Notes: generated from the sequence alone by a model not told the origin. 64,000 nucleotides of DNA from Myxococcota bacterium (GCA_041389525.1 JAWKRR010000022.1:19130-83129), one strand, 5' to 3'. Positions 1-64,000 are shown, numbered from the stretch's first letter. Made by a program: numbers and translations.

Positions 1-60
1 TGGCTCTCGCGCAGCCGATCTCGGGCGGGCCTGCTTCGCCGCGCCAGAGGCCGACCGCCA

Positions 61-672
61 TTGCGGAACGAGCTGCGCAGACTCGGACCAAGAAAGGAGA
101 GCCCCGTGGAAGAACTGAAGACCCGCTCAAAAGGGTGCTGCGAGCTGTGCGGGTCGTCCGCGGGCCTGGGCGTCTTGGCCGTGGACCCGGGTGTCGAGGG
201 CGACGCGGCGACCAGCGTGGTGGTCTGCAAAGTCTGCGGGCCAGGCGCCACCTCGGGCGAGCCGCTGGAGGGCGCGCACTGGTTCTGCCTGCAGCAGTCG
301 ATCTGGAGCGAGGTCCCGGCCGTGCAGGTCCTGAGCTTTCGCCTGCTCCACCGCATGGTCGGCCAGCCGTGGGCCGCCGATTTGCTAGGCCAGGTCTACC
401 TAGACGACGAGACCCGCGCCTGGGCCGAGCGCGACCTGGCGCCAGCGGGCGAGCCCACCACGGTCCCCGTAGACAGCCACGGCACGCCACTGGCAGAGGG
501 CGATTCAGTGACCCTCATCAAGGACCTGGCGGTCAAAGGCGCCAACTTCACCGCCAAGCGCGGGACGCTGGTGAAGAACATCCACCTAGGCGACGACCCG
601 ACCCACGTGGAGGGCCGCGTCGACAAGGTCGTCATCATGCTGAAGACCGAGTTCCTCAAGCGAGCCGGCTGA
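61..672 (+). CDS. phnA: PhnA-family protein (N-terminal zinc-ribbon CxxC...CxxC plus PhnA C-terminal domain)
   Basis: The C-terminal 'GDSVTLIKDLAVKGANFTAKRGTLVKNIHLGDDPTHVEGRVD' matches the conserved PhnA C-terminal domain (E. coli PhnA '[40 protein letters not shown]'). The N-terminus carries CELCG...CKVCG zinc-ribbon cysteines. The start may lie downstream of the listed TTG. Confidence 0.7.
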   Translation: MRNELRRLGPRKESPVEELKTRSKGCCELCGSSAGLGVLAVDPGVEGDAATSVVVCKVCGPGATSGEPLEGAHWFCLQQSIWSEVPAVQVLSFRLLHRMVGQPWAADLLGQVYLDDETRAWAERDLAPAGEPTTVPVDSHGTPLAEGDSVTLIKDLAVKGANFTAKRGTLVKNIHLGDDPTHVEGRVDKVVIMLKTEFLKRAG

Positions 673-860
673 CCGTCGCGCGCCGGGCATTGCCAGCTCT
701 GTCCCCGACCGCTATTTGGCGCGAGCGGCACTGGACGCGATGGCCGGAGAGACGAACCGATGACGACGGGGTCTTCTGGGTGGGGAGCGCTGAGCGAGGC
801 GCGGCCGGCGAAGGCTCATTCATCCCAGCGTGGCGATGCTCGCTGGACGGAAGGGCGGTG

Positions 861-1358
861 ATGCACGGTCCCGTGTACCGATTTCTCCAGGAGGATCACG
901 CGCGGCTCGATGCGTTGTTGAGGCGAGCGGATGCCCTCCCTGACCTCATCGACTTCGACGCGTTCGAGTCGTTCCGCGGCGGGCTCCTGCGCCACATCGC
1001 GATGGAACAGAAGGTGCTGCTCCCCGAGGCGCGGCGCCTCCGCGGCGGGCAACCGCTGGACGTCGCGAGACAGCTTCGTGCCGATCACGCGGCGCTGGCC
1101 GGGCTCCTCGTCCCGACCCCCACGCACGAGATCATCGCGACCATTCGGAGGGTGCTCGTGGAGCACAACCCGCTCGAGGAGGATCCCGGTGGCCTCTACG
1201 AGGATTGCGAGAGACTGGCAGGTGCGGAGGCCGACGCTCTCGTCGCGCGCATGCGGGCGATACCGCCGGTCCCCACGGCCCCGCACTTCGATGGACCGCG
1301 CGTCTTCACCGCCATAGAGAACCTACTGCACGCAAGGCTCAACGTCGGCGACGGATGA
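861..1358 (+). CDS. hemerythrin-like (HHE cation-binding) domain protein
   Basis: ATG at 861 is in frame with the C-terminal half of ORF 135..1358. The protein starts 'MHGPVYRFLQEDHARLDALL...HIAMEQKVLLPEAR...DHAALAGLL...EHNPLEE', with His/Glu residues spaced as in hemerythrin-like domains. The upstream part of the long ORF is Arg/Gly-rich and non-protein-like. Confidence 0.6.
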   Translation: MHGPVYRFLQEDHARLDALLRRADALPDLIDFDAFESFRGGLLRHIAMEQKVLLPEARRLRGGQPLDVARQLRADHAALAGLLVPTPTHEIIATIRRVLVEHNPLEEDPGGLYEDCERLAGAEADALVARMRAIPPVPTAPHFDGPRVFTAIENLLHARLNVGDG

Positions 1359-1555
1359 CGTGTCGAAGGACGGCCAGCGGAGGCACCGAGACGCAGCAAC
1401 CACGCAGCCCTCATCCCGCGTCGCAGCGAAGCGAACCCCAAGTCCGTCCCCGAACCTCAGCCTGCCGGGCTCACATTCGCCCCTTGGGCATCGGGCCGTC
1501 GTTGGGATAGAAGCGCACCGTCCCGGGGGCGCACGCCGCGCTCGCCCGGACCGAG

Positions 1556-1777
1556 GTGCCTATGGCCTGGCTGGACTCCATCCCCCTGACTTTGCTCATC
1601 GTGGCCGCGCTGCTGCTAGGCTTGGCGCCGCTAGTCCCAGAGCCACACCTGTTCGAGAAGGTGCGAATGCTGGCCCAGGGCACCCTGACGCGCCCCATCG
1701 ACATCTTCGACCTCATCTTCCACGCCAGCCTCCCGCTGCTGCTGGTGATGAAGCTGGTCCGGATGGCGACCAACTGA
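1556..1777 (+). CDS. small hydrophobic membrane protein (73 aa), function unknown
   Basis: Intact ORF with two predicted TM helices (LTLLIVAALLLGLAPLV; FHASLPLLLVMKLV) and protein-like composition. No family assigned. Confidence 0.45.
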   Translation: MPMAWLDSIPLTLLIVAALLLGLAPLVPEPHLFEKVRMLAQGTLTRPIDIFDLIFHASLPLLLVMKLVRMATN

Positions 1778-3159
1778 GCGCGGGCGGCGGGCACCATCGT
1801 CCTCCCGCGCCGCAAGGCTGCGCCAGAGCAAGCAGAAAGTCTGCCCCCGGCCCCCGACGTTCCGACCGTTTCGAGCCTGAAATTGCTGGCTCAAAATATG
1901 AGAAGCAACCGTATTCCGACCCCTAGTCTCCGCCTTCAGGGTCGTTGCGGAATGGTTGACGTCCGCGGTCGGCCCCTCGATCACACGGTTTAGAGGCGCG
2001 GCCTGTCGCGCGCGTCTGCCCATGATGATAACGAGCCAGCGGACCACTTCGCCCGCGCGCGGGGCGCCTCGCAGGCGCGGGATCCCTGATTGCCACCCAC
2101 GCTGTTCTCCACCTCCCTAACCTTGCTCGCTCGAACTCCTGGGGAGGAGGCACGAGCAGGTATCGTCGCGGACGGCCCAGCGATTCCAGATGATTGCGCG
2201 TGAATCGGACCATCTCGGTCGGATCTGGACGCCAACGGCTCCGCTCAACCATCAGCGCCAAGGCGAGCTTCCTTGAGTGCGTGAGCGACTTGTAGGAAAA
2301 TGCTCTCGTCCACTGAGTCCAGTATCACGCTCTCTCCTCAGGAAGCCGGCCCCAGCAACCCTTCGTCTCCGGACTCAGCCACAAGTAACCTTGTTCCGGA
2401 TCCGGTCGGGAGACGCCTCAGGTACTCGTCGCTGATTGTGCGCATGGCCTTGAACTCAGGAGCCGGAAAGAAGCGAGTAGCCGCTCCCCGCACAGCGGAA
2501 AGAAGGCATCCGCCTCCTTACCCACACCGACGTAGTCCGAAACCAACAAGGCGATTGCTGGATGCTTGGCCCGATCCAGCTGACCGCATCTGGTACCAGC
2601 CCCTGGCGGATTGACGATTTCCTCGCCTCCGGCTTCGACAGCAGTTCTTCGACAATCGCGGAAGCCGCCATGGCGTCGTCAATGTCAGAAATCGCGTGCT
2701 GCCGCACATTCTCAGGAGTTGCTCCTGAACGGTCGAGCGTACTCCACCGAGGAGGAATTCACGACGCGCTGCAGAGCGCCGGCTACGAATTCACCAGCCA
2801 TTGCCCCGAGAACCGAAGAGCCGGTGTTCGCTCGAACCAGCGCACCCGCTGCTGCTTGGCGCCTGCCGTTTGGCGCTCTCGACCGAGACTTCCTTCACTT
2901 TAATCGCGCCCCGACGTGTGCCAGCGGGAAGACTTGGCGGGGGGCGGATGAGAGGTTCGCGCTTGCCCCGCGCCGAAGGCGCTCGGACCGCCCCCGTTGA
3001 CAGCCTTTGCGGTGTTCGATGGCGCTTGAACTCGTCTCGCGGTGTTCATGGTGGGGAGCCTCGCTCGCACGCTACGGCAAGTCAATGGCGTGTCGTTCGG
3101 CCTGTCCGGGACTTGAAGTTCCGGGGCCGCTGGGCGGTCGATCGAACGCCAGCCCGAGA

Positions 3160-3873
3160 TCAGCTGTGGGTCCCGATCTGCGGTGCTGCTGCCGGCGCGG
3201 TTAGCTCGGGGTTGGCTTGCCAGACTATGGCCAGGTAGGTGAGGAGGGTGGCGTCGGTTAGTTCGATTATCTCCTCTATTAGGGTGGGGGCGCAGTGTTG
3301 GGTGAGGGCGGTTTGGGATTCTCCCCATTGGAAGATGGCTATGGTTAGGGCGGCTGATAGGGCTGGGAGGGCTAGGAGGGCTAGGTGGCGGAGTGTGGGG
3401 GCTTTGGATTGGTAGATTGCTAGGAGGGGGAGCCAGGTGGCTACTAGGAAGAGGAGGATTAGAGGGGGGAGCTCGCTTAGGAGGGCTGCGGCGGTGTTGA
3501 TGGGGCCGTAGTCGGTGGTTTGTAGCAGCGTGTGGATTGAGCGCTGGTCGGGGTCGAAGAAGAGGGGGCGGCCGGAGAGGACTTGGCCCCAGTTGGCCTC
3601 CTCTAGGAAGATGAGGGCGATGACTGCTAGGGCTGCCATGAGCGCGCGGCGGGGGCGGGCTTGGAGGGTTGGGAGGCGGAATGCCAGGAGGGTGAATGCC
3701 ATGGCATATTGCGCCAGGGTGGCCCACTCTGAGAATGACTGCTCGCCGCGTCGCATGCTGTAGAACCAGCAGCCGGCGGGTTTGGCGTAGACGAAGGCTG
3801 TCAGGACCACGGGGAGGGCGGCCCAGAGGAGGGCGGCGGCGGTCCAGGCTTGCTGGGATTTTGGGCGTGGCAT
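3160..3873 (-). CDS. polytopic membrane protein, unknown function (lower-GC, rare-codon gene)
   Basis: 237-aa ORF with 6 or more hydrophobic helices. The coding strand is CT-rich with frequent CTA/TTA Leu codons, atypical for the surrounding ~70% GC DNA. The overlapping ORF 2900..3727(-) is a Pro-rich low-complexity artefact in another frame. Confidence 0.5.
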   Translation of the reverse strand: MPRPKSQQAWTAAALLWAALPVVLTAFVYAKPAGCWFYSMRRGEQSFSEWATLAQYAMAFTLLAFRLPTLQARPRRALMAALAVIALIFLEEANWGQVLSGRPLFFDPDQRSIHTLLQTTDYGPINTAAALLSELPPLILLFLVATWLPLLAIYQSKAPTLRHLALLALPALSAALTIAIFQWGESQTALTQHCAPTLIEEIIELTDATLLTYLAIVWQANPELTAPAAAPQIGTHS

Positions 3874-3883
3874 GTGGCGGGTC

Positions 3884-4990
3884 TTAGACTTCTTGGCGGC
3901 GGACGGACCAGATGAAGCTGTCGAACCAGAAGTGGGCGAGCGAGGTCATCAGCCAGAAGGCGACGAGCCAGGAGACCTGCATGGTGTCTAGGCGCAGCCA
4001 GGCGAAGGCGGCCGCGGTGCCTAGGACGAGGACGAAGGCTAGGAGGGCTCCGAAGGGGCGGCGGTCGAGGCTTAGCGAGCTTGTGACGTTCTTGCGCTCG
4101 CTGAACCAGACCAGGGCGACGTACATGGTGGCGTGGTAGAGGTTTCCGATGATGGCGCCGTCGAGGATGGAGAAGTAGGTGAGTGCCAGGATGTTCGCGG
4201 CGCCGGTGGAGGCGTAGAGGGCGAGTTTGGCGGGCGCGATGCGGTAGCCGCGGGTGCTGAGGCGTAGGTAGGACGCGACGTAGAAGAGGGTGTAGGCGCC
4301 GGCGAAGGCGATGAGGGGCCAGCGGAGGTGCGCGGCGTAGTTGGCGGCGACGTGGAGCCAGGCGAGGTTGGGGTCGAAGCCGGTGGCGGGGATGAACTCG
4401 GCGGGGCGCACGAAGGTCAGGGCGATGAGGTAGGGCAGCCACTCGAAGGTGAAGCACATGCCCATGTCGAGGCGGCGGCCGACGTGGGGGTCGTTGCCGC
4501 GCTTGCTGTCGTAGATGCGGCCGAAGCCGAAGGTCTGCATCACCGAGTGCCACTCGTCCCAGAGCACTGCGATGGGGGCGATGACGAAGAGGACCTCGCT
4601 GGAGAGTGCCAGGGCGAGCAGCAGCAGGGCCGGGGCGACCATGAGGCGGCGGCGGTAGCGGGTGTAGACGGCGGGGTTGAGGTGGCTGCGGACCACCGTG
4701 AGGTTGACGTGGCCGAAGGTGAAGATGGCGGCGACGAGGATGAGCCAGGTCGGGGTGGCGCCGGTGTAGGCGATGGAGCCGCCGGGGGCGCGGGGGGCGC
4801 CGAGGAGGGCGACCACGGCGAAGGCGATCATCGGGCAGGCGAGGAAGACCACGGGGTCGATGGCGCGGCCGATGATGTACCAGGGGCGGGCTGGTGCTGC
4901 CGCGGGGGCGGGCTCGGCGCGGGCTGGTGTGGCGCGGGCGGCGGCGGCGGTGGACACGCGGGCTCCGTCTGGCGGGGACGGCGCGAGCAT
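3884..4990 (-). CDS. polytopic membrane protein (368 aa), unknown function
   Basis: Long ORF with about 9 hydrophobic segments (e.g. 'WLILVAAIFTFGHVNLTVV', 'LAFVLVLGTAAAFAWL'). It lies 10 bp upstream of the 3160..3873 gene on the same strand and shares its many CTA codons (frequent 'tag' on the plus strand), suggesting a two-gene membrane operon of foreign origin. Confidence 0.55.
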   Translation of the reverse strand: MLAPSPPDGARVSTAAAARATPARAEPAPAAAPARPWYIIGRAIDPVVFLACPMIAFAVVALLGAPRAPGGSIAYTGATPTWLILVAAIFTFGHVNLTVVRSHLNPAVYTRYRRRLMVAPALLLLALALSSEVLFVIAPIAVLWDEWHSVMQTFGFGRIYDSKRGNDPHVGRRLDMGMCFTFEWLPYLIALTFVRPAEFIPATGFDPNLAWLHVAANYAAHLRWPLIAFAGAYTLFYVASYLRLSTRGYRIAPAKLALYASTGAANILALTYFSILDGAIIGNLYHATMYVALVWFSERKNVTSSLSLDRRPFGALLAFVLVLGTAAAFAWLRLDTMQVSWLVAFWLMTSLAHFWFDSFIWSVRRQEV

Positions 4991-5065
4991 AATCGAAGGC
5001 GGGGGCGAAGTGGATGGAGGATTTTCGGGCGGCGCGGGCGCGGCGGGCGGCGCGGCGTGGGCGGC

Positions 5066-5767
5066 CTACGAAGACCCTTTCTGGCGGCGCATGGCCAGCA
5101 GGCGCTGGATGAACTGCGGGGTGACGCCCAGGCGGCGGGCGGCCTCCTCGATGTCGCCGTCCGCGTCCGCGATGGCCTGGTCGATGTCGCCGGCGGCCGC
5201 GTCGGTGGCCATGGCCGTCGGCTTGTGGGCCCCGGCGCCGCGCACGCGCTCGGCCGCGCCCGCGTCGGCGTCGTCGGTGGTCCGCGACTGCATCTCGTAG
5301 ACCCAGCTCGCGCTGCCAATGGTGATCCGGTCGCCGTAGGCCAGCACGGCGCGGCGCACGGGCTGCCCGTTGACCAGGGTGCCGTTGGCGCTGCCGAGAT
5401 CCTCCAGCAGCAGGCCCTGCCCCGTCGGCGTCAGGCGGCAGTGCTCGCGCGAGGCCAGCGCTTCGGTCGTCTGGATGCGGTTGGACGGCGCCCGCCCGAT
5501 CGTGACGCTGCCGCCTTTGACGTGGAACTCGCGGCCCGCCACGTCGCCGCCGACGCCGATGAGCCAGTCGAGCTTGGACTCCTGGGAGCCAGAGAAAACC
5601 TCGTCAAAATCGAGGCCGGTGCTGCCCAGGGGGCGTGAGGCGGGGGCGGCGACTTGGGCGCGGCGCGCGGCCGGCCGGGGCGCGCCAGATCGCCGCAACC
5701 CGAACCAAATGCCCGCGGCGGCTGCGGCGGCGACCGCGATGATCGCCGCGATGACCAGCAGGTTCAC
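5066..5767 (-). CDS. FHA-domain protein with N-terminal transmembrane anchor
   Basis: N-terminal TM helix (LLVIAAIIAVAAAAAAGIWFGL). FHA core 'VTIGRAPSNRIQTTEALASREHCRLTPTGQGLLLEDLGSANGTLVNGQPV...GDRITIGS' (GR...S..H...N..NGT signature). The C-terminal 'AARRLGVTPQFIQRLL' is HTH-like. Confidence 0.75.
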   Translation of the reverse strand: MNLLVIAAIIAVAAAAAAGIWFGLRRSGAPRPAARRAQVAAPASRPLGSTGLDFDEVFSGSQESKLDWLIGVGGDVAGREFHVKGGSVTIGRAPSNRIQTTEALASREHCRLTPTGQGLLLEDLGSANGTLVNGQPVRRAVLAYGDRITIGSASWVYEMQSRTTDDADAGAAERVRGAGAHKPTAMATDAAAGDIDQAIADADGDIEEAARRLGVTPQFIQRLLAMRRQKGSS

Positions 5768-5883
5768 GGTGCCTCCGTGCTGTCGTCTTCGGGGGGTGAG
5801 GCCTCAGAGCCGGGCTCGCAGAACCCGCGCCCCAGCTGTCAGCGTAGAGAGGCCACCGCAGGAGTTCAACCCGCCGCGGGGCG

Positions 5884-6939
5884 CTACGGGCAACGCACGG
5901 GCAGCGCGGCGCTGAGGCGGGCGGCGGCGTCTGTGGCCGCCCTCTGGTCGGCGGCGGCGAGGTGAACGGTGTCGGCGGCGACGGCGCTCTCCATGCGCGC
6001 CACGGTCTCCTGCGCCAGCGGGCAGCGGTCCAGTCGCAGCGCGTCGGCCGCGCGGCTGGCCCACTTGCAGGCGTCGGTGTCGGCGCCGACCGCCTCGCAG
6101 ACCGTCGCCGCGGCCGCGATGAGCGGGGCGCCGCCTGGCGATTCGGGGGCATCGGCGTCGCCCGATGGCCACGCGAGGACCACGAGGGTCGCCAGCCCGA
6201 CCACGATGAGCGCCCACACCCACGCGGGCCTCCCCAGCAGCTCCACGCGACCATACGCCCGCTGCGCGCGCGCAGCCGCCTGCTCGGCCAGCGGCGCCAG
6301 GTCGCGGTAGAGCCGCGGCGCGTCGCGCTCCATCTGGTGAAACGCGTACTCGGCCTGCTTCGGGTCCTTCGCGATGAGCTGCTCCATGGCCGCCAGCGCG
6401 CCCGAGGCCTGCCCCCGGATGATGTCGTGGCCGATCGCGTCCCGCAGGGCCGCCGGGAAGCTCGCGTCCAGCCGCGCCAGCTGGCCGCAGTACTGCAAAC
6501 GCTCGGTGAATCCCCGCCCCAGCGCCGCCCGGTTGCGCCCCTCCAGCGCCTTCACCCACGCCTCGAGGCTGCGCTGCAGGTCCTGCGCCGCCGCCACCCG
6601 CGTCGCGTCCACGTCGCCGCCCTCGTGCAGCTTCACCGTGAACGCGATGAGCCGCCGCGGGTCGAACCACAGCCGCTCTGCCGGGGACACCGCCGACAGG
6701 TCCAGCAGCGTCCGCAGCACCTCCGACGCGTTGACCAGCAGCCCGCTCGCCGCGACGCGGTCCACCTCCGCGTGCACCTGCCCCGGGTTCCCAGCGTCCA
6801 TCGCCGCCACCAGCGCCGGCACGTTGACCGCGCGCTGCCGAGCGGCCAGCAACCGCATGGTCTCGGCGACGTCGTACTGCTGCGACGGCGGCCTCGCGGC
6901 CCCCGGTCGGGTCGAAGGATTCGTCTCGCGGTCGACCAT
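5884..6939 (-). CDS. hypothetical protein with one internal TM helix, co-oriented immediately upstream of the FHA gene
   Basis: ORF 5884..6990 has protein-like composition; the likely start is MVDRETN (ATG about 6939). It has one TM helix 'AWVWALIVVGLATLVVLAW'. The overlapping Arg/Gly-rich ORFs 5804..7099(-) and 5962..6957(+) are artefacts. Confidence 0.5.
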   Translation of the reverse strand: MVDRETNPSTRPGAARPPSQQYDVAETMRLLAARQRAVNVPALVAAMDAGNPGQVHAEVDRVAASGLLVNASEVLRTLLDLSAVSPAERLWFDPRRLIAFTVKLHEGGDVDATRVAAAQDLQRSLEAWVKALEGRNRAALGRGFTERLQYCGQLARLDASFPAALRDAIGHDIIRGQASGALAAMEQLIAKDPKQAEYAFHQMERDAPRLYRDLAPLAEQAAARAQRAYGRVELLGRPAWVWALIVVGLATLVVLAWPSGDADAPESPGGAPLIAAAATVCEAVGADTDACKWASRAADALRLDRCPLAQETVARMESAVAADTVHLAAADQRAATDAAARLSAALPVRCP

Positions 6940-7236
6940 GGCGCCCCCCCGGTCTGAGCTCACGATCTGCCGGTTGACCCACCGGAGCAACGCCGACCGG
7001 GCACATTCGCACAGCGGAGTGTACCCGGACCCGGCAAGCGCATGAAATCACAGGCACTACACCGCGCCCTCCGGCACCACCCCGCGCCGCCGCTGGCACG
7101 CCTACGGCCCCAAGCCCCTCACCAATAATTCGCCAGAATTTTCAAGACGCACTTGCGCGCATCGGGGTGGCCGGGCGAGGGTGGGCGGACGCCCAAACAG
7201 GCCAGATTCCAAACAAAAACTTCCCCGGAGGGAAAT

Positions 7237-8073
7237 GTGAAAGCCGTTCGCCTACTCGTTCTAAGCGCCGCCGTCTTGTCTGTCGCGGTCGCTGGTTGCA
7301 AGAGCACCCCCGCCGCCCCATCCGAGCCCGACAAGGTCGTCACCGAGGGCATCGCCGCGATCAAGGCCAACAAGCCCGCGAACGTGTACGCGATGCTTCC
7401 GCCGTCCTACCAGGCGGACGTGCAGGGCGTCGTGACCGAGGGAACCTCGAAGATCGACAAGGAGATCTTCGAGCTCGGCGTGAAGGTCCTCGACAAGGCC
7501 GTCGCCGTCCTCGACAAGCACGGCGAGGAGATCGGCAAGAGCCCGATGGCCAAGGCCGTTCCTGGCGATTTCAAGGAAGTCGTCGCGCTGGTCAAGGAGT
7601 TCCACGGCCTGCTCAAGAGCTCGGGCCTGACCGACTACGACAAGGTCAAGGGCCTCAAGGTCGCGGACTTCCTCGGCGACAGCGGCGAGAAGTTCATGGC
7701 TTACGGCACCAAGGTCGGCAAGAAGTTCGGCGGCGAGGACTACGAGGGCGGCATGAAGAAGCTCGACGGAGTCACCGCGAAGACGCTCTCGTCGGAGGGT
7801 GATAAGGCCGAGGTCGAGATCACCGCCGACGGCAAGACCGAGAAGGCCGCGTTCGTGAAGATCGAGGGCGTCTGGGTCCCCGAGGACATGACGAAGGGCT
7901 GGAAGCCGATGATCGAGAACGCCAAGAAGAGCGTCGGCGAGGGCATGGCGGCCGCCGCGGCCAACAAGGAAGACACGAAGAAGATGCTCGAGTCGGTCCT
8001 CGCGGCCCTCGAGGCGGTCGAGAAGGACGGCAAGCTGGACCCGCTGATGCAGATGGGCGGAATGCTCAACTAG
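7237..8073 (+). CDS. Lys-rich lipoprotein, unknown function
   Basis: GTG at 7237 preceded by GGAG (7227-7230). Lipobox 'LSVAVAGC'. Lys/Glu/Gly-rich mature protein with lower GC than its neighbours. Followed by a canonical terminator. Confidence 0.6.
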   Translation: MKAVRLLVLSAAVLSVAVAGCKSTPAAPSEPDKVVTEGIAAIKANKPANVYAMLPPSYQADVQGVVTEGTSKIDKEIFELGVKVLDKAVAVLDKHGEEIGKSPMAKAVPGDFKEVVALVKEFHGLLKSSGLTDYDKVKGLKVADFLGDSGEKFMAYGTKVGKKFGGEDYEGGMKKLDGVTAKTLSSEGDKAEVEITADGKTEKAAFVKIEGVWVPEDMTKGWKPMIENAKKSVGEGMAAAAANKEDTKKMLESVLAALEAVEKDGKLDPLMQMGGMLN

Positions 8074-8126
8074 CACCTGCTAGGGCCCGCTCCGCCGCAG
8101 CTTCGTAGCTGCGTTGTAGCGAGTGT

Positions 8127-8170
8127 GACGGCGGCGTTCGGACCAGCTCCGACGCCGCCGTTTTCGTTTG
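8127..8170 (+). terminator. Rho-independent terminator (GC stem plus T-tract) after the lipoprotein gene
   Basis: gACGGCGGCGTtcggaccagctccgACGCCGCCGttttcgttt: a 10-bp perfect stem followed by TTTTCGTTT. A second GC hairpin CCAGCCCCCacttcGGGGGCTGG lies at 8183-8207. Confidence 0.6.
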
Positions 8171-8234
8171 GGGCGCCGCAGGTGCCAGCCCCCCACTTCG
8201 GGGGCTGGACCTCGCGGCGGCCAGCGTCGATAGT

Positions 8235-9941
8235 GTGGCGCATCCCGACACGACACACGCTTCGAGAGCCACCGTGAGCCTCCACGACCGCCACGTCGCC
8301 GTCCCGCGGCCCGCCACCCGCGCGCTGGGCGCCGCTGCGTCCGGCCTCGGCCTCCCCCCCGAGCTCGAGCGCGAGGCCGCCGACCGCCTCGGCCGCATCG
8401 CGTGGGTCCTCCTCGGCCTATCCCTGCTGGTGCTCCTGCTCAGCAACACCATCCCGCGCATCTTCGAGCTGCCGGCCTCCGTCGTCGACGCCCAGCTCGC
8501 CAGCAACCCCTCGCGCATCCTCGGCAGCCTCACCGCCCTCTGCCTCGCCCTCGTGATGCGCTACGGCCACATGCCGGTCCGCCGCAAGCTCGCGATCGGC
8601 CAAGGCCTCGTCCTGCTGCTCATCTTCGCCATCGCCCTCGAAGAGGCGACGATCCCCGTGGACTTCAAGCAGCACTACCGCGGCGTCGCCGCCCCCTGCA
8701 TCCTCATCCTCTTCGTGCCGCTGCTGGTCCCCGCGCGTCCCAAGGCCGCCCTGCTGGTCGCGCTCGCCGGCGCCACCGCCATCCCGCTGGCCTACGGCGT
8801 GATGGCGCTCGCCGGAAATCCCATGCCCGGCCTACCCCTCATGCTGCGCATCACCCTGCCCGGCTACGTCTGCGCGGGCATGGCCTGGTTCGGCGCCAGC
8901 GTCATCTACCGCCTCGGCACCGACGTCCAGCGCGCCCGCCAATTAGGCAGCTACGCACTGGAGAATCGCATCGGTCGCGGCGGCATGGGCGAGGTCTGGC
9001 GCGCCCGCCACGGCCTGCTCGCCCGCCCCGCCGCCATCAAGCTCATCCGCTCCGACGAGCTGGCCACCGACCCCGCCCGCGCCGAGCTGCTGATGCGCCA
9101 ATTCCGCCGCGAAGCCGAAGCCACGGCGGCCCTGCGCTCACCCCACACCGTCGAGCTCTACGACTTCGGCTTCACCGACGACGGCACCTTCTACTTCGCC
9201 ATGGAGCTGCTCGACGGGTGCGATCTCGAGCGGTTGGTCGAGCTGACCGGCCCGGTCCCGCCCGAGCGCGCGATCCACCTGCTGCTGGGGGCCTGCCACT
9301 CGCTCAGCGAGGCCCACGGCCGCGGCCTGACCCACCGCGACATCAAGCCGGCGAACCTGTTCGCGACGCGCCTGGGCGAGGACTTCGACGTCCTCAAGGT
9401 GCTGGACTTCGGGCTGGTCCGCGAGCGCGACGTGGCCGACCCGGAGCACCAGCTCGAGCTCGGCGGCGAAGGGCAGACCACCATCAAAGGCACGCCCTCC
9501 ACCATGGCGCCCGAGCAGGTCCTGGGCCGCGGGGATATCGACGGGCGGGCCGATATTTACGCGCTTGGCTGCGTCGCCTACTGGCTGCTGACGGGCGTGG
9601 ACGTGTTCGAGGGGCAGCTCGACGTGCAGCTGCTCTTCGCCCACGTGCACGCGGAGCCGGAGCGGCTGTCGGCGCGGGCCAAGCAGCCGATCCCGGAGGC
9701 CCTCGAGCAGGTGGTGCTCGACTGCCTGCGAAAGGACCGGGCCGAGCGCCCGCAGACCGCCCGCGAGCTGGCTCGGCGACTCGAGGCCGTGCCGCTGGCG
9801 GCCGAATGGACGCAGGCGCGAGCGGCCGCATGGTGGGCGCGCGAGGGGGCGCGGCTTGGGGGCGCGGCGGCGGCGCCCACGGCGACACACGCGGCCACGA
9901 CCGACGTCGACCCGATGGGAGCGACGGTTTACGGCGCTTGA
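8235..9941 (+). CDS. membrane-anchored Ser/Thr protein kinase (N-terminal ~6-TM domain plus Hanks-type kinase domain)
   Basis: Kinase motifs 'IGRGGMGEVWRARH...AIKLI', 'HRDIKPANLF', 'DFGLVRER', 'GTPSTMAPE'. Residues ~60-230 form multiple hydrophobic helices. The ORF 8402..10165(+) in another frame is Arg/Pro-rich and is an artefact. Confidence 0.8.
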   Translation: MAHPDTTHASRATVSLHDRHVAVPRPATRALGAAASGLGLPPELEREAADRLGRIAWVLLGLSLLVLLLSNTIPRIFELPASVVDAQLASNPSRILGSLTALCLALVMRYGHMPVRRKLAIGQGLVLLLIFAIALEEATIPVDFKQHYRGVAAPCILILFVPLLVPARPKAALLVALAGATAIPLAYGVMALAGNPMPGLPLMLRITLPGYVCAGMAWFGASVIYRLGTDVQRARQLGSYALENRIGRGGMGEVWRARHGLLARPAAIKLIRSDELATDPARAELLMRQFRREAEATAALRSPHTVELYDFGFTDDGTFYFAMELLDGCDLERLVELTGPVPPERAIHLLLGACHSLSEAHGRGLTHRDIKPANLFATRLGEDFDVLKVLDFGLVRERDVADPEHQLELGGEGQTTIKGTPSTMAPEQVLGRGDIDGRADIYALGCVAYWLLTGVDVFEGQLDVQLLFAHVHAEPERLSARAKQPIPEALEQVVLDCLRKDRAERPQTARELARRLEAVPLAAEWTQARAAAWWAREGARLGGAAAAPTATHAATTDVDPMGATVYGA

Positions 9942-10025
9942 GTTTCGCGGGGTTGCGTGCGTTGGCCGGGCAAACTACAGTGCCGCCAATTCGAAAGTCG
10001 CCCCCCGTACCGAGCGAGCCCCCGC

Positions 10026-10946
10026 ATGAGCGCCTCCATCTCCACGCATCCACGACGCCAACGCCCTGTTCTATCTCGCCTCGCCTCGGTGATCAGCCTC
10101 GGCGCGGCCCTGTCGCTCGGCCTCGCCGCGTGCGACGACGGCGGGAAGACCGTGCTGCTGAATGACATCTTGGACACCGCGCCGACGCCCGACAGCGTCA
10201 CACCAGACGCGGCTGGCGACACGACCGAGGTGACTCCGACTCCAGATGTGCAGCCTGACACGGCACCGGATGTGCCTGCGGCGGATGTGACGCCCGAGGT
10301 GACCCCGGACGTGCCCACACCTGACGCGACGCCGGATGCGGTCGCTGACGCTCCCATGCCGGACGCCACTCCCGACATCGAACCCGAGATCGTCATTCCC
10401 CCGCCCGTCGCGCCCACTGTGGTCAGCGTCACGCCCCCCGAGGGTGGCGTCGCCGAGAGCGCCACAAAGCCTGACATCCGCGTGCTCTTCGACCAGCCGA
10501 TGGATCTGACGGTGACGGATGGCGTGCAGGTCACGGTGAAGAAGGCCGCCGACGAGCCCGAGAGCTACGTCAAGATCGCGGAGGGGAGCTCGGCCAACGA
10601 GATCATCATCAAGCTGGACCTGCCGCCGTTTCTGAATCCCGGCGAGACGTACCGCGCGCGCGTGAGCGGGCTCACCTCGAAGGCGGGGTTAAAGATGGAG
10701 GGCGAGTACACCTGGACCTTCAGCATCAAGGGACCCGACTGCGGCAACGGGACCTGCGGCGCCGGCGAGTCGATGTGCAACTGCCCGAAAGACTGCGGCG
10801 TGTGCGCGGGCTGCTGCGAGTGGAAGGGTGGCAACAACTACTCATGCGAGTCCGGCAAGGAGAAGTCCAAGTGCGGGTCGGGCGGGAAGACGTGCGGCGT
10901 GTGCGAGGGCACGGATCAGTGCATTAACGGCAAGGGCTGCGGTTGA
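10026..10946 (+). CDS. secreted lipoprotein: PD/PT-rich linker, SbsA/Big_5-like Ig domain, and a Cys-rich C-terminal module
   Basis: ATG at 10026, lipobox 'LGLAAC'. Linker 'TPDSVTPDAAGDTTEVTPTPDVQPDTAPDVPAADVTPEVTPDVPTPDATPDAVADAPMPDATPD'. Ig-like 'VVSVTPPEGGVAE...YRARVSGLTSKAGLKMEGEYTWTFSI'. C-terminus 'CGNGTCGAGESMCNCPKDCGVCAGCCEWKGGNNYSCESGKEKSKCGSGGKTCGVCEGTDQC'. Confidence 0.65.
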   Translation: MSASISTHPRRQRPVLSRLASVISLGAALSLGLAACDDGGKTVLLNDILDTAPTPDSVTPDAAGDTTEVTPTPDVQPDTAPDVPAADVTPEVTPDVPTPDATPDAVADAPMPDATPDIEPEIVIPPPVAPTVVSVTPPEGGVAESATKPDIRVLFDQPMDLTVTDGVQVTVKKAADEPESYVKIAEGSSANEIIIKLDLPPFLNPGETYRARVSGLTSKAGLKMEGEYTWTFSIKGPDCGNGTCGAGESMCNCPKDCGVCAGCCEWKGGNNYSCESGKEKSKCGSGGKTCGVCEGTDQCINGKGCG

Positions 10947-11075
10947 GCCTGAACGGGCGCGGCAGCCCGGTTCTGACCGGGTAGCGACGGCCGCGAAGGG
11001 GCTGTGATAGCTTGGCCGGCAGGGACATCGCCGCGGCTCTGCGGCGGTGACCGCCACGTCCGCAGAGGGGTTGGG

Positions 11076-12743
11076 ATGCCCGGGGACTACACAGACCTCA
11101 GCGCGGGGCCGCGGCCGCATCGCCGTCGGCTCGCGTCGGTCGCGGTCGCGCTGGCGGCGGCGTGGGTCGCCGGTTGCGGCACCGGCGGCACGCTGACGGT
11201 GAACACGGACGAGCCCGGCGTGGCCGCGGGGCTGGCGACCGCGGACGCTGGAGGTGCCGGCGAGGTCGGCCCGGCCGGACCGCGCAGCCCCCTGCCCGCG
11301 CTGTCCTGGCGCGTCACGGACCAGGACAGCGGCGAGACGATCCCCGCCAAATTGCTGCTGGTCGGCGTCGATGGCACCGCGGATCCCGGCCTGAACCCGG
11401 GGATGCTGCGGCTGGCGGATTCGGCCGACGGCTACGCGGTGCACAACCGGATCTTCACGCTCAGCGGCGTGGGCGCGATCGAGCCGCCGCCCGGACGCTA
11501 CGACCTGTGGGTCAGCCGCGGCATGGAGTGGAGCCACTACGTCGAGCGCGTCGAGATCGGCGGGGCGCCGGTCGAGGTCGAGGCGCAGCTTGCCCACGTC
11601 ATCGAGACCGCGGGCTGGCTGTCGGCGGATCTGCACGTCCACGCCGAGCCGTCCCACGACTCGGTGGTGCCGCTGCCGGTGCGCGTGCTGCAGTTCATCT
11701 CCGAGGGCGTCGAGATGATCGTGGCGACCGACCACAACGTCATCACCGACTACAAGCCGACCATCGACGCCCTGGACGCCGCCGACCTGCTGGCCAGCGC
11801 CCCCGGCTGCGAGGTGACGACGCCGACCTTCGGCCACTTCGGCAGCTACCCGCTGATTCGCAGCCCGCTGCGACCCAACGGCGGCGCGCCCGAGGTCGAG
11901 GGCGTGCTGCCCCAGGCCCTCTTCGACAGCATCCACGCCTCGTCGCGCCACGCCACCATCGCCGTGAATCACCCGACCTGGGGCGGCCGCGACTACTTCA
12001 ACCGCGGCCAGTTGGACTCGAAGACCGGGACCGCCGGCTGGGCTGATTTCTCCTGGGATTTCGACGCCATCGAGGTGCTCAACGGCTTCCACGACCCCGA
12101 GCGCGGGCTGGTGGACCGGAACCTCGGCGACTTCTTCGCGCTCATCGACCACGGTTTTATCAAGACGGCGACTGGGAATTCGGACACCCACCTGCTGCGC
12201 GGCAACATCGGCGGCTACCCGCGAAACTACCTGCGCATCGCGCCCGACCTGCCCGCGGCGATGACGCCCGCGCTGCTTGGGGCGGCCATCCGTTCGCGCA
12301 GCACCTTCTTCACGACCGGCCCCTTCGTGCGCGTGACGGTCGAGGGCGGCACCATCGGCGACACCGTGCAGTCAAAGGACGGCTGGGTCTCCGTCGCCAT
12401 CGACGTGGCGGCGACCACCTGGGTCAGCGTCGGGACTGTGACCCTCTTCGTGGGCGGGCGGGTCGACCGCATCTGGCGCGCCCCAAACAGCCGCGTCCGC
12501 ACGCCGCACGGGTTCGCCGAGCCGTTGAATTGGACCGTGCGCCGCGTAGTGCCGGTCGACCAAGACACGCACATCACGGTGCTGGTCGAGGGTCGCGACG
12601 CCCTGTGGCCCATCGTGGGCGAGCGGGACGAGCAGGCGGTGACGTCGCTGGCGTTCACCAACCCGGTCTACGTGGACGTCGACGGCAACGGCATGTTCGA
12701 CCCGCCGCTGGCCAAGCCCGGGGCTCCGAACCCGCGGCGCTGA
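11076..12743 (+). CDS. PHP-domain (CehA/McbA-like) metallohydrolase, lipoprotein
   Basis: Signal/lipobox 'LAAAWVAGCGT'. PHP motifs 'LSADLHVHAEPSHDS', 'EMIVATDHNVI', 'NHPTWGG', 'GNSDTHLL'. The antisense ORF 10842..12191(-) is an artefact. Confidence 0.7.
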   Translation: MPGDYTDLSAGPRPHRRRLASVAVALAAAWVAGCGTGGTLTVNTDEPGVAAGLATADAGGAGEVGPAGPRSPLPALSWRVTDQDSGETIPAKLLLVGVDGTADPGLNPGMLRLADSADGYAVHNRIFTLSGVGAIEPPPGRYDLWVSRGMEWSHYVERVEIGGAPVEVEAQLAHVIETAGWLSADLHVHAEPSHDSVVPLPVRVLQFISEGVEMIVATDHNVITDYKPTIDALDAADLLASAPGCEVTTPTFGHFGSYPLIRSPLRPNGGAPEVEGVLPQALFDSIHASSRHATIAVNHPTWGGRDYFNRGQLDSKTGTAGWADFSWDFDAIEVLNGFHDPERGLVDRNLGDFFALIDHGFIKTATGNSDTHLLRGNIGGYPRNYLRIAPDLPAAMTPALLGAAIRSRSTFFTTGPFVRVTVEGGTIGDTVQSKDGWVSVAIDVAATTWVSVGTVTLFVGGRVDRIWRAPNSRVRTPHGFAEPLNWTVRRVVPVDQDTHITVLVEGRDALWPIVGERDEQAVTSLAFTNPVYVDVDGNGMFDPPLAKPGAPNPRR

Positions 12744-12859
12744 GGGGTCGCCGCGGCCTGGCCGACCGCCAGTCACGCGGCCCGAGTTGCGCGCCGATCG
12801 CCCGGTGATAGGCTGCCCCCCGACCGCCGCTTCAGGCCGTCCGCTTCGCCGTAGGTGCC

Positions 12860-14776
12860 ATGCCCGCTGACCAACTCGCGCTCTTCGGCTCCGGTGCGCC
12901 GGCGAAGAAGCGCCAGCCCGAGATCGCGTCGGACAGCGCGACAGCCGCGCGGGCGGTGCTGCGCGAGGTCTTCGGCTACGGGGACTTTCGCGCCGGGCAG
13001 AGCGAGGCGGTCGCGGCCTTCGACGCCGGCCGGGACGCGGTGGTCGTGCTGCCGACGGGCGGCGGGAAGTCCATGTGCTACCAGGTGCCGGCGATCCTGC
13101 GGCGAAAGCGCGGCGGCGGCCCGACCTTGGTGGTGAGCCCGCTCATCGCGCTGATGAACGATCAGGTGGCGGCGTTATCTCGGGCTGGCGTCCCTGCCGT
13201 CGCCATGCACTCGGGGCAGCCCAGCGAGCAGTGGCGCGAGCTTCGGGACGAGGCGGCGCGGGCGACGCTGATCTACGCGAGCCCGGAGCGGTTGCAGAAC
13301 GAGGGGTTTCGACGCTGGCTGGGCCATATCGGCGTGGCGGCGGCGGCGGTGGACGAGGCGCACTGCATCAGCGCGTGGGGGCACGATTTCCGGCCGGATT
13401 ATCGCTCGCTGGACGTGCTCAAGCGCGAGCTGAAGGTGCCGGTCATCGCGCTGACGGCGACGGCGACGCCGCAGGTGATGGAGGAGATTGGCCAGACGCT
13501 GGGGCTGGTCGAGCCGGCGGTGGTGGTGGGCGATTTCGCGAGGCCGAACCTGAGTTTTTCGGTGGAGTTGATCCAGAGCGACGGGGCGCGGACCGAGCGC
13601 ATCCTGGAGTTGATGCGCGAGTCGGGGCTGAAGCCGGGGCGGCCCGGGCGGGCCATCATCTACGCGGCGACGCGCAAGCGGGTGCAGGCGCTGCACGACG
13701 CGCTGCGGAAGGCGGGGCTGGCGAGCGGCTACTACCACGCGGGGCGCACGGACGGGGCGCGGCAGAGCGCGGCGGCGGCGTATGAATCGGGCAAGAAGCC
13801 GATCCTGGTGGCGACGACGGCGTTCGGGATGGGGGTGGACCACCCGGACGTGCGCTACGTGGTGCACGCGAACGCGGCGGGCAGCGTCGCCGGCTACTAC
13901 CAGGAGGCGGGGCGCGCGGGGCGGGACGGTGAGCCGGCGCGGTGTGTGCTGCTCTACTCGAGCGCTGACGCGGTCACGCACGCGCGGCTGCGGGGGAAGG
14001 TGCCGACCGCGGGGGCTCTCGCCGGCTGGAAGGCGATGCAGGACTACATCTACGGGGCCGGGTGCAGGCAGCAGGCGCTGGTGCGGTACTTCACGGACCG
14101 GGACGGGGCGCGGTGCGGGGGGTGCGACGCGTGCGTGACGCCGGAGGTGGTGCGGGAGGCGCTGGACGGGGCGCGGGCGGAGCACTCGGCGCGGATGGAG
14201 ACCAAGGCGGCGAAGCGGGCGCAGGACGCCGAATACGTAGTCACCGACTCGCAGAATGACGTGGTGCTGGCCTTCGTGGGGGCGCTGAAGAAGCCGCTCG
14301 GAAAGCAGCTCATCGCCAAGGGGCTGCGGGGGAGTCGGGCGAAGGACGTGAAGCGGAAGGGGCTGGCGAGCAATCCGTCCTTTGGGGCGCTGGCGGACCT
14401 GCCGGAGAGCGTGGTGCTGGACACCATCGAGGGATTGCTGAACGACGGGCTGCTGGGGCGCAAGGGGCGCAAGTACCCGACGGTGTGGCTGCCGGACAAG
14501 CCGGTGCGGCGGGCGGCGCCGGCGGGGGCTGCGCCTAAGCGCGAGAAGAAGGGGCTACAGGCGGCGCTCGAGAAGTACCGCTCGCGCGAGGCGCGCAAAC
14601 GGGGCTGGAAGCCGTACCAGGTCTTCGACAACAAGACGCTGAGCCGGATCTGTCGGGCGCAGCCGCAGGACGACGCGGACCTGCTGGCCATCGACGGCAT
14701 CGGGCCCAAGCGGGTCGAGGCGTTCGGGCCGACCATCCTCGAGTTGGTGGCCGAGCACGCGAAGCCGCGGGGGTGA
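12860..14776 (+). CDS. recQ: ATP-dependent DNA helicase RecQ (helicase core, RQC, C-terminal HRDC)
   Basis: 'LREVFGYGDFRAGQSEAVAAF', 'VLPTGGGKSMCYQVPA', 'DEAHCISAWGHDFRPDY', 'ALTATAT', 'IIYAATRKRV', 'VATTAFGMGVDHPDVRYV'. C-terminal HRDC 'YRSREARKRGWKPYQVFDNKTLSRI'. The true start may be downstream (GTG 12956), because a REP-like motif sits at 12911-12925. Confidence 0.85.
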   Translation: MPADQLALFGSGAPAKKRQPEIASDSATAARAVLREVFGYGDFRAGQSEAVAAFDAGRDAVVVLPTGGGKSMCYQVPAILRRKRGGGPTLVVSPLIALMNDQVAALSRAGVPAVAMHSGQPSEQWRELRDEAARATLIYASPERLQNEGFRRWLGHIGVAAAAVDEAHCISAWGHDFRPDYRSLDVLKRELKVPVIALTATATPQVMEEIGQTLGLVEPAVVVGDFARPNLSFSVELIQSDGARTERILELMRESGLKPGRPGRAIIYAATRKRVQALHDALRKAGLASGYYHAGRTDGARQSAAAAYESGKKPILVATTAFGMGVDHPDVRYVVHANAAGSVAGYYQEAGRAGRDGEPARCVLLYSSADAVTHARLRGKVPTAGALAGWKAMQDYIYGAGCRQQALVRYFTDRDGARCGGCDACVTPEVVREALDGARAEHSARMETKAAKRAQDAEYVVTDSQNDVVLAFVGALKKPLGKQLIAKGLRGSRAKDVKRKGLASNPSFGALADLPESVVLDTIEGLLNDGLLGRKGRKYPTVWLPDKPVRRAAPAGAAPKREKKGLQAALEKYRSREARKRGWKPYQVFDNKTLSRICRAQPQDDADLLAIDGIGPKRVEAFGPTILELVAEHAKPRG

Positions 14777-14914
14777 GCTCCGGGGGTTCGGAGCGCGGCC
14801 GGCGGAGGTGTGCGAAGTCGCACGGGTCACGGGTTTGGCTTGCGAGCCGCGCGGCGTTGCGATAGCTGGGCCACAGCCGCGTCGGTGCGCGCGGCGAGAG
14901 CACGGAGGATGACG

Positions 14915-16009
14915 ATGCGCAGCGCGAACGTGTGGTGGGTGGCTCTGGTGGCGGTGGCGACGGTCTCGGCGTGCGGCAAGGCGGCGCCTGAGGCGGCCGG
15001 CGGAGGCGCTGCGGTGGCGGTCGCCGAGGCGGCCAAGCCCGGCGAGATCGCGCCGGACCGACTGAAGGCCTTTGGGGCGTTGCCGGCCGTGATGGCGGCC
15101 GACCCGGCGACGCTGACCGACGAGCTGGTGTCGCTGGGGCGGATGCTCTACTTCGACACGCGGCTGTCGAAGAACCACGACGTGTCGTGCAACTCGTGCC
15201 ACGGGCTGCAGACCTACGGCGTCGACGGGCAGGCCACGTCCGAGGGGCACAAGAAGCAGCGCGGCGGGCGCAACTCGCCGACGGTCTACAACGCGGCCGG
15301 GCACTTCGCGCAGTTCTGGGACGGGCGCGCGGCGGACGTCGAGGCGCAGGCGCTGGGGCCGATGACGAACCCGGTCGAGATGGCGATGGCGTCGGGCGAG
15401 CAGGTGACGGCTGTGCTGCGGTCGATCCCCGGGTACGCGGACCTGTTCGCCAAGGCGTTTCCTGGGGTCTCGGAGCCCGTGACCTACGAGAACGCGGGCA
15501 AGGCCATCGCGGCCTTCGAGCGCAAGCTGGTCACCCCGTCGCGCTGGGACGCGTTCCTGGGCGGGAAGGCCGACGCGCTGACCGCGGCCGAGAAAGACGG
15601 CTTCAACGCGTTCATCGACGCCGGCTGCATGGCCTGCCACACGGGCACGTATGTGGGCGGCTCGATGTACCAGAAGCTGGGCTTGGTGAAGCCGTGGCCG
15701 GGGCTCGAGGACACGGGCCGCATGGAGGTCACGAAGAACGAGGCGGACAAGCACTTCTTCAAGGTGCCGTCGCTGCGGAACATCGCGCGGACCGGGCCCT
15801 ACTTCCACGACGGGAAGGTGGCCGACCTGAACGAGGCGGTCACGTTGATGGCGCGGCACCAGCTGGCGAAAGAGCTGAGCAAGGAGCAGGTCGCCAGCAT
15901 CGTGACGTGGCTGAACGCCCTGACCGGCGAGCTGCCGCCGGCGGAGCTGATCACCGCGCCGGAGCTCCCCCCGAGCGGCCCCGAGACCCCCGCGCCCGAC
16001 CCGGGCTGA
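14915..16009 (+). CDS. di-haem cytochrome c peroxidase (CCP/MauG family)
   Basis: Two haem-binding CxxCH motifs (CNSCH, CMACH). Signature '[20 protein letters not shown]'. Signal peptide '[16 protein letters not shown]'. GGAGG lies 6 nt before ATG 14915. Confidence 0.8.
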
Positions 16010-16146
16010 GGGCGGCGGCAGCCCGTCGCGAGTAGTTTGACCGCGCGCGGTGAGGCCCTCCCGGCTGGCCTCTGTTGCGGGGCCGTGCCACAATCTCGAT
16101 ACGCCACACAGTCGAGACCTCCCTCCAAAATCCAAAGGAGAGCACG

Positions 16147-16605
16147 ATGCGATGTGGGCGAATCATCGGGGCGATCGGCCTCGCTACCCTGCTGTTCATG
16201 GGCTGCAGCGACGACTCGGCGTCCGCGGACGCTGGCGTTGACGCGGTGGCGGATGTCGCGTCGGACGCGGTCGCCGACGCGGTGCCGGACGCGGTCGCCG
16301 ACGCCACGGGCGACACCGACGTGCCAGTCGGCCCCACCGGGTGCGTTCCGCCGAGCTGCGACGACGGCAACCAGTGCACCGTCGACGAGTGCGACACCGC
16401 GCTGCTGACCTGCAAGCACACGCCGAAGACCGACGGCGCGGCGTGCGGCTGCCTCGACGCCGGGCAGTGCTTCGCCAGCACCTGCGTCGGCGGGAACGGG
16501 GTCTGCGACTCCAACGCGCAGTGCGACGACGGGTTCGGCTGCACGGCCGATCGCTGCGACGGCTGCAAGTGCGTGACCGAGGTCATCCCCGACTGCGTCG
16601 AGTAG
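16147..16605 (+). CDS. Cys-rich secreted lipoprotein with (D/A)AVAD linker repeats
   Basis: ATG 16147, lipobox 'LLFMGC'. Linker 'DAGVDAVADVASDAVADAVPDAVADATGDTD'. Mature part has about 18 Cys ('CDDGNQCTVDECDTALLTCKHTPKTDGAACGC...CDDGFGCTADRCDGCKC'). Confidence 0.6.
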   Translation: MRCGRIIGAIGLATLLFMGCSDDSASADAGVDAVADVASDAVADAVPDAVADATGDTDVPVGPTGCVPPSCDDGNQCTVDECDTALLTCKHTPKTDGAACGCLDAGQCFASTCVGGNGVCDSNAQCDDGFGCTADRCDGCKCVTEVIPDCVE

Positions 16606-16614
16606 CGCGCGACG

Positions 16615-17301
16615 CTACGGGCGGCGGCGGGCCATCCACAGGAAGTGGTCGCCGCTGTCGTCGGGGGTCGGGCGGCCGGGTTCGGTGTGGGTGATGGCCT
16701 CGACCTCAAAGCCAGCGCGGGTCAGCGCGCCGGTGAACGCGTCGTCGGGGGCGGCTGACCAGACGCCGAGGACGCCGCCGTCGATGAGCGCGGCGTGGGC
16801 GGTCTGTAGGCCGTGGTCGGTGTAGAGCCAGGCGTTGTAGCTGCGCGTCAGGGCGCGCGGGCCGTTGTCGACGTCCAGCAGGATGGCGCTCCACGGGGCC
16901 GGCGGCGTGGCGATGAGGTCGACGACGTCGCCGACGTGGACCGACACGCGGGGGTCGCGCAGGGGGTGGCGCGAGGCGCGGCCGAGGAGATCGCGGTTCC
17001 AGCGCACGATGGCGGGGATGAGCTCGGCGACCGTGGTGGCCGCCTCGGGCCCGATGCGCCGAAGCACCGCGGCCAGGGTGAAGCCCATGCCCAGCCCGCC
17101 GACCAGCACCCGCGCGTCGTCGAGCCGCGCCAGCCGGTCGCACGCCAGGTCGGCCAGCGCGTCCTCGGAGCCGTGCGCGCGATTGCCCATCAGCTCGCGC
17201 CCGTTCATGTGGATGGCGTACTCGCGCCCGCGGTTCATCAGGAACATGGTCCCCTCCCCGTCCGGGACCTCCTCCTTGTCGATGAACTCCCACGCTCGCA
17301 T
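16615..17301 (-). CDS. spermidine-synthase-like / class I SAM-dependent methyltransferase-fold protein
   Basis: Start MRAWEF (ATG 17301). 'VLVGGLGMGFTLAAVL' is a Rossmann G-x-G-x-G element; 'ILLDVDNGP' resembles the aminopropyltransferase acidic loop. The Arg-rich ORF 16706..17641(-) is rejected. Confidence 0.55.
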   Translation of the reverse strand: MRAWEFIDKEEVPDGEGTMFLMNRGREYAIHMNGRELMGNRAHGSEDALADLACDRLARLDDARVLVGGLGMGFTLAAVLRRIGPEAATTVAELIPAIVRWNRDLLGRASRHPLRDPRVSVHVGDVVDLIATPPAPWSAILLDVDNGPRALTRSYNAWLYTDHGLQTAHAALIDGGVLGVWSAAPDDAFTGALTRAGFEVEAITHTEPGRPTPDDSGDHFLWMARRRP

Positions 17302-17432
17302 CGCGCCTCCCCGGCTCGGGTTCGCGTTCATGTAGCACAGGGGCGGGCCGGCTTGCAGATTCCCTCGGGTCGCGCAGAATCGCAGCTGTGGGCGTGGTAT
17401 TTCGGGGACGTTCACTCCAGAAGGAGCGCGCG

Positions 17433-18791
17433 ATGAGAGCTGCCGCCTCAACGGCCGTCCTGGCCCTTTGCATCGCGGCGACGGGCCTGGGTCTCGCCCC
17501 GGCGGCCCACGCCGGCAACGACGACTCGGTGCTGATCGGCGACGAGGCTGTCCTCAGCGGCGGCGCGGTCACGGCGACGGTCAAGACGGGTGCGGCGCTC
17601 TGGTACAACCCGGCCGGGCTGAGCCGCGTGTCCCGCGACACGGTGGACGTCAGCGGGACGGCCTACGCCCTGCGGCTGTACCGCGTGCCGCGCCTGGTCG
17701 AGCTCTACGGCGGCGAGAAGGCGGACGGGCGCATGAACGAGGTGCTGGTCATCCCGACCGCCCTCACCTATGTGCGCGCCTTCGGTAAGGCGAGGGTGGG
17801 GCTTGGCGTGTTCGTCGTGGACAGCGAGAACATGAAGCTGCGCTCGCACCTGGTGGCCTTCAAGCCGCAGCTCGGCCTGACCAACGAGTGGCTGCTGGCC
17901 ATCGAGGCCAAGTCCCAGCAGTACCGCGCGGTGCTTGGCGCGGCGTGGCGCCCGTCGGCGCGGCTCAGCGTCGGCTTCAGCTTCCAGGGTGTGTATCAAG
18001 CCAGCTCAGGGTCAGCGGTCTTCGCCGGCGGCTTCAACGACGGCACCGTCAACTCCACCTCGCCGGGCTTCGTGTCCTTCGCGACGCAGCTCTCCGAGAC
18101 GGGCATTGGGCTGGCGCTCTCCCTGGGCGTGCAGTGGGAGCCCGTCGACGACCTCTTCATCGGCGCCAGCGTGCAGTCGCCGGTGCTGCTCATCTACTCG
18201 TCGGCCAGCGAGTCCAGCAGCCTCGGAAACGCGTTCGTAAACCAGGGCATCGGCGTCTTCGACACCAGCGACACCACCAACTCCGACGCGACCCTGGACA
18301 TCGTGGTCCCGACGCGACTTCGCCTCGGCGTCGCCTACGAATACAAGGCGGTCAGCTTCTCCGTGGAGGCCGACATCCAGCACAAGCTGCGCAACGAGGC
18401 CTTCCAAGTGGACAGGAGATTCCTGTGGAATCTGCGCGCCGGCCTGCAGGGGCGCGTCAGCTCCACGATGACCCTGGGCGGCGGGTTTTTCACCGACCGC
18501 AGCCCCGAGCAGCCCGCGCGCACCCTGGGGGCGGCGGACGTGGACTTCTACGGGTTCTCGCTGGGCCTGTCCTACCTGAAAGACCGGCGCCTGGACTCGA
18601 CGACCGAGAAGCGGGACCGGCTGACCTTCGGGTCGACCTTCGGGCTGCGCTACGCCTACGGCAAGGGCGATTTCGGCGGGGCCGCGCTGAGCGACACCTT
18701 CGCCGACTTCAACGACCTCATCCGCGAGGGCCCGCGCCGGGCGACGATTCACGAGATCGCCCTCTACCTGGGGACGAGCTTCCTGTTCTGA
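17433..18791 (+). CDS. putative outer-membrane beta-barrel protein
   Basis: Signal peptide 'MRAAASTAVLALCIAATGLGLAPAAHA'. Alternating hydrophobic beta-strand pattern and a C-terminal '...YLGTSFLF' aromatic end typical of OMPs. Confidence 0.55.
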   Translation: MRAAASTAVLALCIAATGLGLAPAAHAGNDDSVLIGDEAVLSGGAVTATVKTGAALWYNPAGLSRVSRDTVDVSGTAYALRLYRVPRLVELYGGEKADGRMNEVLVIPTALTYVRAFGKARVGLGVFVVDSENMKLRSHLVAFKPQLGLTNEWLLAIEAKSQQYRAVLGAAWRPSARLSVGFSFQGVYQASSGSAVFAGGFNDGTVNSTSPGFVSFATQLSETGIGLALSLGVQWEPVDDLFIGASVQSPVLLIYSSASESSSLGNAFVNQGIGVFDTSDTTNSDATLDIVVPTRLRLGVAYEYKAVSFSVEADIQHKLRNEAFQVDRRFLWNLRAGLQGRVSSTMTLGGGFFTDRSPEQPARTLGAADVDFYGFSLGLSYLKDRRLDSTTEKRDRLTFGSTFGLRYAYGKGDFGGAALSDTFADFNDLIREGPRRATIHEIALYLGTSFLF

Positions 18792-18822
18792 GCGCGGGGC
18801 GGGCGGGCGCAGGGGGCTGCGC

Positions 18823-19953
18823 TCAGTCGTCGCCGGAGCCGCCCAGCTTCCCGCTCATCGCCTCGGCCTCAGCCTGCAAGCGCGCGGCCGCCTCGACCTT
18901 GGCTGCGTCGCCGCTGCGCGCCGCCTCGCCCAGCATCTTCCACGCCTGCCGACGAAGCTCGAGGTAGCGCAGCAGGTCCGCCTGGAGCGCGCGCTGCCGG
19001 TCCTGCGCCCGGCTGAGGTCCAGCGCCCGAAAGCGCGCCTCGGCGGCCGTCCAGGGCGAGATGACTTGGGCCTCCAGCGCGTCAGCGAACTCCGCGTCGG
19101 TGATGCGCCCAGCTTGAGCGTCCTCGATGAGCTCGCCGTAAGCCGCCACCACCGTCTTTTCGACAGACGCGAGCTGGTCTATCTCGCCCTGCAGGTCGGG
19201 GAGCTTGGGCAGGTTCAGGGTGGCGCCGTAGATCGCCGCGGCCGACGCGAGACCGACGCCCAGCGCCCGCAGCAGCCGCCGGTCCGGGCCGCCCGCGCGC
19301 AGGGTCGGCGCCAGCCCGAGGCCACACAGAAAGCCCGCCGCCAGCCCGCCCAGATGCGCGGCCATGTCGATGCCGGGCACGGCCATGCCGAAGGCGACGT
19401 TGTAGACCACGAAGAGCCCGGCGTTCTTGGCGATGCCGCTCACCGCCGCGCGCGGGATGATGCCGCGGCGCATGACCACGACGCCGAGCAGGCAGCCGAA
19501 GACGCCGAAGACCGCGCCCGACGCCCCAGCGCTTACGACGTAGGGGTTCCACCACGTGCTGGCCAGGCTCCCCGCGAGCCCGCTGGCCACGTACATCACC
19601 ACGAAGCTCGCGTTGCCGACGATGCGCTCGACCATGCGGCCCGCGTCCCACAGCACGTACATATTGAACGCGATGTGCACGACGCCGATGTGGATGAACA
19701 TCGCCGCCGCGAGGCGCCACCACTCGCCCGACGTCGTCAGCGGCGCGTAGTTGGCGCCCCACTGCAGCAGGTCGGGCACGGTCGGCGAGAAGAAGTGCAC
19801 GCCGCTGACCACCATGGTGACCCAGACCGCGAGGTTGGCCAGCACCAGCAGGGGCGTGACCCAAATCCGCGGAGTCATCCGGTGCAGCAGGAGCGCAAAC
19901 TCCATCTGGTCCCGCTCTTCCAGTAGCGCCGTCACTGCGTCGTCGTCAGCCAT
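18823..19953 (-). CDS. rhomboid-family intramembrane serine protease with a long C-terminal soluble extension
   Basis: Rhomboid motifs 'GASGAVFGVFG' (catalytic Ser) and 'AHLGGLAAG' (catalytic His) within 6 TM helices. About 150 aa of Ala/Glu/Arg-rich coiled-coil-like tail follows. Confidence 0.75.
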   Translation of the reverse strand: MADDDAVTALLEERDQMEFALLLHRMTPRIWVTPLLVLANLAVWVTMVVSGVHFFSPTVPDLLQWGANYAPLTTSGEWWRLAAAMFIHIGVVHIAFNMYVLWDAGRMVERIVGNASFVVMYVASGLAGSLASTWWNPYVVSAGASGAVFGVFGCLLGVVVMRRGIIPRAAVSGIAKNAGLFVVYNVAFGMAVPGIDMAAHLGGLAAGFLCGLGLAPTLRAGGPDRRLLRALGVGLASAAAIYGATLNLPKLPDLQGEIDQLASVEKTVVAAYGELIEDAQAGRITDAEFADALEAQVISPWTAAEARFRALDLSRAQDRQRALQADLLRYLELRRQAWKMLGEAARSGDAAKVEAAARLQAEAEAMSGKLGGSGDD

Positions 19954-20271
19954 GGCCGCATCATATCGGCGGGGGCGCGGTCGTCCACTGGGTTGGGCGT
20001 GTGCGACCGGATGTTGCGCCCTCTCCAGAGCCGTCCCCGGACGATCGGCTCGGGGTCTTCAGCGCGGTCCGATTGTTTCCGGCAGGTAACAAAACGGTTT
20101 ATTTTCGCGCCCTTTGTGACCGCGTCCGGCCCCCCATCGCGGCCTGGGAAAGGGCCAGTCATTCCGGGGGGAAATCGGGGGTGGCGCGGCGCCCGAGATC
20201 GCGTGTCAAGCGCCCCGACGAGCCCGTGATGCCCTTGCAAGACGGCGGCTCGAGGCGCAACGTAGCGGTCG

Positions 20272-23200
20272 ATGAGACTACTGATACAGCACCGTACTTC
20301 CTACATCTACCCGCGCCCCGCCAACCTCGGACCCCACGTAGTCCGCCTCCGCCCCGCGACCCACGCCCGCGCCCACATCGAGAGCTACAGCCTCACGGTT
20401 CCGGACGAAGCGCTGGTCCACTGGCAGCAGGACCCCCAGGCAAATCACGTCGCTCGGCTCACGTTCCGCGACGGAGTCCGCTTCGAGCGTTTCGACGTCG
20501 TGGTCGAGATTACGGCGGACATTCGGCCGGTGAACCCGTTTGACTTCTTTGTCGACGAGTACGCGACCGATCTGCCATTCGCCTACCCGGAAGAGCTGGC
20601 GCGCAGTCTGGCGGCATACCTCGAGACCACGAGCCCCGCTTACGAGGCGGGCCCGCTCTTCGAGGCGTTTGTGGCGGCACACCCGGGCCACGGCGGCACG
20701 GTGGCCTACGTGGTCGAGCTGGCCGGGAAAGTGGCGGCGAGCGTGCGCTATGTCATCCGCGAGGAGTCCGGCGTCTGGACCCCCGAGGAGACGCTGGCCC
20801 AGGGGCGCGGCTCGTGCCGTGACTCGGCCGTGTTGCTGGTCGCCGCCCTCCGACGCGCCGGCCTGGCGGCCCGATTCGCCAGTGGATACCTGGTACAATT
20901 GGCCGACGAGGGCATGATCCCCGACCAGCCGCGCGGCGTGGACCGCGACGTCGTCGACTTGCACGCCTGGGCCGAGGTGTATCTGCCGGGCGCCGGCTGG
21001 GTCGGCATCGACGGCACCAGCGGGCTGCTCTGCGGTGAAGGGCACATTCCGCTGGCCTGCACGCCCTCGCCGGGCCTCGCCGCCCCGCTGGAGGGCACCA
21101 GCGACGTGTTCGCCAGCGCGCTCGACTTCGCGATGATCGTCGGTCGGGTCGGCCACGAGGCCAGCCCGACCACCCCCTACACCGAGGCGACGTGGCAGCA
21201 GCTGCTTGCCCAAGCCGCGGCCGCCGACGAGCGCCTGGTCGAGGAGGGCCTGCACCTGACCCTGGGCGGCGAGCCGACCTTCAACAGCCGCGAGCACCCC
21301 GACGAGCCCGAGTGGGGCCCCGAGGCGCTGGGCGACACCAAGTGGGCGCTGGGGCTGACCCTGGCGGATTCGCTCAGGCGGCGCTTGGCTCCGGGCGGGC
21401 TTGTCTTTCAACGCCAAGGCAAGCACTACCCCGGCGAGTCCTTGCCGCGCTGGGCCCTGGACATCATCGCGCGCCGCAGCGGCGAGCCGATCTGGCGCGA
21501 GATGCCCGCGCCCGCCGCGCCGCCGAAGGCCGACAAGCACGCCGCCGCCAAAGCGGCCCCGGACGCCGCGCTGGCCAAGGACGCCGAGGCCTTCGCCCGA
21601 GACCTGGCCACCCGCCTTGGCTTCGCCGACTTCCTGCAGCCCGCCTACGAGGACCCCTGGCCCTTCTTGATGGCCGAGCAGAGCTTGCCGCCCGACGAGG
21701 ACGCCCTCGCGACCAACCTCCACGACCCCGAAGACCGCCGCCGCCTCGCCCGAATCCTCAATCGCGGCCTGGGTGAACCGGCCGGTTGGGTGCTGCCCTT
21801 CATCCGCATCAAAGACCGCTGGCACAGCTCGAAGTGGGCCTTCCGCCGCGGCCACATCTTCCTGCTGCAAGGCGACAGCCCCGTGGGCCTGCGCCTGCCG
21901 CTGGGCTCGCTGCCCGAGTGCCTGCCGGTGCCCTCGCCCGTCGAGCCCGCCATCGTGAAGAAGGACCCGCGCCTCGTCGACGAGCCGGAGCCCGATGAAA
22001 CGGACGCGGGCGACGAGGCCGATGACCCGCGCGAGGTCCGCACCGCGCTCTGCGTCGAGCCCCGCGACGGCGCCGTCCACGTCTTCATGCCGCCGCTCGC
22101 CAGCGCCGAAGAGTTCTTCACCGTGGTCGAGCTCATCCAGCAATCCCGCGACGCCACCGGCGTGGACCTCCGCCTCGGCGGCTACTCCCCGCCGTCGGGC
22201 CCCGACCTCTTCCGCTTCGCCGTAACTCCCGACCCCGGCGTGCTCGAGGTCAACCTCCCGCCGGTCGCGTCCATCGCCGAATACGACCCGCTGATCCACG
22301 CCGTCTTCGACTGCGCGCTCGCCTCGGGCCTGCACTCCGAAAAATACATGCTCGACGGCCGGCAGCAGGGCAGCGGCGGCGGCAACCACCTGACCATGGG
22401 CGGCCCGAAGCTCCTCGAGAGCCCGTTCTTGCTGCGCCCCGACCTGCTCGCCAGCCTCATCACGTTCACGCAGCACCACCCGTCGCTGTCCTACCTGTTC
22501 ACCGGCCTCTTCGTGGGCCCGACCTCTCAGGCCCCGCGCGTCGACGAGGCCCGCCACGACTCGCTCTACGAGCTCGAGCTCGCGCTGGAGCGCGCCCACG
22601 ACACCCTGGAAGACGACGAGCCGCCCGTCCCGTGGCTTGGCGACATGCTCTTCCGGAACCTGCTCATCGACGTCGCCGGCAACACGCACCGCGCCGAGAT
22701 CTCCATCGACAAGCTCTTCGATCCCGGCGGCGCCCACGGCCGCCAGGGCCTCGTCGAGCTCCGCGCCTACGAGATGCCGCCCCACCCGCGCATGGCGACG
22801 GCCCAAGCCGCCCTCGCCCGCACCCTCATCGCCGCCTTCTCGCGCACCCCCTACCGCGCGCCGCTGGTCCGCTGGGGCCAAGCCCTGCACGACCGCTTCC
22901 TGCTGCCCTACTACCTGTGGCGCGACTTCCAGGACGTCCTGGACTGGCTCGAAGCCGAGGGCGTGCCCCTGCCCGCCGACGCCTACCTGCCCTTCGTCGA
23001 CCTCCGCTGCCCCCTGGTCGGGCGGCTCCACGCCGGCGACGTCACCGTCGAGGTCCGCAACGCCCTGGAGCCCTGGCCCGTCCTGGGCGAGCAGACCACG
23101 GGCGCCGCCACCTCGCGCTACGTCGACAGCTCCATGGAGCGCGTCGAGCTGCGCGTCCAAGGCCTCACCCCCGAGCGCCACGCCATCGTCGTCGCCGGCC

Positions 23201-23595
23201 TCGAGGTCCCACTGCGCCCCACCGAGACCGCCGGCGAGCTGGTCGGCGGCGTGCGTTTCCGCGCCTGGGCCCCGCCCTACTCCCTCCAGCCCCACCTGGG
23301 CATCCATCACCCCCTCCGGATCGACGTCGTCGACCGCTGGGCCGACCGCAGCCTGGGCGGCGCCGCCTACCACGTCTGGCACCCCGAGGGCCGCGCCTTC
23401 GACGGCCAGCCCCTGACCCGCTTCGAGGCCGCCGCCCGCCGCGCCCAGCGCTTCACCCAAGAGGGCCCCCTGCCCTGGCCCGTCCGCCCGACCCCGGTCG
23501 CGCCTCACCCGGACACCCCCTACACCCTCGATCTCCGCCGCTTCCAAGTCGACCACCCCATGCCCACCGCGCCGCCCGCCGACGAAGCGGAGTAG
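20272..23595 (+). CDS. large transglutaminase-family protein (Bact_transglu_N, transglutaminase-like core, DUF2126-type C-terminal region), 1107 aa
   Basis: N-terminus '[28 protein letters not shown]' is the Bact_transglu_N signature. Transglutaminase core '[30 protein letters not shown]...[23 protein letters not shown]' (Cys, His, Asp). The long antisense ORF 20278..23652(-) is an artefact. Confidence 0.85.
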
Positions 23596-23654
23596 CCCGT
23601 GGCCATGTCCGCGCCCTGCCGCCCCCGCCCCCGCCTTTGCCCACGGAGCCACCC

Positions 23655-25106
23655 GTGACCCCCACGCTCTTCGAGAACTACACGCCCGAACCCGACGCCT
23701 TCGACGAACTCTTCGGTCGCGTCGGGATGCCCCGAGACCCCTTCGCGCCGCTGCTCACCGAGGTCGAGCGCGCCATCGACAACGACTTCGAGCGCCTCCA
23801 ACGCCTCGCAGACCGCGTGCTGCTGCAGTCCGGCGTGACCTTCTCCGTCTACGCGGACCAAGCCGGCACCGAGAAGATCTTCCCCTTCGATCTGCTGCCC
23901 CGCGTCATCAACGCCACCGAGTGGGGCCACCTCGACCGCGGCCTGCGCCAGCGCGTCCAAGCGCTGCAGCTCTTCCTCGACGACGTCTACGGCGACCAGC
24001 GCATCCTGGCCGAGGGCATCATCCCCAAAGAGCTGGTCCTCGGCGCCAGCCAGTACACGCCGCTGGTCTGCGGTATCAAGCCCGCCCGCGGCGTGCGCAT
24101 CCACATCGGCGGCATCGACATGGTGCGCGACGGCGCCGGGACCTGGCTGGTCCTCGAAGACAACGTCCGCACGCCCTCCGGCGTCTCCTACGTGATGGAG
24201 AATCGCCTCGTCACCAAGCGCGTCTTCGCCGCCGCGTTCCGCGAGGCCCAGGTCCAGCGCGTCGACTTCTACCCGTCGAAGCTGGCCGAGAGCCTGCGCT
24301 CCGTCGCGCCCTGCGACCCCTCCGAGGCCACCGTCGTCGTCCTGACGCCGGGCATGCACAACTCCGCCTACTTCGAGCACAGCTTCCTGGCCCGCACCAT
24401 GGGCCTGCCGCTGACCGAGCCGGGCGACCTCTACGTCGAAAACGACCACGTCTGGCTCAAGATGACCCAGGGCCCAAGGCGCGTGGACGTCATCTACCGG
24501 CGCATCGACGACGCCTTCATCGACCCGGCCGCCTTCCGCCCCGACACGCTGCTCGGCGTGCGCGGCCTCATCGGCGCCTGGGCGAAGGGCAACGTCGCCC
24601 TGGCCAACGCGCCCGGCAACGGCGTCGCCGACGACAAGGCGATCTACCCGTACGTGCCCGATATGGTCAGGTTTTACCTGTCTGAAGAGCCGATCCTCGA
24701 GCAGGTGCCGACCTGGCTCTGCGACCGCGAGGACGAGCGCAAGTACGTGCTCGAACACCTCGACGAGATGGTGGTCAAGTCGGTGGACGAGGCCGGTGGC
24801 TACGGCATGTTGATGGGCCCCAGCGCGTCGAAGGCCGAGCGCGACGCCTTCGCCGAGCGCATCAAGGCGACGCCGCGCAAGTACATCGCCCAGCATCGCC
24901 TGGAGCTGTCGACCTGCCCGACGTGGATCCCCGAGACCAAGCGCTTCGAGCCGCGCCGCGTCGACCTGCGGCCCTACATCCTGACGGGCGCCGACGGCCC
25001 CTGGGTGCTGCCGGGCGGGCTGACGCGCGTGGCGCTGCCGAAGGGCTCCTACGTGGTGAACTCGAGCCAGGGCGGCGGCTCCAAGGACACATGGGTGCTG
25101 CGGTGA
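23655..25106 (+). CDS. circularly permuted ATP-grasp protein (DUF404/DUF407 type)
   Basis: GTG 23655. '[17 protein letters not shown]...QSGVTFSVY...[11 protein letters not shown]...[21 protein letters not shown]' is characteristic of the CP ATP-grasp family encoded next to alpha-E proteins. The frame is shared with the Arg-rich upstream part of ORF 22632..25106, which is not coding. Confidence 0.85.
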
Positions 25107-25127
25107 TGGGGGCCGACACACATGACC

Positions 25128-25142
25128 GATCTCGGGCTGGCG
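25128..25142 (-). repeat. REP-like motif copy (GATCTCGGGCTGGCG, inverted orientation) between the ATP-grasp and alpha-E genes
   Basis: Exact reverse complement of CGCCAGCCCGAGATC. Other copies: 3147-3161(+), 12911-12925(+), 39093-39106(+, coding), 41088-41101(-, variant), 45348-45361(-), 45972-45986(+), 59542-59555(+), 57417-57430(-, variant, coding), 20190-20200 (variant). Confidence 0.6.
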
Positions 25143-25167
25143 TTCTCGGCCTCACGGAGGTGACCAA

Positions 25168-26145
25168 GTGATTTCACGCGTCGCAGACCACTGCTTCTGG
25201 CTCGGGCGCTATCTCGAGCGAACGGAGAGCACCTCGCGGATGCTCTTCGTGACCGCAAACCTGGCCCTGGACACGGAGATCGCGTCCAGCGACGTGTGGC
25301 GGCCTGTCATCATCGTGTCGGGCGAAGAGGAGCGCTTCCTCGAGCGCTTCGACGAAGAGCGCGCGGGCGACGCCGAGACCGTGCAGGACTACCTGACCTG
25401 GGACCCGCAATGCGGCGTCTCGCTGCTGGCGTCCATCGACGCGGCGCGCTGGAACGCCCGGGCGATGCGCGAGGTCATCAGCCTGGAGGTGTGGGAGACC
25501 GTCAACGAGCTGCACCTGTGGCTGCGTACCGACGCCGCGCGCGGCCTCTGGACCGACGGGCGCTACGATTTCTACCGGCACATCAACCGCCAGGTGCAGC
25601 TCGTGCTGGGGCAGATCCACGGGACCATGCTGCACAACCACGCCATGGACTTCATCTGGATGGGCGTGCTGCTGGAGCGCACCGGGCAGACCGCGCGCAC
25701 CCTGGACGTCCACCACCACGTGCTGACCCAGCTCGAGGCGCGCGCCGCCGACCCGGGCGTGGGCATGGTGCTGTGGCCGTCGCTGCTGCGGGCGTGCTCG
25801 GCACTCGAGCCCTTCATGAAGAGCAGCGGCGGGGTCATCAGCGGGCGCCGCGTGGCCGATTTCCTGCTGCTGGAGCGGGAGTTTCCGCGTTCGGTTCGCT
25901 TCTGCGTGCGCCGCTCGTGGGAGTGCTTGAGCCGCATCCGGCCGCCGACCGCCGCGAACCTGCCCGGGGGCGAAACCCTCGAGCGGGTGCGGGCTCTGGA
26001 CGCTTGGATGCAGGGGATTTCGACGGAAGGGCTTTCCCACGACCGATTCCACGATATCCTCACGCACGTCGTCGACGAGACCGCCTCCATCTGCGCGGGC
26101 CTCGGAAACGAGGTCCTGGGTCACGGCGACGCGCCCCAGGCCTAG
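25168..26145 (+). CDS. alpha-E domain protein (DUF403)
   Basis: 'MISRVADHCFWLGRYLERTESTSRML' is the canonical alpha-E N-terminus. 62-bp gap from the ATP-grasp gene. Confidence 0.85.
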   Translation: MISRVADHCFWLGRYLERTESTSRMLFVTANLALDTEIASSDVWRPVIIVSGEEERFLERFDEERAGDAETVQDYLTWDPQCGVSLLASIDAARWNARAMREVISLEVWETVNELHLWLRTDAARGLWTDGRYDFYRHINRQVQLVLGQIHGTMLHNHAMDFIWMGVLLERTGQTARTLDVHHHVLTQLEARAADPGVGMVLWPSLLRACSALEPFMKSSGGVISGRRVADFLLLEREFPRSVRFCVRRSWECLSRIRPPTAANLPGGETLERVRALDAWMQGISTEGLSHDRFHDILTHVVDETASICAGLGNEVLGHGDAPQA

Positions 26146-26155
26146 CGCCCGGGCC

Positions 26156-27913
26156 TTGCCGCCTACCGCCGTCGCGCCCCGTCCGGAGACCGTCTTGCCC
26201 AATATGCTCGCGATGTCCTTCGAGGGCGTGCTCGCCCCGTCTTTTGAACTGCGCGGGCTGCGCACCGGCCCCCTCCCGGACGGCTGGGGCGTCGGCTTCT
26301 ACGGTGGAAAAGAGCCAGCCGCCACCGTGCTAAAAGAGCACGCGCCGAGCCCCGGAGGCATGCGCTCGGAGCTCATCAAGTCCTGGGATCACCTGTCGTC
26401 ATCGACCTTCCTGATGCACATCCGGCGCGCGCGCTGGGGAAGCATCAGCGACGCCAACACGCAGCCCTTCGTGCGGACCTGGGGCGGGCGCGACTGGATG
26501 TTCGCCCACGCGGGCTCGCTGGACACGGTGCCGGCCATCAGCGGCCCGTCGCTCTTCGAGCCGGTCGGCAGCACCGACAGCGAGCTGGTCTTCTGCATCC
26601 TGATGAACCGCATCGCCGAGCGCGGCTGGCGGTCTTTGGGCGAGGTCGACATCGACGAGACGCTGGCGCTGCTGCGGAACATGGACGACTACGGCAGCTT
26701 CTCGGTGGTGCTCTGCGACGGCACGGACCTGCTGGCGTACACCGACTGCCAGGGGCAGGCGCCGCTGTATCTGTGGGAGCGCCGGCCGCCCTACAACAGC
26801 CTGACCTTCGGCGACGTGGACCTGAAGGTGGACCTCTTTAGCCGAGGTATCACCAGCCGAAACGGCATCGTGCTGAGCTCCGAGCTGCTCGAGCAGGACG
26901 GCCCGCCGGCGAAGTGGCAGCAGATCCCGTCCGGCGAGCTGCTCATCGCGCGCCAGGGCACGGTGCGGCTGCGCACGGGCAGCCAGCACATCGCGCCGCG
27001 GCTGCACGTCTACTCCGCACCCGCACCGCCGGGTGGCGTCGAGCCCAAGACCTTCCGCGTCCGCCACAGCAGCGTCTACACCTACGAGAAGGCGGTGGAG
27101 CGCAGCGACCACCTGCTGCGGCTGACCCCCATCGAGGACGCGCTGCAGCGTGTGAACTCGCACAGCATCCAGGTCTCGGTCGACGGTCGGGCCCGCGACT
27201 TCGAGGACGTCTTCGGAAATCGCTGCCGCCGCCTGCTCATCGAGACGCCCTTCACCGAGATGAGCATCGTCGCCGAGAGCATCGTCGAGGTGCGCGACAC
27301 CGACCCCTTCCACTACCGGCCGCTGCGCGCGCGGACCCGCATCCCGCTGGTCTGGATGCCGTGGCAGCGCCACATGCTGGCGCCCTACATGCTGCCGCCG
27401 GAGCTGCCCGAGTCGCAGCTAGGCACCCTGACCGACTACGCGATGAACTTCGTCGAGCGAAACGACTACGACCTGGTCCAGACCCTGCTCGACATGAACC
27501 TGACCATCTTCAACGAGTACAAGTACGAGCAGGGCTCGACGACCCTGGCGACGACGGCCTTCGAGACCTACGTCGACCGCCAGGGCGTGTGCCAGGACTT
27601 CGCCAACCTGCTCATCGCGATGTCGCGGCTGCTGGGCGTGCCGGCCCGCTACGCCGCCGGCTACATCTACACGGGGCCCAAGGCGGTGAACCAGGTGCAG
27701 TCGGAGGCCTCGCACGCGTGGGTGCAGTGCTACCTGCCCGAGCTTGGCTGGAAGGGGCTGGACCCGACGAACGGCCTGGTCACCCAGACCGACCACATCC
27801 GCGTGGCGGTCGGCCGCAACTACGTCGACGCCACGCCGACGGGCGGCACCATCTACGTCGGTGGGCTGGGCGAGACCCTGGTGGTCGACGTCCAGGTCGA
27901 GCCCATCGCGTAG
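26156..27913 (+). CDS. fusion protein: YafJ-type class II glutamine-amidotransferase-like (Ntn) domain plus C-terminal transglutaminase-like cysteine-protease domain
   Basis: The N-terminal domain aligns with E. coli YafJ ('DGWGVGFY' vs DGWGITFY; 'NTQPF' vs NTHPF; 'GRDWMFAHAGSL' vs GRNWTYAHNGQL; 'PVGSTDSELVFCIL' vs PVGETDSEKAFCWL). The C-terminus 'GVCQDFANLLIAMSRLLGVPARYAAGYIY...SHAWVQCYLPELGWKGLDPTNG' is a Bact_transglu/TGase core. The start is ATG 26156 or 26204; 11-bp gap from the alpha-E gene. Confidence 0.8.
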   Translation: MPPTAVAPRPETVLPNMLAMSFEGVLAPSFELRGLRTGPLPDGWGVGFYGGKEPAATVLKEHAPSPGGMRSELIKSWDHLSSSTFLMHIRRARWGSISDANTQPFVRTWGGRDWMFAHAGSLDTVPAISGPSLFEPVGSTDSELVFCILMNRIAERGWRSLGEVDIDETLALLRNMDDYGSFSVVLCDGTDLLAYTDCQGQAPLYLWERRPPYNSLTFGDVDLKVDLFSRGITSRNGIVLSSELLEQDGPPAKWQQIPSGELLIARQGTVRLRTGSQHIAPRLHVYSAPAPPGGVEPKTFRVRHSSVYTYEKAVERSDHLLRLTPIEDALQRVNSHSIQVSVDGRARDFEDVFGNRCRRLLIETPFTEMSIVAESIVEVRDTDPFHYRPLRARTRIPLVWMPWQRHMLAPYMLPPELPESQLGTLTDYAMNFVERNDYDLVQTLLDMNLTIFNEYKYEQGSTTLATTAFETYVDRQGVCQDFANLLIAMSRLLGVPARYAAGYIYTGPKAVNQVQSEASHAWVQCYLPELGWKGLDPTNGLVTQTDHIRVAVGRNYVDATPTGGTIYVGGLGETLVVDVQVEPIA

Positions 27914-27951
27914 CCCCCGCCGCCCCAACCCCTGCGCCCCGCGAGGCCCCC

Positions 27952-28317
27952 ATGCTGCAGAAAGTCGCCTTCACCCTGGTCCCGATCAAGGACGCCGCCC
28001 GCGCCCGGGCCTTCTACGAGGACACCCTCGGCCTGACCCGCGGCAGCCACCACGAAGACGGCACGTGGACCGAGTACGACCTGCCCGGAGGCGGCTGTCT
28101 GGCGCTCTTCCGCTCCGACGACCTGCAGCCGAGCAACACCGCCGGCAGCACCGTCGCCTTCGAGGTCGACGACCTCGACGCGCTCAACGCGACACTCAAA
28201 TCCCAAGGCGTCACCTACGCCCAAGACATGATCCACTCCCCGGTGTGCCGGATGTCGGTCATCGTCGACTCCGAGGGCAACGGCCTGCTCCTCCACGAGC
28301 TCAAGGCGAAGCCCTAG
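27952..28317 (+). CDS. VOC (glyoxalase/bleomycin-resistance fold) family protein
   Basis: 121 aa. 'VAFTLVPIKDAARARAFYEDTLGL' and 'TVAFEVDDLDALNATLKSQGV' form beta-alpha-beta-beta-beta VOC modules. It is the in-frame tail of ORF 26914..28317, whose upstream part is Arg/Ala noise. Confidence 0.65.
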   Translation: MLQKVAFTLVPIKDAARARAFYEDTLGLTRGSHHEDGTWTEYDLPGGGCLALFRSDDLQPSNTAGSTVAFEVDDLDALNATLKSQGVTYAQDMIHSPVCRMSVIVDSEGNGLLLHELKAKP

Positions 28318-28383
28318 CCCGCCCTGCGCGCCGGCCGCGCGGCGGCGCCTCGGCGCGCGGCGGCGCAGGGGCGGCCGGGCGGG

Positions 28384-29223
28384 TTACTTGCCGTCGAGGG
28401 CGGCGAGGAGTCGCTTGGCGTAGGCGTCGCGGTCGACCGCAAAATTGTCTTTGCGGTCGGGGTTTTCGACGACGTAGATGGCCTTGTCGACCAGCTTCTT
28501 CTGCTTGGCCTGCAGGGCCTTCATGTCCTTGAGGGAGAAGAGCTGGTCCTTGCTGCCCACGATGAGGGTGATGCCGGTGAGCTGCTTGCCGGGGGCGCCG
28601 TCGAGGGCCGTCTGGGGCTCGTAACGCTTCTCGTAGCCGGCGAAGGGGACCTCCATGGGCGTGTCCCAGCTCGAGAAGCGCCGCTCGAGATCCTCCATGG
28701 AGAGAAATGGCGTGTCGGCGATGATGCGCGTCAGCTCGGGGCGGCCGTAGCCTATGCCGAGGGCGAGGCCGGCGCCGATTCCCCAGCCGTAGACCGCGAA
28801 GGACTTGCCGTGGGTCTTGCGGCAGTAGTCGAGCATCGTCGCGTAGTCGTCCTGGAAGTGCGGGTAGATGAACATGTTGTTGTCGATCTCGAACTCGCTG
28901 CTCTCGCCGAAGCCGCGGTAGTCGAAGGCCACCACGTTGAACTGCCCGGTGAGGGCGTCGACGCGGCGCAGGTAGTCGCCCATGTTGCCCTCGCCGTTGT
29001 GGCTGATGAGCACGAGCTTCGTGGTCTTCGTCTTGGCCGGGAAGGTCCAGACGTTGAGCGTGGCGGTGCCGTCGTTCGTGGGGACCTTGGCCTCGGTGAA
29101 GGCCATGTTGAACTTGTCCGGGCGCTGCTTGTAGGTGCGGCTTGGGTTCAGGGCCATCGCGTCGGCGGCGACGAGGGTGGCGAGGGCCGCGAGGGCGGCG
29201 GTCAGGGCGGTTTTGCGCAGCAT
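28384..29223 (-). CDS. secreted alpha/beta-hydrolase-fold-like protein (nucleophile motif atypical)
   Basis: Signal peptide 'MLRKTALTAALAALATLVAADAMA'. 'LVLISHNGEGNMGDY', 'VVAFDYRGFGES' and 'FAVYGWGIGAGLALG' resemble the oxyanion/nucleophile-elbow region of prolyl-oligopeptidase/DLH-like hydrolases, but Gly sits where the catalytic Ser is expected. AT-poorer, Lys-rich composition. Confidence 0.45.
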   Translation of the reverse strand: MLRKTALTAALAALATLVAADAMALNPSRTYKQRPDKFNMAFTEAKVPTNDGTATLNVWTFPAKTKTTKLVLISHNGEGNMGDYLRRVDALTGQFNVVAFDYRGFGESSEFEIDNNMFIYPHFQDDYATMLDYCRKTHGKSFAVYGWGIGAGLALGIGYGRPELTRIIADTPFLSMEDLERRFSSWDTPMEVPFAGYEKRYEPQTALDGAPGKQLTGITLIVGSKDQLFSLKDMKALQAKQKKLVDKAIYVVENPDRKDNFAVDRDAYAKRLLAALDGK

Positions 29224-29510
29224 GGGCGGGGCTCCTGGAGGGTAGGGCGCCGCCCCAGCCCCGAGGCCGCGGCGAGGATGACGCCGAGTGTGTATAATGG
29301 GGGGAGTTTACTGGCTGGGCGGTCGGTGTCGAGCACACGGGACGCGCAGCGCCGGCGGCGTAGATTCAGCAATCGCGCGTTTGGTGCGTTGTTTCGGTTG
29401 CCGGGACTGGGTTGTGCCCGTAGATGGATGGAGTTCTGGGGATCGCAGCCCAGCTCGACGCCGCCCGGTCATCCGCTCCCGACCTGTGTTTAGACGATGA
29501 GGACCTCTCG

Positions 29511-30116
29511 ATGGCGCGACCCAAATCATTCGATGTCGACGAGGTGCTGGAGCAGGCCGCGACGCTGTTCTGGAACCAGGGCTACGAGGCGACCTCGATG
29601 CGCGACCTCGAGAACGAGCTCGGCGTGGGGCGGCAGAGCCTCTACGACACGTTCGGCGACAAGCGCTCGCTCTTTCTCAAGGCGCTGGAGCGCTACGCGA
29701 AGGATGGCGAGAGCTTCTGGGCTGGCATGGAGGGCCCCGACGCCGGCTTGGCGGAGCTGCGGACCTGGTTTGACGCGCTGGTGGACCACGCGGGCCGCGA
29801 CGGGAGGCGGGCGGGCTGCTTTGTCGTCAACACGGTGGCGGAGCTTGGCGACCAAGACGAGGGCGCGAACGCCATCTGCCGCAGGAGCCGCGAGACCCTG
29901 GCGAAGCGATTCCGGAACGTGCTGGAGAACGCCGTGCGCCGCGACGAGCTGCCCAGCCCGGCCGACCTGGGCGCGGCCGCCGATTTCCTGGTCGCCCAGA
30001 CCTACGGCGTGCTGCTGATGGGCAAGAACGGCGCCGCCAGAGACCGCCTCCGCGCGGCCACCGCCCAGGCGCTGCGAGCCGTAGGGGTCGGGTCCGGACT
30101 TAAGACTTGCTCTTGA
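29511..30116 (+). CDS. TetR-family transcriptional regulator
   Basis: N-terminal HTH 'VLEQAATLFWNQGYEATSMRDLENELGVGRQSLYDTFGDKRSLF' is the TetR_N signature. ATG 29511. Confidence 0.8.
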   Translation: MARPKSFDVDEVLEQAATLFWNQGYEATSMRDLENELGVGRQSLYDTFGDKRSLFLKALERYAKDGESFWAGMEGPDAGLAELRTWFDALVDHAGRDGRRAGCFVVNTVAELGDQDEGANAICRRSRETLAKRFRNVLENAVRRDELPSPADLGAAADFLVAQTYGVLLMGKNGAARDRLRAATAQALRAVGVGSGLKTCS

Positions 30117-30149
30117 CGAGGGCGGGGTTGGGGGCGAGGCTCCGCGGCC

Positions 30150-31142
30150 ATGGCACGTACAGCACGCATTCAGGCTCCTGGGCTTTGGCATCACGTGATG
30201 AACCGCGGGGTTGGGCGCGGGGATGTGTTCGTCGACGACGACGACCGGCACGGGTTCTTCGAGCTGCTTGAGGACGTCGCCGAGCGGTGGGGGCTGCGGA
30301 CGCACGCGTTCTGCCTGATGGGCAACCACTTCCACCTGCTCGTCGAGGACACGGAGGGAAACCTCGCGCGGGGGATGCGGCACGTGCTCGGCGTCTACAC
30401 GCAGCGCTTCAACCGGCGACACGGGCGCGACGGGTCGCTCTTTCGCGGGCGGTTTCGGTCGCGGCTGGTGCAGCACGAGGAGTACCTCGCGGAGCTTGTG
30501 CGCTACATCCATATGAACCCGGTGCAGGCGGGGCTCGCCGAGCACGCGGGCGACTACCCGTGGTCCAGCCACGGGCACTACATGCGCGGCACGGGCCCCG
30601 CGTGGCTCGCGACGGGGGAGGTCATGGGCCGGTTCGGTGGCGACCCCGAGCGGCTCGACACCTTCGTGCACGCGCGGGTGCCCGACGAGGTCAAGGCGGC
30701 GCTGGACCCGGCGGTCAACCCGAAGCTGCTGGGCGACGACGCGTTCGAGGCGGCTTGGGCCGACCGGCTGCGCGGGCGGCCAGGCTCGGGCCCGGCGGCG
30801 GCTGACGCGCCGGGCCGCCTTCGTAGCGCCGCGCGCGAGGTGATCGCCGCGGTCGCCGCGCACTTCCACGTCAAGCCGGCCGCCATCAAGCGGGCGGTCC
30901 GCGGGCAGCCCAACCCCGCCCGCCACGTCGCGCTGCTGGTCTGCTTGGACTACACGCAGATGTCGAGTCGCGACGTCGCCCGGGCCCTGGCGATGCACCC
31001 CACCAGCGTCGCCTCGCTGGCGCATCGCTACCGCAAGACGATGGCTCAGGACCCCGAGTTCCGGGCGGACGTGCAGGCCGTGCTCGCCGCGCTGCGCGCC
31101 GCCCCCCAGCCTGCGTCGACTCGCGGCGCAGCCAAGAGCTGA
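30150..31142 (+). mobile_element. IS200/IS605-like Y1 HUH transposase of the RAYT type (COG1943) with a C-terminal DnaA-C-like HTH domain
   Basis: 'HHVMNRGVGRGDVF...LRTHAFCLMGNHFHLLVE' carries the HuH motif. 'ELVRYIHMNPVQAGL' and 'YPWSSHGHY' (catalytic Tyr region) are typical of RAYT/IS200-like TnpA. The C-terminal 'HVALLVCLDYTQMSSRDVARALAMHPTSVASLAHR' resembles DnaA domain IV. REP-like copies are scattered in the window (see repeats). Confidence 0.7.
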
Positions 31143-31452
31143 GCGGGCGCGCGGCGAACAAGCCCGCCCGGGTCCGAGGCGAATCTAGAGACGGCGACAG
31201 GCCGATCGGAGATCCTCGGGCCCGAACTCGCCCGCGGTGACGGGTCTTTTTCGCGCCGACCGACCGTCGGGGTTCGCCGTTCGGCAGCGGCGCGCTGGCC
31301 CCGGGGTTGCTCGCCCATAGGGCCGGACCTAGTGCCGCGAGGGTTTCGTCTCGGCGAGCCAGTTACATCGACGGCGCGAATGCGCGTGGCGCACCGGCCG
31401 CGGGTCCGCATTCTAAATGCCTCACACACAATGACTTGGAAGAGGCTCCACG

Positions 31453-34400
31453 ATGCGTAAGCAGACGTTCCGGATTGGCCTGCTCGTGGCCGTTGCTTTA
31501 TTGGCGGGTTGTCCAGACGGCACGACCTCGTCGAACGACGCCACGGCCGATGCGCTCCCCGAGGTCGACGGCTCGACATTCCTCGACAGTGCGGGCGGCG
31601 ACGCGACCGTGGACACCGCGCCCGACGCCACGCCGGACACCGTCCCTGACACAACGGACACGGGCCCCGACGCCACGCCGGACGCGGTCCCCGACGCCAC
31701 GCCGGACGCGGTCCCCGACGCCACGCCGGACGCGGCCCCCGACGCCACGCCGGACGCGGCCCCCGACGCCACGCCGGACGCGGTCCCCGACATCCGCGCC
31801 GGACGCGGTCCCCGACGCCACGCCGGACGCGGCCCCCGACGCCACGCCGGACGCGGCCCCCGACACCACGCCGGACGCGGCCCCCGACGCCACGCCGGAC
31901 GCGGTCCCCGACACCGCGCCGGACGCGGTCCCCGACACCGCGCCGGACACGGCCCCCGACACCACGCCGGACACAGCCCCTGACACCACGCCGGACACGG
32001 TCCCCGACACCACGCCGGACGCTGGCACCGCCTGCGAGTGCGGCCCGACTGCACCGGAAGGTCTGCGGGACGACGCCTGCGGCGGCACCTGCGGTGAGTG
32101 CGCCTCCGGCCAGCTGTGCAGCGCGGACGGCACCGCCTGCGAGTGCGTGCCCGACTGCACCGGAAAGGTCTGCGGCGACGACGCCTGCGGCGGCACCTGC
32201 GGTGAGTGCGCCTCCGGCCAAGCGTGCAGCGCGGACGGCACCGCCTGCGAGTGCGTGCCCGACTGCACCGGAAAGGTCTGCGGCGACGACGCCTGCGGCG
32301 GCACCTGCGGTGAGTGCGCCTCCGGCCAAGCGTGCAGCGCGGACGGCACCGCCTGCGAGTGCGCGCCCGACTGCACCGGAAAGATCTGCGGCGACGACGC
32401 CTGCGGCGGCACCTGCGGTGAGTGCGCCTCCGGCCAAGCGTGCAGCGCGGACGGCACCGCCTGCGAGTGCGTGCCCGACTGCAACGGCGCGGTGTGCGGT
32501 GACGACGGCTGTGGCGGCAGCTGCAGCGCGGACACCCCGACCATCGCGTGCGCCGACGTCTTCACCGGCGTGACCAACGAAGGCGGCGCGACCGCCCTGA
32601 ACAACGCCACCTGGGGCGGGTGCGCGGTGAACGAAGAGTACGACGGTCCCGAGATCGGCTGGGTGTTCACCCCGACCCAGGACTCCGTCGCCACGTTTGA
32701 GCAGACCAACGACCCGGCGTTCGGAGGCATCGGGGGCGTCGGCGACGACGTAGACCTCTTCGTGATCGAGGCGGACGACGCCAACATGTGCTCGCCCAGC
32801 CCGACCGCGTGCCTCAACGCCACCGCATTCCACACCGCCGTGTTCAACGCGGTCGCCGGCAAGACCTACTACCTCATCATGGACGGTTGGACCTCGGGTG
32901 GCGGCTCCGGCATCGTCAACCCCATCGACGTCAGCCTGACCTGCTGCACGCCCGACTGCGCGGGCAAGCTGTGCGGCGACGACGGCTGCGGCGGCACCTG
33001 CGGCGAGTGCGCCGATGGGGACGCGTGCAACGAAGGGGCCTGCTGCACGCCCGACTGCGCCGGCAAGGTGTGCGGCGACGACGGCTGCGGCGGCACCTGC
33101 GGCGAATGCGCCGCCGGGGACACGTGCACCGTGGGGACCTGCTGCACGCCCGACTGCACGGGCAAACTGTGCGGCGGCGACGGCTGTGGCGGCAGCTGCG
33201 GCGGGGACGCCCCGACCATCGCGTGCGCTGACGTCTTCACCGGCCTGACCAACGACGGGGGTCCTGCCACCCTGAACACAGCCACCTGGAACGGGTGCGC
33301 GAGCTCGGAGGCGTACGACGGTCCCGAGATCGGCTGGGTGTTCACACCGACCCAGGACTCCGTCGCCACGTTCGAGCAGACCAACGACCCGGCGTTCGGA
33401 GGCATCGGGGGCATAGGCGACGACGTAGACCTCTTCGTGGTCGAGGCAGACGACGCCAACATGTGCTCGCCGAGCCCGGACACGTGCCTCGCCGCCACCC
33501 GATTCTACGATGCCGAGTTCAAAGCGGTCGCCGGGAAGAGCTACTACCTCATCCTGGACGGCTGGACCTCCGGTGGCGGCACCGGCATCGTCAACCCCAT
33601 CGACGTCAGCCTGACCTGCTGCTTCCCGGCCTGCGACAACCTCAGCTGCGACATCACCGACGGGTGCGGCGGGACCTGCGGTTGCGCCGCGGGAGACACG
33701 TGCAACGCCGGCTCCTGCTGCACGCCCGATTGCGCGGGCAAGCTGTGCGGCGACGACGGCTGCGGCGGCAGCTGCGGTGCCTGCAACGCCGGGGACACGT
33801 GCAACCAAGGGGCCTGCTGCACGCCCGATTGCACGGGCAAGCTGTGCGGCGACGACGGCTGCGGCGGTGGTTGCGGCGAGGACGTCCCGACCATCGCATG
33901 CGCTGACGTCTTCACCGGCCTGACCAATGACGGAGGCTTGACCACCCTGAACAACGCCACGTGGAACGGGTGCGCGGGCGCGGAGGACTACGAGGGTCCC
34001 GAGATCGGCTGGGTGTTCACCCCGACCGAGGACGTCGCCGCCAGCTTCGTGCAGACCAACGACCCGCTGCTCACCGGGGCCGCAGCCGTCGCCGACGACT
34101 TGGACCTCTTCGTGGTCGAGGCCGACGCGGTGGATATGTGCTTGCCGAGCCCAGCCGCGTGCCTCACCGCCACCACGTTGCACACCGCCGACTTCAACGC
34201 GTTCGCCGGCAAGAGCTACTACCTCATCCTTGACGGCTGGACCGGGGGTGGCGGCACCGGAATCGTCAATCCCATCGACGTCAGCCTGACCTGCTGTGTC
34301 CGCTCCTGCGACAAAGTCAGCTGCGGCGGCGCGGACGGGTGCGGAGGGACCTGCGGTTGCGCCGACGGGGACACGTGCAACGCAGGTTCCTGCTGCACGC

Positions 34401-34915
34401 CAGCGTGCGCCCCGGGGGTCTGCGGAGCCGGCTCCGACGGATGTGGCGGCCAGTGCGCCTGCGACGCGGGCTTGGTCTGCGGCGTCGACAACCAGTGCGC
34501 GCCACCCGGGCAGGGCAATGACTGCAGCGACCCCCTGGTCGCCACGGGCGCGCTCCCCATCACCTTGACCGGAGACACCGATCTCTTTTTCGACTCGTTC
34601 ACGGGCGGGGACACCTGCGCGACGAACTTCGGGAATGGCAGCGGTGTTGCCGACGCCGTCTACGAGTGGACTCCCGACGAGACCGGGGCCTACACGTTCA
34701 CCCTGGACGTGGGTGGCAGCGGCGCCGCGCCGAGCTTCTTGCACTACCGCACGGCGTGCGACGGGGCCTGTGACGGGGCAAGCGGAGACCTCTACCAGGG
34801 CGGCGCCGTGACGTGGACCCTGACCGGCGGCACGACCTACCACATCATCGTGGATGGACAGTTCTCCGAGGAGGCCGGTCCCTACACCCTGACCATCTCG
34901 GGGCCGGCTCCCTGA
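31453..34915 (+). CDS. giant Cys-rich secreted lipoprotein built from nested tandem repeats; +1 frameshift near 31793 (pseudogene or repeat-tract sequencing error)
   Basis: ATG 31453, lipobox 'LLAGC'. About 16 copies of an 8-aa (24-bp) TPDA(V/A)PDA repeat. Frame breaks after '...PDATPDAVPD', where 'gacatccgcgccggac' replaces the consensus 'gacgccacgccggac' (1-nt insertion); reading continues in the frame of ORF 31307..34915. Then 4 copies of a 36-aa unit 'DACGGTCGECASGQACSADGTACECVPDCTGKVCGD', three ~225-aa domains ('IACADVFTG...GWTSGGG(S/T)GIVNPIDVSLTCC') and a distinct C-terminal domain. The antisense 1333-aa ORF 31046..35047(-) is an artefact. Confidence 0.6.
31620..32020 (+). repeat. 24-bp in-frame tandem repeat (about 16 copies) encoding (T/A)PDA(V/A/T)PDA
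   Basis: Direct reading: cccgacgccacgccggacgcggtc reiterated with a few substitutions. One unit carries the extra nucleotide that causes the frameshift. Confidence 0.8.
32075..32510 (+). repeat. 108-bp near-identical tandem repeat (4 copies) encoding a 36-aa Cys-rich unit
   Basis: 'gcctgcggcggcacctgcggtgagtgcgcctccggcca' recurs at 32075, 32183, 32291 and 32399 (period 108). Confidence 0.8.
32540..34560 (+). repeat. three ~675-bp tandem copies encoding a ~225-aa domain
   Basis: Units begin 'ccgaccatcgc(g/a)tgcgc(c/t)gacgtcttcaccggc' at about 32540, 33226 and 33890. Each encodes 'EIGWVFTPTQDSVATFEQTNDPAFGGIGG.GDDVDLFV.EADDANMCSPSP..CL'. Confidence 0.75.
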
Positions 34916-35065
34916 TCGGCGTGGCGCGGCGGCGGCGGGCTGGTCCGTCGCCGCCTGCCCACAGCGCGGCGGCTGCTGCCCGATGTGGTCGCCGCCCCGC
35001 CACGGCTGGCTGGCGGTCGGCCGCGAGCGCCGGTATCGTCGTGCCATCGAAACACGGAGGCGGCG

Positions 35066-36229
35066 ATGGTCTGCTCACGGCTCGGCGACGGGCTGCTGGC
35101 TTTGTCGTGCGCGGTGCTCTTGGCGTGCGGTGGCGGGACCGGAACCGACGACCCGGGGGAGCCGGGCGTCGTCACTGAGTGGGACGGGCAGACCTGTCCA
35201 GGCGGCGGCACGCTGGCGACGGACCCGGTGGACGTCCACGCGCGCTGGTGCGAGTCCGGGGGGAAGCGCTCGGGGCCCTTTGGGCGCTGGTATCCGCCCG
35301 GGCCTGAGGCCGGCGGGGCGCGCGAGGTGCTCGGCCAGTACTCGGGCGGGCTGGCGAGCGGCACCTGGGCGACCTACTACGAGTCGGGCGGGATCGCTGA
35401 GACGGGCGCCTATCGGGACGGGGAGCGAGATGGGGGCTGGCGATTCTTGAGGGCCGACGGCTCGCTGGAGAGCGACGGGACCTACGCGGCCGGGGTCCTC
35501 AGCGGCGCGTGGAAGACCTACGCGCGCGACGGCGGCGTCGCGGAAGCCGGCGCGTACGTCGCGGGCGAGCGGGGCGGCGTCTGGACGCGCTACGGGGCCG
35601 CGGGCCAGGTCGTCGAGACCACCACCTGGGCGGCCGGGCTGCGCGACGGGCTCTACGAGCGCTTCTACGCCGACGGCGGCGCGGCGGAGACCGGGACCTA
35701 CGCGGCCGACCGGCGCCAGGGCACCTGGACCCTGTGGCACCCCGGCGGCGAGAAACAGACCGAGGGCGCCTACGACCGCGGGACGAAGACCGGCCTGTGG
35801 CGTGGCTGGATGCCCGACGGCCGACCCGACTTCGAGGGGCCCTACGTCGCGAGCCTCGCCCACGGGACCTGGACCTTCTGGGAGTACGCGCTGCCCTCGC
35901 CGATACGCCGTCGCACCGGCGAGTTCCGGTCCGGCGCCGCGGTCGGCGCGTGGAAGGTCATCTGGGAGACCGGCGGCGCGGGCACCGTGCAAGAGGAATA
36001 TGCCTACGTCGGCGGCCTGCCCCACGGCCCGACCCGCGGCTTCTGGCAGGACGGCACGCCCTGGTGGGTCGGCTTCTACAGCGCCGGACAGCGAGACGGC
36101 GCCTGGATGATTTGGCACTCCAACGGGCAGTTGGCGGCACAAGGCGAGTACGCGGACGGCGAGCGCACCGGCGACTGGACCTGCTTCGACGCGTCTGGCC
36201 AGCCCACCGACTGCGAGGGGCTCCTATGA
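35066..36229 (+). CDS. MORN-repeat-variant (YwqK-like) lipoprotein
   Basis: ATG 35066, lipobox 'LLACGG'. About 10 repeats of the G(T/A)W..(Y/W)...G....G.Y..G...G.W type ('GTWATYYESGGIAETGAYRDGERDGGWRF', 'GAWKTYARDGGVAEAGAYVAGERGGVWTRY', etc.). Confidence 0.7.
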   Translation: MVCSRLGDGLLALSCAVLLACGGGTGTDDPGEPGVVTEWDGQTCPGGGTLATDPVDVHARWCESGGKRSGPFGRWYPPGPEAGGAREVLGQYSGGLASGTWATYYESGGIAETGAYRDGERDGGWRFLRADGSLESDGTYAAGVLSGAWKTYARDGGVAEAGAYVAGERGGVWTRYGAAGQVVETTTWAAGLRDGLYERFYADGGAAETGTYAADRRQGTWTLWHPGGEKQTEGAYDRGTKTGLWRGWMPDGRPDFEGPYVASLAHGTWTFWEYALPSPIRRRTGEFRSGAAVGAWKVIWETGGAGTVQEEYAYVGGLPHGPTRGFWQDGTPWWVGFYSAGQRDGAWMIWHSNGQLAAQGEYADGERTGDWTCFDASGQPTDCEGLL

Positions 36230-39200
36230 GGCGCAGGACCCACACGGGGCCGGCCCTCGGCGCGACCCTGGCGCTGCTCTCGCTGCTCGGCCCGGCCCAC
36301 GCTCACGGCGGCCTCTTCGCCCCTCCGAGCGACCCCGATCTCGGGCTGGTGGACGTCGTCCCGCTGGCTGGCTCCCTGGTGACCGTCGACGCGAAAGGCT
36401 GGGCCTGGCTCGCCGATGTGTCCGACGAATACTGGCTCTCCGCGGTCCCCATGGGCGCGCCCTTCGCCGCGGCCACGTCGATTCGCTTCCCCAGCGTCCA
36501 GCTTGGCGGCCCGCCCTCCGCCAGCATCACCCACGGCCGCCGCGCCTGCCCGGCCCGAGACGGCGACGGCGTGTGGGTGCTGGACATCAAAAACGGCGAC
36601 ACCGCCTCACTGTTTCGCCTCCGCGCGGCCGACTACTCACCCCCCACGGGCTTTCCCGTGCAGGCGGTCGTCGAGATCCCGATGCTGCCACCGCTTCGCG
36701 AGGCCCTGGGGCTGAGCCTTAGCTGGGAGGCGACCCTGCAGACCTACTTCAAGACGAACGTCGCCCACCCGCGCTTCGGCCTGGTCGAGCGGCCCGACGG
36801 CGCGGTCTGCGCGATGTTCGCCGGCGCCTCGTTCTGCCTCGTCCCGGGCGCCACGGCCGCCGAGGGGACGCTTGAGCTGCTGACCCGGCCGGAGGACTTC
36901 GCGACAGGCCTGCCCGTGGACCCACAGGTCGGCGGCGGCGGCTACGGCATCGTGCGCGACATGCTGTGGACCCGCGCCGAGGGGCGCCACATCCTGCTCA
37001 TCGAGCGAAAGCGCGACCCCATCCCCTTCAACACCTCGTGGAATCCGACCGGAGCGAGCGAGCACACCGCTCATCTGGTGGTCGAGCGGCACCCCGACGG
37101 CACCTTCGACGTGCTCGACGGCCCCTACCACGTCAAATACGACGACAATCGCTCGACCCTGAGCAGCCACCCGCTCACCGACGCCGTTCAGCTAATGGAG
37201 TGGCCAGGGCGGCAGGCCGTGGTCGCGTGGCCCGTCCGCGGGCAAGCGTGGAACTGGGTCGACGCGAACGCTGGCGACGCGCAGGGAGGCGACCTGGCCA
37301 ACCCGAACTTCACCCCGGTCGGCTGGGTCGGCGACGGGATGCGCGTCGTGTCGCTGGGCGCTGGAGGCGGCGCGGGGGACCTGCCCCTGGGCGACGCCCT
37401 AGACCGGCGGCTCACCTGCGAGCGCGCGTTCTTCGGCCACTGCGCCACCGCCGCGACGACGCGACTCGTCGCCGAGCCAGGGACCGGGACCCCACTCCTC
37501 GCCCTGGAGACCGAGCGCGAGGGCGCGGGCCTGCCCATCTACCGCGTGGTGCTCGACGACGCGAAGCTGGACCTCGACGGCGACCACCTGACCGCCGCCG
37601 AGGAGGCCGCGGCGGGCACCAGCGACCTGTGGGCCGACAGCGACGGCGGCGGCAACAGCGACCGCGAAGAGCTGCTCGCGGGCACCGACCCGAACGACCC
37701 CCAAGACGATCCGGTGGGGGCGCTGCGGGACGGCGGCGAGGTCATCTACTCGACCAGCGCGCTGATTCGTCGTCGCCTCGGCCGCCTCTGGAGCGGCGGA
37801 GCCCCGCCCCCGCTGGGCATCAGCTACGCGCCGGCGGGCCCGGTCTGTGTCGCCACCGGCTGCTACAACGCCCGCGGCGAGCAGGTGCTGCGTTGGGACG
37901 GCCAGGACCCAGCGACGGCCTGGGTCCCGACCAAATCCGTCGACGGGCGCTGGGTGGTCATCTGGACGGCGGACGACGTGGTGCGCATCCGCGTGGCCGA
38001 CGGCCTGCGCGAGACCATCGTCGCGCGCGACGCCCTGGCGAGCCTGTTCGAGCTCGTGGACACGGGACCGGCGCTCTGGGGCGTGCGCGTCATCCCCGTC
38101 GACGCAGATGAAACCTGGTTCATCTCGCAGTGGCCCCGGGCCATGGCGGTGGTCGTCGACTCAAGCGGCGCGCGGGTGGCCTTCGACCCGATGAAAGCGC
38201 GCTGCGACGCGGGATTGGGGCCCTGCGACCCGGGCCCGCTGCCCGAGGCCGCCAACGCCCACAAGAGCTGCGGCGGCGGCCTGCCCGGCGCGGTGTGCGG
38301 CGACCCGCTGCCGGCCCACGACCTGGACGACCGCGACCTGCACCTCGTGGGCTGGGACGAGGCCCTGGGCCGCTTGATCGTGGTCGTTCATGGCGTCTGG
38401 GACACCTACGAGCTGGCCCTTCACCACACGGACGCCCCCATGCTGCGCCGCAGCAACGTCGACCTCCGCGTCGAGCCCGTCGACCCGCGCGACCCGTGGG
38501 CGCTCTTACGCCCGACGATTCATACCGAGGCCATGTGGCACGGCACCGGCTACGGCGACGTCCTGACCGACGTGCGCACGCGCGGCCCCTTCGGCGCGCC
38601 GATCGCCGGCCGCTTGGAGGCCTTCGCCATGTACGGCCCCGGGGTCTTCGGCGGCTGGGGCGACACGCTGCTCTACTGGCTCTACACCGGCAGCGGCCAG
38701 GACGGCCTCTTCGAGCTCGTCCGCATGCCGGGCGGCCTCGAACCGGGCGACGTGCTGGTCCTGGGGACACGCAGCGACCCCACCTGGGCCGGCTCGGTCG
38801 CCGGCGACGACCCGGAGCCACAGCTCTGGCGGAGCAGCGCGCGCGGAGGCTTGGCCCAAGTGTGGGCGGGCCCCCAGGGCCTGCTCGACGCGCCCACTGA
38901 CATGGACGTCACCGCCGACGGCGACCTCTGCATCGTCGACGGCGGCACGGTCTTCCGCTTCGCCGCGCTCTCTTTTGACCAGCGTTTGCCTAGCGTTTTC
39001 GTCGACGGCTGGACCGGACACGACGCGGCGCGCTGCCGCTTCGCCCCCGACGGCACGCTGTGGCTCCAGACCGCCGGGGGCGTGCTGATGAGCCAGCCCG
39101 AGATCACCTCCGACTTCGCCCCCGCCGAGGGCGGCCCCCCCTTCGAGGACCGCGCGCTGGTCCGCCCCGACGGGCTCGTCGTCAGCCTCAGCCCACCGCC

Positions 39201-39561
39201 GGCGAACACCCCCCACTACGGCGTCATCGCGACCGACCCCGCGACGAACGAGAGCTGGGAGCTAGCCCCCGTGACCTTCCGCGACGACGTCGCCCCGAGC
39301 GGCACGCCAGCGCCGCCCATCCTCGCGATGGTGCCCGGCGGCGAGCCCCGCGACCCGTGGACCGGCGAGCTCATCGTCGAGGCGGCGACCCGCACGGCCG
39401 CGGCGCGAGGCGAGTCCGCGCAGCCGGCCAGCCCCGCAGCGTCGGGCTGCGGCGCGGCGCGGCCGGGGGCCCCGTCAGGGCAGGCGCTGTGGCTGCTGCT
39501 CGGGCTCGCGGCGCTCGGCGTCAGCCGTCGTCGCCGGGCAAGCGACAGCCCAGGCATCTGA
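36226..39561 (+). CDS. large secreted protein (1111 aa) with thrombospondin-type-3-like Ca-binding repeat and C-terminal MYXO-CTERM-type sorting tail
   Basis: ATG 36226 overlaps the stop of the upstream gene (ATGA). Signal 'LALLSLLGPAHAHG'. 'DLDGDHLTAAEEAAAGTSDLWADSDGGGNSDREELLAGTDPNDPQDDP' is TSP3-like. C-terminus 'SGCGAARPGAPSGQALWLLLGLAALGVSRRRRASDSPGI' has a GC motif, a hydrophobic helix and an Arg cluster. The ORF 35509..39561 shares this frame but its upstream part is Arg-rich noise. Confidence 0.7.
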   Translation: MRRRTHTGPALGATLALLSLLGPAHAHGGLFAPPSDPDLGLVDVVPLAGSLVTVDAKGWAWLADVSDEYWLSAVPMGAPFAAATSIRFPSVQLGGPPSASITHGRRACPARDGDGVWVLDIKNGDTASLFRLRAADYSPPTGFPVQAVVEIPMLPPLREALGLSLSWEATLQTYFKTNVAHPRFGLVERPDGAVCAMFAGASFCLVPGATAAEGTLELLTRPEDFATGLPVDPQVGGGGYGIVRDMLWTRAEGRHILLIERKRDPIPFNTSWNPTGASEHTAHLVVERHPDGTFDVLDGPYHVKYDDNRSTLSSHPLTDAVQLMEWPGRQAVVAWPVRGQAWNWVDANAGDAQGGDLANPNFTPVGWVGDGMRVVSLGAGGGAGDLPLGDALDRRLTCERAFFGHCATAATTRLVAEPGTGTPLLALETEREGAGLPIYRVVLDDAKLDLDGDHLTAAEEAAAGTSDLWADSDGGGNSDREELLAGTDPNDPQDDPVGALRDGGEVIYSTSALIRRRLGRLWSGGAPPPLGISYAPAGPVCVATGCYNARGEQVLRWDGQDPATAWVPTKSVDGRWVVIWTADDVVRIRVADGLRETIVARDALASLFELVDTGPALWGVRVIPVDADETWFISQWPRAMAVVVDSSGARVAFDPMKARCDAGLGPCDPGPLPEAANAHKSCGGGLPGAVCGDPLPAHDLDDRDLHLVGWDEALGRLIVVVHGVWDTYELALHHTDAPMLRRSNVDLRVEPVDPRDPWALLRPTIHTEAMWHGTGYGDVLTDVRTRGPFGAPIAGRLEAFAMYGPGVFGGWGDTLLYWLYTGSGQDGLFELVRMPGGLEPGDVLVLGTRSDPTWAGSVAGDDPEPQLWRSSARGGLAQVWAGPQGLLDAPTDMDVTADGDLCIVDGGTVFRFAALSFDQRLPSVFVDGWTGHDAARCRFAPDGTLWLQTAGGVLMSQPEITSDFAPAEGGPPFEDRALVRPDGLVVSLSPPPANTPHYGVIATDPATNESWELAPVTFRDDVAPSGTPAPPILAMVPGGEPRDPWTGELIVEAATRTAAARGESAQPASPAASGCGAARPGAPSGQALWLLLGLAALGVSRRRRASDSPGI

Positions 39562-40911
39562 CGGCTCACCGAGCCGCAGCAGTTCTCTGCGAACCAGCCC
39601 GCGCCTCGCGATGTTGGCCGCCCGGTGACGCGGGCGAGCCAGCGCCGCGAGGACAAGCAGCGCGAGGATCAGCAGCGCGCTGCGGTCGGGCGCGCCGGTC
39701 GCGCTGCAGCCGGCGTTGGACTTGGCGGGCTCGGCGGCGGCGGTGTCTGCGAGGAGTTCCGCGACGGCGGCGTCCATAAGCGGCTCGGCGACGGCGGCGT
39801 CAACGGCTGGCTCGGCGATCGCCGCGTCGGCCGCCGGCTCCGGGGGCGACTCGGCGTCGATGATGTCCTCGGGCGGCGGCTCCCAACCGACCTCCGCACA
39901 CACGCCAGCATCACAGACCAGCCCGGGGTCTTCCTGGACGATCATCTCGCTCGGCGTGGTGCAGTGCTGTCCCTGCGTCACCAGCTCGCCGCTCGACAGC
40001 CGGTACAGCTCCACCTTGACGCACCAGGGCGCTACCGGGATTTGGCCAAACTCCTCCTCCACAAAGAACTCGAGTCGGTCCGTCGTGGTCTGGCCGTCGA
40101 GGACCGGCAGCACGGGCAGCCGCTCGACGTATCCCCACGGTGGCGCGTGCGTGTACTCGATCCAGATGAGGTAGTCCGAGCCGACGGCCGTGCCGAGCCC
40201 CGAGACCGCGTACTCCACGAAGTACTCAACCAACGTCCCACGCCAGCAGCACACGCCGGGCTGGTTCTCGCAGTACGTCACCTCCGCTTGCTGTTCGCAC
40301 TCCTCGGTCTTCGCGTAGGCCGTGCTATCGCCCGGTCGCTTCAGCAGGTAGCTGTGTAGTTCGAGCTGCGGCAGGAGCGGCGGTTCGCTGACGACGAAGA
40401 AGGGGACGGTCCGGGCGAACGACTCGAAGGCGCACCCGGGTTTGACGCCGGTTGGCGGTTGCTGCGTGAACATGCTGACGCGGTATTCGCCGGGGCTCAA
40501 CGGCGCCAGCGGCTGCCACCACAGCTCCTTCTTCAGCACCGCGGGTCCGGGGTGGTCGGGCGGCTGCGCTCCCGGGACGCCAAAGCCGACCCCGAGCACA
40601 CCGGCGACCACTGCACCCGCGGTGTCGCGCACGATGACGCTGAGCGTGGGATCCGCGGCGAGGTCAGCCGGCGGCGGATCTTGAGCCGCGCTGGATTGCC
40701 AGTAGGCCGGCAGCGGGACCTTGGCCGTGGGGCCGTGGCCGTGCAGATTCTCGGCGAACGGGACGATGGCGAACCACGCGCCGGTCGTGCACGGGACGAT
40801 GGTGCCGCCGTCGTGACCCTCCTGCGGGAGACTCTCCGCCCGCGCAGAGGCCGCCGCGAAGCTGCTCGCGATGGCGAAGAACCCGAGAATTAGCGAGCGA
40901 TTCGACTTCAC
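39475..40911 (-). CDS. secreted Cys-containing protein with MYXO-CTERM-like motif followed by an unusual 48-aa tail
   Basis: Signal peptide 'MKSNRSLILGFFAIASSFAAASARA'. Motif 'AKSNAGCSATGAPDRSALLILALLVLAALARPRHRA' matches the MYXO-CTERM architecture. The ORF continues about 48 aa (antisense to the neighbouring gene's MYXO-CTERM codons) before the first stop, overlapping gene 36226..39561 by 87 bp. Confidence 0.6.
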   Translation of the reverse strand: MKSNRSLILGFFAIASSFAAASARAESLPQEGHDGGTIVPCTTGAWFAIVPFAENLHGHGPTAKVPLPAYWQSSAAQDPPPADLAADPTLSVIVRDTAGAVVAGVLGVGFGVPGAQPPDHPGPAVLKKELWWQPLAPLSPGEYRVSMFTQQPPTGVKPGCAFESFARTVPFFVVSEPPLLPQLELHSYLLKRPGDSTAYAKTEECEQQAEVTYCENQPGVCCWRGTLVEYFVEYAVSGLGTAVGSDYLIWIEYTHAPPWGYVERLPVLPVLDGQTTTDRLEFFVEEEFGQIPVAPWCVKVELYRLSSGELVTQGQHCTTPSEMIVQEDPGLVCDAGVCAEVGWEPPPEDIIDAESPPEPAADAAIAEPAVDAAVAEPLMDAAVAELLADTAAAEPAKSNAGCSATGAPDRSALLILALLVLAALARPRHRAANIARRGLVRRELLRLGEPSDAWAVACPATTADAERREPEQQPQRLP

Positions 40912-41337
40912 AGCGGCTCCCGGTGGCGCCGCGTGACACGCGGACCTTACGAAGGTAGCACCGCGTCGACTTCGGGCATAGGGCGAGGCGCGCGCCGAGC
41001 TCGGGATGCACGGGCGCTTGCGGAGCGCGGCGGGCGGCCATGAGCAACACAGTGTGGAGAAATGGGGAGGACGGCCCGATCTCGGGCTGAGAAGTGCGGT
41101 ATTTCTCTACACACCGTTTGCGATGCGATACGGCTTGGCGCCCTGGAGCCGGGCGGCTCGCGGGGATGGCACGCTTGTTGCGTTTCGGCTACCAGAGCGG
41201 AGGCGCGGTGGGCGTCACTCGGCGTGGCCGGTGCTTTCGCAGACGCCTCTCGGCGCCGCTGACGTTTGCGCGCTGCAATGCACAACGATCAGGACGGGCG
41301 CCCGGGGCCAGGCCACGAGAATTGGAGGGAGCGCGAT

Positions 41338-42349
41338 GCAGGCGACACAACGAATGGCGTGGGGACTCGTGGCGGCCGTGGCGGCTTTGGGAGCGTGCGC
41401 CTCGTCGGAGAGCGGGGCCGAAGCGGTCGCCGACTCGAGCCAAGCGCTCGGGAGCGAGCTACCGAACGGCGCGGACACCGCCGACAGCGCGGGCGGCGCC
41501 GATGCCGCAGACGGGACGGGCTGGATAGACACCGTCGACGCCGCGGACGGCGCCGGCCTCGAGCTCTCGGCGGAAGGCTGCCCGGCGCAGATCCCCTGGG
41601 TGCGAAACGAGGCGCCGATCGCCTGTGACACCGCCGTCTCCGCCACCGACTGCGCGTACCCCGCGCCTGGGTGTGCCGCGGGCGAGCGTCCCGACAACGC
41701 CTGCCGCTGCGTGCCAGACTTGGTCGGGACAAAAGCCACTTGGCGCTGCGACAGCCCGTTTCACACCTGCCTGCCGCTGCCAGGCGACGCCGCACCCGGC
41801 GAGCCGACCCGCGCGGTGCCCACCGAGCGCGTCCCGGCCGCGTGCGCCGACCCCGCTGCCCGTCCAGCGGCCCCAGCGTGCGTCCCCTCGCGAAACCCCG
41901 GGAACTCGCCCGGCTTCTGCGAGACGGCCGCCGACTGCGGCGCCGGAGAGGTCTGCCTCGACACCTACGGGATCGCCCCGACCTCCTTCGGCGAGACCCT
42001 GTGCGGCTGTCACCCGGTGAGCTGCCTCGACGACAGCGGCTGCGACGCCGACGAGGCCTGCGCCTGCGGCAAAGTGGGCGGCACCGGACCCTGCGGTGGC
42101 TTCTTCCCCGCCCAATGCAGCCACAAGTGCCTCCCGGCGGAGTGCCGAAGCTCGGCAGACTGCGACCCCGGCGGCATCTGCAGCCCATCGAAGGATCAGT
42201 GCGATCGGGGCGTCGAGCGCTACGCCTGCCACTATCCCGACCGCGACGAGTGCCTCAGCGACGCCGAGTGCTTCGGTAGCTCCGGCGCCTGTCGCTACGA
42301 CGCGACCTCGGCGAGCTGGGCCTGCCACACGCCGCTGATCTGCGACTGA
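41338..42349 (+). CDS. Cys-rich secreted lipoprotein
   Basis: ATG 41338, lipobox 'LGACAS'. Acidic Ala/Asp/Gly linker. About 30 Cys in motifs such as 'CADPAARPAAPACVPS...CETAADCGAGEVC...CGCHPVSCLDDSGCDADEACAC'. Confidence 0.6.
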
Positions 42350-42458
42350 ACCAGTCGCGGCGCGCGCCCCGGGCATCACGCTGCGGGGCTCGCGCCGCGC
42401 TTACCGTGCCTCCATCGCCCTGATATGCTGCGGGCATTCAGCACATTGGAGGCACATC

Positions 42459-43901
42459 ATGCGAGCTGCCGCCGCAGGGATATTCCTGGCGAGCCTCTGC
42501 CTCGTCGCCGGCCCGGTTTGGGCCCAGGGCGCGCCGCCGTCCGAAGACGAGTCGGGGGTCGCCGAAGACGAAGGCGACGACGAGGACGAGGACAATGACA
42601 CACCCGAGCCGCTGCCCGCCCTGACGGCTCGCGGGCGCATCGTCGTGCAGGCCGATCCGCTCTTTCAGGGCGCATCACCCGAGCTGAGCGAGCGGGGCTA
42701 CGAGCTGGTCCGCTCCATCCGGGCGGCCATGGCGGGCTTCACCGGCAAGGTCACCGTGACGGTGCACTGGAGCACCGGGGGCACCCGCGAGTGGACCCTC
42801 GGCGCGACCAAGCGGCGCGCGGAGGCGCTGGCGAATTACATCGTTGGCATCGGGATCCCCGCGTCGCGCGTCGTCGCCGTGGGCCGCGGCTTCGACCTCC
42901 CCGTCGCGTCGAACGACAGCCCCGAGGGGCAGGCGGCCAACCGCCGCGTCGAGATCGTGTCGGACTCCAGGGCCAAGCTGGTCGCCCCCGCCCCTGCCGC
43001 GAAGCCGGCACCCGAGGCCGAGCCTGCGCCGACGCCCGCACCAAAGCCCGCCGCGGCCGAGCAAGATAAGCCCGCCCGCACTCAGGCCCCCGCCCCACGG
43101 ACGCCCGCGCCCAACGGCAGCGCCACCGCCCGCGTCGAGGCCAAGCTGCAGCAAGCCGTCGGCCTCGCCGAGAGACTCCGCGACTCGGTCAAACGCGGCG
43201 CCGCCGACTGCGCAGCCGTGAGCGGCGCCGTCATCAAGTGGAGCGCCGACGACGACAAGCCCCTGGAGGCGCTGGGCGACGAGATCACCGACATCTTCGA
43301 CCACGAGCTGAACTACCAATACACCCCAGCCCACCGGCAGCTACTCACGCGCTATTCCCAGGCGATGGCGGCGGCGATCGCGTCGCTCGAGGCCTGCGGC
43401 GAGGCGGGTGGGCTGACGCCGGCCGCCCTCGCGGCGATCGACGCCATGGACGCCGTGAACGACCTGCTCTACGAGCCGCGCGGGGTCAACGCGGACCCGC
43501 TGTGCCGGCGGCTCAGCGAGCTCGAGCGCGACGTGCGCGAAGACCCCGCTAGGCTCAAGGGCGCGCCCATCGACGGCGGCTTCGCCAGCAAGCGCGGGCT
43601 CCCCGACACCACCTGCGAATACAGCGGCGGCGGCGTCATGTGCGAGGTGGGGCGCTACCCCACGGTGGTCGAGGCGGCCGAGACCTACGTAGCGATGGAG
43701 ACGCGAATCAGCGCCTGCCACTTCTCCCGCGAGGAGAGCGAGATGGACCGCCTGCACCACCGCCCCGGAGCACGCAATCAGCGGGTCTGGCTGCACACCG
43801 GGATGCCCGGCCGCTCGGCCGTGACCTGCCTGCTGCGGCTGGTGCCGACGATGGACGGCGGAGTCCGGACGGTCCTGGTCGTCGACCGCGCCCGGTTCTA
43901 G
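42459..43901 (+). CDS. OmpA-family (peptidoglycan-binding OmpA_C-like) secreted protein with a C-terminal domain of unknown function
   Basis: Signal 'LASLCLVAGPVWAQG'. Acidic tract. OmpA_C-like 'RGRIVVQADPLFQGASPELSERGYELVRSIRAAMAGFTGKVTVTVHWST...TKRRAEALANYIVGIGIPASRVVAVGRGFDLPVASNDSPEGQAANRRVEI'. Confidence 0.7.
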   Translation: MRAAAAGIFLASLCLVAGPVWAQGAPPSEDESGVAEDEGDDEDEDNDTPEPLPALTARGRIVVQADPLFQGASPELSERGYELVRSIRAAMAGFTGKVTVTVHWSTGGTREWTLGATKRRAEALANYIVGIGIPASRVVAVGRGFDLPVASNDSPEGQAANRRVEIVSDSRAKLVAPAPAAKPAPEAEPAPTPAPKPAAAEQDKPARTQAPAPRTPAPNGSATARVEAKLQQAVGLAERLRDSVKRGAADCAAVSGAVIKWSADDDKPLEALGDEITDIFDHELNYQYTPAHRQLLTRYSQAMAAAIASLEACGEAGGLTPAALAAIDAMDAVNDLLYEPRGVNADPLCRRLSELERDVREDPARLKGAPIDGGFASKRGLPDTTCEYSGGGVMCEVGRYPTVVEAAETYVAMETRISACHFSREESEMDRLHHRPGARNQRVWLHTGMPGRSAVTCLLRLVPTMDGGVRTVLVVDRARF

Positions 43902-44142
43902 TCGCGAGCCCCGCGCGCGTCCGTCGTCGCCCGCCCCCCGCGCGCTGAAATCGTCCGCGTCGCCGCCACAGCGGGCTGTCACGGCGCGCGCGGTGCCTAC
44001 TCCTGAAGCGATCCTCGGGCGTCGTCGAGGGCGAATCACCCATCTGACGAGTCCTTGACGGGGTCGGAGCGGTCGGTTCGCCAACCCGTGGGAAGAACGC
44101 GGCTCGCGTTCGCCGCCCACGCACGCCTCTGGAGGCTCCCGC

Positions 44143-45339
44143 ATGCACCCTGTGCAACTCCCCTCAGCACCCACGCGCCACCTGTGGATTTCCACCCTCG
44201 CCCTCAGCTGCGTCGTCGCGACCAGCGCGCTCGCCTGCGGGGACGGGGGCGACTCGGGGCCCGCGCCGAAGTCGGTCTACGGCCCGACCACCCGCGAGAC
44301 GGTCAACGAGTACAAGCGAAACCGCGACGACGGCACGCTGCTGACCATCACCTCAGAGGTCGTCGGCGAGATCGCGCTGCCCACCGGCACCTTCCAGCGC
44401 ACGCGGCTCGGCGAGTTCACGCCCACCGCGCCAAGCGGCATCGAGGCGTGGGTCTCGTTTCCCACCCCCGAGACCCTGACCATCGCGGGCGGCGAGGCGT
44501 GGTCGCAGCAGCTGCTCCCGAGCCCCAACCCCGCCGATTCCTCAGCGCGCGTCGAGCTCGCCACCCCCATCACCGTGGACCTCACGCCCACCCTCGGCGA
44601 GGCTCAGCCGCTCGACGGCGAGGTCAGCGTGGACATCCTCGGCACCCGGGTCGACCTGAGCGTCACCGGCAGCTTCACCCTGGTCGGCGACGACGTGACG
44701 GTGATGACCGGCGCCGGAGCGCTGCACGGGTGCCGCCACTACACGGGCAGCGGCAAGGCCGAGGGCAACGAGCTGCTGACCCTGCTGGGCGCCGACTCCG
44801 CCAGCGGCGAGCTGTGGCAACACCCCAACCTGGGCTTCGTGCGCGCCGTCGCCTCCGTGCCGGGCAAACCCGACTACGTCTTCGACTTCACCGGCACCAG
44901 CGAGTACGGCCGCGCGACCTCGGGCACCAACCGCATCCAGGGCATGCGGGTGCTCCGCACGCTCGACGAGTTCGAGCTGAACACCTACGACGTCCACGGC
45001 GCGCTGGACGCCGACAAGGACACCCACGCCAAGATGATGATCGAGGCCCGCTACCTGGACGAAGACCTCGCGCGCTCGTCGAACCGGCCGCCCATCGCGA
45101 CCGAGATCGGCACGCTGTTCGGCACCTTCCCGCACTTCCTCGTCGAGTCGCCCCTGAGCTTCTTTCACCCCGAGGAGAACGGCCAGGGCTTCACCTACTG
45201 GATCGCCTACGTCGACCAAGCGGCGAAGAACGAGCCGTCCAACGGCATCACGTACCACGTCACCGCCTGGGTCCCCGACTACGGGACCAACCCGGTGCGG
45301 GTGACCAGCCGCATCGTCTATCAGCTCTACACGCCCTGA
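44143..45339 (+). CDS. lipoprotein, unknown function
   Basis: Lipobox 'SALACG'. 398-aa protein-like ORF. Followed immediately by an inverted REP-like motif at 45348-45361. Confidence 0.55.
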   Translation: MHPVQLPSAPTRHLWISTLALSCVVATSALACGDGGDSGPAPKSVYGPTTRETVNEYKRNRDDGTLLTITSEVVGEIALPTGTFQRTRLGEFTPTAPSGIEAWVSFPTPETLTIAGGEAWSQQLLPSPNPADSSARVELATPITVDLTPTLGEAQPLDGEVSVDILGTRVDLSVTGSFTLVGDDVTVMTGAGALHGCRHYTGSGKAEGNELLTLLGADSASGELWQHPNLGFVRAVASVPGKPDYVFDFTGTSEYGRATSGTNRIQGMRVLRTLDEFELNTYDVHGALDADKDTHAKMMIEARYLDEDLARSSNRPPIATEIGTLFGTFPHFLVESPLSFFHPEENGQGFTYWIAYVDQAAKNEPSNGITYHVTAWVPDYGTNPVRVTSRIVYQLYTP

Positions 45340-45428
45340 TCTCGGGCTGGCTTGTCCGGGTGGCCCTCGGCGACGGGGGCCCTCGGACCGGCCGCGGTCG
45401 GCTGCTCGCGCCGGCCCGCGCGCGCGGG

Positions 45429-45809
45429 TCAGTCAGCGTCCAGCGAGGTCGCCAGCGCGAGGTCGTGCTCGACCTGGGCGAGGACGTCCTTGCAGATCAG
45501 GTCGCAGAGCTGACGCGGCGTGTCGTTGGCCAGGGTGTAGATGACCGAGGTGCCCTGCTTGGTGCGGTCGATGAAGCCGGCGGACCGCAAAAGAGCCAGG
45601 TGTTTGCTGGTGTTTGCGACGCTCAGCTCGGCGGCGTCGGCGAGCTCGGTGACCGCCCAGTCGCGGTCGAGCAGGAGCTGCAGCAGCCGGAGGCGGTTGG
45701 GGTCCGACAGGGCTTGGAAGCGGCTGGCCACCTTCACGACGAGGCCGGGCGGCATCAGCTGGGTCTCAGGCGCCGTCTCGCGGCGCGTCTCGGCGGTGTT
45801 CTGGCTCAT
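45429..45809 (-). CDS. ArsR/SmtB-family transcriptional regulator (BigR/SqrR-like candidate)
   Basis: ATG 45809. Winged-HTH 'LSDPNRLRLLQLLLDRDWAVTELADAAELSVANTSKHLALLRSAGFIDRTKQGTSVIY'. Two Cys in 'RQLCDLICKD'. Last gene of the sulfur operon on the minus strand. Confidence 0.75.
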   Translation of the reverse strand: MSQNTAETRRETAPETQLMPPGLVVKVASRFQALSDPNRLRLLQLLLDRDWAVTELADAAELSVANTSKHLALLRSAGFIDRTKQGTSVIYTLANDTPRQLCDLICKDVLAQVEHDLALATSLDAD

Positions 45810-45971
45810 GGCTGGCCCTCGGCGGCCCGGGGATCGGGGCAATTCGGCAGGGGTTTTCGGAGAGAGTGTGCGCTCCGCCCTGGTCCGGATTTATCACGAC
45901 GGGCGGCATTCAGGTACACAGGCGCGCGGGTGCGTCGACCTAAGGTCCGGCGGCGCGGGCGGTGACGAGAG

Positions 45972-45986
45972 CGCCAGCCCGAGATC
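45972..45986 (+). repeat. REP-like motif copy (CGCCAGCCCGAGATC) in the ArsR/rhodanese intergenic region
   Basis: Exact 15-mer shared with 3147-3161 and 12911-12925. An inverted copy, 45348-45361, lies 600 bp away. Confidence 0.6.
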
Positions 45987-46015
45987 TTGGCGCGGCAGGG
46001 GTCGGCCTCTCGAGC

Positions 46016-46633
46016 TTAGGGGCTCATCGCGGTGCGGACCGGGGTGCTGGCGGCGCGGGAGCCGCTGTCGGGGCCTCGGAAGAACGCCATCGCGGCCTCG
46101 TACTGGGGTCGCTCGGCGGCCGCGCGCGCCTCGGAGATGGGGCCGCGGAGCGACGGCGGGGTCAGCACCTCGCGCTTGAACTCGGTCAGCCCGCCCTCGA
46201 GCACGCGCACGTTGGCGTGCCCGCGGCGCGCGAGCTCGGCCCAGGCCTGGCCGGGGTGCACCATGCCGTTGGAGGTCAGGACCACCAGCTTGCCCTCGGC
46301 CTCGGCGAGCAGGGCCGCGCCGTCATCGCCGAGCAGGACCGGCACCGTCATATTGACCGCTCCCGGCAAATGCCACGCGGCATATTCTTCGACCGGGCGC
46401 ACGTCGACCACCACGGTGTCGCCTTGCTGCGCGAGCATTCGGTCGGCCAGGGCGCGCGGGGTGATGTGGTCGCCCTCGAGCTCGATCTGGGCGGCCCAGT
46501 CCGCACTCTCGCCGGCCTCTTGCCGTCCGGCGCCGTCGGCCAGCGCGATGATGAGGGCGACCGCGACCGCGGTGACCGCCATGGCAAAAACGATTCGCTT
46601 GCTGTCCATGAGCTTATCTGTCCTTGTGTTCAT
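46016..46633 (-). CDS. membrane-anchored single-domain rhodanese (sulfurtransferase)
   Basis: Start MNTRTDK (ATG 46633). TM 'IVFAMAVTAVAVALIIAL'. Rhodanese fold 'VVVDVRPVEEYAAWHLPGAVNM...VVLTSNGMVHPGQAWAEL'. The listed upstream ORF extension is Arg-rich noise. Confidence 0.7.
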   Translation of the reverse strand: MNTRTDKLMDSKRIVFAMAVTAVAVALIIALADGAGRQEAGESADWAAQIELEGDHITPRALADRMLAQQGDTVVVDVRPVEEYAAWHLPGAVNMTVPVLLGDDGAALLAEAEGKLVVLTSNGMVHPGQAWAELARRGHANVRVLEGGLTEFKREVLTPPSLRGPISEARAAAERPQYEAAMAFFRGPDSGSRAASTPVRTAMSP

Positions 46634-47241
46634 GCGGTTTGGCGGGCTTTCCACGCGACGAGCTTGTTGGAGCCGACGAAGGCTCCGATGGCGAGCACGA
46701 CCACGAGCAGCGCGGTCAGGCCCGGGGAGAGGCCGAAGGTGCCCGAGAGCGTCGAGACGCCCTGGGCGCCGGAGACGCTGAAGTCCTCGAGCGCGGGGAA
46801 GGCCAGGGCGTAGATGAGGCTGCCCAGCCCTGCGCCGCCCAGGAAAACCAAGGAGTCGCCGCGACCGCTCGCCGCGCCGACCAGGGCCGTGCCGGGGCAC
46901 CAGCCGCCCATCACGAAGCCGACGCCGAAGATGAGGCCGCCGGCGATCTGCGGCCAGAGGAAGGTCTCAAGCTGATACCACTGGGTCAGGTCGACCAGGC
47001 CGGCCGTCGACAGGGCCCGCGCGCCGAGCATCGCGACGACGATGGCGCTGAACATGACCTTGAAGACCGCGAAATCCTTGAGGTAGAAGATGGAGACCAG
47101 CTTGCGGCTGCTGCCGAAGCCGCTGCGCTCGAGGAAGAAGCCGAAGGCGACGCCGACCGCGGCCGCGACCAGCAGCGCGCGGCTCGTGTCCAGGGTGCCT
47201 TCGCTATAGAAAGTGCCGAGAAAGGCATCCATTAGGTCCAC
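46630..47241 (-). CDS. YeeE/YedE (DUF395) family sulfur-compound transporter half-protein
   Basis: 'GFVMGGWCPGTALVGAASG' is the conserved Cys-Pro motif of YeeE/YedE. Four or more TM helices. Stop/start overlaps the rhodanese gene. Confidence 0.75.
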   Translation of the reverse strand: MDLMDAFLGTFYSEGTLDTSRALLVAAAVGVAFGFFLERSGFGSSRKLVSIFYLKDFAVFKVMFSAIVVAMLGARALSTAGLVDLTQWYQLETFLWPQIAGGLIFGVGFVMGGWCPGTALVGAASGRGDSLVFLGGAGLGSLIYALAFPALEDFSVSGAQGVSTLSGTFGLSPGLTALLVVVLAIGAFVGSNKLVAWKARQTA

Positions 47242-47783
47242 TCCTTCCGGACAAAGTGCGCGGCGCCGAACGCTCCGGCGAAGATGGCGATCATGAAGGC
47301 CCAGCTGCCCGTGAACATCATGGCGCCACCGCTGAGCGCTTGGCCCGACGTGCAGCCCGCGGCGAGGCGGCTGGCGAACCCGACGAGGCCGCCGCCGACG
47401 GCCGCGAGGGTCAGGCGGAGGGCGACGGAGGCGCTAGGGCCGCGCTCGATGACCAGCTTGGTGCGGCGGGCGGCGAAGGCGGAGAGGAAGCCGCCGAGGA
47501 TGACGCCGAGGCTCATGAAGACGAGGTAGTTGGCGAGCGGGCTGCCGCCGTCGAACCAGCCGCCGGCGTAGGCGTTGGCCTCCATGGCGGCGGGGGCGAC
47601 GACGTGGGCGGCGACGACCGACAGGCGCGCGGGGGTGGCCGCGGCGCCGCGGCCGGTGCCCAGCATCATGTAGGAGGCCAGCAGGGTCAGGCCGAGGCCG
47701 GCGCCGCCGATGTACGGGTTCCAGTAGCGCTGCGCGCCCGGGGTGTCCGGCTGAACGGGCGCGGGGATGGTGGCTGTGGTCAT
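47232..47783 (-). CDS. YeeE/YedE (DUF395) family sulfur-compound transporter half-protein (second copy)
   Basis: ATG 47783 preceded by AGGAG. 'GFASRLAAGCTSGQALSGGAM' (CTSG motif). Overlaps the start of the downstream YeeE gene by 10 bp. Confidence 0.75.
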   Translation of the reverse strand: MTTATIPAPVQPDTPGAQRYWNPYIGGAGLGLTLLASYMMLGTGRGAAATPARLSVVAAHVVAPAAMEANAYAGGWFDGGSPLANYLVFMSLGVILGGFLSAFAARRTKLVIERGPSASVALRLTLAAVGGGLVGFASRLAAGCTSGQALSGGAMMFTGSWAFMIAIFAGAFGAAHFVRKEWT

Positions 47784-47794
47784 CGTGGGGCTCC

Positions 47795-49843
47795 TCAGCA
47801 ACCTGCGTTGCGCTTCTTGGTGGCGGGTTTGGGGGCGGGGGCGGCGGGGGCGGCGCGCGGGGCGGTCGTCGGGGGCGCGTAGGTCGCGGGCGTCGCGGTG
47901 ATGCCGGCGGGTGCTGCGCCGTCGCCGAGCTCGACCTGGTGGTAGTAGGCCGCGGTGCCGCCGGACAGCACGCGCAGCGACGGGGCCGCCGCGCCAAGCT
48001 GGTTCAGGACCGCGCCTGCCACCGAGAAGGCGACTGAGCCGTCGCGGTCGACGATGACGATGCGGCTACCCGCGGGGAGCGTCGCGAGGTGCCCGGCGAC
48101 GGCGCCCGGCTCGAGATTGACGGCGCCCGGGACGTGGTACTCGGCGAACTGCCACGGCGCGCGGACGTCGATGACCGCGTAGAGGCGCGGGGCGTCCATC
48201 AGCGCGGTCGCCAGGGCGTGGGCGTCGATGACCTCGGGCAGCAGCAGCAGGGGCGCCGCCGAGCCGCTGGCGGCCTGGGCTGGCGCGGCGACGGTGCCCT
48301 CGCCGGAGATCACGGGGCGCCCGGCGTCGACCCACGCGTGCAGTCCGCCCTCGAGGCTGCCGATATCGGTGAAGCCCTCGCGCTCGGCGAGGCCCACCGC
48401 CATGCTGCTGCGGTACGCCGAGTTGCACATCAGGACGACCGGCTTGGACTTGTCGAGGGTCTTGCCGAGGCGGTGGTACTGGTCGACCGGGATGTTCGCG
48501 TAGTTGCCCACGCGCTGCTCGGCGAACTCGCCGGCCGTGCGCACGTCGACGATCATCGGCTCGGCGCCGCGGGCCATGGCCTGCGCGAGGTCGGCGCCGT
48601 CGACCAACTTGCTGGTCCGCACCTCTTGCCCGGCGGCGCGCCACGCGTCGATGCCGCCCTCGACGAACCCGGTGATGCGGTCGTAGCCGACGCGGCGCAG
48701 GCGGAAGGTCGCCTCCTTGACCTCGTCCAGCGTTCCCAGCAGGTACAGGTCCTCGTCGAAGGGCACGACGATGCCGGTCCAGGTGTCGAGGCGGCCCCGC
48801 ACGGCGACGTTGATGGAGCCTTTGACGTGGCCGGCGGCGTAGCTGGCTTGGTCGCGCAGGTCCAGCAACCACGCGCCCTGCTTGAGCGCGGCGGCCACGC
48901 GGGCCGGAGTGCGGGCGGGCGGCGTCTGCTGGTCCCAATCCACCACGGGCGGCCCCTCGCGGTTCATCGCGACGTTGTACTTGAAGTACTGCGGCGCGAC
49001 GGGAAGGCCGCTGACCACCTTGGCCACGAAGGGGGCGCGGGCCGTCAACAGCAGGTAAGGATTGGTCTTCTTCTCGGCACCGATGGTCGAGCTGGTGTCG
49101 TCCGACAGGTGCGCGCCGCACAGCGAGCCGGCGCCGTGGCCGGGCAGGACCTTGGTGGCGTCGGGGAGGGTCTTCAGGCGCTGAATCGAGTCGAAGGCCA
49201 TGCTGGCGAGGACCGACGGGGTGATCTCGCCGCCGACCAGGTCGGGGCGGCCGATTCCGCCGATGAAGAGCGTGTCGCCGGTCAGGGCGTAGGCGGGCGA
49301 CGGGGTGGCGCCGGGCGCGCTGACCAGCACCGTCATGCTGTCGAGGGTGTGCCCGGGCGTGTCCCAGAAGGTGAGCTGCGCGTCGCCGATGGCCAGCCCG
49401 TCGCCGTCTCTCAGGGCGACGTAGGGGAAGGCCGAGTCACTCTTCGCGCTGATGTAGACCTTGGCGCCGAGGCGCTTGGCCAGCTCGGTGTGCCCGGCCA
49501 CGAAGTCGGCGTTCGTGTGGGTCAGGATGACCGCGGTGATTCGCACGCCGTGGGCTTCGGCGTCGCGAATGTAGTGGTCCACGTCGCGCTGCGGGTCGAC
49601 CACCGCCGCCTCGCCGCCCGACGCGATCAGGTAGCTGAGCTGCGACAGGCAGCCGAGCTCGTACTGGCGCATGAGGAAGTCGCCGTGGGCCTCCTCGAAG
49701 GCGACCTGCGGCGTGGCGGCCTTGTCGCCGTGAGTTGCCGCCTCCGCGTCCGAAGCCGCGAGGGCCGCGGGCGCTGTCAGCAGGGCTCCCAACAGCCCGA
49801 GGGCTGAGGCGAGAGCGGGGAGAGCTCGTGTGTTCGATTTCAT
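47795..49843 (-). CDS. persulfide dioxygenase (ETHE1-like MBL fold) fused to three rhodanese domains (Blh/CstB-like), secreted
   Basis: ATG 49843. Signal 'ALASALGLLGALLTAPAALA'. MBL 'VILTHTNADFVAGH...DTPGHTLDS...LPGHGAGSLCG'. Rhodanese modules 'LLDLRDQASYAAGHVKGSINV', 'IVDVRTAGEFAEQRVGNYANI...VLMCNSAYRSSMA', 'VIDVRAPWQFAEYHVPGAVNL'. The Arg-rich ORFs 48066..49121(-) and 48089..49807(+) are rejected. Confidence 0.8.
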   Translation of the reverse strand: MKSNTRALPALASALGLLGALLTAPAALAASDAEAATHGDKAATPQVAFEEAHGDFLMRQYELGCLSQLSYLIASGGEAAVVDPQRDVDHYIRDAEAHGVRITAVILTHTNADFVAGHTELAKRLGAKVYISAKSDSAFPYVALRDGDGLAIGDAQLTFWDTPGHTLDSMTVLVSAPGATPSPAYALTGDTLFIGGIGRPDLVGGEITPSVLASMAFDSIQRLKTLPDATKVLPGHGAGSLCGAHLSDDTSSTIGAEKKTNPYLLLTARAPFVAKVVSGLPVAPQYFKYNVAMNREGPPVVDWDQQTPPARTPARVAAALKQGAWLLDLRDQASYAAGHVKGSINVAVRGRLDTWTGIVVPFDEDLYLLGTLDEVKEATFRLRRVGYDRITGFVEGGIDAWRAAGQEVRTSKLVDGADLAQAMARGAEPMIVDVRTAGEFAEQRVGNYANIPVDQYHRLGKTLDKSKPVVLMCNSAYRSSMAVGLAEREGFTDIGSLEGGLHAWVDAGRPVISGEGTVAAPAQAASGSAAPLLLLPEVIDAHALATALMDAPRLYAVIDVRAPWQFAEYHVPGAVNLEPGAVAGHLATLPAGSRIVIVDRDGSVAFSVAGAVLNQLGAAAPSLRVLSGGTAAYYHQVELGDGAAPAGITATPATYAPPTTAPRAAPAAPAPKPATKKRNAGC

Positions 49844-49943
49844 GCGTACCTCGTGGCGTCCCGGTGCGCAGGGGCGTCGCTCGCCCGCTGAGCAGTTGCT
49901 CGGACCCGGCCGCCGGCGAGAGCCGTCGACCCGGTTCGGGCAA

Positions 49944-49979
49944 GATATACTCCTCAGTTGATTAGTCAAGGAGTGTATC
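49944..49979 (-). promoter_or_regulatory. AT-rich inverted repeat, candidate operator/promoter element upstream of the sulfide-detoxification operon
   Basis: GATATACTCCT-cagttgattagtca-AGGAGTGTATC: 10/11 matching inverted arms, a 14-bp spacer, and a strongly AT-rich sequence in ~70% GC DNA. It lies 100-135 bp upstream of the persulfide dioxygenase start codon. Confidence 0.35.
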
Positions 49980-50069
49980 AAGCGAACTCGGCCGACGCGG
50001 CACGCACGCACGCTTTTCCTAGCTGGCAGCAGGGGGAACGGCCGCGACCGCCCCCCTGCCCCGCGCCTG

Positions 50070-50537
50070 TTATGGGACAGGCGGTGTCGTGCTCAGCTCA
50101 GGATCGGGATCGTGGCGCACGCTCATCACCCGCACGCGGCGCGGCCCTTTCGGCGTCGGCCACGTGATGCTCTTCCCCTTAGGCATGCCCAGCAGCGCCG
50201 CCCCGATGGGCGCGAGCACCGACACGCGGCCCTTCTCCAGGTCCGACTCGACGGGATAGACCAGCGTGACCTCCCGCTCCTCGCGGGTGTCCTCGAAGCG
50301 GAACACACAGGTCGAGTGCATCCGCACGATGTCCGGCGGGACGGACTCCGCGTCGACGACCGTGGCTCGCGACAGCTCGTCGTCCAGCGCCTCCGCCAGC
50401 GCCGCCTGCGGACCTGACGCGTGTCGCTCGATGAGCCGCAGCAGGCGCTCGTAGTCCACCGTACTGACGGTAATCGCTGGGCTGTTCGCGGAGCGGCCGT
50501 CCTCGCGGGCGGTGGTGGTGGGTCGGGTCTGAGGCAT
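50070..50537 (-). CDS. GreA/GreB-family regulator (Rnk-like, regulator of nucleoside diphosphate kinase)
   Basis: 'VDYERLLRLIE...DIVRMHSTCVFRFEDTREEREVTLVYPVESDLEKGRVSVLAPIGAALLGMPKGKSITWPTPKGPRRVRV' matches the GreA/B C-terminal FKBP-like domain of Rnk. Confidence 0.7.
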   Translation of the reverse strand: MPQTRPTTTAREDGRSANSPAITVSTVDYERLLRLIERHASGPQAALAEALDDELSRATVVDAESVPPDIVRMHSTCVFRFEDTREEREVTLVYPVESDLEKGRVSVLAPIGAALLGMPKGKSITWPTPKGPRRVRVMSVRHDPDPELSTTPPVP

Positions 50538-51037
50538 GGTGGGGCTCCCTCACGCGCAGTGCGTGCGTTGAATCGATTCGACTCCTCCTCCGCCGGGGCG
50601 CCCGTCCAGGGCCGCACACGGTGAGAGGAACCGCCCCGCGCGGAGTGCGCGGGAACCTTCAAGCTAGCTCCCCGCGCGGGCGAGTCAAGCTCGGGGCAGC
50701 CCACCACGACCCGGTCCGCGGCCCCCCCGGCCCCACGCCGAATCTACCGGCACATCCCCGCCCACCGGCGGCAATTCCCCTCGGTTGACTCTCCGTCGCC
50801 GCGCGATAGCCTACGCCCTCAGTCCCGATATCCCTCGAGTGCTCCGTGACGAGGCGAGCCCGCGTGGCCGCAGCCGACGCGCGTTTGCGCGCCACCTCGC
50901 TCGTGTCGAACGCGAGAATCTCGAGAAAATCCGCCGGGAGGTGTCGATCCGCCCACCCGTCATTCGTCGTCCTCTTGAAGCGGCAGACCGCCCTTCGATC
51001 ACTAGCCCCCATTCGCTTGGGACAGGGAGAGTTCTCA

Positions 51038-51798
51038 TGAGCTACACGCCCGGCACCTTCTGCTGGTACGAGATCACCACCGGCGACCCCGCCAAGGCCC
51101 GCGCCTTCTACACGCGCGTCCTGGGCTGGGCCATCAACGACGTCGACATGGGGCCCATCGGCTCCTACCCGATGATCCTCAATGGCGAGACCCCCATCGG
51201 CGGGGTCGCGCCCTCCCCCGAAAACACCCCGAGCTTCTGGAACTGCTACATCGCGGTCGCCGACGTGGACGCCTCAGCGGCCGCGGTGCGCGAGCTCGGC
51301 GGCACCATCCACATGGGCCCCGAGGACATCCCGGGCGTGGGCCGCTTCGCCGTCGCCGCCGACCCCCAGGGTGCGGTGCTGACGCTCTTCAAGTCCGCGA
51401 ACGCCGAGCCCGAGGACACCGACCGCAGCGAGGGCGGCTTTCACTGGACCGAGCTGTGGGCCAAGGACGTCGACGCCGTCCTCCCCTTCTACAAGAAGGT
51501 GTTCGGCTTCGTCAGCAAGCCCATGGACATGCCGATGGGCACCTACCACGTGCTCGAGAAAGACGGCGTGCCCCGCGGCGGCGCGATGACCTCGACCCAC
51601 GCCGACGCCCCGCCCATGTGGCTGCCCTGGGTGAGCGTCGCCGACTGCGACGCCACCGCCGCCAAGGCCACCGCCGCCGGAGGCAAGCTGGTCGCCGAGC
51701 CCTTCGACGTGCCCGGCATCGGCCGCATGGCCATCGTCATCGACGCGACCGGCGCGGCCATCGGCGTCATCAAGCCCGCCCCCGAGTCGATGTCCTGA
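51038..51798 (+). CDS. two-module VOC-family (glyoxalase-like) protein
   Basis: ATG 51038. Repeated 'F(C/H)W.E(I/L)...D...A..FY..V(L/F)G' modules ('TFCWYEITTGDPAKARAFYTRVLGW', 'GFHWTELWAKDVDAVLPFYKKVFGF'). Confidence 0.7.
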
Positions 51799-51877
51799 CC
51801 CTCTCGATTCCCTAGGCAGAATCTCGCGAATTTCGCGTTCGCCACCCCAGACACGACCCGCTCAAGGAACCCAAATC

Positions 51878-52231
51878 ATGCAGTACATGTGCCTCATCTA
51901 CGCCGACCCCACCATCGCCAAGTCCATGACCCCCGCCGAGATGGGCGCCTACATGGGCGGCTATCGCGACTTCACCGAGTCCATCAAGACCTCCGGCGCC
52001 ATGATCGCCGGCGACGCGCTCCAGGGCGTGGAGACGGCGACCTCGGTCCGCGTCCGCGACGGCAAGACCGTGGTCACCGACGGCCCCTTCGCCGTCACCA
52101 AGGAGCACCTCGGCGGCTACTACCTCATCGAGGCGCCCGACCTGGACGCGGCCACGGCCATCGCGGCCCGCATCCCCTCGGCCAAGCACGGCACCATCGA
52201 GGTGCGGCCCGTCATGGTGTGGGATAAGTAG
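51878..52231 (+). CDS. YciI-like (YCII-related / DGPF) domain protein
   Basis: 'MQYMCLIYADP...DGPFAVTKEHLGGYYLIEAPDLDAATAIAARIP' is the hallmark DGPF/YCII motif. Confidence 0.75.
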   Translation: MQYMCLIYADPTIAKSMTPAEMGAYMGGYRDFTESIKTSGAMIAGDALQGVETATSVRVRDGKTVVTDGPFAVTKEHLGGYYLIEAPDLDAATAIAARIPSAKHGTIEVRPVMVWDK

Positions 52232-52239
52232 CCGCGCAT

Positions 52240-52274
52240 CGCCCGCCCGCGCGCCGTCAGGCCGCGGGCGGGCG
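52240..52274 (+). terminator. GC-rich hairpin between the yciI-like and ECF sigma genes (attenuator/terminator candidate, no T-tract)
   Basis: CGCCCGCCCGCG-cgccgtcagg-CCGCGGGCGGGCG: a 12-bp perfect stem. Confidence 0.3.
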
Positions 52275-52315
52275 AGCTCGCCGCCGAAAACGCCCCGCCA
52301 CTCCCGAGCTCAACC

Positions 52316-53596
52316 ATGCGCGCCGCCGCCGAGGTCGCTGTCGCGGTCGACCGCCTGTACCGCGCCGAATCGGGCCGCATCCTGGCCTCCCTCATCGCCT
52401 CCATCGGCGACTTCCAGCTCGCCCAAGACGTGCTGCAAGAGGCGCTGACCCTCGCCCTGACCCGCTGGGCCGCCGACGGCCTCCCCGCCAACCCGGCCGC
52501 CTGGGTCCACACCGCGGCCCGAAACCGCGCCATCGACCAGCTACGCCGCGGCGCCCGCTTCGCCGAGAAGTCCGCCGCCGTGGCCACCCTCGAGCGGCTG
52601 CGCGACGAGGAACGCCGGGAGGCCGAGGCCGTGGCCCGCGACGAGGTCCAGACCTTCCCCGATGAGCGCCTGCGCCTCATCTTCACCTGCTGCCACCCCG
52701 CCCTCAGCGGCCCGGCCCAGGTGGCGCTGACCCTGCGCGCCCTGTGCGGCCTGCAGACCGAGGAGATCGCCCGCGCCTTCCTGGTCCCCGCGACCACCAT
52801 GGCCCAGCGCCTGGTGCGCGCCAAGGCCAAGATCCGCCAAGCCGGCATCCCCTACCGCGTGCCCGACGCCGACCAGCTCGCCGAGCGCCTCGACGGCGTC
52901 CTGGGCGTCATCTACCTGGTCTTCAACGAGGGCTACCAAGCCTCCGCCGGCGCGCGATTGGTGAGGCGCGACCTGTGTGAAGAGGCCATTCGCCTGGGCC
53001 GGATGCTCCACCACTTGATGGAATCAACGCCCGAGATCGGCGGCTTGCTGGCCCTGATGCTGCTGCACGACGCGCGGCGCGAGGGGCGGGCCGACGCGCG
53101 CGGGCGCCTGATTTTGCTGGAGCAGCAGGACCGCGCGACCTGGGACCACGCGCAGATCGCCGAGGGGAAGGCCCTGGTCGAGGCGGCGCTGCGGCGGGGG
53201 CGGGTCGGCCCTTACCAGATTCAGGCGGCCATCGCGGCGCTCCACGCGGGGGCGGCGCGGGCGGAGGACACGGACTGGCCACAGATCGCCGCGCTCTACG
53301 GGTTGCTGGGGCGGGTGCAGCCCTCGCCGGTCATCGAGCTGAACCGGGCGGCGGCGGTGGCGATGGCGGAGGGGCCCGATCGCGGGCTGGCTTTACTCGA
53401 TGCGCTGCAGCGCGGGGGCGAGCTGGCGGACTACCCGTGGCTGCCGGCGGCGCAGGCGGATTTGCTGCGGCGCGCGGGTCGAACCGACGAGGCGCTGGCT
53501 GCCTATCGGCGGGCGCTGGCGCTGACGCAGAGCGAGCCGGAGCGGGAGTATTATCGCGAACGCATATGCGAGCTGGGGGGCGGGGCGTCGGGCTGA
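52316..53596 (+). CDS. ECF-type RNA polymerase sigma factor with C-terminal TPR-like extension (ECF42-like)
   Basis: Sigma2 'LYRAESGRILASLIASIGDFQLAQDVLQEALTLALTRW'. Sigma4 'RLIFTCCHPALSGPAQVALTLRALCGLQTEEIARAFLVPATTMAQRLVRAKAKIR'. About 230-aa C-terminal extension ending in TPR-like 'RTDEALAAYRRALALTQSEPEREYY'. The YCII/DGPF gene immediately upstream is the conserved ECF42 neighbour. Confidence 0.75.
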   Translation: MRAAAEVAVAVDRLYRAESGRILASLIASIGDFQLAQDVLQEALTLALTRWAADGLPANPAAWVHTAARNRAIDQLRRGARFAEKSAAVATLERLRDEERREAEAVARDEVQTFPDERLRLIFTCCHPALSGPAQVALTLRALCGLQTEEIARAFLVPATTMAQRLVRAKAKIRQAGIPYRVPDADQLAERLDGVLGVIYLVFNEGYQASAGARLVRRDLCEEAIRLGRMLHHLMESTPEIGGLLALMLLHDARREGRADARGRLILLEQQDRATWDHAQIAEGKALVEAALRRGRVGPYQIQAAIAALHAGAARAEDTDWPQIAALYGLLGRVQPSPVIELNRAAAVAMAEGPDRGLALLDALQRGGELADYPWLPAAQADLLRRAGRTDEALAAYRRALALTQSEPEREYYRERICELGGGASG

Positions 53597-53708
53597 GCGC
53601 GGCGCGGAAAAATCGGCGAGAAAGTTCAACGACGCTGTGCTAGGTCGCGAACAGAACCAGAGAGCCCCAATCCATCGACCGAACTTATTCCGCGCGCGGG
53701 AGAACACC

Positions 53709-55745
53709 ATGAGCTGGCGAATCACTTGTTGTCTGGGTTTGCTGTTGGCGATGGCCCTCGTGGCCCCGAGCTGCGCGGACGAGAGCACGGCCGGGCCCGA
53801 GCTGGGCGCGGTCGAGGCGGCGCTGACCGTGGAGCAAGCGAAGGCGCTTGGCGCGCAGCTCTGCGGCGGCCCGGAGGGGTTGACCTGTGGCGCGGGTGAG
53901 TTCTGCCGCGAGCGCATGGGGAGCTGCGGCAAGGCGGGCTGGGGCGTGTGCCGCAAGGCTCCGAAGGCGTGTCCGCGGCACGTGAAGCCGGTGTGCGGGT
54001 GTAACGGCAAGAGCTACCGCAACGCGTGTGAGGCCGCGCAGGCCGGCGCGTCGGTGGCCCACTCGGGTCGGTGCGAGCCGGTCGAGCCGCCGATTGCGTG
54101 CGGCAAGCACGGGAGCTGCCCCGACGGGATGATCTGCAACGCCAAGGGTTGCGGGGAGATCGTCACCGGGATCTGCGTGGCAAAGCCGGAGATCTGCCCG
54201 GACGTCTACGCGCCGGTCTGCGGTTGCGATGGCGAGACCTACGGCAACGCGTGCGAGTCGCTGGCGGCTGGCGTGCGGGTGGGTTCGGACGGGCAGTGCG
54301 CGCCGCCCTTCTGCGGCGGAAAGGCTGGGTACGAGTGCCCGAAGGGGCAGGTCTGCATCAACCCGGCCGGGACCTGCGACGTCGTGGACAACGCGGGGCA
54401 GTGCGTGACGCCGCCGCGGGGCTGCACCAAGGAGTACGCGCCGGTCTGCGGCTGCGACGGCGTGACTTACGGAAACGGCTGCATGGCGACGGCCGCGGGC
54501 GTGAGCATCGACCGCAAGGGCGCCTGCTGCGAGCCCGTGCTCTGCGAGCTCTTCTGCGAGAACGGGTTCGCCACCGACGAAAACGGCTGCGAGATCTGCA
54601 AGTGCAACCCCGTGTCGAAGTGCTGTGACGAGGCGGCGTTCCCGCTCTGCCTCATCGGCAACGCGGAGTGCTGCGGCGATGGGAGCTGGGCGTGCCCGAA
54701 CGGGGCGACCGGCGAGAGCCAGTGCAAGGCGGGGCCCGGCAAGGTGTGCGAGGGCGGCTGCTGCGACCCGGCGAAGGCGCCGGTCTTCACGGGGACCTCG
54801 GGCTGCAAAGAGGGCTACGCCTGCTGCCCCGACGGGACGTGGGCCTGCAGCATCGGCGACGCCAAGACCTTCCCGTGCGGTGGCGAGCTGACCCAGGGGC
54901 CCTTTGGCGAGGTCTGCCCGGCCGAGCCTGGCTGCTGCGACGGCAAGACCGAGCCGGGCGCCTTCGGGAACCCCTTCTGCTTCGAGGGCCACGCCTGCTG
55001 CCCCGATGGGACGTGGGCCTGCAGCATCGGCGACGGCAAGACGTTCTCGTGCGGGGGCGAGCTGACCACCGGTCCCTTCGGCGGCATCTGCGAGGTCGAG
55101 GACACGTGCTGCGACAAGGCGGAGTTCCCGCTCTGCCTCATCGGAAACGCCGAGTGCTGCGGTGACGGGACCTGGGCCTGCCCGGACGGGAAGACCGGCG
55201 CGAGCCAGTGCAAGGTCAAGGGCGGCGAGGTCTGCCCGGTCGAGGGCGCCTGCTGCGACAAGGCGAAGGCGCCGGGCGTCAACGGCGCCTCGGGCTGCAA
55301 AGAGAACTACGCCTGCTGCCCCGACGGGACGTGGGCCTGCAGCATCGGCGACGGCAAGACCTTCCCGTGCGGGGGCGAGCTGACGCAGGGGCCCTTCGGC
55401 GAGGTCTGCCCGGTCGAGCCGGGCTGCTGCGACGCCAAGACCGAGCCGGGCGCGTTCGGCAATCCGATCTGCTTCGAGGGCCACGCCTGCTGCCCGGACG
55501 GGTCGTGGTCGTGCAGCATCGGCGACGGCAAGACCTTCTCCTGCGGGGGCGAGCTGAGCACCGGTCCCTTCGGTGAGGCCTGCCCCGTGGAGGCGCCGTG
55601 CTGCGACAAGGCGGAGTTCCCGCTCTGCCTCATCGGCAACGCGGAGTGCTGCGGCGACGGAAGCTGGGCGTGCCCGAACGGCGCGACCGGTGCCAGCCAG
55701 TGCAAGGTCAAGGGCGGCGCGGTCTGCCCGGCGACGACGAAGTGA
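53709..55745 (+). CDS. secreted lipoprotein with three or four Kazal-type domains followed by tandem Cys-rich repeats
   Basis: ATG 53709, lipobox 'LVAPSCAD'. Kazal cores 'CPRHVKPVCGCNGKSYRNACEAAQAGASV', 'CPDVYAPVCGCDGETYGNACESLAAGVRV', 'CTKEYAPVCGCDGVTYGNGCMATAAGVSI'. Then alternating 'CCDKAEFPLCLIGNAECCGDGSWACPNGATGASQCK' and 'CKEGYACCPDGTWACSIGDGKTFPCGGELTQGPFGEVCP' units. The antisense ORF 53685..55484(-) is rejected. Confidence 0.7.
   Translation: MSWRITCCLGLLLAMALVAPSCADESTAGPELGAVEAALTVEQAKALGAQLCGGPEGLTCGAGEFCRERMGSCGKAGWGVCRKAPKACPRHVKPVCGCNGKSYRNACEAAQAGASVAHSGRCEPVEPPIACGKHGSCPDGMICNAKGCGEIVTGICVAKPEICPDVYAPVCGCDGETYGNACESLAAGVRVGSDGQCAPPFCGGKAGYECPKGQVCINPAGTCDVVDNAGQCVTPPRGCTKEYAPVCGCDGVTYGNGCMATAAGVSIDRKGACCEPVLCELFCENGFATDENGCEICKCNPVSKCCDEAAFPLCLIGNAECCGDGSWACPNGATGESQCKAGPGKVCEGGCCDPAKAPVFTGTSGCKEGYACCPDGTWACSIGDAKTFPCGGELTQGPFGEVCPAEPGCCDGKTEPGAFGNPFCFEGHACCPDGTWACSIGDGKTFSCGGELTTGPFGGICEVEDTCCDKAEFPLCLIGNAECCGDGTWACPDGKTGASQCKVKGGEVCPVEGACCDKAKAPGVNGASGCKENYACCPDGTWACSIGDGKTFPCGGELTQGPFGEVCPVEPGCCDAKTEPGAFGNPICFEGHACCPDGSWSCSIGDGKTFSCGGELSTGPFGEACPVEAPCCDKAEFPLCLIGNAECCGDGSWACPNGATGASQCKVKGGAVCPATTK
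54626..55745 (+). repeat. ~485-bp tandem DNA repeat (about 2.3 copies) inside the Kazal/Cys-rich gene
   Basis: 'tgctg(c/t)gac(a/g)aggcgg(a/c)gttcccgctctgcctcatcgg(c/a)aacgc(g/c)gagtgctgcgg' recurs at 54626, 55108 and 55598. Confidence 0.75.
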
Positions 55746-55904
55746 TCCGGGGCCTCCGCGCCGCGCTTGTACGGCGCGGCGCGGGGGCGCTCACCGGCCG
55801 TCTGGGCTCGCTTTGAGCCGGGTGAACGAGGTAGTGCCGGTGTCAGGCCCCGGCGACGCCGAGCCGGCGAGCACCCCACCCCGCAGCCCCCCGCGAGGCC
55901 CCCG

Positions 55905-56696
55905 ATGGCGACGCCGCGACTGGTGACGATCCCGTTCAGCCACTTCTGCGAGAAGGCGCGCTGGGCGCTGGACCGCGCCGGGGTGGCCTACCGCGAGCAG
56001 GGGCACGTGCCGCTGGTGCACCGGCCCTTCAGCATGGCGGCGGGAGGCACGGGCTCGGTCCCCGTGCTCGTGGCGGGGAAGCAGACGCTGGCGGAGAGCG
56101 CCGACATCGTGCGCTGGGCCGACGAAGGCCTCGCGGAGCCCGACCGCCTCTACCCCGCGGCGCCGGAGCTACGCGCTGAGGTGGACGCGCTGGTCACCGA
56201 CTTCGACGGCGTGCTGGGGCCCAAGGCGCGGCTGTGGTGCTACTACCACTTGGGTCGTGGGCCAGAGGGTCGCGGCCGCCGCGCAGACCTCGTGGTGCCC
56301 TACGCGGGCAAGGGCGCGCCGGCGGTCGAGCGCGCGCTGCTGCGCGTGGGCTGGAGCCCCGCGCTCAGCCTCATCGTGCGCGCCTACGGCTGCACACCCG
56401 AGCGCGCCGCGAAAGCCGTGACCCGCATCGACGCGAGCTTCGACGCGGTCAATGCGCGCCTGAAGACCGGCGGCCCCTGGCTGTGCGGCGCGCGATTCAC
56501 CGCCGCCGACCTGGTCTTCGCGTCGCTGGCCGCCCCGCTGCTCAGCCCGCCCGAGCACCCCTTCCCCGCACCAGACCCGGCGGCCCTGGGCGGCGAGGCG
56601 GCGGCGTGCGTCGCGCGCTGGAAGAGCCAGCCCGCGGGCCAGCTTGCGCTGCGAGCCTACCGCGAGCAGCGGCGACGCGTGGTCGGCCGCGGCTAG
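55905..56696 (+). CDS. glutathione S-transferase-family protein (thioredoxin-fold N-terminus)
   Basis: ATG 55905. 'LVTIPFSHFCEKARWALDRAGVAYREQ...VPVLVAGKQTLAESADIVRW' is the GST_N-like beta-alpha-beta/CPxC-substitute region. C-terminal helical domain. Confidence 0.6.
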   Translation: MATPRLVTIPFSHFCEKARWALDRAGVAYREQGHVPLVHRPFSMAAGGTGSVPVLVAGKQTLAESADIVRWADEGLAEPDRLYPAAPELRAEVDALVTDFDGVLGPKARLWCYYHLGRGPEGRGRRADLVVPYAGKGAPAVERALLRVGWSPALSLIVRAYGCTPERAAKAVTRIDASFDAVNARLKTGGPWLCGARFTAADLVFASLAAPLLSPPEHPFPAPDPAALGGEAAACVARWKSQPAGQLALRAYREQRRRVVGRG

Positions 56697-56735
56697 GAGC
56701 AGGTCGAGAGCAAGTCTCAAGTCTTGACACGACCC

Positions 56736-57833
56736 CTAACGGATTGTCGCGCTGAGGACGTCGAACTCGGCGTAGACGAACTCACCCTCGGGCGCGTGCC
56801 AGCGGGCTTCGGCGTGCTTGACGCGCAGGGGCGGGCCGTCGTCGAAGTAGGCGGTGACGGGCGTCGAGAAGCGGGTGAGCGTGAAGTCGCCGGGGGCGCT
56901 GGTCGCGCGGGAGCGGTCGTCGGAGACGAAGTTCACGACGCGCCCGGCGGCGTCGAAGTGCAGCGTGGCCGAGACCTGCTGCGCGCCCTGGCTGAGGCGG
57001 GCCCGGGCGGTCACGTCGTCGATGGGCTCCCAGGTGATGGCCGGATCCAGCAGCGTCCGCGGCGCCAGCAACGTCATGTCGTTGAGCAGCGTCACCGACT
57101 CCGAGCGGTCCATCACCTCACCGCTCGCGTCCTGGACGGGGATCACGCCCAGCACGCGCACCTGCATGGTCGCGTGGCCGCCGACGAGGCGATGGTAGGC
57201 CTCCACAGGCAGGCCGTGGGTGCTCGCGCGCATCAGGAAGAAGCGGGCCGCCGGCGCGGTCGCGCTCTGCTGCTCGGCCTCAAAGGGCATCCAGGCCTCG
57301 TCCGGGCCGCTGCGGATGCGCCCGCGTAGCCTCAACGCGTAGCTGCTCGCGCGCGGGGAGCCAGCGACGACCCCGCTGAGGCTCAGGTAGCGGCGGACCG
57401 GCGCGGGGAGCGCGTCGATCTCGGGCTGTGTCACCTGCCCCGGGTCTGCGGGGGTCTCGACGAGCGCGGCCGTGTCTCGGGCGAAGCGGGCCTCGAAGCT
57501 CTGCGGGCCGTGGACCAGGTAGCCCTGCAGGACGCCGAGCAGGAGCAGCACGTTCACCACGGTGCCGAAGCGCGCGTCCTGCCACGACGCGACGATCGCG
57601 ATCTGCGAGACCACCACAGCGGCCGCGCCCAGCATCCACCAGCCCCGCGGCCACAAGAAGAGGGCGCCGGCGGCGGCGAGGCAGAGCAGCGCCGCCGCCA
57701 GCCAGACCGCTCCCATGGGGCGCGAGATGGGGAGGTTGAGCTGCGGTAGCTCCGCCCAGCCGAAGGCCTTAGCCACCCCGAGAAGGTGGATCAGACCATG
57801 CAGCGCGACGATTGCAGCGAACACCCAGCGCAT
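56736..57833 (-). CDS. hypothetical membrane protein (N-terminal 4-TM region plus soluble C-terminal domain)
   Basis: Start MRWVF (ATG 57833). TM helices 'WVFAAIVALHGLIHLLGV', 'AVWLAAALLCLAAAGALFLW', 'WWMLGAAAVVVSQIAIVASW', 'VVNVLLLLGVLQGYLV'. No family assigned. Confidence 0.5.
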   Translation of the reverse strand: MRWVFAAIVALHGLIHLLGVAKAFGWAELPQLNLPISRPMGAVWLAAALLCLAAAGALFLWPRGWWMLGAAAVVVSQIAIVASWQDARFGTVVNVLLLLGVLQGYLVHGPQSFEARFARDTAALVETPADPGQVTQPEIDALPAPVRRYLSLSGVVAGSPRASSYALRLRGRIRSGPDEAWMPFEAEQQSATAPAARFFLMRASTHGLPVEAYHRLVGGHATMQVRVLGVIPVQDASGEVMDRSESVTLLNDMTLLAPRTLLDPAITWEPIDDVTARARLSQGAQQVSATLHFDAAGRVVNFVSDDRSRATSAPGDFTLTRFSTPVTAYFDDGPPLRVKHAEARWHAPEGEFVYAEFDVLSATIR

Positions 57834-58136
57834 GTCGACCTCCCAGAGGCTCCCCGCGGCGCGTCCGGCGAGGGACGCCCGACCGACGCGGCGGCGCGGG
57901 TCAGCGCGCTGAAAACTCAGCAAATTCCGTGCCGCCCGTGGCGCGCGGCGCCCGGCGGAGGAGCGCCCCGCCGCACGGCCCTGCGCCCGGCCATCGCGGG
58001 TGTGCGAAAAGGCCCAGCGCGGGGTGACGGGATGGTGCCAATCGCCCGCGCGCCAGCGACACCAGGGACCAGCCGCTCGAGAGCAGCGCCGCGCGTGGTC
58101 AGGCCGGCCGGCGCCTGACCGCGGAGGCCCTACAAC

Positions 58137-58904
58137 CTACTTGGAAGCCTGGGTCTCGCCGGCCGGGAGGATGGCGCGGAGGGCGTCGCCCCGGAAAACC
58201 AGCGATGGACTGGCGCCGTCGAGGCCCAGCGCGCGGCAGAGGTCGGCGGTCTGGCCGGAGCCGGTGAGGTCGAGGCGGCTGCTGGACCCGCTGCTCCAGC
58301 GCACCGGGTGACTGGTCTCGATGACCGTGCGGATGAGCACGCCGTCTTTTCGGGTGAACGTCACGAATGGGACGCCCTGCGTGGTGAGGCCGCGGGTGCT
58401 GGGCTGGACGTAGCGCAGCTCTCCGGGGATCTCGATGGCGGCTGTGTTTTCCCCAAAGTCCGTGGTGATCTCGGTGACGTACTTGGGGTAGCCCCAGATC
58501 TCCTTGCCTGCCGCGCAGGCCTCGGGCGTCGTCACCGGCAGGCTGGCCACCCACAGCGCTTGCTCGGGCTGGGCGCGCAGGTCCAAGGCGAGGCGCATCA
58601 GCGAGGGCCGGCTCCCCGCGCGCTTGGCCAGCACGGCGAGGCCCAGCTCGTTGTAAACGCCCACCGTGGTGTCGCGGTACTCGAACGCGCAGAGGAAGAC
58701 CGTCGCCTTGCCAAGCGCCACCAACGGCTCCAGGTCGCCGGCGGGCAGGCACGCGCCGGCCAGCGCAGGGTCCACGCGGAAGAAGGCGCCGATGAGGCTG
58801 GCGTCGCGGTAGAGAATCGGCAGCGCGCAGGGACCCGCGCTGGTCGGGACCTCGACCTGCCGCACCGTGGCGAAGAACTCAGCAGCCGTCGATGCACGCG
58901 CCAT
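58137..58904 (-). CDS. acetoacetate decarboxylase (ADC)-family protein
   Basis: Start MARASTAAEFF (ATG 58904). 'LPILYRDASLIGAFFRVDPALAGACLP...EPLVALGKATVFLCAFEYRDTTVGVYNELGLAVLA' fits the ADC-like beta-cone family. The upstream ORF extension is Arg-rich noise. Confidence 0.55.
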   Translation of the reverse strand: MARASTAAEFFATVRQVEVPTSAGPCALPILYRDASLIGAFFRVDPALAGACLPAGDLEPLVALGKATVFLCAFEYRDTTVGVYNELGLAVLAKRAGSRPSLMRLALDLRAQPEQALWVASLPVTTPEACAAGKEIWGYPKYVTEITTDFGENTAAIEIPGELRYVQPSTRGLTTQGVPFVTFTRKDGVLIRTVIETSHPVRWSSGSSSRLDLTGSGQTADLCRALGLDGASPSLVFRGDALRAILPAGETQASK

Positions 58905-59144
58905 CTCTTGCCCCCGCCGCGAGGTGCGGGCCCAGGGACGCCCGCGGGTGTGAGTGTGCTGTGGTGTGGACCGATAGTGCGCCCGGCCAAACGCGGGCGC
59001 AACGGCCGCGCGGCGTCCTCTGGGCGTCCGCCAGCCCCGCCCCGAGGACGCCGCGCGGCCCAAGCGAGTGCCCGCCGCCGACGGATGCTGTAGCCTCTCG
59101 CGAACCCGCCACGCGCTCGCGCGCTCCGCCCCCAAGAGGTCACC

Positions 59145-59486
59145 GTGCTGACGCTCATCTGCAAATCCACCTGTAGCACCTGCGGTAAGGCCGTCGCCCT
59201 GCTCCGAGAGCGCGAGATTCCCTACGTCTACCGCGAGTACACCAAGCAGCCGCTGAGCGCGGACGAGCTACGCGCGATCCTCGCCACGCTGGCGGTCGGC
59301 CCCCGCGACGTGCTCCGCAGCCGCGACGCGAACGCCCTGGGACTGCGCGGCGACGAAGACGGCGACGAGCTGATCGCCCTGATGGCGCAGCACCCGACGC
59401 TGGTCCAGCGCCCCATCGGCCTGCTCGACGGCCGCGCGGTCGTCGGTCGCCCTCCGGAGCGCCTGCTCGAGCTCTTCGACCGATAG
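59145..59486 (+). CDS. ArsC/Spx-family thioredoxin-fold protein (YffB-like)
   Basis: 'MLTLICKSTCSTCGKAVALLREREIPYVYREYTKQPLSADELRAIL...HPTLVQRPIGLLDGRAVVGRP' aligns along its length with Spx/ArsC-family proteins (CxxC near the N-terminus). Confidence 0.75.
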   Translation: MLTLICKSTCSTCGKAVALLREREIPYVYREYTKQPLSADELRAILATLAVGPRDVLRSRDANALGLRGDEDGDELIALMAQHPTLVQRPIGLLDGRAVVGRPPERLLELFDR

Positions 59487-59558
59487 CGGTCACCGCGATG
59501 ACCCGCGCGCTCGGCCGCCACCGACCGCCCGCGCGAGGTAAGCCAGCCCGAGATCCCC

Positions 59559-62318
59559 TCAGCCGGCCTCCAGCACCGCCCGCACCTTCCGCAGCAGCTC
59601 GCTCGGCATGAACGGCTTCTGCAGGAAGTGCGTGCCCGGCTCGAGCACCCCGTGCCGCACCACCGCGTTGTCGGTCCACCCCGACATGAACAGGACCTTG
59701 GTCCCCGGCCGCGCCTCCGACACCCGCTCGACCACCTGCCGCCCGCTCATCATCGGCATCACGACGTCGGTCAGCAGCAGGTGAATCGGCCCCTCGTGCG
59801 CCGCGCAGATCGAGAGCGCCGCCTCGCCGGAGTCCGCCACCAGCACCTCGTACCCGCGGTCCTGCAAGCTGCGCGTCGCCAGCGCGCGCACCGCCGGCTC
59901 GTCCTCGACCAGCAAGATCGTCTCCGAGCCGTCCAAGCTCCCGTCCGCCATCGCGTCGACCACCGGATCCGCCGTCGCCGACTCGCTCGGGAAGTAGATC
60001 TTGAACGCCGTCCCGTGCCCCAGCTCGCTGTAAACCCAGATGTGCCCACCGAGCTGCCGCACGATCCCGTAGCACATCGCCAGCCCGAGCCCGATGCCCT
60101 TGCCCTGCTCTTTGGTCGTGAAGAAGGGCTCGAAGATCCGCTCGGCGACCTCGGGCGGAATCCCCGTCCCCGTGTCACTCACGTCGAGTTTGACGTATGT
60201 GCCGGGTGACACCTCCGGATGAGTGGCGGCATATTCGGCGCCCAGCTCGACCCGGCTCAGCTCGATGGACAGCCGCCCGCCCGTCGGCATCGCGTCGCGC
60301 GCGTTCGTGGCCAGATTGACGAGGATCTGCTCGAAGCTCGTCGCGTCGGTCCGCACCACCAGCGGCTCCGGCGACGGCAGCGTCACCAGCTCCACGTCCT
60401 CGCCCAGCACCCGCCGCAGCAGCCGGTCCATCGACACGACCAGCTCGTTGAGGTCCAGCAGCCGCGGGTTGATGACCTGCCGCCGCGAGAACGCCAGCAG
60501 CTGCGCCGTCAGCCCGCTCGCCCGCTCCGCCGCCTCGATAATCTGGTCGAGGTCGTCGGCGGCGCGCGCGGGCGACTCCAGCAGGTCCTGCTTGGCAAAG
60601 GTCGAGAAGCTCATGATGACGGTGATGAGGTTGTTGAAGTCGTGCGCGATGCCGCCCGCCAGCCGCCCGATGGCGTCCATCCGCTGCGCGTGCCGAAGCT
60701 GCTCCTCGAGCTTCCGCCGCGCCGTCACGTCCCGAACCGAGGTCAGCACCCAGCTCGCGCCGTCGAACTCCGCCGTGCTCAGCGAGATGTCCGCGGGGAA
60801 CTCGGTGCCGTCCCGCGTGACCGCGACGAACTCGCGGCCCGCCCACAGCGACGCGTCCTGCCGCGCCCGCGCCGCATCGCTGTGCGCGCCACTCCCCGGC
60901 AGCAGCGTCTCGACCGTCGCCCCGACCAGCTCGCCCCGCGCGTAGCCGAACTTCGCCTCCGCCTGCGTATTCGTCGCCTCGATCTCGCCAGCCGCGTTGC
61001 TTATGAGCATCGCGTCCGGCGTCGCCTCCAGCAGAATCCGGAAGCGCTCGCGCTCGCGCCGAATCGTCCGCTCGGCCTCGTGCTCCTTGCTGATATCGCG
61101 GAACATCAGGATCGCGCCCGAGCTCGCCCCGTCGAGGCCGCGGATGGGGGCGCAGCTATCGGCGATGGGGATCTCGCGGCCGTCTCGCGCCACCAGCAGC
61201 GTGTCGCTCGGCAGGCTGGCCGCGACCCCGGTCCGCAGCACGCGCTCGATGGGGCTGACCACCGGCGCGCGCGTGTCTTCGTCAATAAGGCTGAGGATTT
61301 CGCTCGCTCTCCGCCCGATCGCCTCGCGCTCAGTCCACCCGGTCAACGCCTCGGCCACGGGGTTGAAGCGGGTCACGCACCCGTCCGCGTCGGTGGCGAC
61401 CATGGCGTCGCCCACGCTGCGCAAGGTCGCCCGCAGGCTGGCTTCGCTGGTGCGCAGGACCTGCTCGGCGTTGCCGACGAGCTGCACCGCGCGCACCGCC
61501 AGGACCAGCCCCAGGACCGCGCTCAGCGTGGCGACCAGCGCCGCCGCAAACGCCGGACCGTGCGCCAGCAGCTCGTCGTCGTGAACGATGAGGCCGCCGA
61601 GCAGCAGCGGCGCGAAGAGCGCGACGGGGAGATAGCGCTTGCACAGCACGGCCGCCCCGCCGGAGCCCATGGTCGCCTCGGCCAGCCCTTTGCCGTGGTT
61701 GACGAGCAGCAAGGCCAGCGCCAGCAGCGCGAACGCCACCGCGGTGTGCAGGGCGAGGGTCCTGTAGAGCGCCACGCTGTAGAGGTCGGCGACCCCGTAC
61801 CCGTAGGTGGCGATGGCGACCAGCACGAGCACGCCGGTCAGCACCGTGAGGGTCAGCGCGAGGCGTCGGCGCCAGGTGCCGCGGGCCTGCACGACCAGCG
61901 TGGTCCCGATGAAGACGCAGCACAGCGCGGTGCCCTGGGACATCCGCCCGGGCGCCAGCCCCGCCGCGCGCGAGGCCTCGTCGCGAAAGAGCAGCTCGTC
62001 GAGGCCCAGGTCCAGCGCCGTGAACTCGGCCGCCAGCGCCGCCGCGCCCAACACCGCGGCCAGCCCACCGGCGACCCGCGACAGGTTCGCGAGCCAGGCG
62101 CGGGAATCCCGGGCGTAGAAGATCTGCAACAGAATGCCCGAGGCCCCGAAGACGATAGCCAGGGCGGTGTTGGCCTTCATCGTGCTGAGGCCGGGGAGGA
62201 TGCTCTTGGCCCAATCCAGGTCGAAGCACCACCCCAGCAAGCCCAGGCTGCCCAGCGCGAACGCCACGGCCGCAAGCCCCGCGGGGACCGTGAGTTTGGC
62301 CTTTTGCTCGTCAACCAA
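59559..62318 (-). CDS. hybrid sensor histidine kinase/response regulator (N-terminal ~8-TM sensor, two PAS domains, HisKA, HATPase_c, REC)
   Basis: HisKA '[20 protein letters not shown]' (H-box). HATPase '[20 protein letters not shown]...[34 protein letters not shown]'. REC '[35 protein letters not shown]...[15 protein letters not shown]'. PAS '[30 protein letters not shown]'. Confidence 0.85.
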
Positions 62319-62492
62319 CGCGGACTCCGATGCGCGCGAGAGAGGCGACGCAGCACCCGACCACGCTACAGCCCGGAGCGATTTCGCGAAAGGGCTTTGG
62401 GCCGGCTGCGAGTCGCGCCCATCACCGGTTCGGGGCGCTGGCGGCGGCGCGCGAACGCCCAGCGCTCGACCAGGACGCGCCCCACCCGCGCC

Positions 62493-63656
62493 TCAGCCCG
62501 CGCTGCCGCCCCGCGTCACCGTGTGGTCGTCGGAGCGCACCAGCCCGTCGGCGTCGGTCACGGTGACCTCGATGCGGTTGATCTCCTTGCGAAGATCCAG
62601 GCGGATCCTGGTCGAAAGCGAGGTCGGACTCAGCGGCGTCCCGTCTCCGAACCACGCGACGGCCAAGGGCGGGCGCATGTCCACCGTCTCGATGTGAAAC
62701 GACGGAGGCCGCGGGCCGATGGCCTTCGTGGGGCCGGCGATCGCCACCTCGGCGGTGTCGGCGCGATTGCGCAGGGCACCGAAGCGCGCCCCCGCCACCA
62801 CGCGGTCGCCGACGACGACGAAGCGGTGGTAGTCCAGCGGCAGCGTCGGGAAGAGCGCCGCGCCCGAGTCGAGGGTCATCTTCTCCACCGCGATCTCGGT
62901 CGGCAGCCGCTCGGCCAGCGCCGCGCCGATGACGCCCTCGCTCGCGGTCTCGTCGCCCGCGCGATTGAACAGCTTCGCCAGCCCCCGCAAGATCCGGCTC
63001 GACGGCGCGCCCACCTGCGTCGACTGCACGCTCAGCGCGCCGCCCTGCGCCCGCAGAATCTCGGTGACCAGGATCTCCAACCGCGGGTCGCCGCGCCCGA
63101 TGTGCCCCTTCCGGCCCACGTTCAGCCGCCCGAAGATCTCGGTGATGATCGCCGAGTGCTCGCCCCCGACGGTGCCGCCCCGCACGTCCGAGATCCCCTG
63201 AATCACGATCTTGCCGTTCGGGTCCGGCTCGCCGTCCGTGGTGAAGCGCGTGGCCACCTCGCCCGACGCGATGGTCCGCTGCGCCTCACCGCGCAGAAAG
63301 CGCAGCGAGATGGCGAACGCGACCTGCTCGGCCCCCTCCAGCACAGGCGCGGGCCCCGTCCCGTCGAGGGCCGCGTCGCGCAGCGCCTCAATCCCCTCGC
63401 CCGCCGCGGTCTGCCGCCACATCCCGACCGAGGTCATCCCCGGCCCCGCCCCGGACGCGCCGACCGCCCGCGCCCGCACCTGCAAGTTCGGATGACTCGC
63501 CCGAAACCCCGCCGCGACCGCCTCGCACGCGGCGACCTCCTGCTCCGCGTCCAGCGGCCCGCCGGTCAGCGGGTGCCGAAGCTGCACGATGAGGTCGGGC
63601 ACCGGGTCCAGGGCGGCAAGCTGGGAGAAGACCGCAACAGGCGTAGACGCAGCCAT
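62493..63656 (-). CDS. hypothetical protein, possibly FIST-domain-like sensory protein (tentative)
   Basis: 387-aa protein-like ORF with no TM. Its size and position immediately downstream of a hybrid histidine kinase fit FIST N+C architecture, but no diagnostic motif could be confirmed by eye. Confidence 0.45.
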   Translation of the reverse strand: MAASTPVAVFSQLAALDPVPDLIVQLRHPLTGGPLDAEQEVAACEAVAAGFRASHPNLQVRARAVGASGAGPGMTSVGMWRQTAAGEGIEALRDAALDGTGPAPVLEGAEQVAFAISLRFLRGEAQRTIASGEVATRFTTDGEPDPNGKIVIQGISDVRGGTVGGEHSAIITEIFGRLNVGRKGHIGRGDPRLEILVTEILRAQGGALSVQSTQVGAPSSRILRGLAKLFNRAGDETASEGVIGAALAERLPTEIAVEKMTLDSGAALFPTLPLDYHRFVVVGDRVVAGARFGALRNRADTAEVAIAGPTKAIGPRPPSFHIETVDMRPPLAVAWFGDGTPLSPTSLSTRIRLDLRKEINRIEVTVTDADGLVRSDDHTVTRGGSAG

Positions 63657-64000
63657 GACATGACTCCGTGGGTGGCACCGAAGCGCCGGCCGCCGACCGC
63701 ACCGCGACCGACCAGCGCCTGTGGGGGGTATGTGCCGATTCTGCTACAAATCGCCCCCGCCGCGCATCAAGATCGCGCCGCCATCGCGACGAATTTTCAC
63801 AGCCGCGTGCGCCCCAACAACAGCGCGGGCGGCGCCGCATCTTGGCGGCCACCACCCACCCACTCGTGGTACGCCCATCGCGCCACCCGACCCCGCGGAG
63901 CCCCCCATGCCCTCCCCCGCCACCCCCGCCCAACGCAAGCTCACCGCCCGCACCCGCGCCAGCCGCTGGCTCTACGGCCACATGCTCATCGGCAACATCG

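Follow-up and report, generated by a model that had tools for sequence, protein, structure and literature searches.

A repeat-built gene for a predicted cell-surface lipoprotein of a Myxococcota bacterium, broken by one extra base in its present assembly

Surface proteins of modular, repeat-rich design whose copy numbers vary are well known, and what we describe here does not overturn current understanding. The question raised by positions 31453-34915 of the window (the whole stretch of 64,000 nucleotides of Myxococcota DNA that was analysed) is what kind of gene, and how many reading frames, such an accumulation of tandem duplications represents. The initial annotation described one 3.5-kb surface-protein gene assembled from three nested levels of repeats and followed by a unique C-terminal domain. 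In our analysis the locus is a fairly ordinary, tandemly duplicated, repeat-built gene for a predicted cell-surface lipoprotein, composed of an acidic stalk, eight-cysteine spacers and four domains, and in the present assembly it is broken by one extra base (Table 1). Thus, the repeats of the earlier description stand, while the single reading frame and the uniqueness of the C-terminal domain do not, and “nested” is right only in part. As to its interpretation, a surface or exported location, tandem duplication and length variation were supported, recency held for the 108-bp units only, lineage specificity of the Cys unit did not hold, and the frameshift had been missed.

Table 1. Features of the locus, in window coordinates.
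Feature	Position	Strand	Evidence
Upstream region conserved with the ortholog	31361..31452	+	blastn homology begins at 31361; conserved blocks in pairwise alignment
Shine-Dalgarno-like GGAAGAGG	31438-31445	+	7 nt ahead of the ATG; read from sequence
Predicted lipoprotein signal peptide MRKQTFRIGLLVAVALLAGC, lipobox L-A-G-C	31453..31512	+	translation; ortholog signal MRNQILRLALLVAIALLAGCPDG
24-bp array x16.8, acidic Pro/Thr/Ala-rich low-complexity stalk	31621..32022	+	TRF, unit listing, translation
Aberrant 25-bp unit, extra T at 31793	31786..31810	+	unit listing, GC3 frame plot, uninterrupted ortholog
108-bp array x4.7, 95% identity, 36-aa eight-cysteine modules	32024..32524	+	TRF, pairwise differences, module register
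PPC-like domain copy 1 (predicted beta-sandwich), 136 aa, A-type	32540..32947	+	family profile match, E 8e-18
99-bp array x2.7, 33-aa eight-cysteine modules, between copies 1 and 2	32938..33203	+	TRF, motif scan
PPC-like domain copy 2 (aa sequence 83% identical to copy 1); used for modelling	33215..33622	+	
99-bp array x2.2, Cys modules between copies 2 and 3	33658..33867	+	TRF, motif scan
PPC-like domain copy 3, nearest to the one domain that the ortholog has (aa sequence 79% identical)	33890..34297	+	
Two variant Cys modules (VRSCDKVSCGG..., CCTPACAPGVCGAGSDGCGG...), copy 3 to last domain	34298..34507	+	translation; gap-free alignment with ortholog tail
C-terminal PPC-like domain, C-type subfamily, 135 aa + stop codon	34508..34915	+	phmmer, iterated profile, hhalign, architecture survey

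All three of the repeat sizes first reported were recovered. For the 24-bp unit, about 16 copies had been claimed and Tandem Repeats Finder (TRF) gives 16.8 (89% matches); for the 108-bp unit, four copies at more than 95% identity had been claimed and TRF gives 4.7 at 95%; the three copies of the 675-bp unit were found by a repeat search at exact 675-bp spacing (starting at 32468, 33143 and 33818), and the peptides quoted at the time are present in the translation. The 24-bp array encodes a stalk of about 140 aa that reads (P-D-A/T-T/A-P-D-A/T-V/A)n. Each 675-bp unit consists of a 408-bp domain and 267 bp of Cys modules with 99-bp sub-repeats inside (two arrays according to TRF), so nesting is found at this level, but the 24-, 108- and 675-bp arrays follow one another in series. 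The 108-bp units differ from each other at 2-9 of 108 positions, and the identities among the 675-bp units are 84% (first and second), 73% (first and third) and 76% (second and third). As dS among the 675-bp copies is 0.18-0.33, similar to the divergence from an ortholog, the recent expansion originally proposed must be limited to the 108-bp units.

This ortholog lies in the activated-sludge MAG HK-STAS-MYXO-49 as an intact ORF of 774 aa with no frameshift, the same lipoprotein signal and a tail that is 80% identical and aligns free of gaps. The dN/dS between the two genes is 0.31-0.38, indicating purifying selection. The comparison of copy numbers with related genomes that had been suggested for this locus (here, one relative) reveals differences at all three levels, since the ortholog holds 18.9, 6.4 and 1 copies of the 24-, 108- and 675-bp units where the window holds 16.8, 4.7 and 3, and thus offers a clean two-genome example of a surface-protein gene whose repeats have changed in number at each of three scales. 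There is no synteny between the two loci, and homology is confined to the gene and about 90 bp upstream. In the window, a RAYT-like transposase gene adjoins the gene upstream, and the neighbours encode further surface proteins (a MORN_2 lipoprotein and MYXO-CTERM proteins). No further orthologs were found in JGI metagenome contigs, and exact-sequence look-ups of the ortholog protein and of the neighbouring transposase gene gave no match.

Could these copy numbers, above all those of the 24- and 108-bp arrays, be an artefact of collapse or expansion during the assembly of near-identical repeats? Some 108-bp units differ by only 2 nt, and short reads resolve poorly an array that is 400-500 bp long and has units 95-98% identical. 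We nevertheless hold such an artefact to be unlikely, as all pairs of units show some differences, every unit length keeps the frame with the exception of the single base inserted at 31793, and the same types of arrays occur in the independent MAG of the ortholog, a hybrid long-read assembly (PMC8518188). The 675-bp copies, being 73-84% identical, are not assembly duplicates. Consequently, the assembly duplication that the initial annotation had set against its own proposal is not borne out, given the in-frame substitutions between copies and the similar arrays of the independent assembly. Phase variation or programmed frameshifting was also considered and rejected, because the ortholog is free of frameshifts and the periods of 24, 99, 108 and 675 bp are all multiples of three, which does not correspond to a phase-variable contingency locus. 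Of the 17 units in the 24-bp array, 16 have lengths that are multiples of three: fourteen measure 24 bp, one measures 21 bp, and the terminal one runs into unique sequence.

The remaining unit, of 25 bp, reads CCCGACATCCGCGCC... and contains the extra T at 31793. This base shifts the frame by +1 and thereby cuts off the signal peptide and the leading half of the stalk from what follows in the protein. Positions 31453-34915 are therefore not a single ORF: the ATG at 31453 opens a signal-peptide ORF in frame 1 (31453-31983, 176 aa), whereas the long ORF, which runs from 31307 to 34915, uses frame 2. When T31793 is deleted, a continuous protein of 1153 aa is obtained and the repaired unit becomes identical to the unit at 31907, which reads CCCGACACCGCGCC; the lesion is thus a one-base insertion within one unit, the number of units being unchanged. 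The GC3 frame signal switches at this point, the sole switch without a stop codon in the 64 kb. The true start of the gene is the ATG at 31453 and its stop is at 34915. As the extra T splits the signal-peptide ORF from the main ORF, NCBI annotates only a truncated protein of 922 aa (MEZ4266868.1, “hypothetical protein”, from a Myxococcota MAG) that starts at an internal GTG (32147); the deposited entry is the truncated product of a frameshifted gene whose real product would be the 1153-aa lipoprotein. An exact-sequence look-up of the 176-aa ORF gave no match. A long antisense ORF (31046-35047, 1333 aa) was discarded as a GC-rich artefact, as the GC3 phase and all homology favour the frames of the plus strand.

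As sequenced, the allele either is a pseudogene or contains a consensus error, and in its assembled form it may make no protein. The chances seem even that the error arose in the consensus or assembly of the 24-bp array and that the organism has an intact gene, expressed as the 1153-aa lipoprotein. The insertion sits in a highly repetitive, GC-rich array of the kind where polishing errors gather, the removal of one base restores both a unit matching that at 31907 and a continuous ORF, the ortholog is intact, and the downstream codons are undecayed, with no stops over 3.1 kb and a dN/dS of 0.3-0.4 relative to the ortholog. By contrast, the extra T is in a non-homopolymer context, and the lack of any other stop-less frame switch in the 64 kb indicates that the assembly is not generally ridden with indels. 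A genuine frameshift, which would make the allele a pseudogene inactivated not long ago or leave it with nothing but an unexported fragment in the cytoplasm, is plausible too, though somewhat less likely: the sequence as given is frameshifted, NCBI could call just the 922-aa product, and the gene has a transposase gene directly upstream and flanks that are non-syntenic with those of the ortholog. Additionally, surface-protein genes are commonly lost or inactivated. Against this, there is no second lesion across 3.4 kb, and the high-GC3 coding signal and the conservation of the domains are fully retained, which would place any inactivation in the very recent past.

The repaired protein begins with MRKQTFR-IGLLVAVAL-LAGC, that is, a charged n-region, a hydrophobic h-region and a lipobox that fits the bacterial lipoprotein pattern [LVI][ASTVI][GAS]C. 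The signal is shared by the ortholog and by homologs of the same architecture, which agrees with the exported surface protein initially proposed, and we infer from it that the protein is lipidated and exposed at the surface. No catalytic domain, peptidases included, was found in the 1153 aa with Pfam and NCBIfam.

The initial annotation could not name the repeated domain, and at the level of Pfam and NCBIfam this holds, as the repaired protein, a 136-aa copy, the C-terminal domain and three tandem Cys modules were all searched with no meaningful match; the matches to PLD_C, IrmA, SdrC/D and PEP-CTERM were rejected as sub-threshold and compositional. PF04151 matched neither the whole protein nor a 136-aa copy nor the C-terminal domain at E<=1, the domains of the window thus falling short of its gathering threshold. 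Similarly, one 136-aa copy found no match when 5.8 billion proteins were searched by word index, nor did a profile of the three copies in a PDB sequence search, and an exhaustive HMMER search with this profile found only 59 representatives at E<=1e-3.

Family-level comparisons were more informative. Direct BLASTP between the repeat domain and the C-terminal domain is insignificant (E 0.065), but a profile built with the C-terminal domain as its sole seed, with the protein of the window left out of the database, matches copies 1-3 at E 5e-15 to 8e-18, and hhalign aligns the A-type and C-type profiles at 99.0% (E 2.7e-18, 103 columns). A phmmer search with the C-terminal domain retrieves multi-copy homologs. 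By profile-sequence and hhalign similarity, all four domains belong to a single family, and the C-terminal domain, far from unique, forms with the 136-aa domain what these profiles define as two subfamilies (A-type and C-type). The profile of 68 family members in turn matches 2luw_A (vEP C-ter100, a solved PPC domain) at E 2.3e-6 and 30.9 bits over profile positions 41-124, and five of the 68 aligned members match PF04151 (best E 2.3e-5). AlphaFold2, which reached a pLDDT of 51 with the three paralogous copies alone, predicts eight strands for copy 2 when given the 68-sequence alignment (pLDDT 79.3, pTM 0.78). The model has a beta-sandwich (jelly-roll) fold that superposes on PPC/CBD structures, other beta-sandwiches scoring nearly as high; its sequence identity to the ColG and ColH CBDs is 11-12%, and Foldseek against the PDB gave weak matches, none at E < 1e-3. 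We conclude that the family belongs to the PPC/collagen-binding-domain superfamily, an assignment based on profiles of the family and on a model whose confidence is moderate. Consequently, the HMM and structure analysis that had been advised for the 225-aa unit and the C-terminal domain provides no Pfam or NCBIfam name, but it does lead to a PPC-like domain.

This homology to PPC domains at the profile level is accompanied by a common pattern of strand motifs (an acidic D-x-D-L-F/Y-V strand and a G-x-T/S-Y-Y-I/L-x-V/L-D-G strand). Both kinds of domain are extracellular (for the window, by prediction), and PPC domains are known to serve as binding modules for a substrate or polymer (PMC6168687), a role that the copies of the window would share. 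On the other hand, the copies of the window are not recognised by PF04151, are longer (about 136 aa versus about 70-110) and have conserved cysteines (in the family, C28 and C84 are invariant, and C91 and an N-terminal Cys are present in at least 90%). Classical PPC domains lie after a peptidase domain. In contrast, the 1153-aa protein has no peptidase, and its four copies alternate with Cys modules in a lipoprotein, as do up to eight in homologs. One to eight copies are carried by 38 of 121 scanned proteins (the 120 best matches and the repaired protein of the window), and 15 of the 18 homologs inspected start with a lipoprotein-type signal, typically followed by a low-complexity linker. The domains usually alternate with Cys modules and the last one mostly ends the protein, as also occurs here. 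Family members are lipoproteins built solely of PPC-like domains and Cys modules.

The Cys module, which might have been lineage-specific according to the initial annotation, turned out to be a widespread extracellular module, being present at E<=1e-3 in at least 2,569 proteins (8,000 candidates scored) and fused to many unrelated extracellular enzymes. The 36-aa version has the spacing C-x3-C-x4-C-x4-C-x3-C-x2-C-x5-C-x6-C, and the 33/36-aa modules overall follow C-x3-C-x4-C-x4-C-x3-C-x2-C-x5-C-x4/6-C with the core CG[DG]D[GA]CGG. Three tandem modules matched no Pfam or NCBIfam model, a PDB sequence search with the modules returned only noise and no relative, and a literature search for the motif strings found no papers. 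TIGR02232 (Myxococcus cysteine-rich repeat) and PF11617 (Cu-binding_MopE, a putative metal-binding motif) are likewise short Cys-rich tandem modules of secreted or lipoprotein sequences in Myxococcota, and PF11617 co-occurs with the window-type module in one homolog, but the cysteine spacing is distinct and neither model matches the 33/36-aa module (searched with the whole protein and with three tandem modules, no match at E<=1). Presumably, the modules are disulfide-knotted rigid spacers, and they may constitute a new disulfide-rich mini-domain fold, given their presence in thousands of extracellular proteins and the lack of a Pfam or NCBIfam model. Both modules, the divergent cysteine-stabilised PPC-like domain with its two subfamilies and the eight-cysteine spacer, are common in Myxococcota and other environmental bacteria and have no curated model, which makes them invisible to routine annotation; defining them would give a name to segments of thousands of extracellular proteins now called “hypothetical”.

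It could be argued that the Cys modules bind metal, as metallothionein or MopE do, which would make the protein a surface scavenger or buffer of metals (e.g., copper) instead of an adhesin. Cysteine makes up about 10% of the protein, in CxxC-type spacings, and one homolog carries PF11617 (Cu-binding_MopE). However, neither PF11617 nor any other metal-binding model matches the protein, CorA and MopE matches score below those to PPC/CBD, export through a lipoprotein signal to an oxidising compartment favours disulfides, and fusion to many unrelated extracellular enzymes is what would be expected of a generic spacer. We deem metal binding improbable.

Two known systems resemble the whole protein, as distinct from its modules. 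FibA of Myxococcus xanthus is an M4 metalloprotease with two C-terminal PPC domains, a fragment of which is the spore-cuticula Protein C (PMC3236237). It is also myxobacterial, its pro-form has been proposed to be lipid-anchored, and its PPC-type domains reach the extracellular matrix and spore coat (PMC3236237). In contrast to the protein of the window, FibA combines a catalytic M4 domain with canonical PF04151 domains and lacks both Cys modules and an acidic repeat stalk. Any homology between the two would be at the superfamily level only. The staphylococcal Sdr/Clf proteins also use acidic low-complexity repeats (Ser-Asp) as a stalk between anchor and binding domains, and their repeat number also varies between strains. 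Nevertheless, there is no homology; the anchor is a predicted N-terminal lipid here and a C-terminal LPXTG there, the host of the window is Gram-negative and the binding domains differ. With the whole protein, NCBIfam gives matches only to the SdrC/SdrD repeat region; these are compositional and far too weak (E 0.17, 9-10 bits against cut-offs of 1700-2500), and the protein does not qualify as an MSCRAMM Sdr adhesin.

With a probability of about 0.65, we read the locus as one gene for a lipid-anchored, extracytoplasmic, non-catalytic, multivalent binding protein whose repeat copies change by recombination or slippage. The anatomy, the frameshift, the homology of the four domains, the fold and sequence link to the PPC superfamily and the difference in copy number are direct results; from the sequence we infer the binding function, its ligand and disulfide bonding. 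From N to C terminus, the protein would consist of the signal peptide, the (PDxx)n stalk, the run of 36-aa Cys modules, three cassettes in which a 136-aa PPC-like beta-sandwich domain is followed by 33-aa Cys modules, and the fourth PPC-like domain. The lipid anchor and stalk would hold out a rod of disulfide-stabilised spacers, and this rod would present four modules resembling PPC/collagen-binding domains for multivalent binding to a polymeric or insoluble ligand, candidates being matrix, prey-cell or particle surfaces. For instance, the C-terminal segment of a Grimontia collagenase, PPC domain included, is reported to bind collagen (PMC6168687). Over evolutionary time, unequal recombination or slippage in the 24-, 99/108- and 675-bp repeats would alter how long the stalk is, how many spacers follow it and how many binding modules are displayed (the valency).

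Alternatively, the protein might be a self-assembling building block of a matrix, S-layer or spore coat and not a receptor for a foreign ligand, which we find rather unlikely. PPC-containing fragments of FibA gather in the extracellular matrix and spore cuticula of M. xanthus (PMC3236237), and the repetitive modular architecture with no catalytic domain and the surface proteins encoded next door would be compatible with such a role. However, a lipid anchor and a long flexible stalk suit display better than a lattice, self-association has no support, and the difference from an adhesin is in part a matter of terminology. Retaining the multivalent binding protein as our reading, we tentatively suggest that lipoproteins made of repeated pairs of a PPC-like domain and an eight-cysteine module are a class of undescribed, fast-evolving surface receptors of Myxococcota, whose ligands may be, for example, prey-cell, matrix or particle polymers. 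If so, the duplication and loss of cassettes would tune receptor valency, with one versus three copies in close relatives and up to eight elsewhere.

The stretch 31453-34915 had been described in the initial annotation as one gene, but the signal-peptide ORF and the long ORF lie in separate frames. The frame opened by ATG 31453, which encodes MRKQTFRIGLLVAVALLAGCPDG... and has the Shine-Dalgarno-like GGAAGAGG 7 nt upstream, closes with a stop at 31983, and the long ORF that ends at 34915 is read in a different one. When split unit by unit, the 24-bp array resolves into fourteen 24-bp units, one 21-bp unit and a terminal unit continuing into unique sequence, and the frame is kept by every unit of the array except one of 25 bp at 31786-31810 (CCCGACATCCGCGCCGGACGCGGTC; compare the unit at 31907, CCCGACACCGCGCC...). 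A GC3 phase plot also shows the coding phase shifting at this unit, all other same-strand phase changes in the 64 kb coinciding with stop codons, i.e., gene boundaries. Deletion of T31793 produces a continuous gene of 3,462 nt that encodes a protein of 1153 aa (the repaired protein). The extra T could be a consensus error or, with about the same probability, a genuine and very recent inactivation, and expression of this allele depends on whether the T is real. The database product of this sequence, MEZ4266868.1 (922 aa, 103-kb contig), starts at an internal GTG (32147) within the second 108-bp unit and, therefore, is an annotation shortened by the frameshift; the 176-aa signal-peptide ORF (31453-31983) is absent from the protein collection searched. 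An antisense ORF of 1333 aa (31046-35047, - strand) that spans the whole gene was rejected, as GC3 phase and homology back only the + strand; it is a by-product of stop-poor, GC-rich repeats.

The tandem repeats claimed for this gene are real and far beyond chance, as judged by the four arrays that Tandem Repeats Finder reports in all (see the table), the exact 675-bp spacing that a repeat search finds among the three large copies (U1, U2 and U3), and the unit alignments, in which DNA identity is 84% for U1-U2, 73% for U1-U3 and 76% for U2-U3. Three nested levels of duplication had been proposed; the 24-, 108- and 675-bp arrays are instead arranged in series, and nesting holds only for the 99-bp repeats, because each 675-bp unit is composed of a 408-bp domain and 267 bp of 99-bp Cys modules (eight-cysteine units).

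Repeat arrays of the target gene and neighbouring features (window positions)
Feature	Position	Strand	Details
24-bp array	31621-32022		16.8 copies, 89% matches (Tandem Repeats Finder)
108-bp array	32024-32524		4.7 copies, 95% matches (Tandem Repeats Finder)
First 99-bp array	32938-33203		2.7 copies (Tandem Repeats Finder)
Second 99-bp array	33658-33867		2.2 copies (Tandem Repeats Finder)
DUF2126 putative amidoligase + transglutaminase protein	20272-23595		PF09899, E 6e-301
GATase_4 + transglutaminase fusion	26156-27913		ORFs between it and the DUF2126 gene
330-aa protein gene	30150-31142	+	directly upstream of the target gene
MORN_2 lipoprotein	35066-36229
1111-aa secreted protein	36226-39561	+
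MYXO-CTERM protein, 478 aa	39475-40911	-	convergent with the 1111-aa gene; TIGR03901 20.1 bits (cut-off 20)

No significant match was found in Pfam or NCBIfam for the repaired protein, one copy of its 136-aa repeat domain, the C-terminal domain or the Cys modules. One 136-aa copy gave zero matches in a word-indexed search, and when HMMER was run exhaustively against 1.84 billion representatives, only 59 proteins reached E<=1e-3. The C-terminal domain had been considered unique, but it is homologous to the 136-aa copies: a profile iterated only from this domain, against a database from which the window's protein had been removed, detects copies 1-3 full-length (E 5e-15 to 8e-18), and hhalign joins the profile of the repeat-domain subfamily (38 sequences, ending ...CC) to that of the C-terminal subfamily over 103 columns, with 99.0% probability and E 2.7e-18. 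By both results, the C-terminal domain is a fourth, divergent member of the family.

Membership of this domain in the pre-peptidase C-terminal (PPC)/collagen-binding-domain beta-sandwich superfamily is well supported by a fold model together with sequence links. For instance, PF04151 (PPC) is matched by 5 of the 68 family members aligned (best E 2.3e-5), and the profile of this alignment gave one convincing match among solved structures, 2luw_A (E 2.3e-6), which is C-ter100, the PPC domain of the metalloprotease vEP from Vibrio vulnificus. With the same alignment, AlphaFold2 produced a usable eight-stranded model of copy 2 (pLDDT 79.3, pTM 0.78); with three sequences only, the result was poor (pLDDT 51). 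Placement from the predicted fold alone would be soft, because the SID1 ectodomain, PliG and GOLD beta-sandwiches come close behind in structure comparison and Foldseek found no match to the model at E below 1e-3. In contrast to canonical PPC domains, the window domain is ~136 aa long, carries conserved cysteines (invariant: C28, C84; in at least 90%: C91, an N-terminal Cys) and is joined to no peptidase.

Both Cys modules, of 36 aa (108 bp) and 33 aa (99 bp), follow the spacing C-x3-C-x4-C-x4-C-x3-C-x2-C-x5-C-x4/6-C and contain the core CG[DG]D[GA]CGGxCGxC; the repaired protein contains 114 Cys (9.9%). When the protein body was used as query, 2,569 proteins among 8,000 candidates scored reached E<=1e-3, nearly all of them through these modules, whose partners include PF04151 PPC, PF04371 agmatine deiminase/PAD, PF00932 LTD, PF01833 TIG, M23 and C25 peptidases, FGE-sulfatase, SLH and others. 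The module had no relative among the PDB sequences searched, and its motif was not found in the literature searched. Its most economical reading is that of a disulfide-knotted spacer, functionally similar to EGF-type modules, because the protein carries an export signal and the module turns up in fusions with numerous unrelated extracellular enzymes.

A scan of 121 proteins, namely the repaired protein and the 120 best matches, found between one and eight domain copies in 38 of them. A lipoprotein-type signal peptide opens 15 of the 18 homologs inspected for layout, typically followed by a low-complexity linker; domains and Cys modules usually alternate, and most of these proteins end with the last domain. 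The repaired protein has exactly this layout. Scanning one genome per species yielded one close relative, L001, on contig JACKFB010000001.1 of MAG HK-STAS-MYXO-49, which belongs to a hybrid long-read study of activated sludge (PMC8518188); the JGI metagenome contigs scanned contained no further orthologs. Its ORF (4702-7026, 774 aa) is uninterrupted and has the same signal peptide (MRNQILRLALLVAIALLAGCPDG), the 24-bp array encodes T/D/A-rich repeats rather than the P/D/A/T-rich ones of the window, and the 205-aa tail aligns gap-free with ~80% identity. The length variation anticipated among relatives was indeed observed, with 18.9 copies of the 24-bp unit, 6.4 of the 108-bp unit and a single 136-aa domain in L001, against 16.8, 4.7 and 3 in the window. 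This single domain is nearest to copy 3 (79% at the amino-acid level, vs 76% for copy 1 and 74% for copy 2).

Regarding age, dS is 0.18 for U1-U2 (dN/dS 0.61), 0.30-0.33 for U1-U3 and U2-U3 (0.50-0.57), 0.38 for U3 and the L001 domain (0.31) and 0.30 for the tail of both proteins (0.38). Recent expansion, as originally proposed, applies to the 108-bp units, which differ at only 2-9 positions among four full units and are recent or homogenised, but not to the 675-bp units, whose dS values (0.18-0.33) indicate that their duplications are not very recent; these are of about the same age as the divergence from L001, with one later round. The gene has evolved under purifying selection.

The analysis establishes the modular layout of the protein, its lipoprotein-type signal, the homology of its four PPC-like domains, the different copy numbers of the two relatives and the frameshift, and a mode of action may be proposed. 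The mature protein would be exported and lipid-anchored, its acidic (PDxx)n stalk and disulfide-rich modules would keep the four beta-sandwich modules off the membrane, and these could bind a polymeric ligand multivalently, with length and valency altered by unequal recombination among repeats. PPC/CBD domains bind collagen and other insoluble substrates (PMC6168687), and a PPC fragment of M. xanthus FibA is present in the matrix and spore cuticula (PMC3236237), which suggests, by analogy, a similar role for the window protein. The protein is a divergent version of what is already known, namely a binding domain of the PPC superfamily, a spacer rich in cysteine and a surface lipoprotein variable in its repeats, and should not much surprise a specialist. 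New here are a corrected model of the gene, the merging of two domain types into one family, the assignment to the PPC superfamily, a comparison of copy numbers against an ortholog, and the finding that curated models are lacking for an eight-cysteine module that is very widespread and for this PPC-like subfamily.

DNA homology between the window and L001 is limited to the gene and ~90 bp upstream, the flanking genes being unrelated. These upstream stretches (31361-31452 in the window, 4612-4701 in L001), alike in otherwise non-syntenic loci, share the blocks GAGTTACA, CGACG, GCGAATGC, GTGG-CGC and GGCCGC and are a possible promoter or regulatory region; a sigma-70 consensus scan of them found no site. 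The 330-aa protein encoded upstream fuses an IS200-like Y1 transposase/REP-associated tyrosine transposase domain (PF01797, E 4e-8; NF047646, 77.4 bits, just below the cut-off of 80) with a DnaA_C-like helix-turn-helix, and its gene may mark a rearrangement, as the L001 flanks are unrelated.

The target gene and the genes for the MORN_2 lipoprotein and the 1111- and 478-aa proteins form a surface-protein gene cluster, and the neighbourhood is consistent with a surface-protein region, with no functional link following from it. The 1111-aa protein had no match in Pfam or NCBIfam; its C-terminus (…GCGAARPG…LWLLLGLAALGVSRRRR) resembles a MYXO-CTERM sorting tail. A cluster of three ORFs at 20272-28317 is unrelated to the target gene. 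Upstream of the ortholog, L001 encodes a 785-aa lipoprotein (2128-4485, + strand) whose Cys-rich repeat is a different one, CDGxDNDCDGxTDE (2.5 copies at a period of 90 bp), which resembles the MopE-type putative metal-binding motif.
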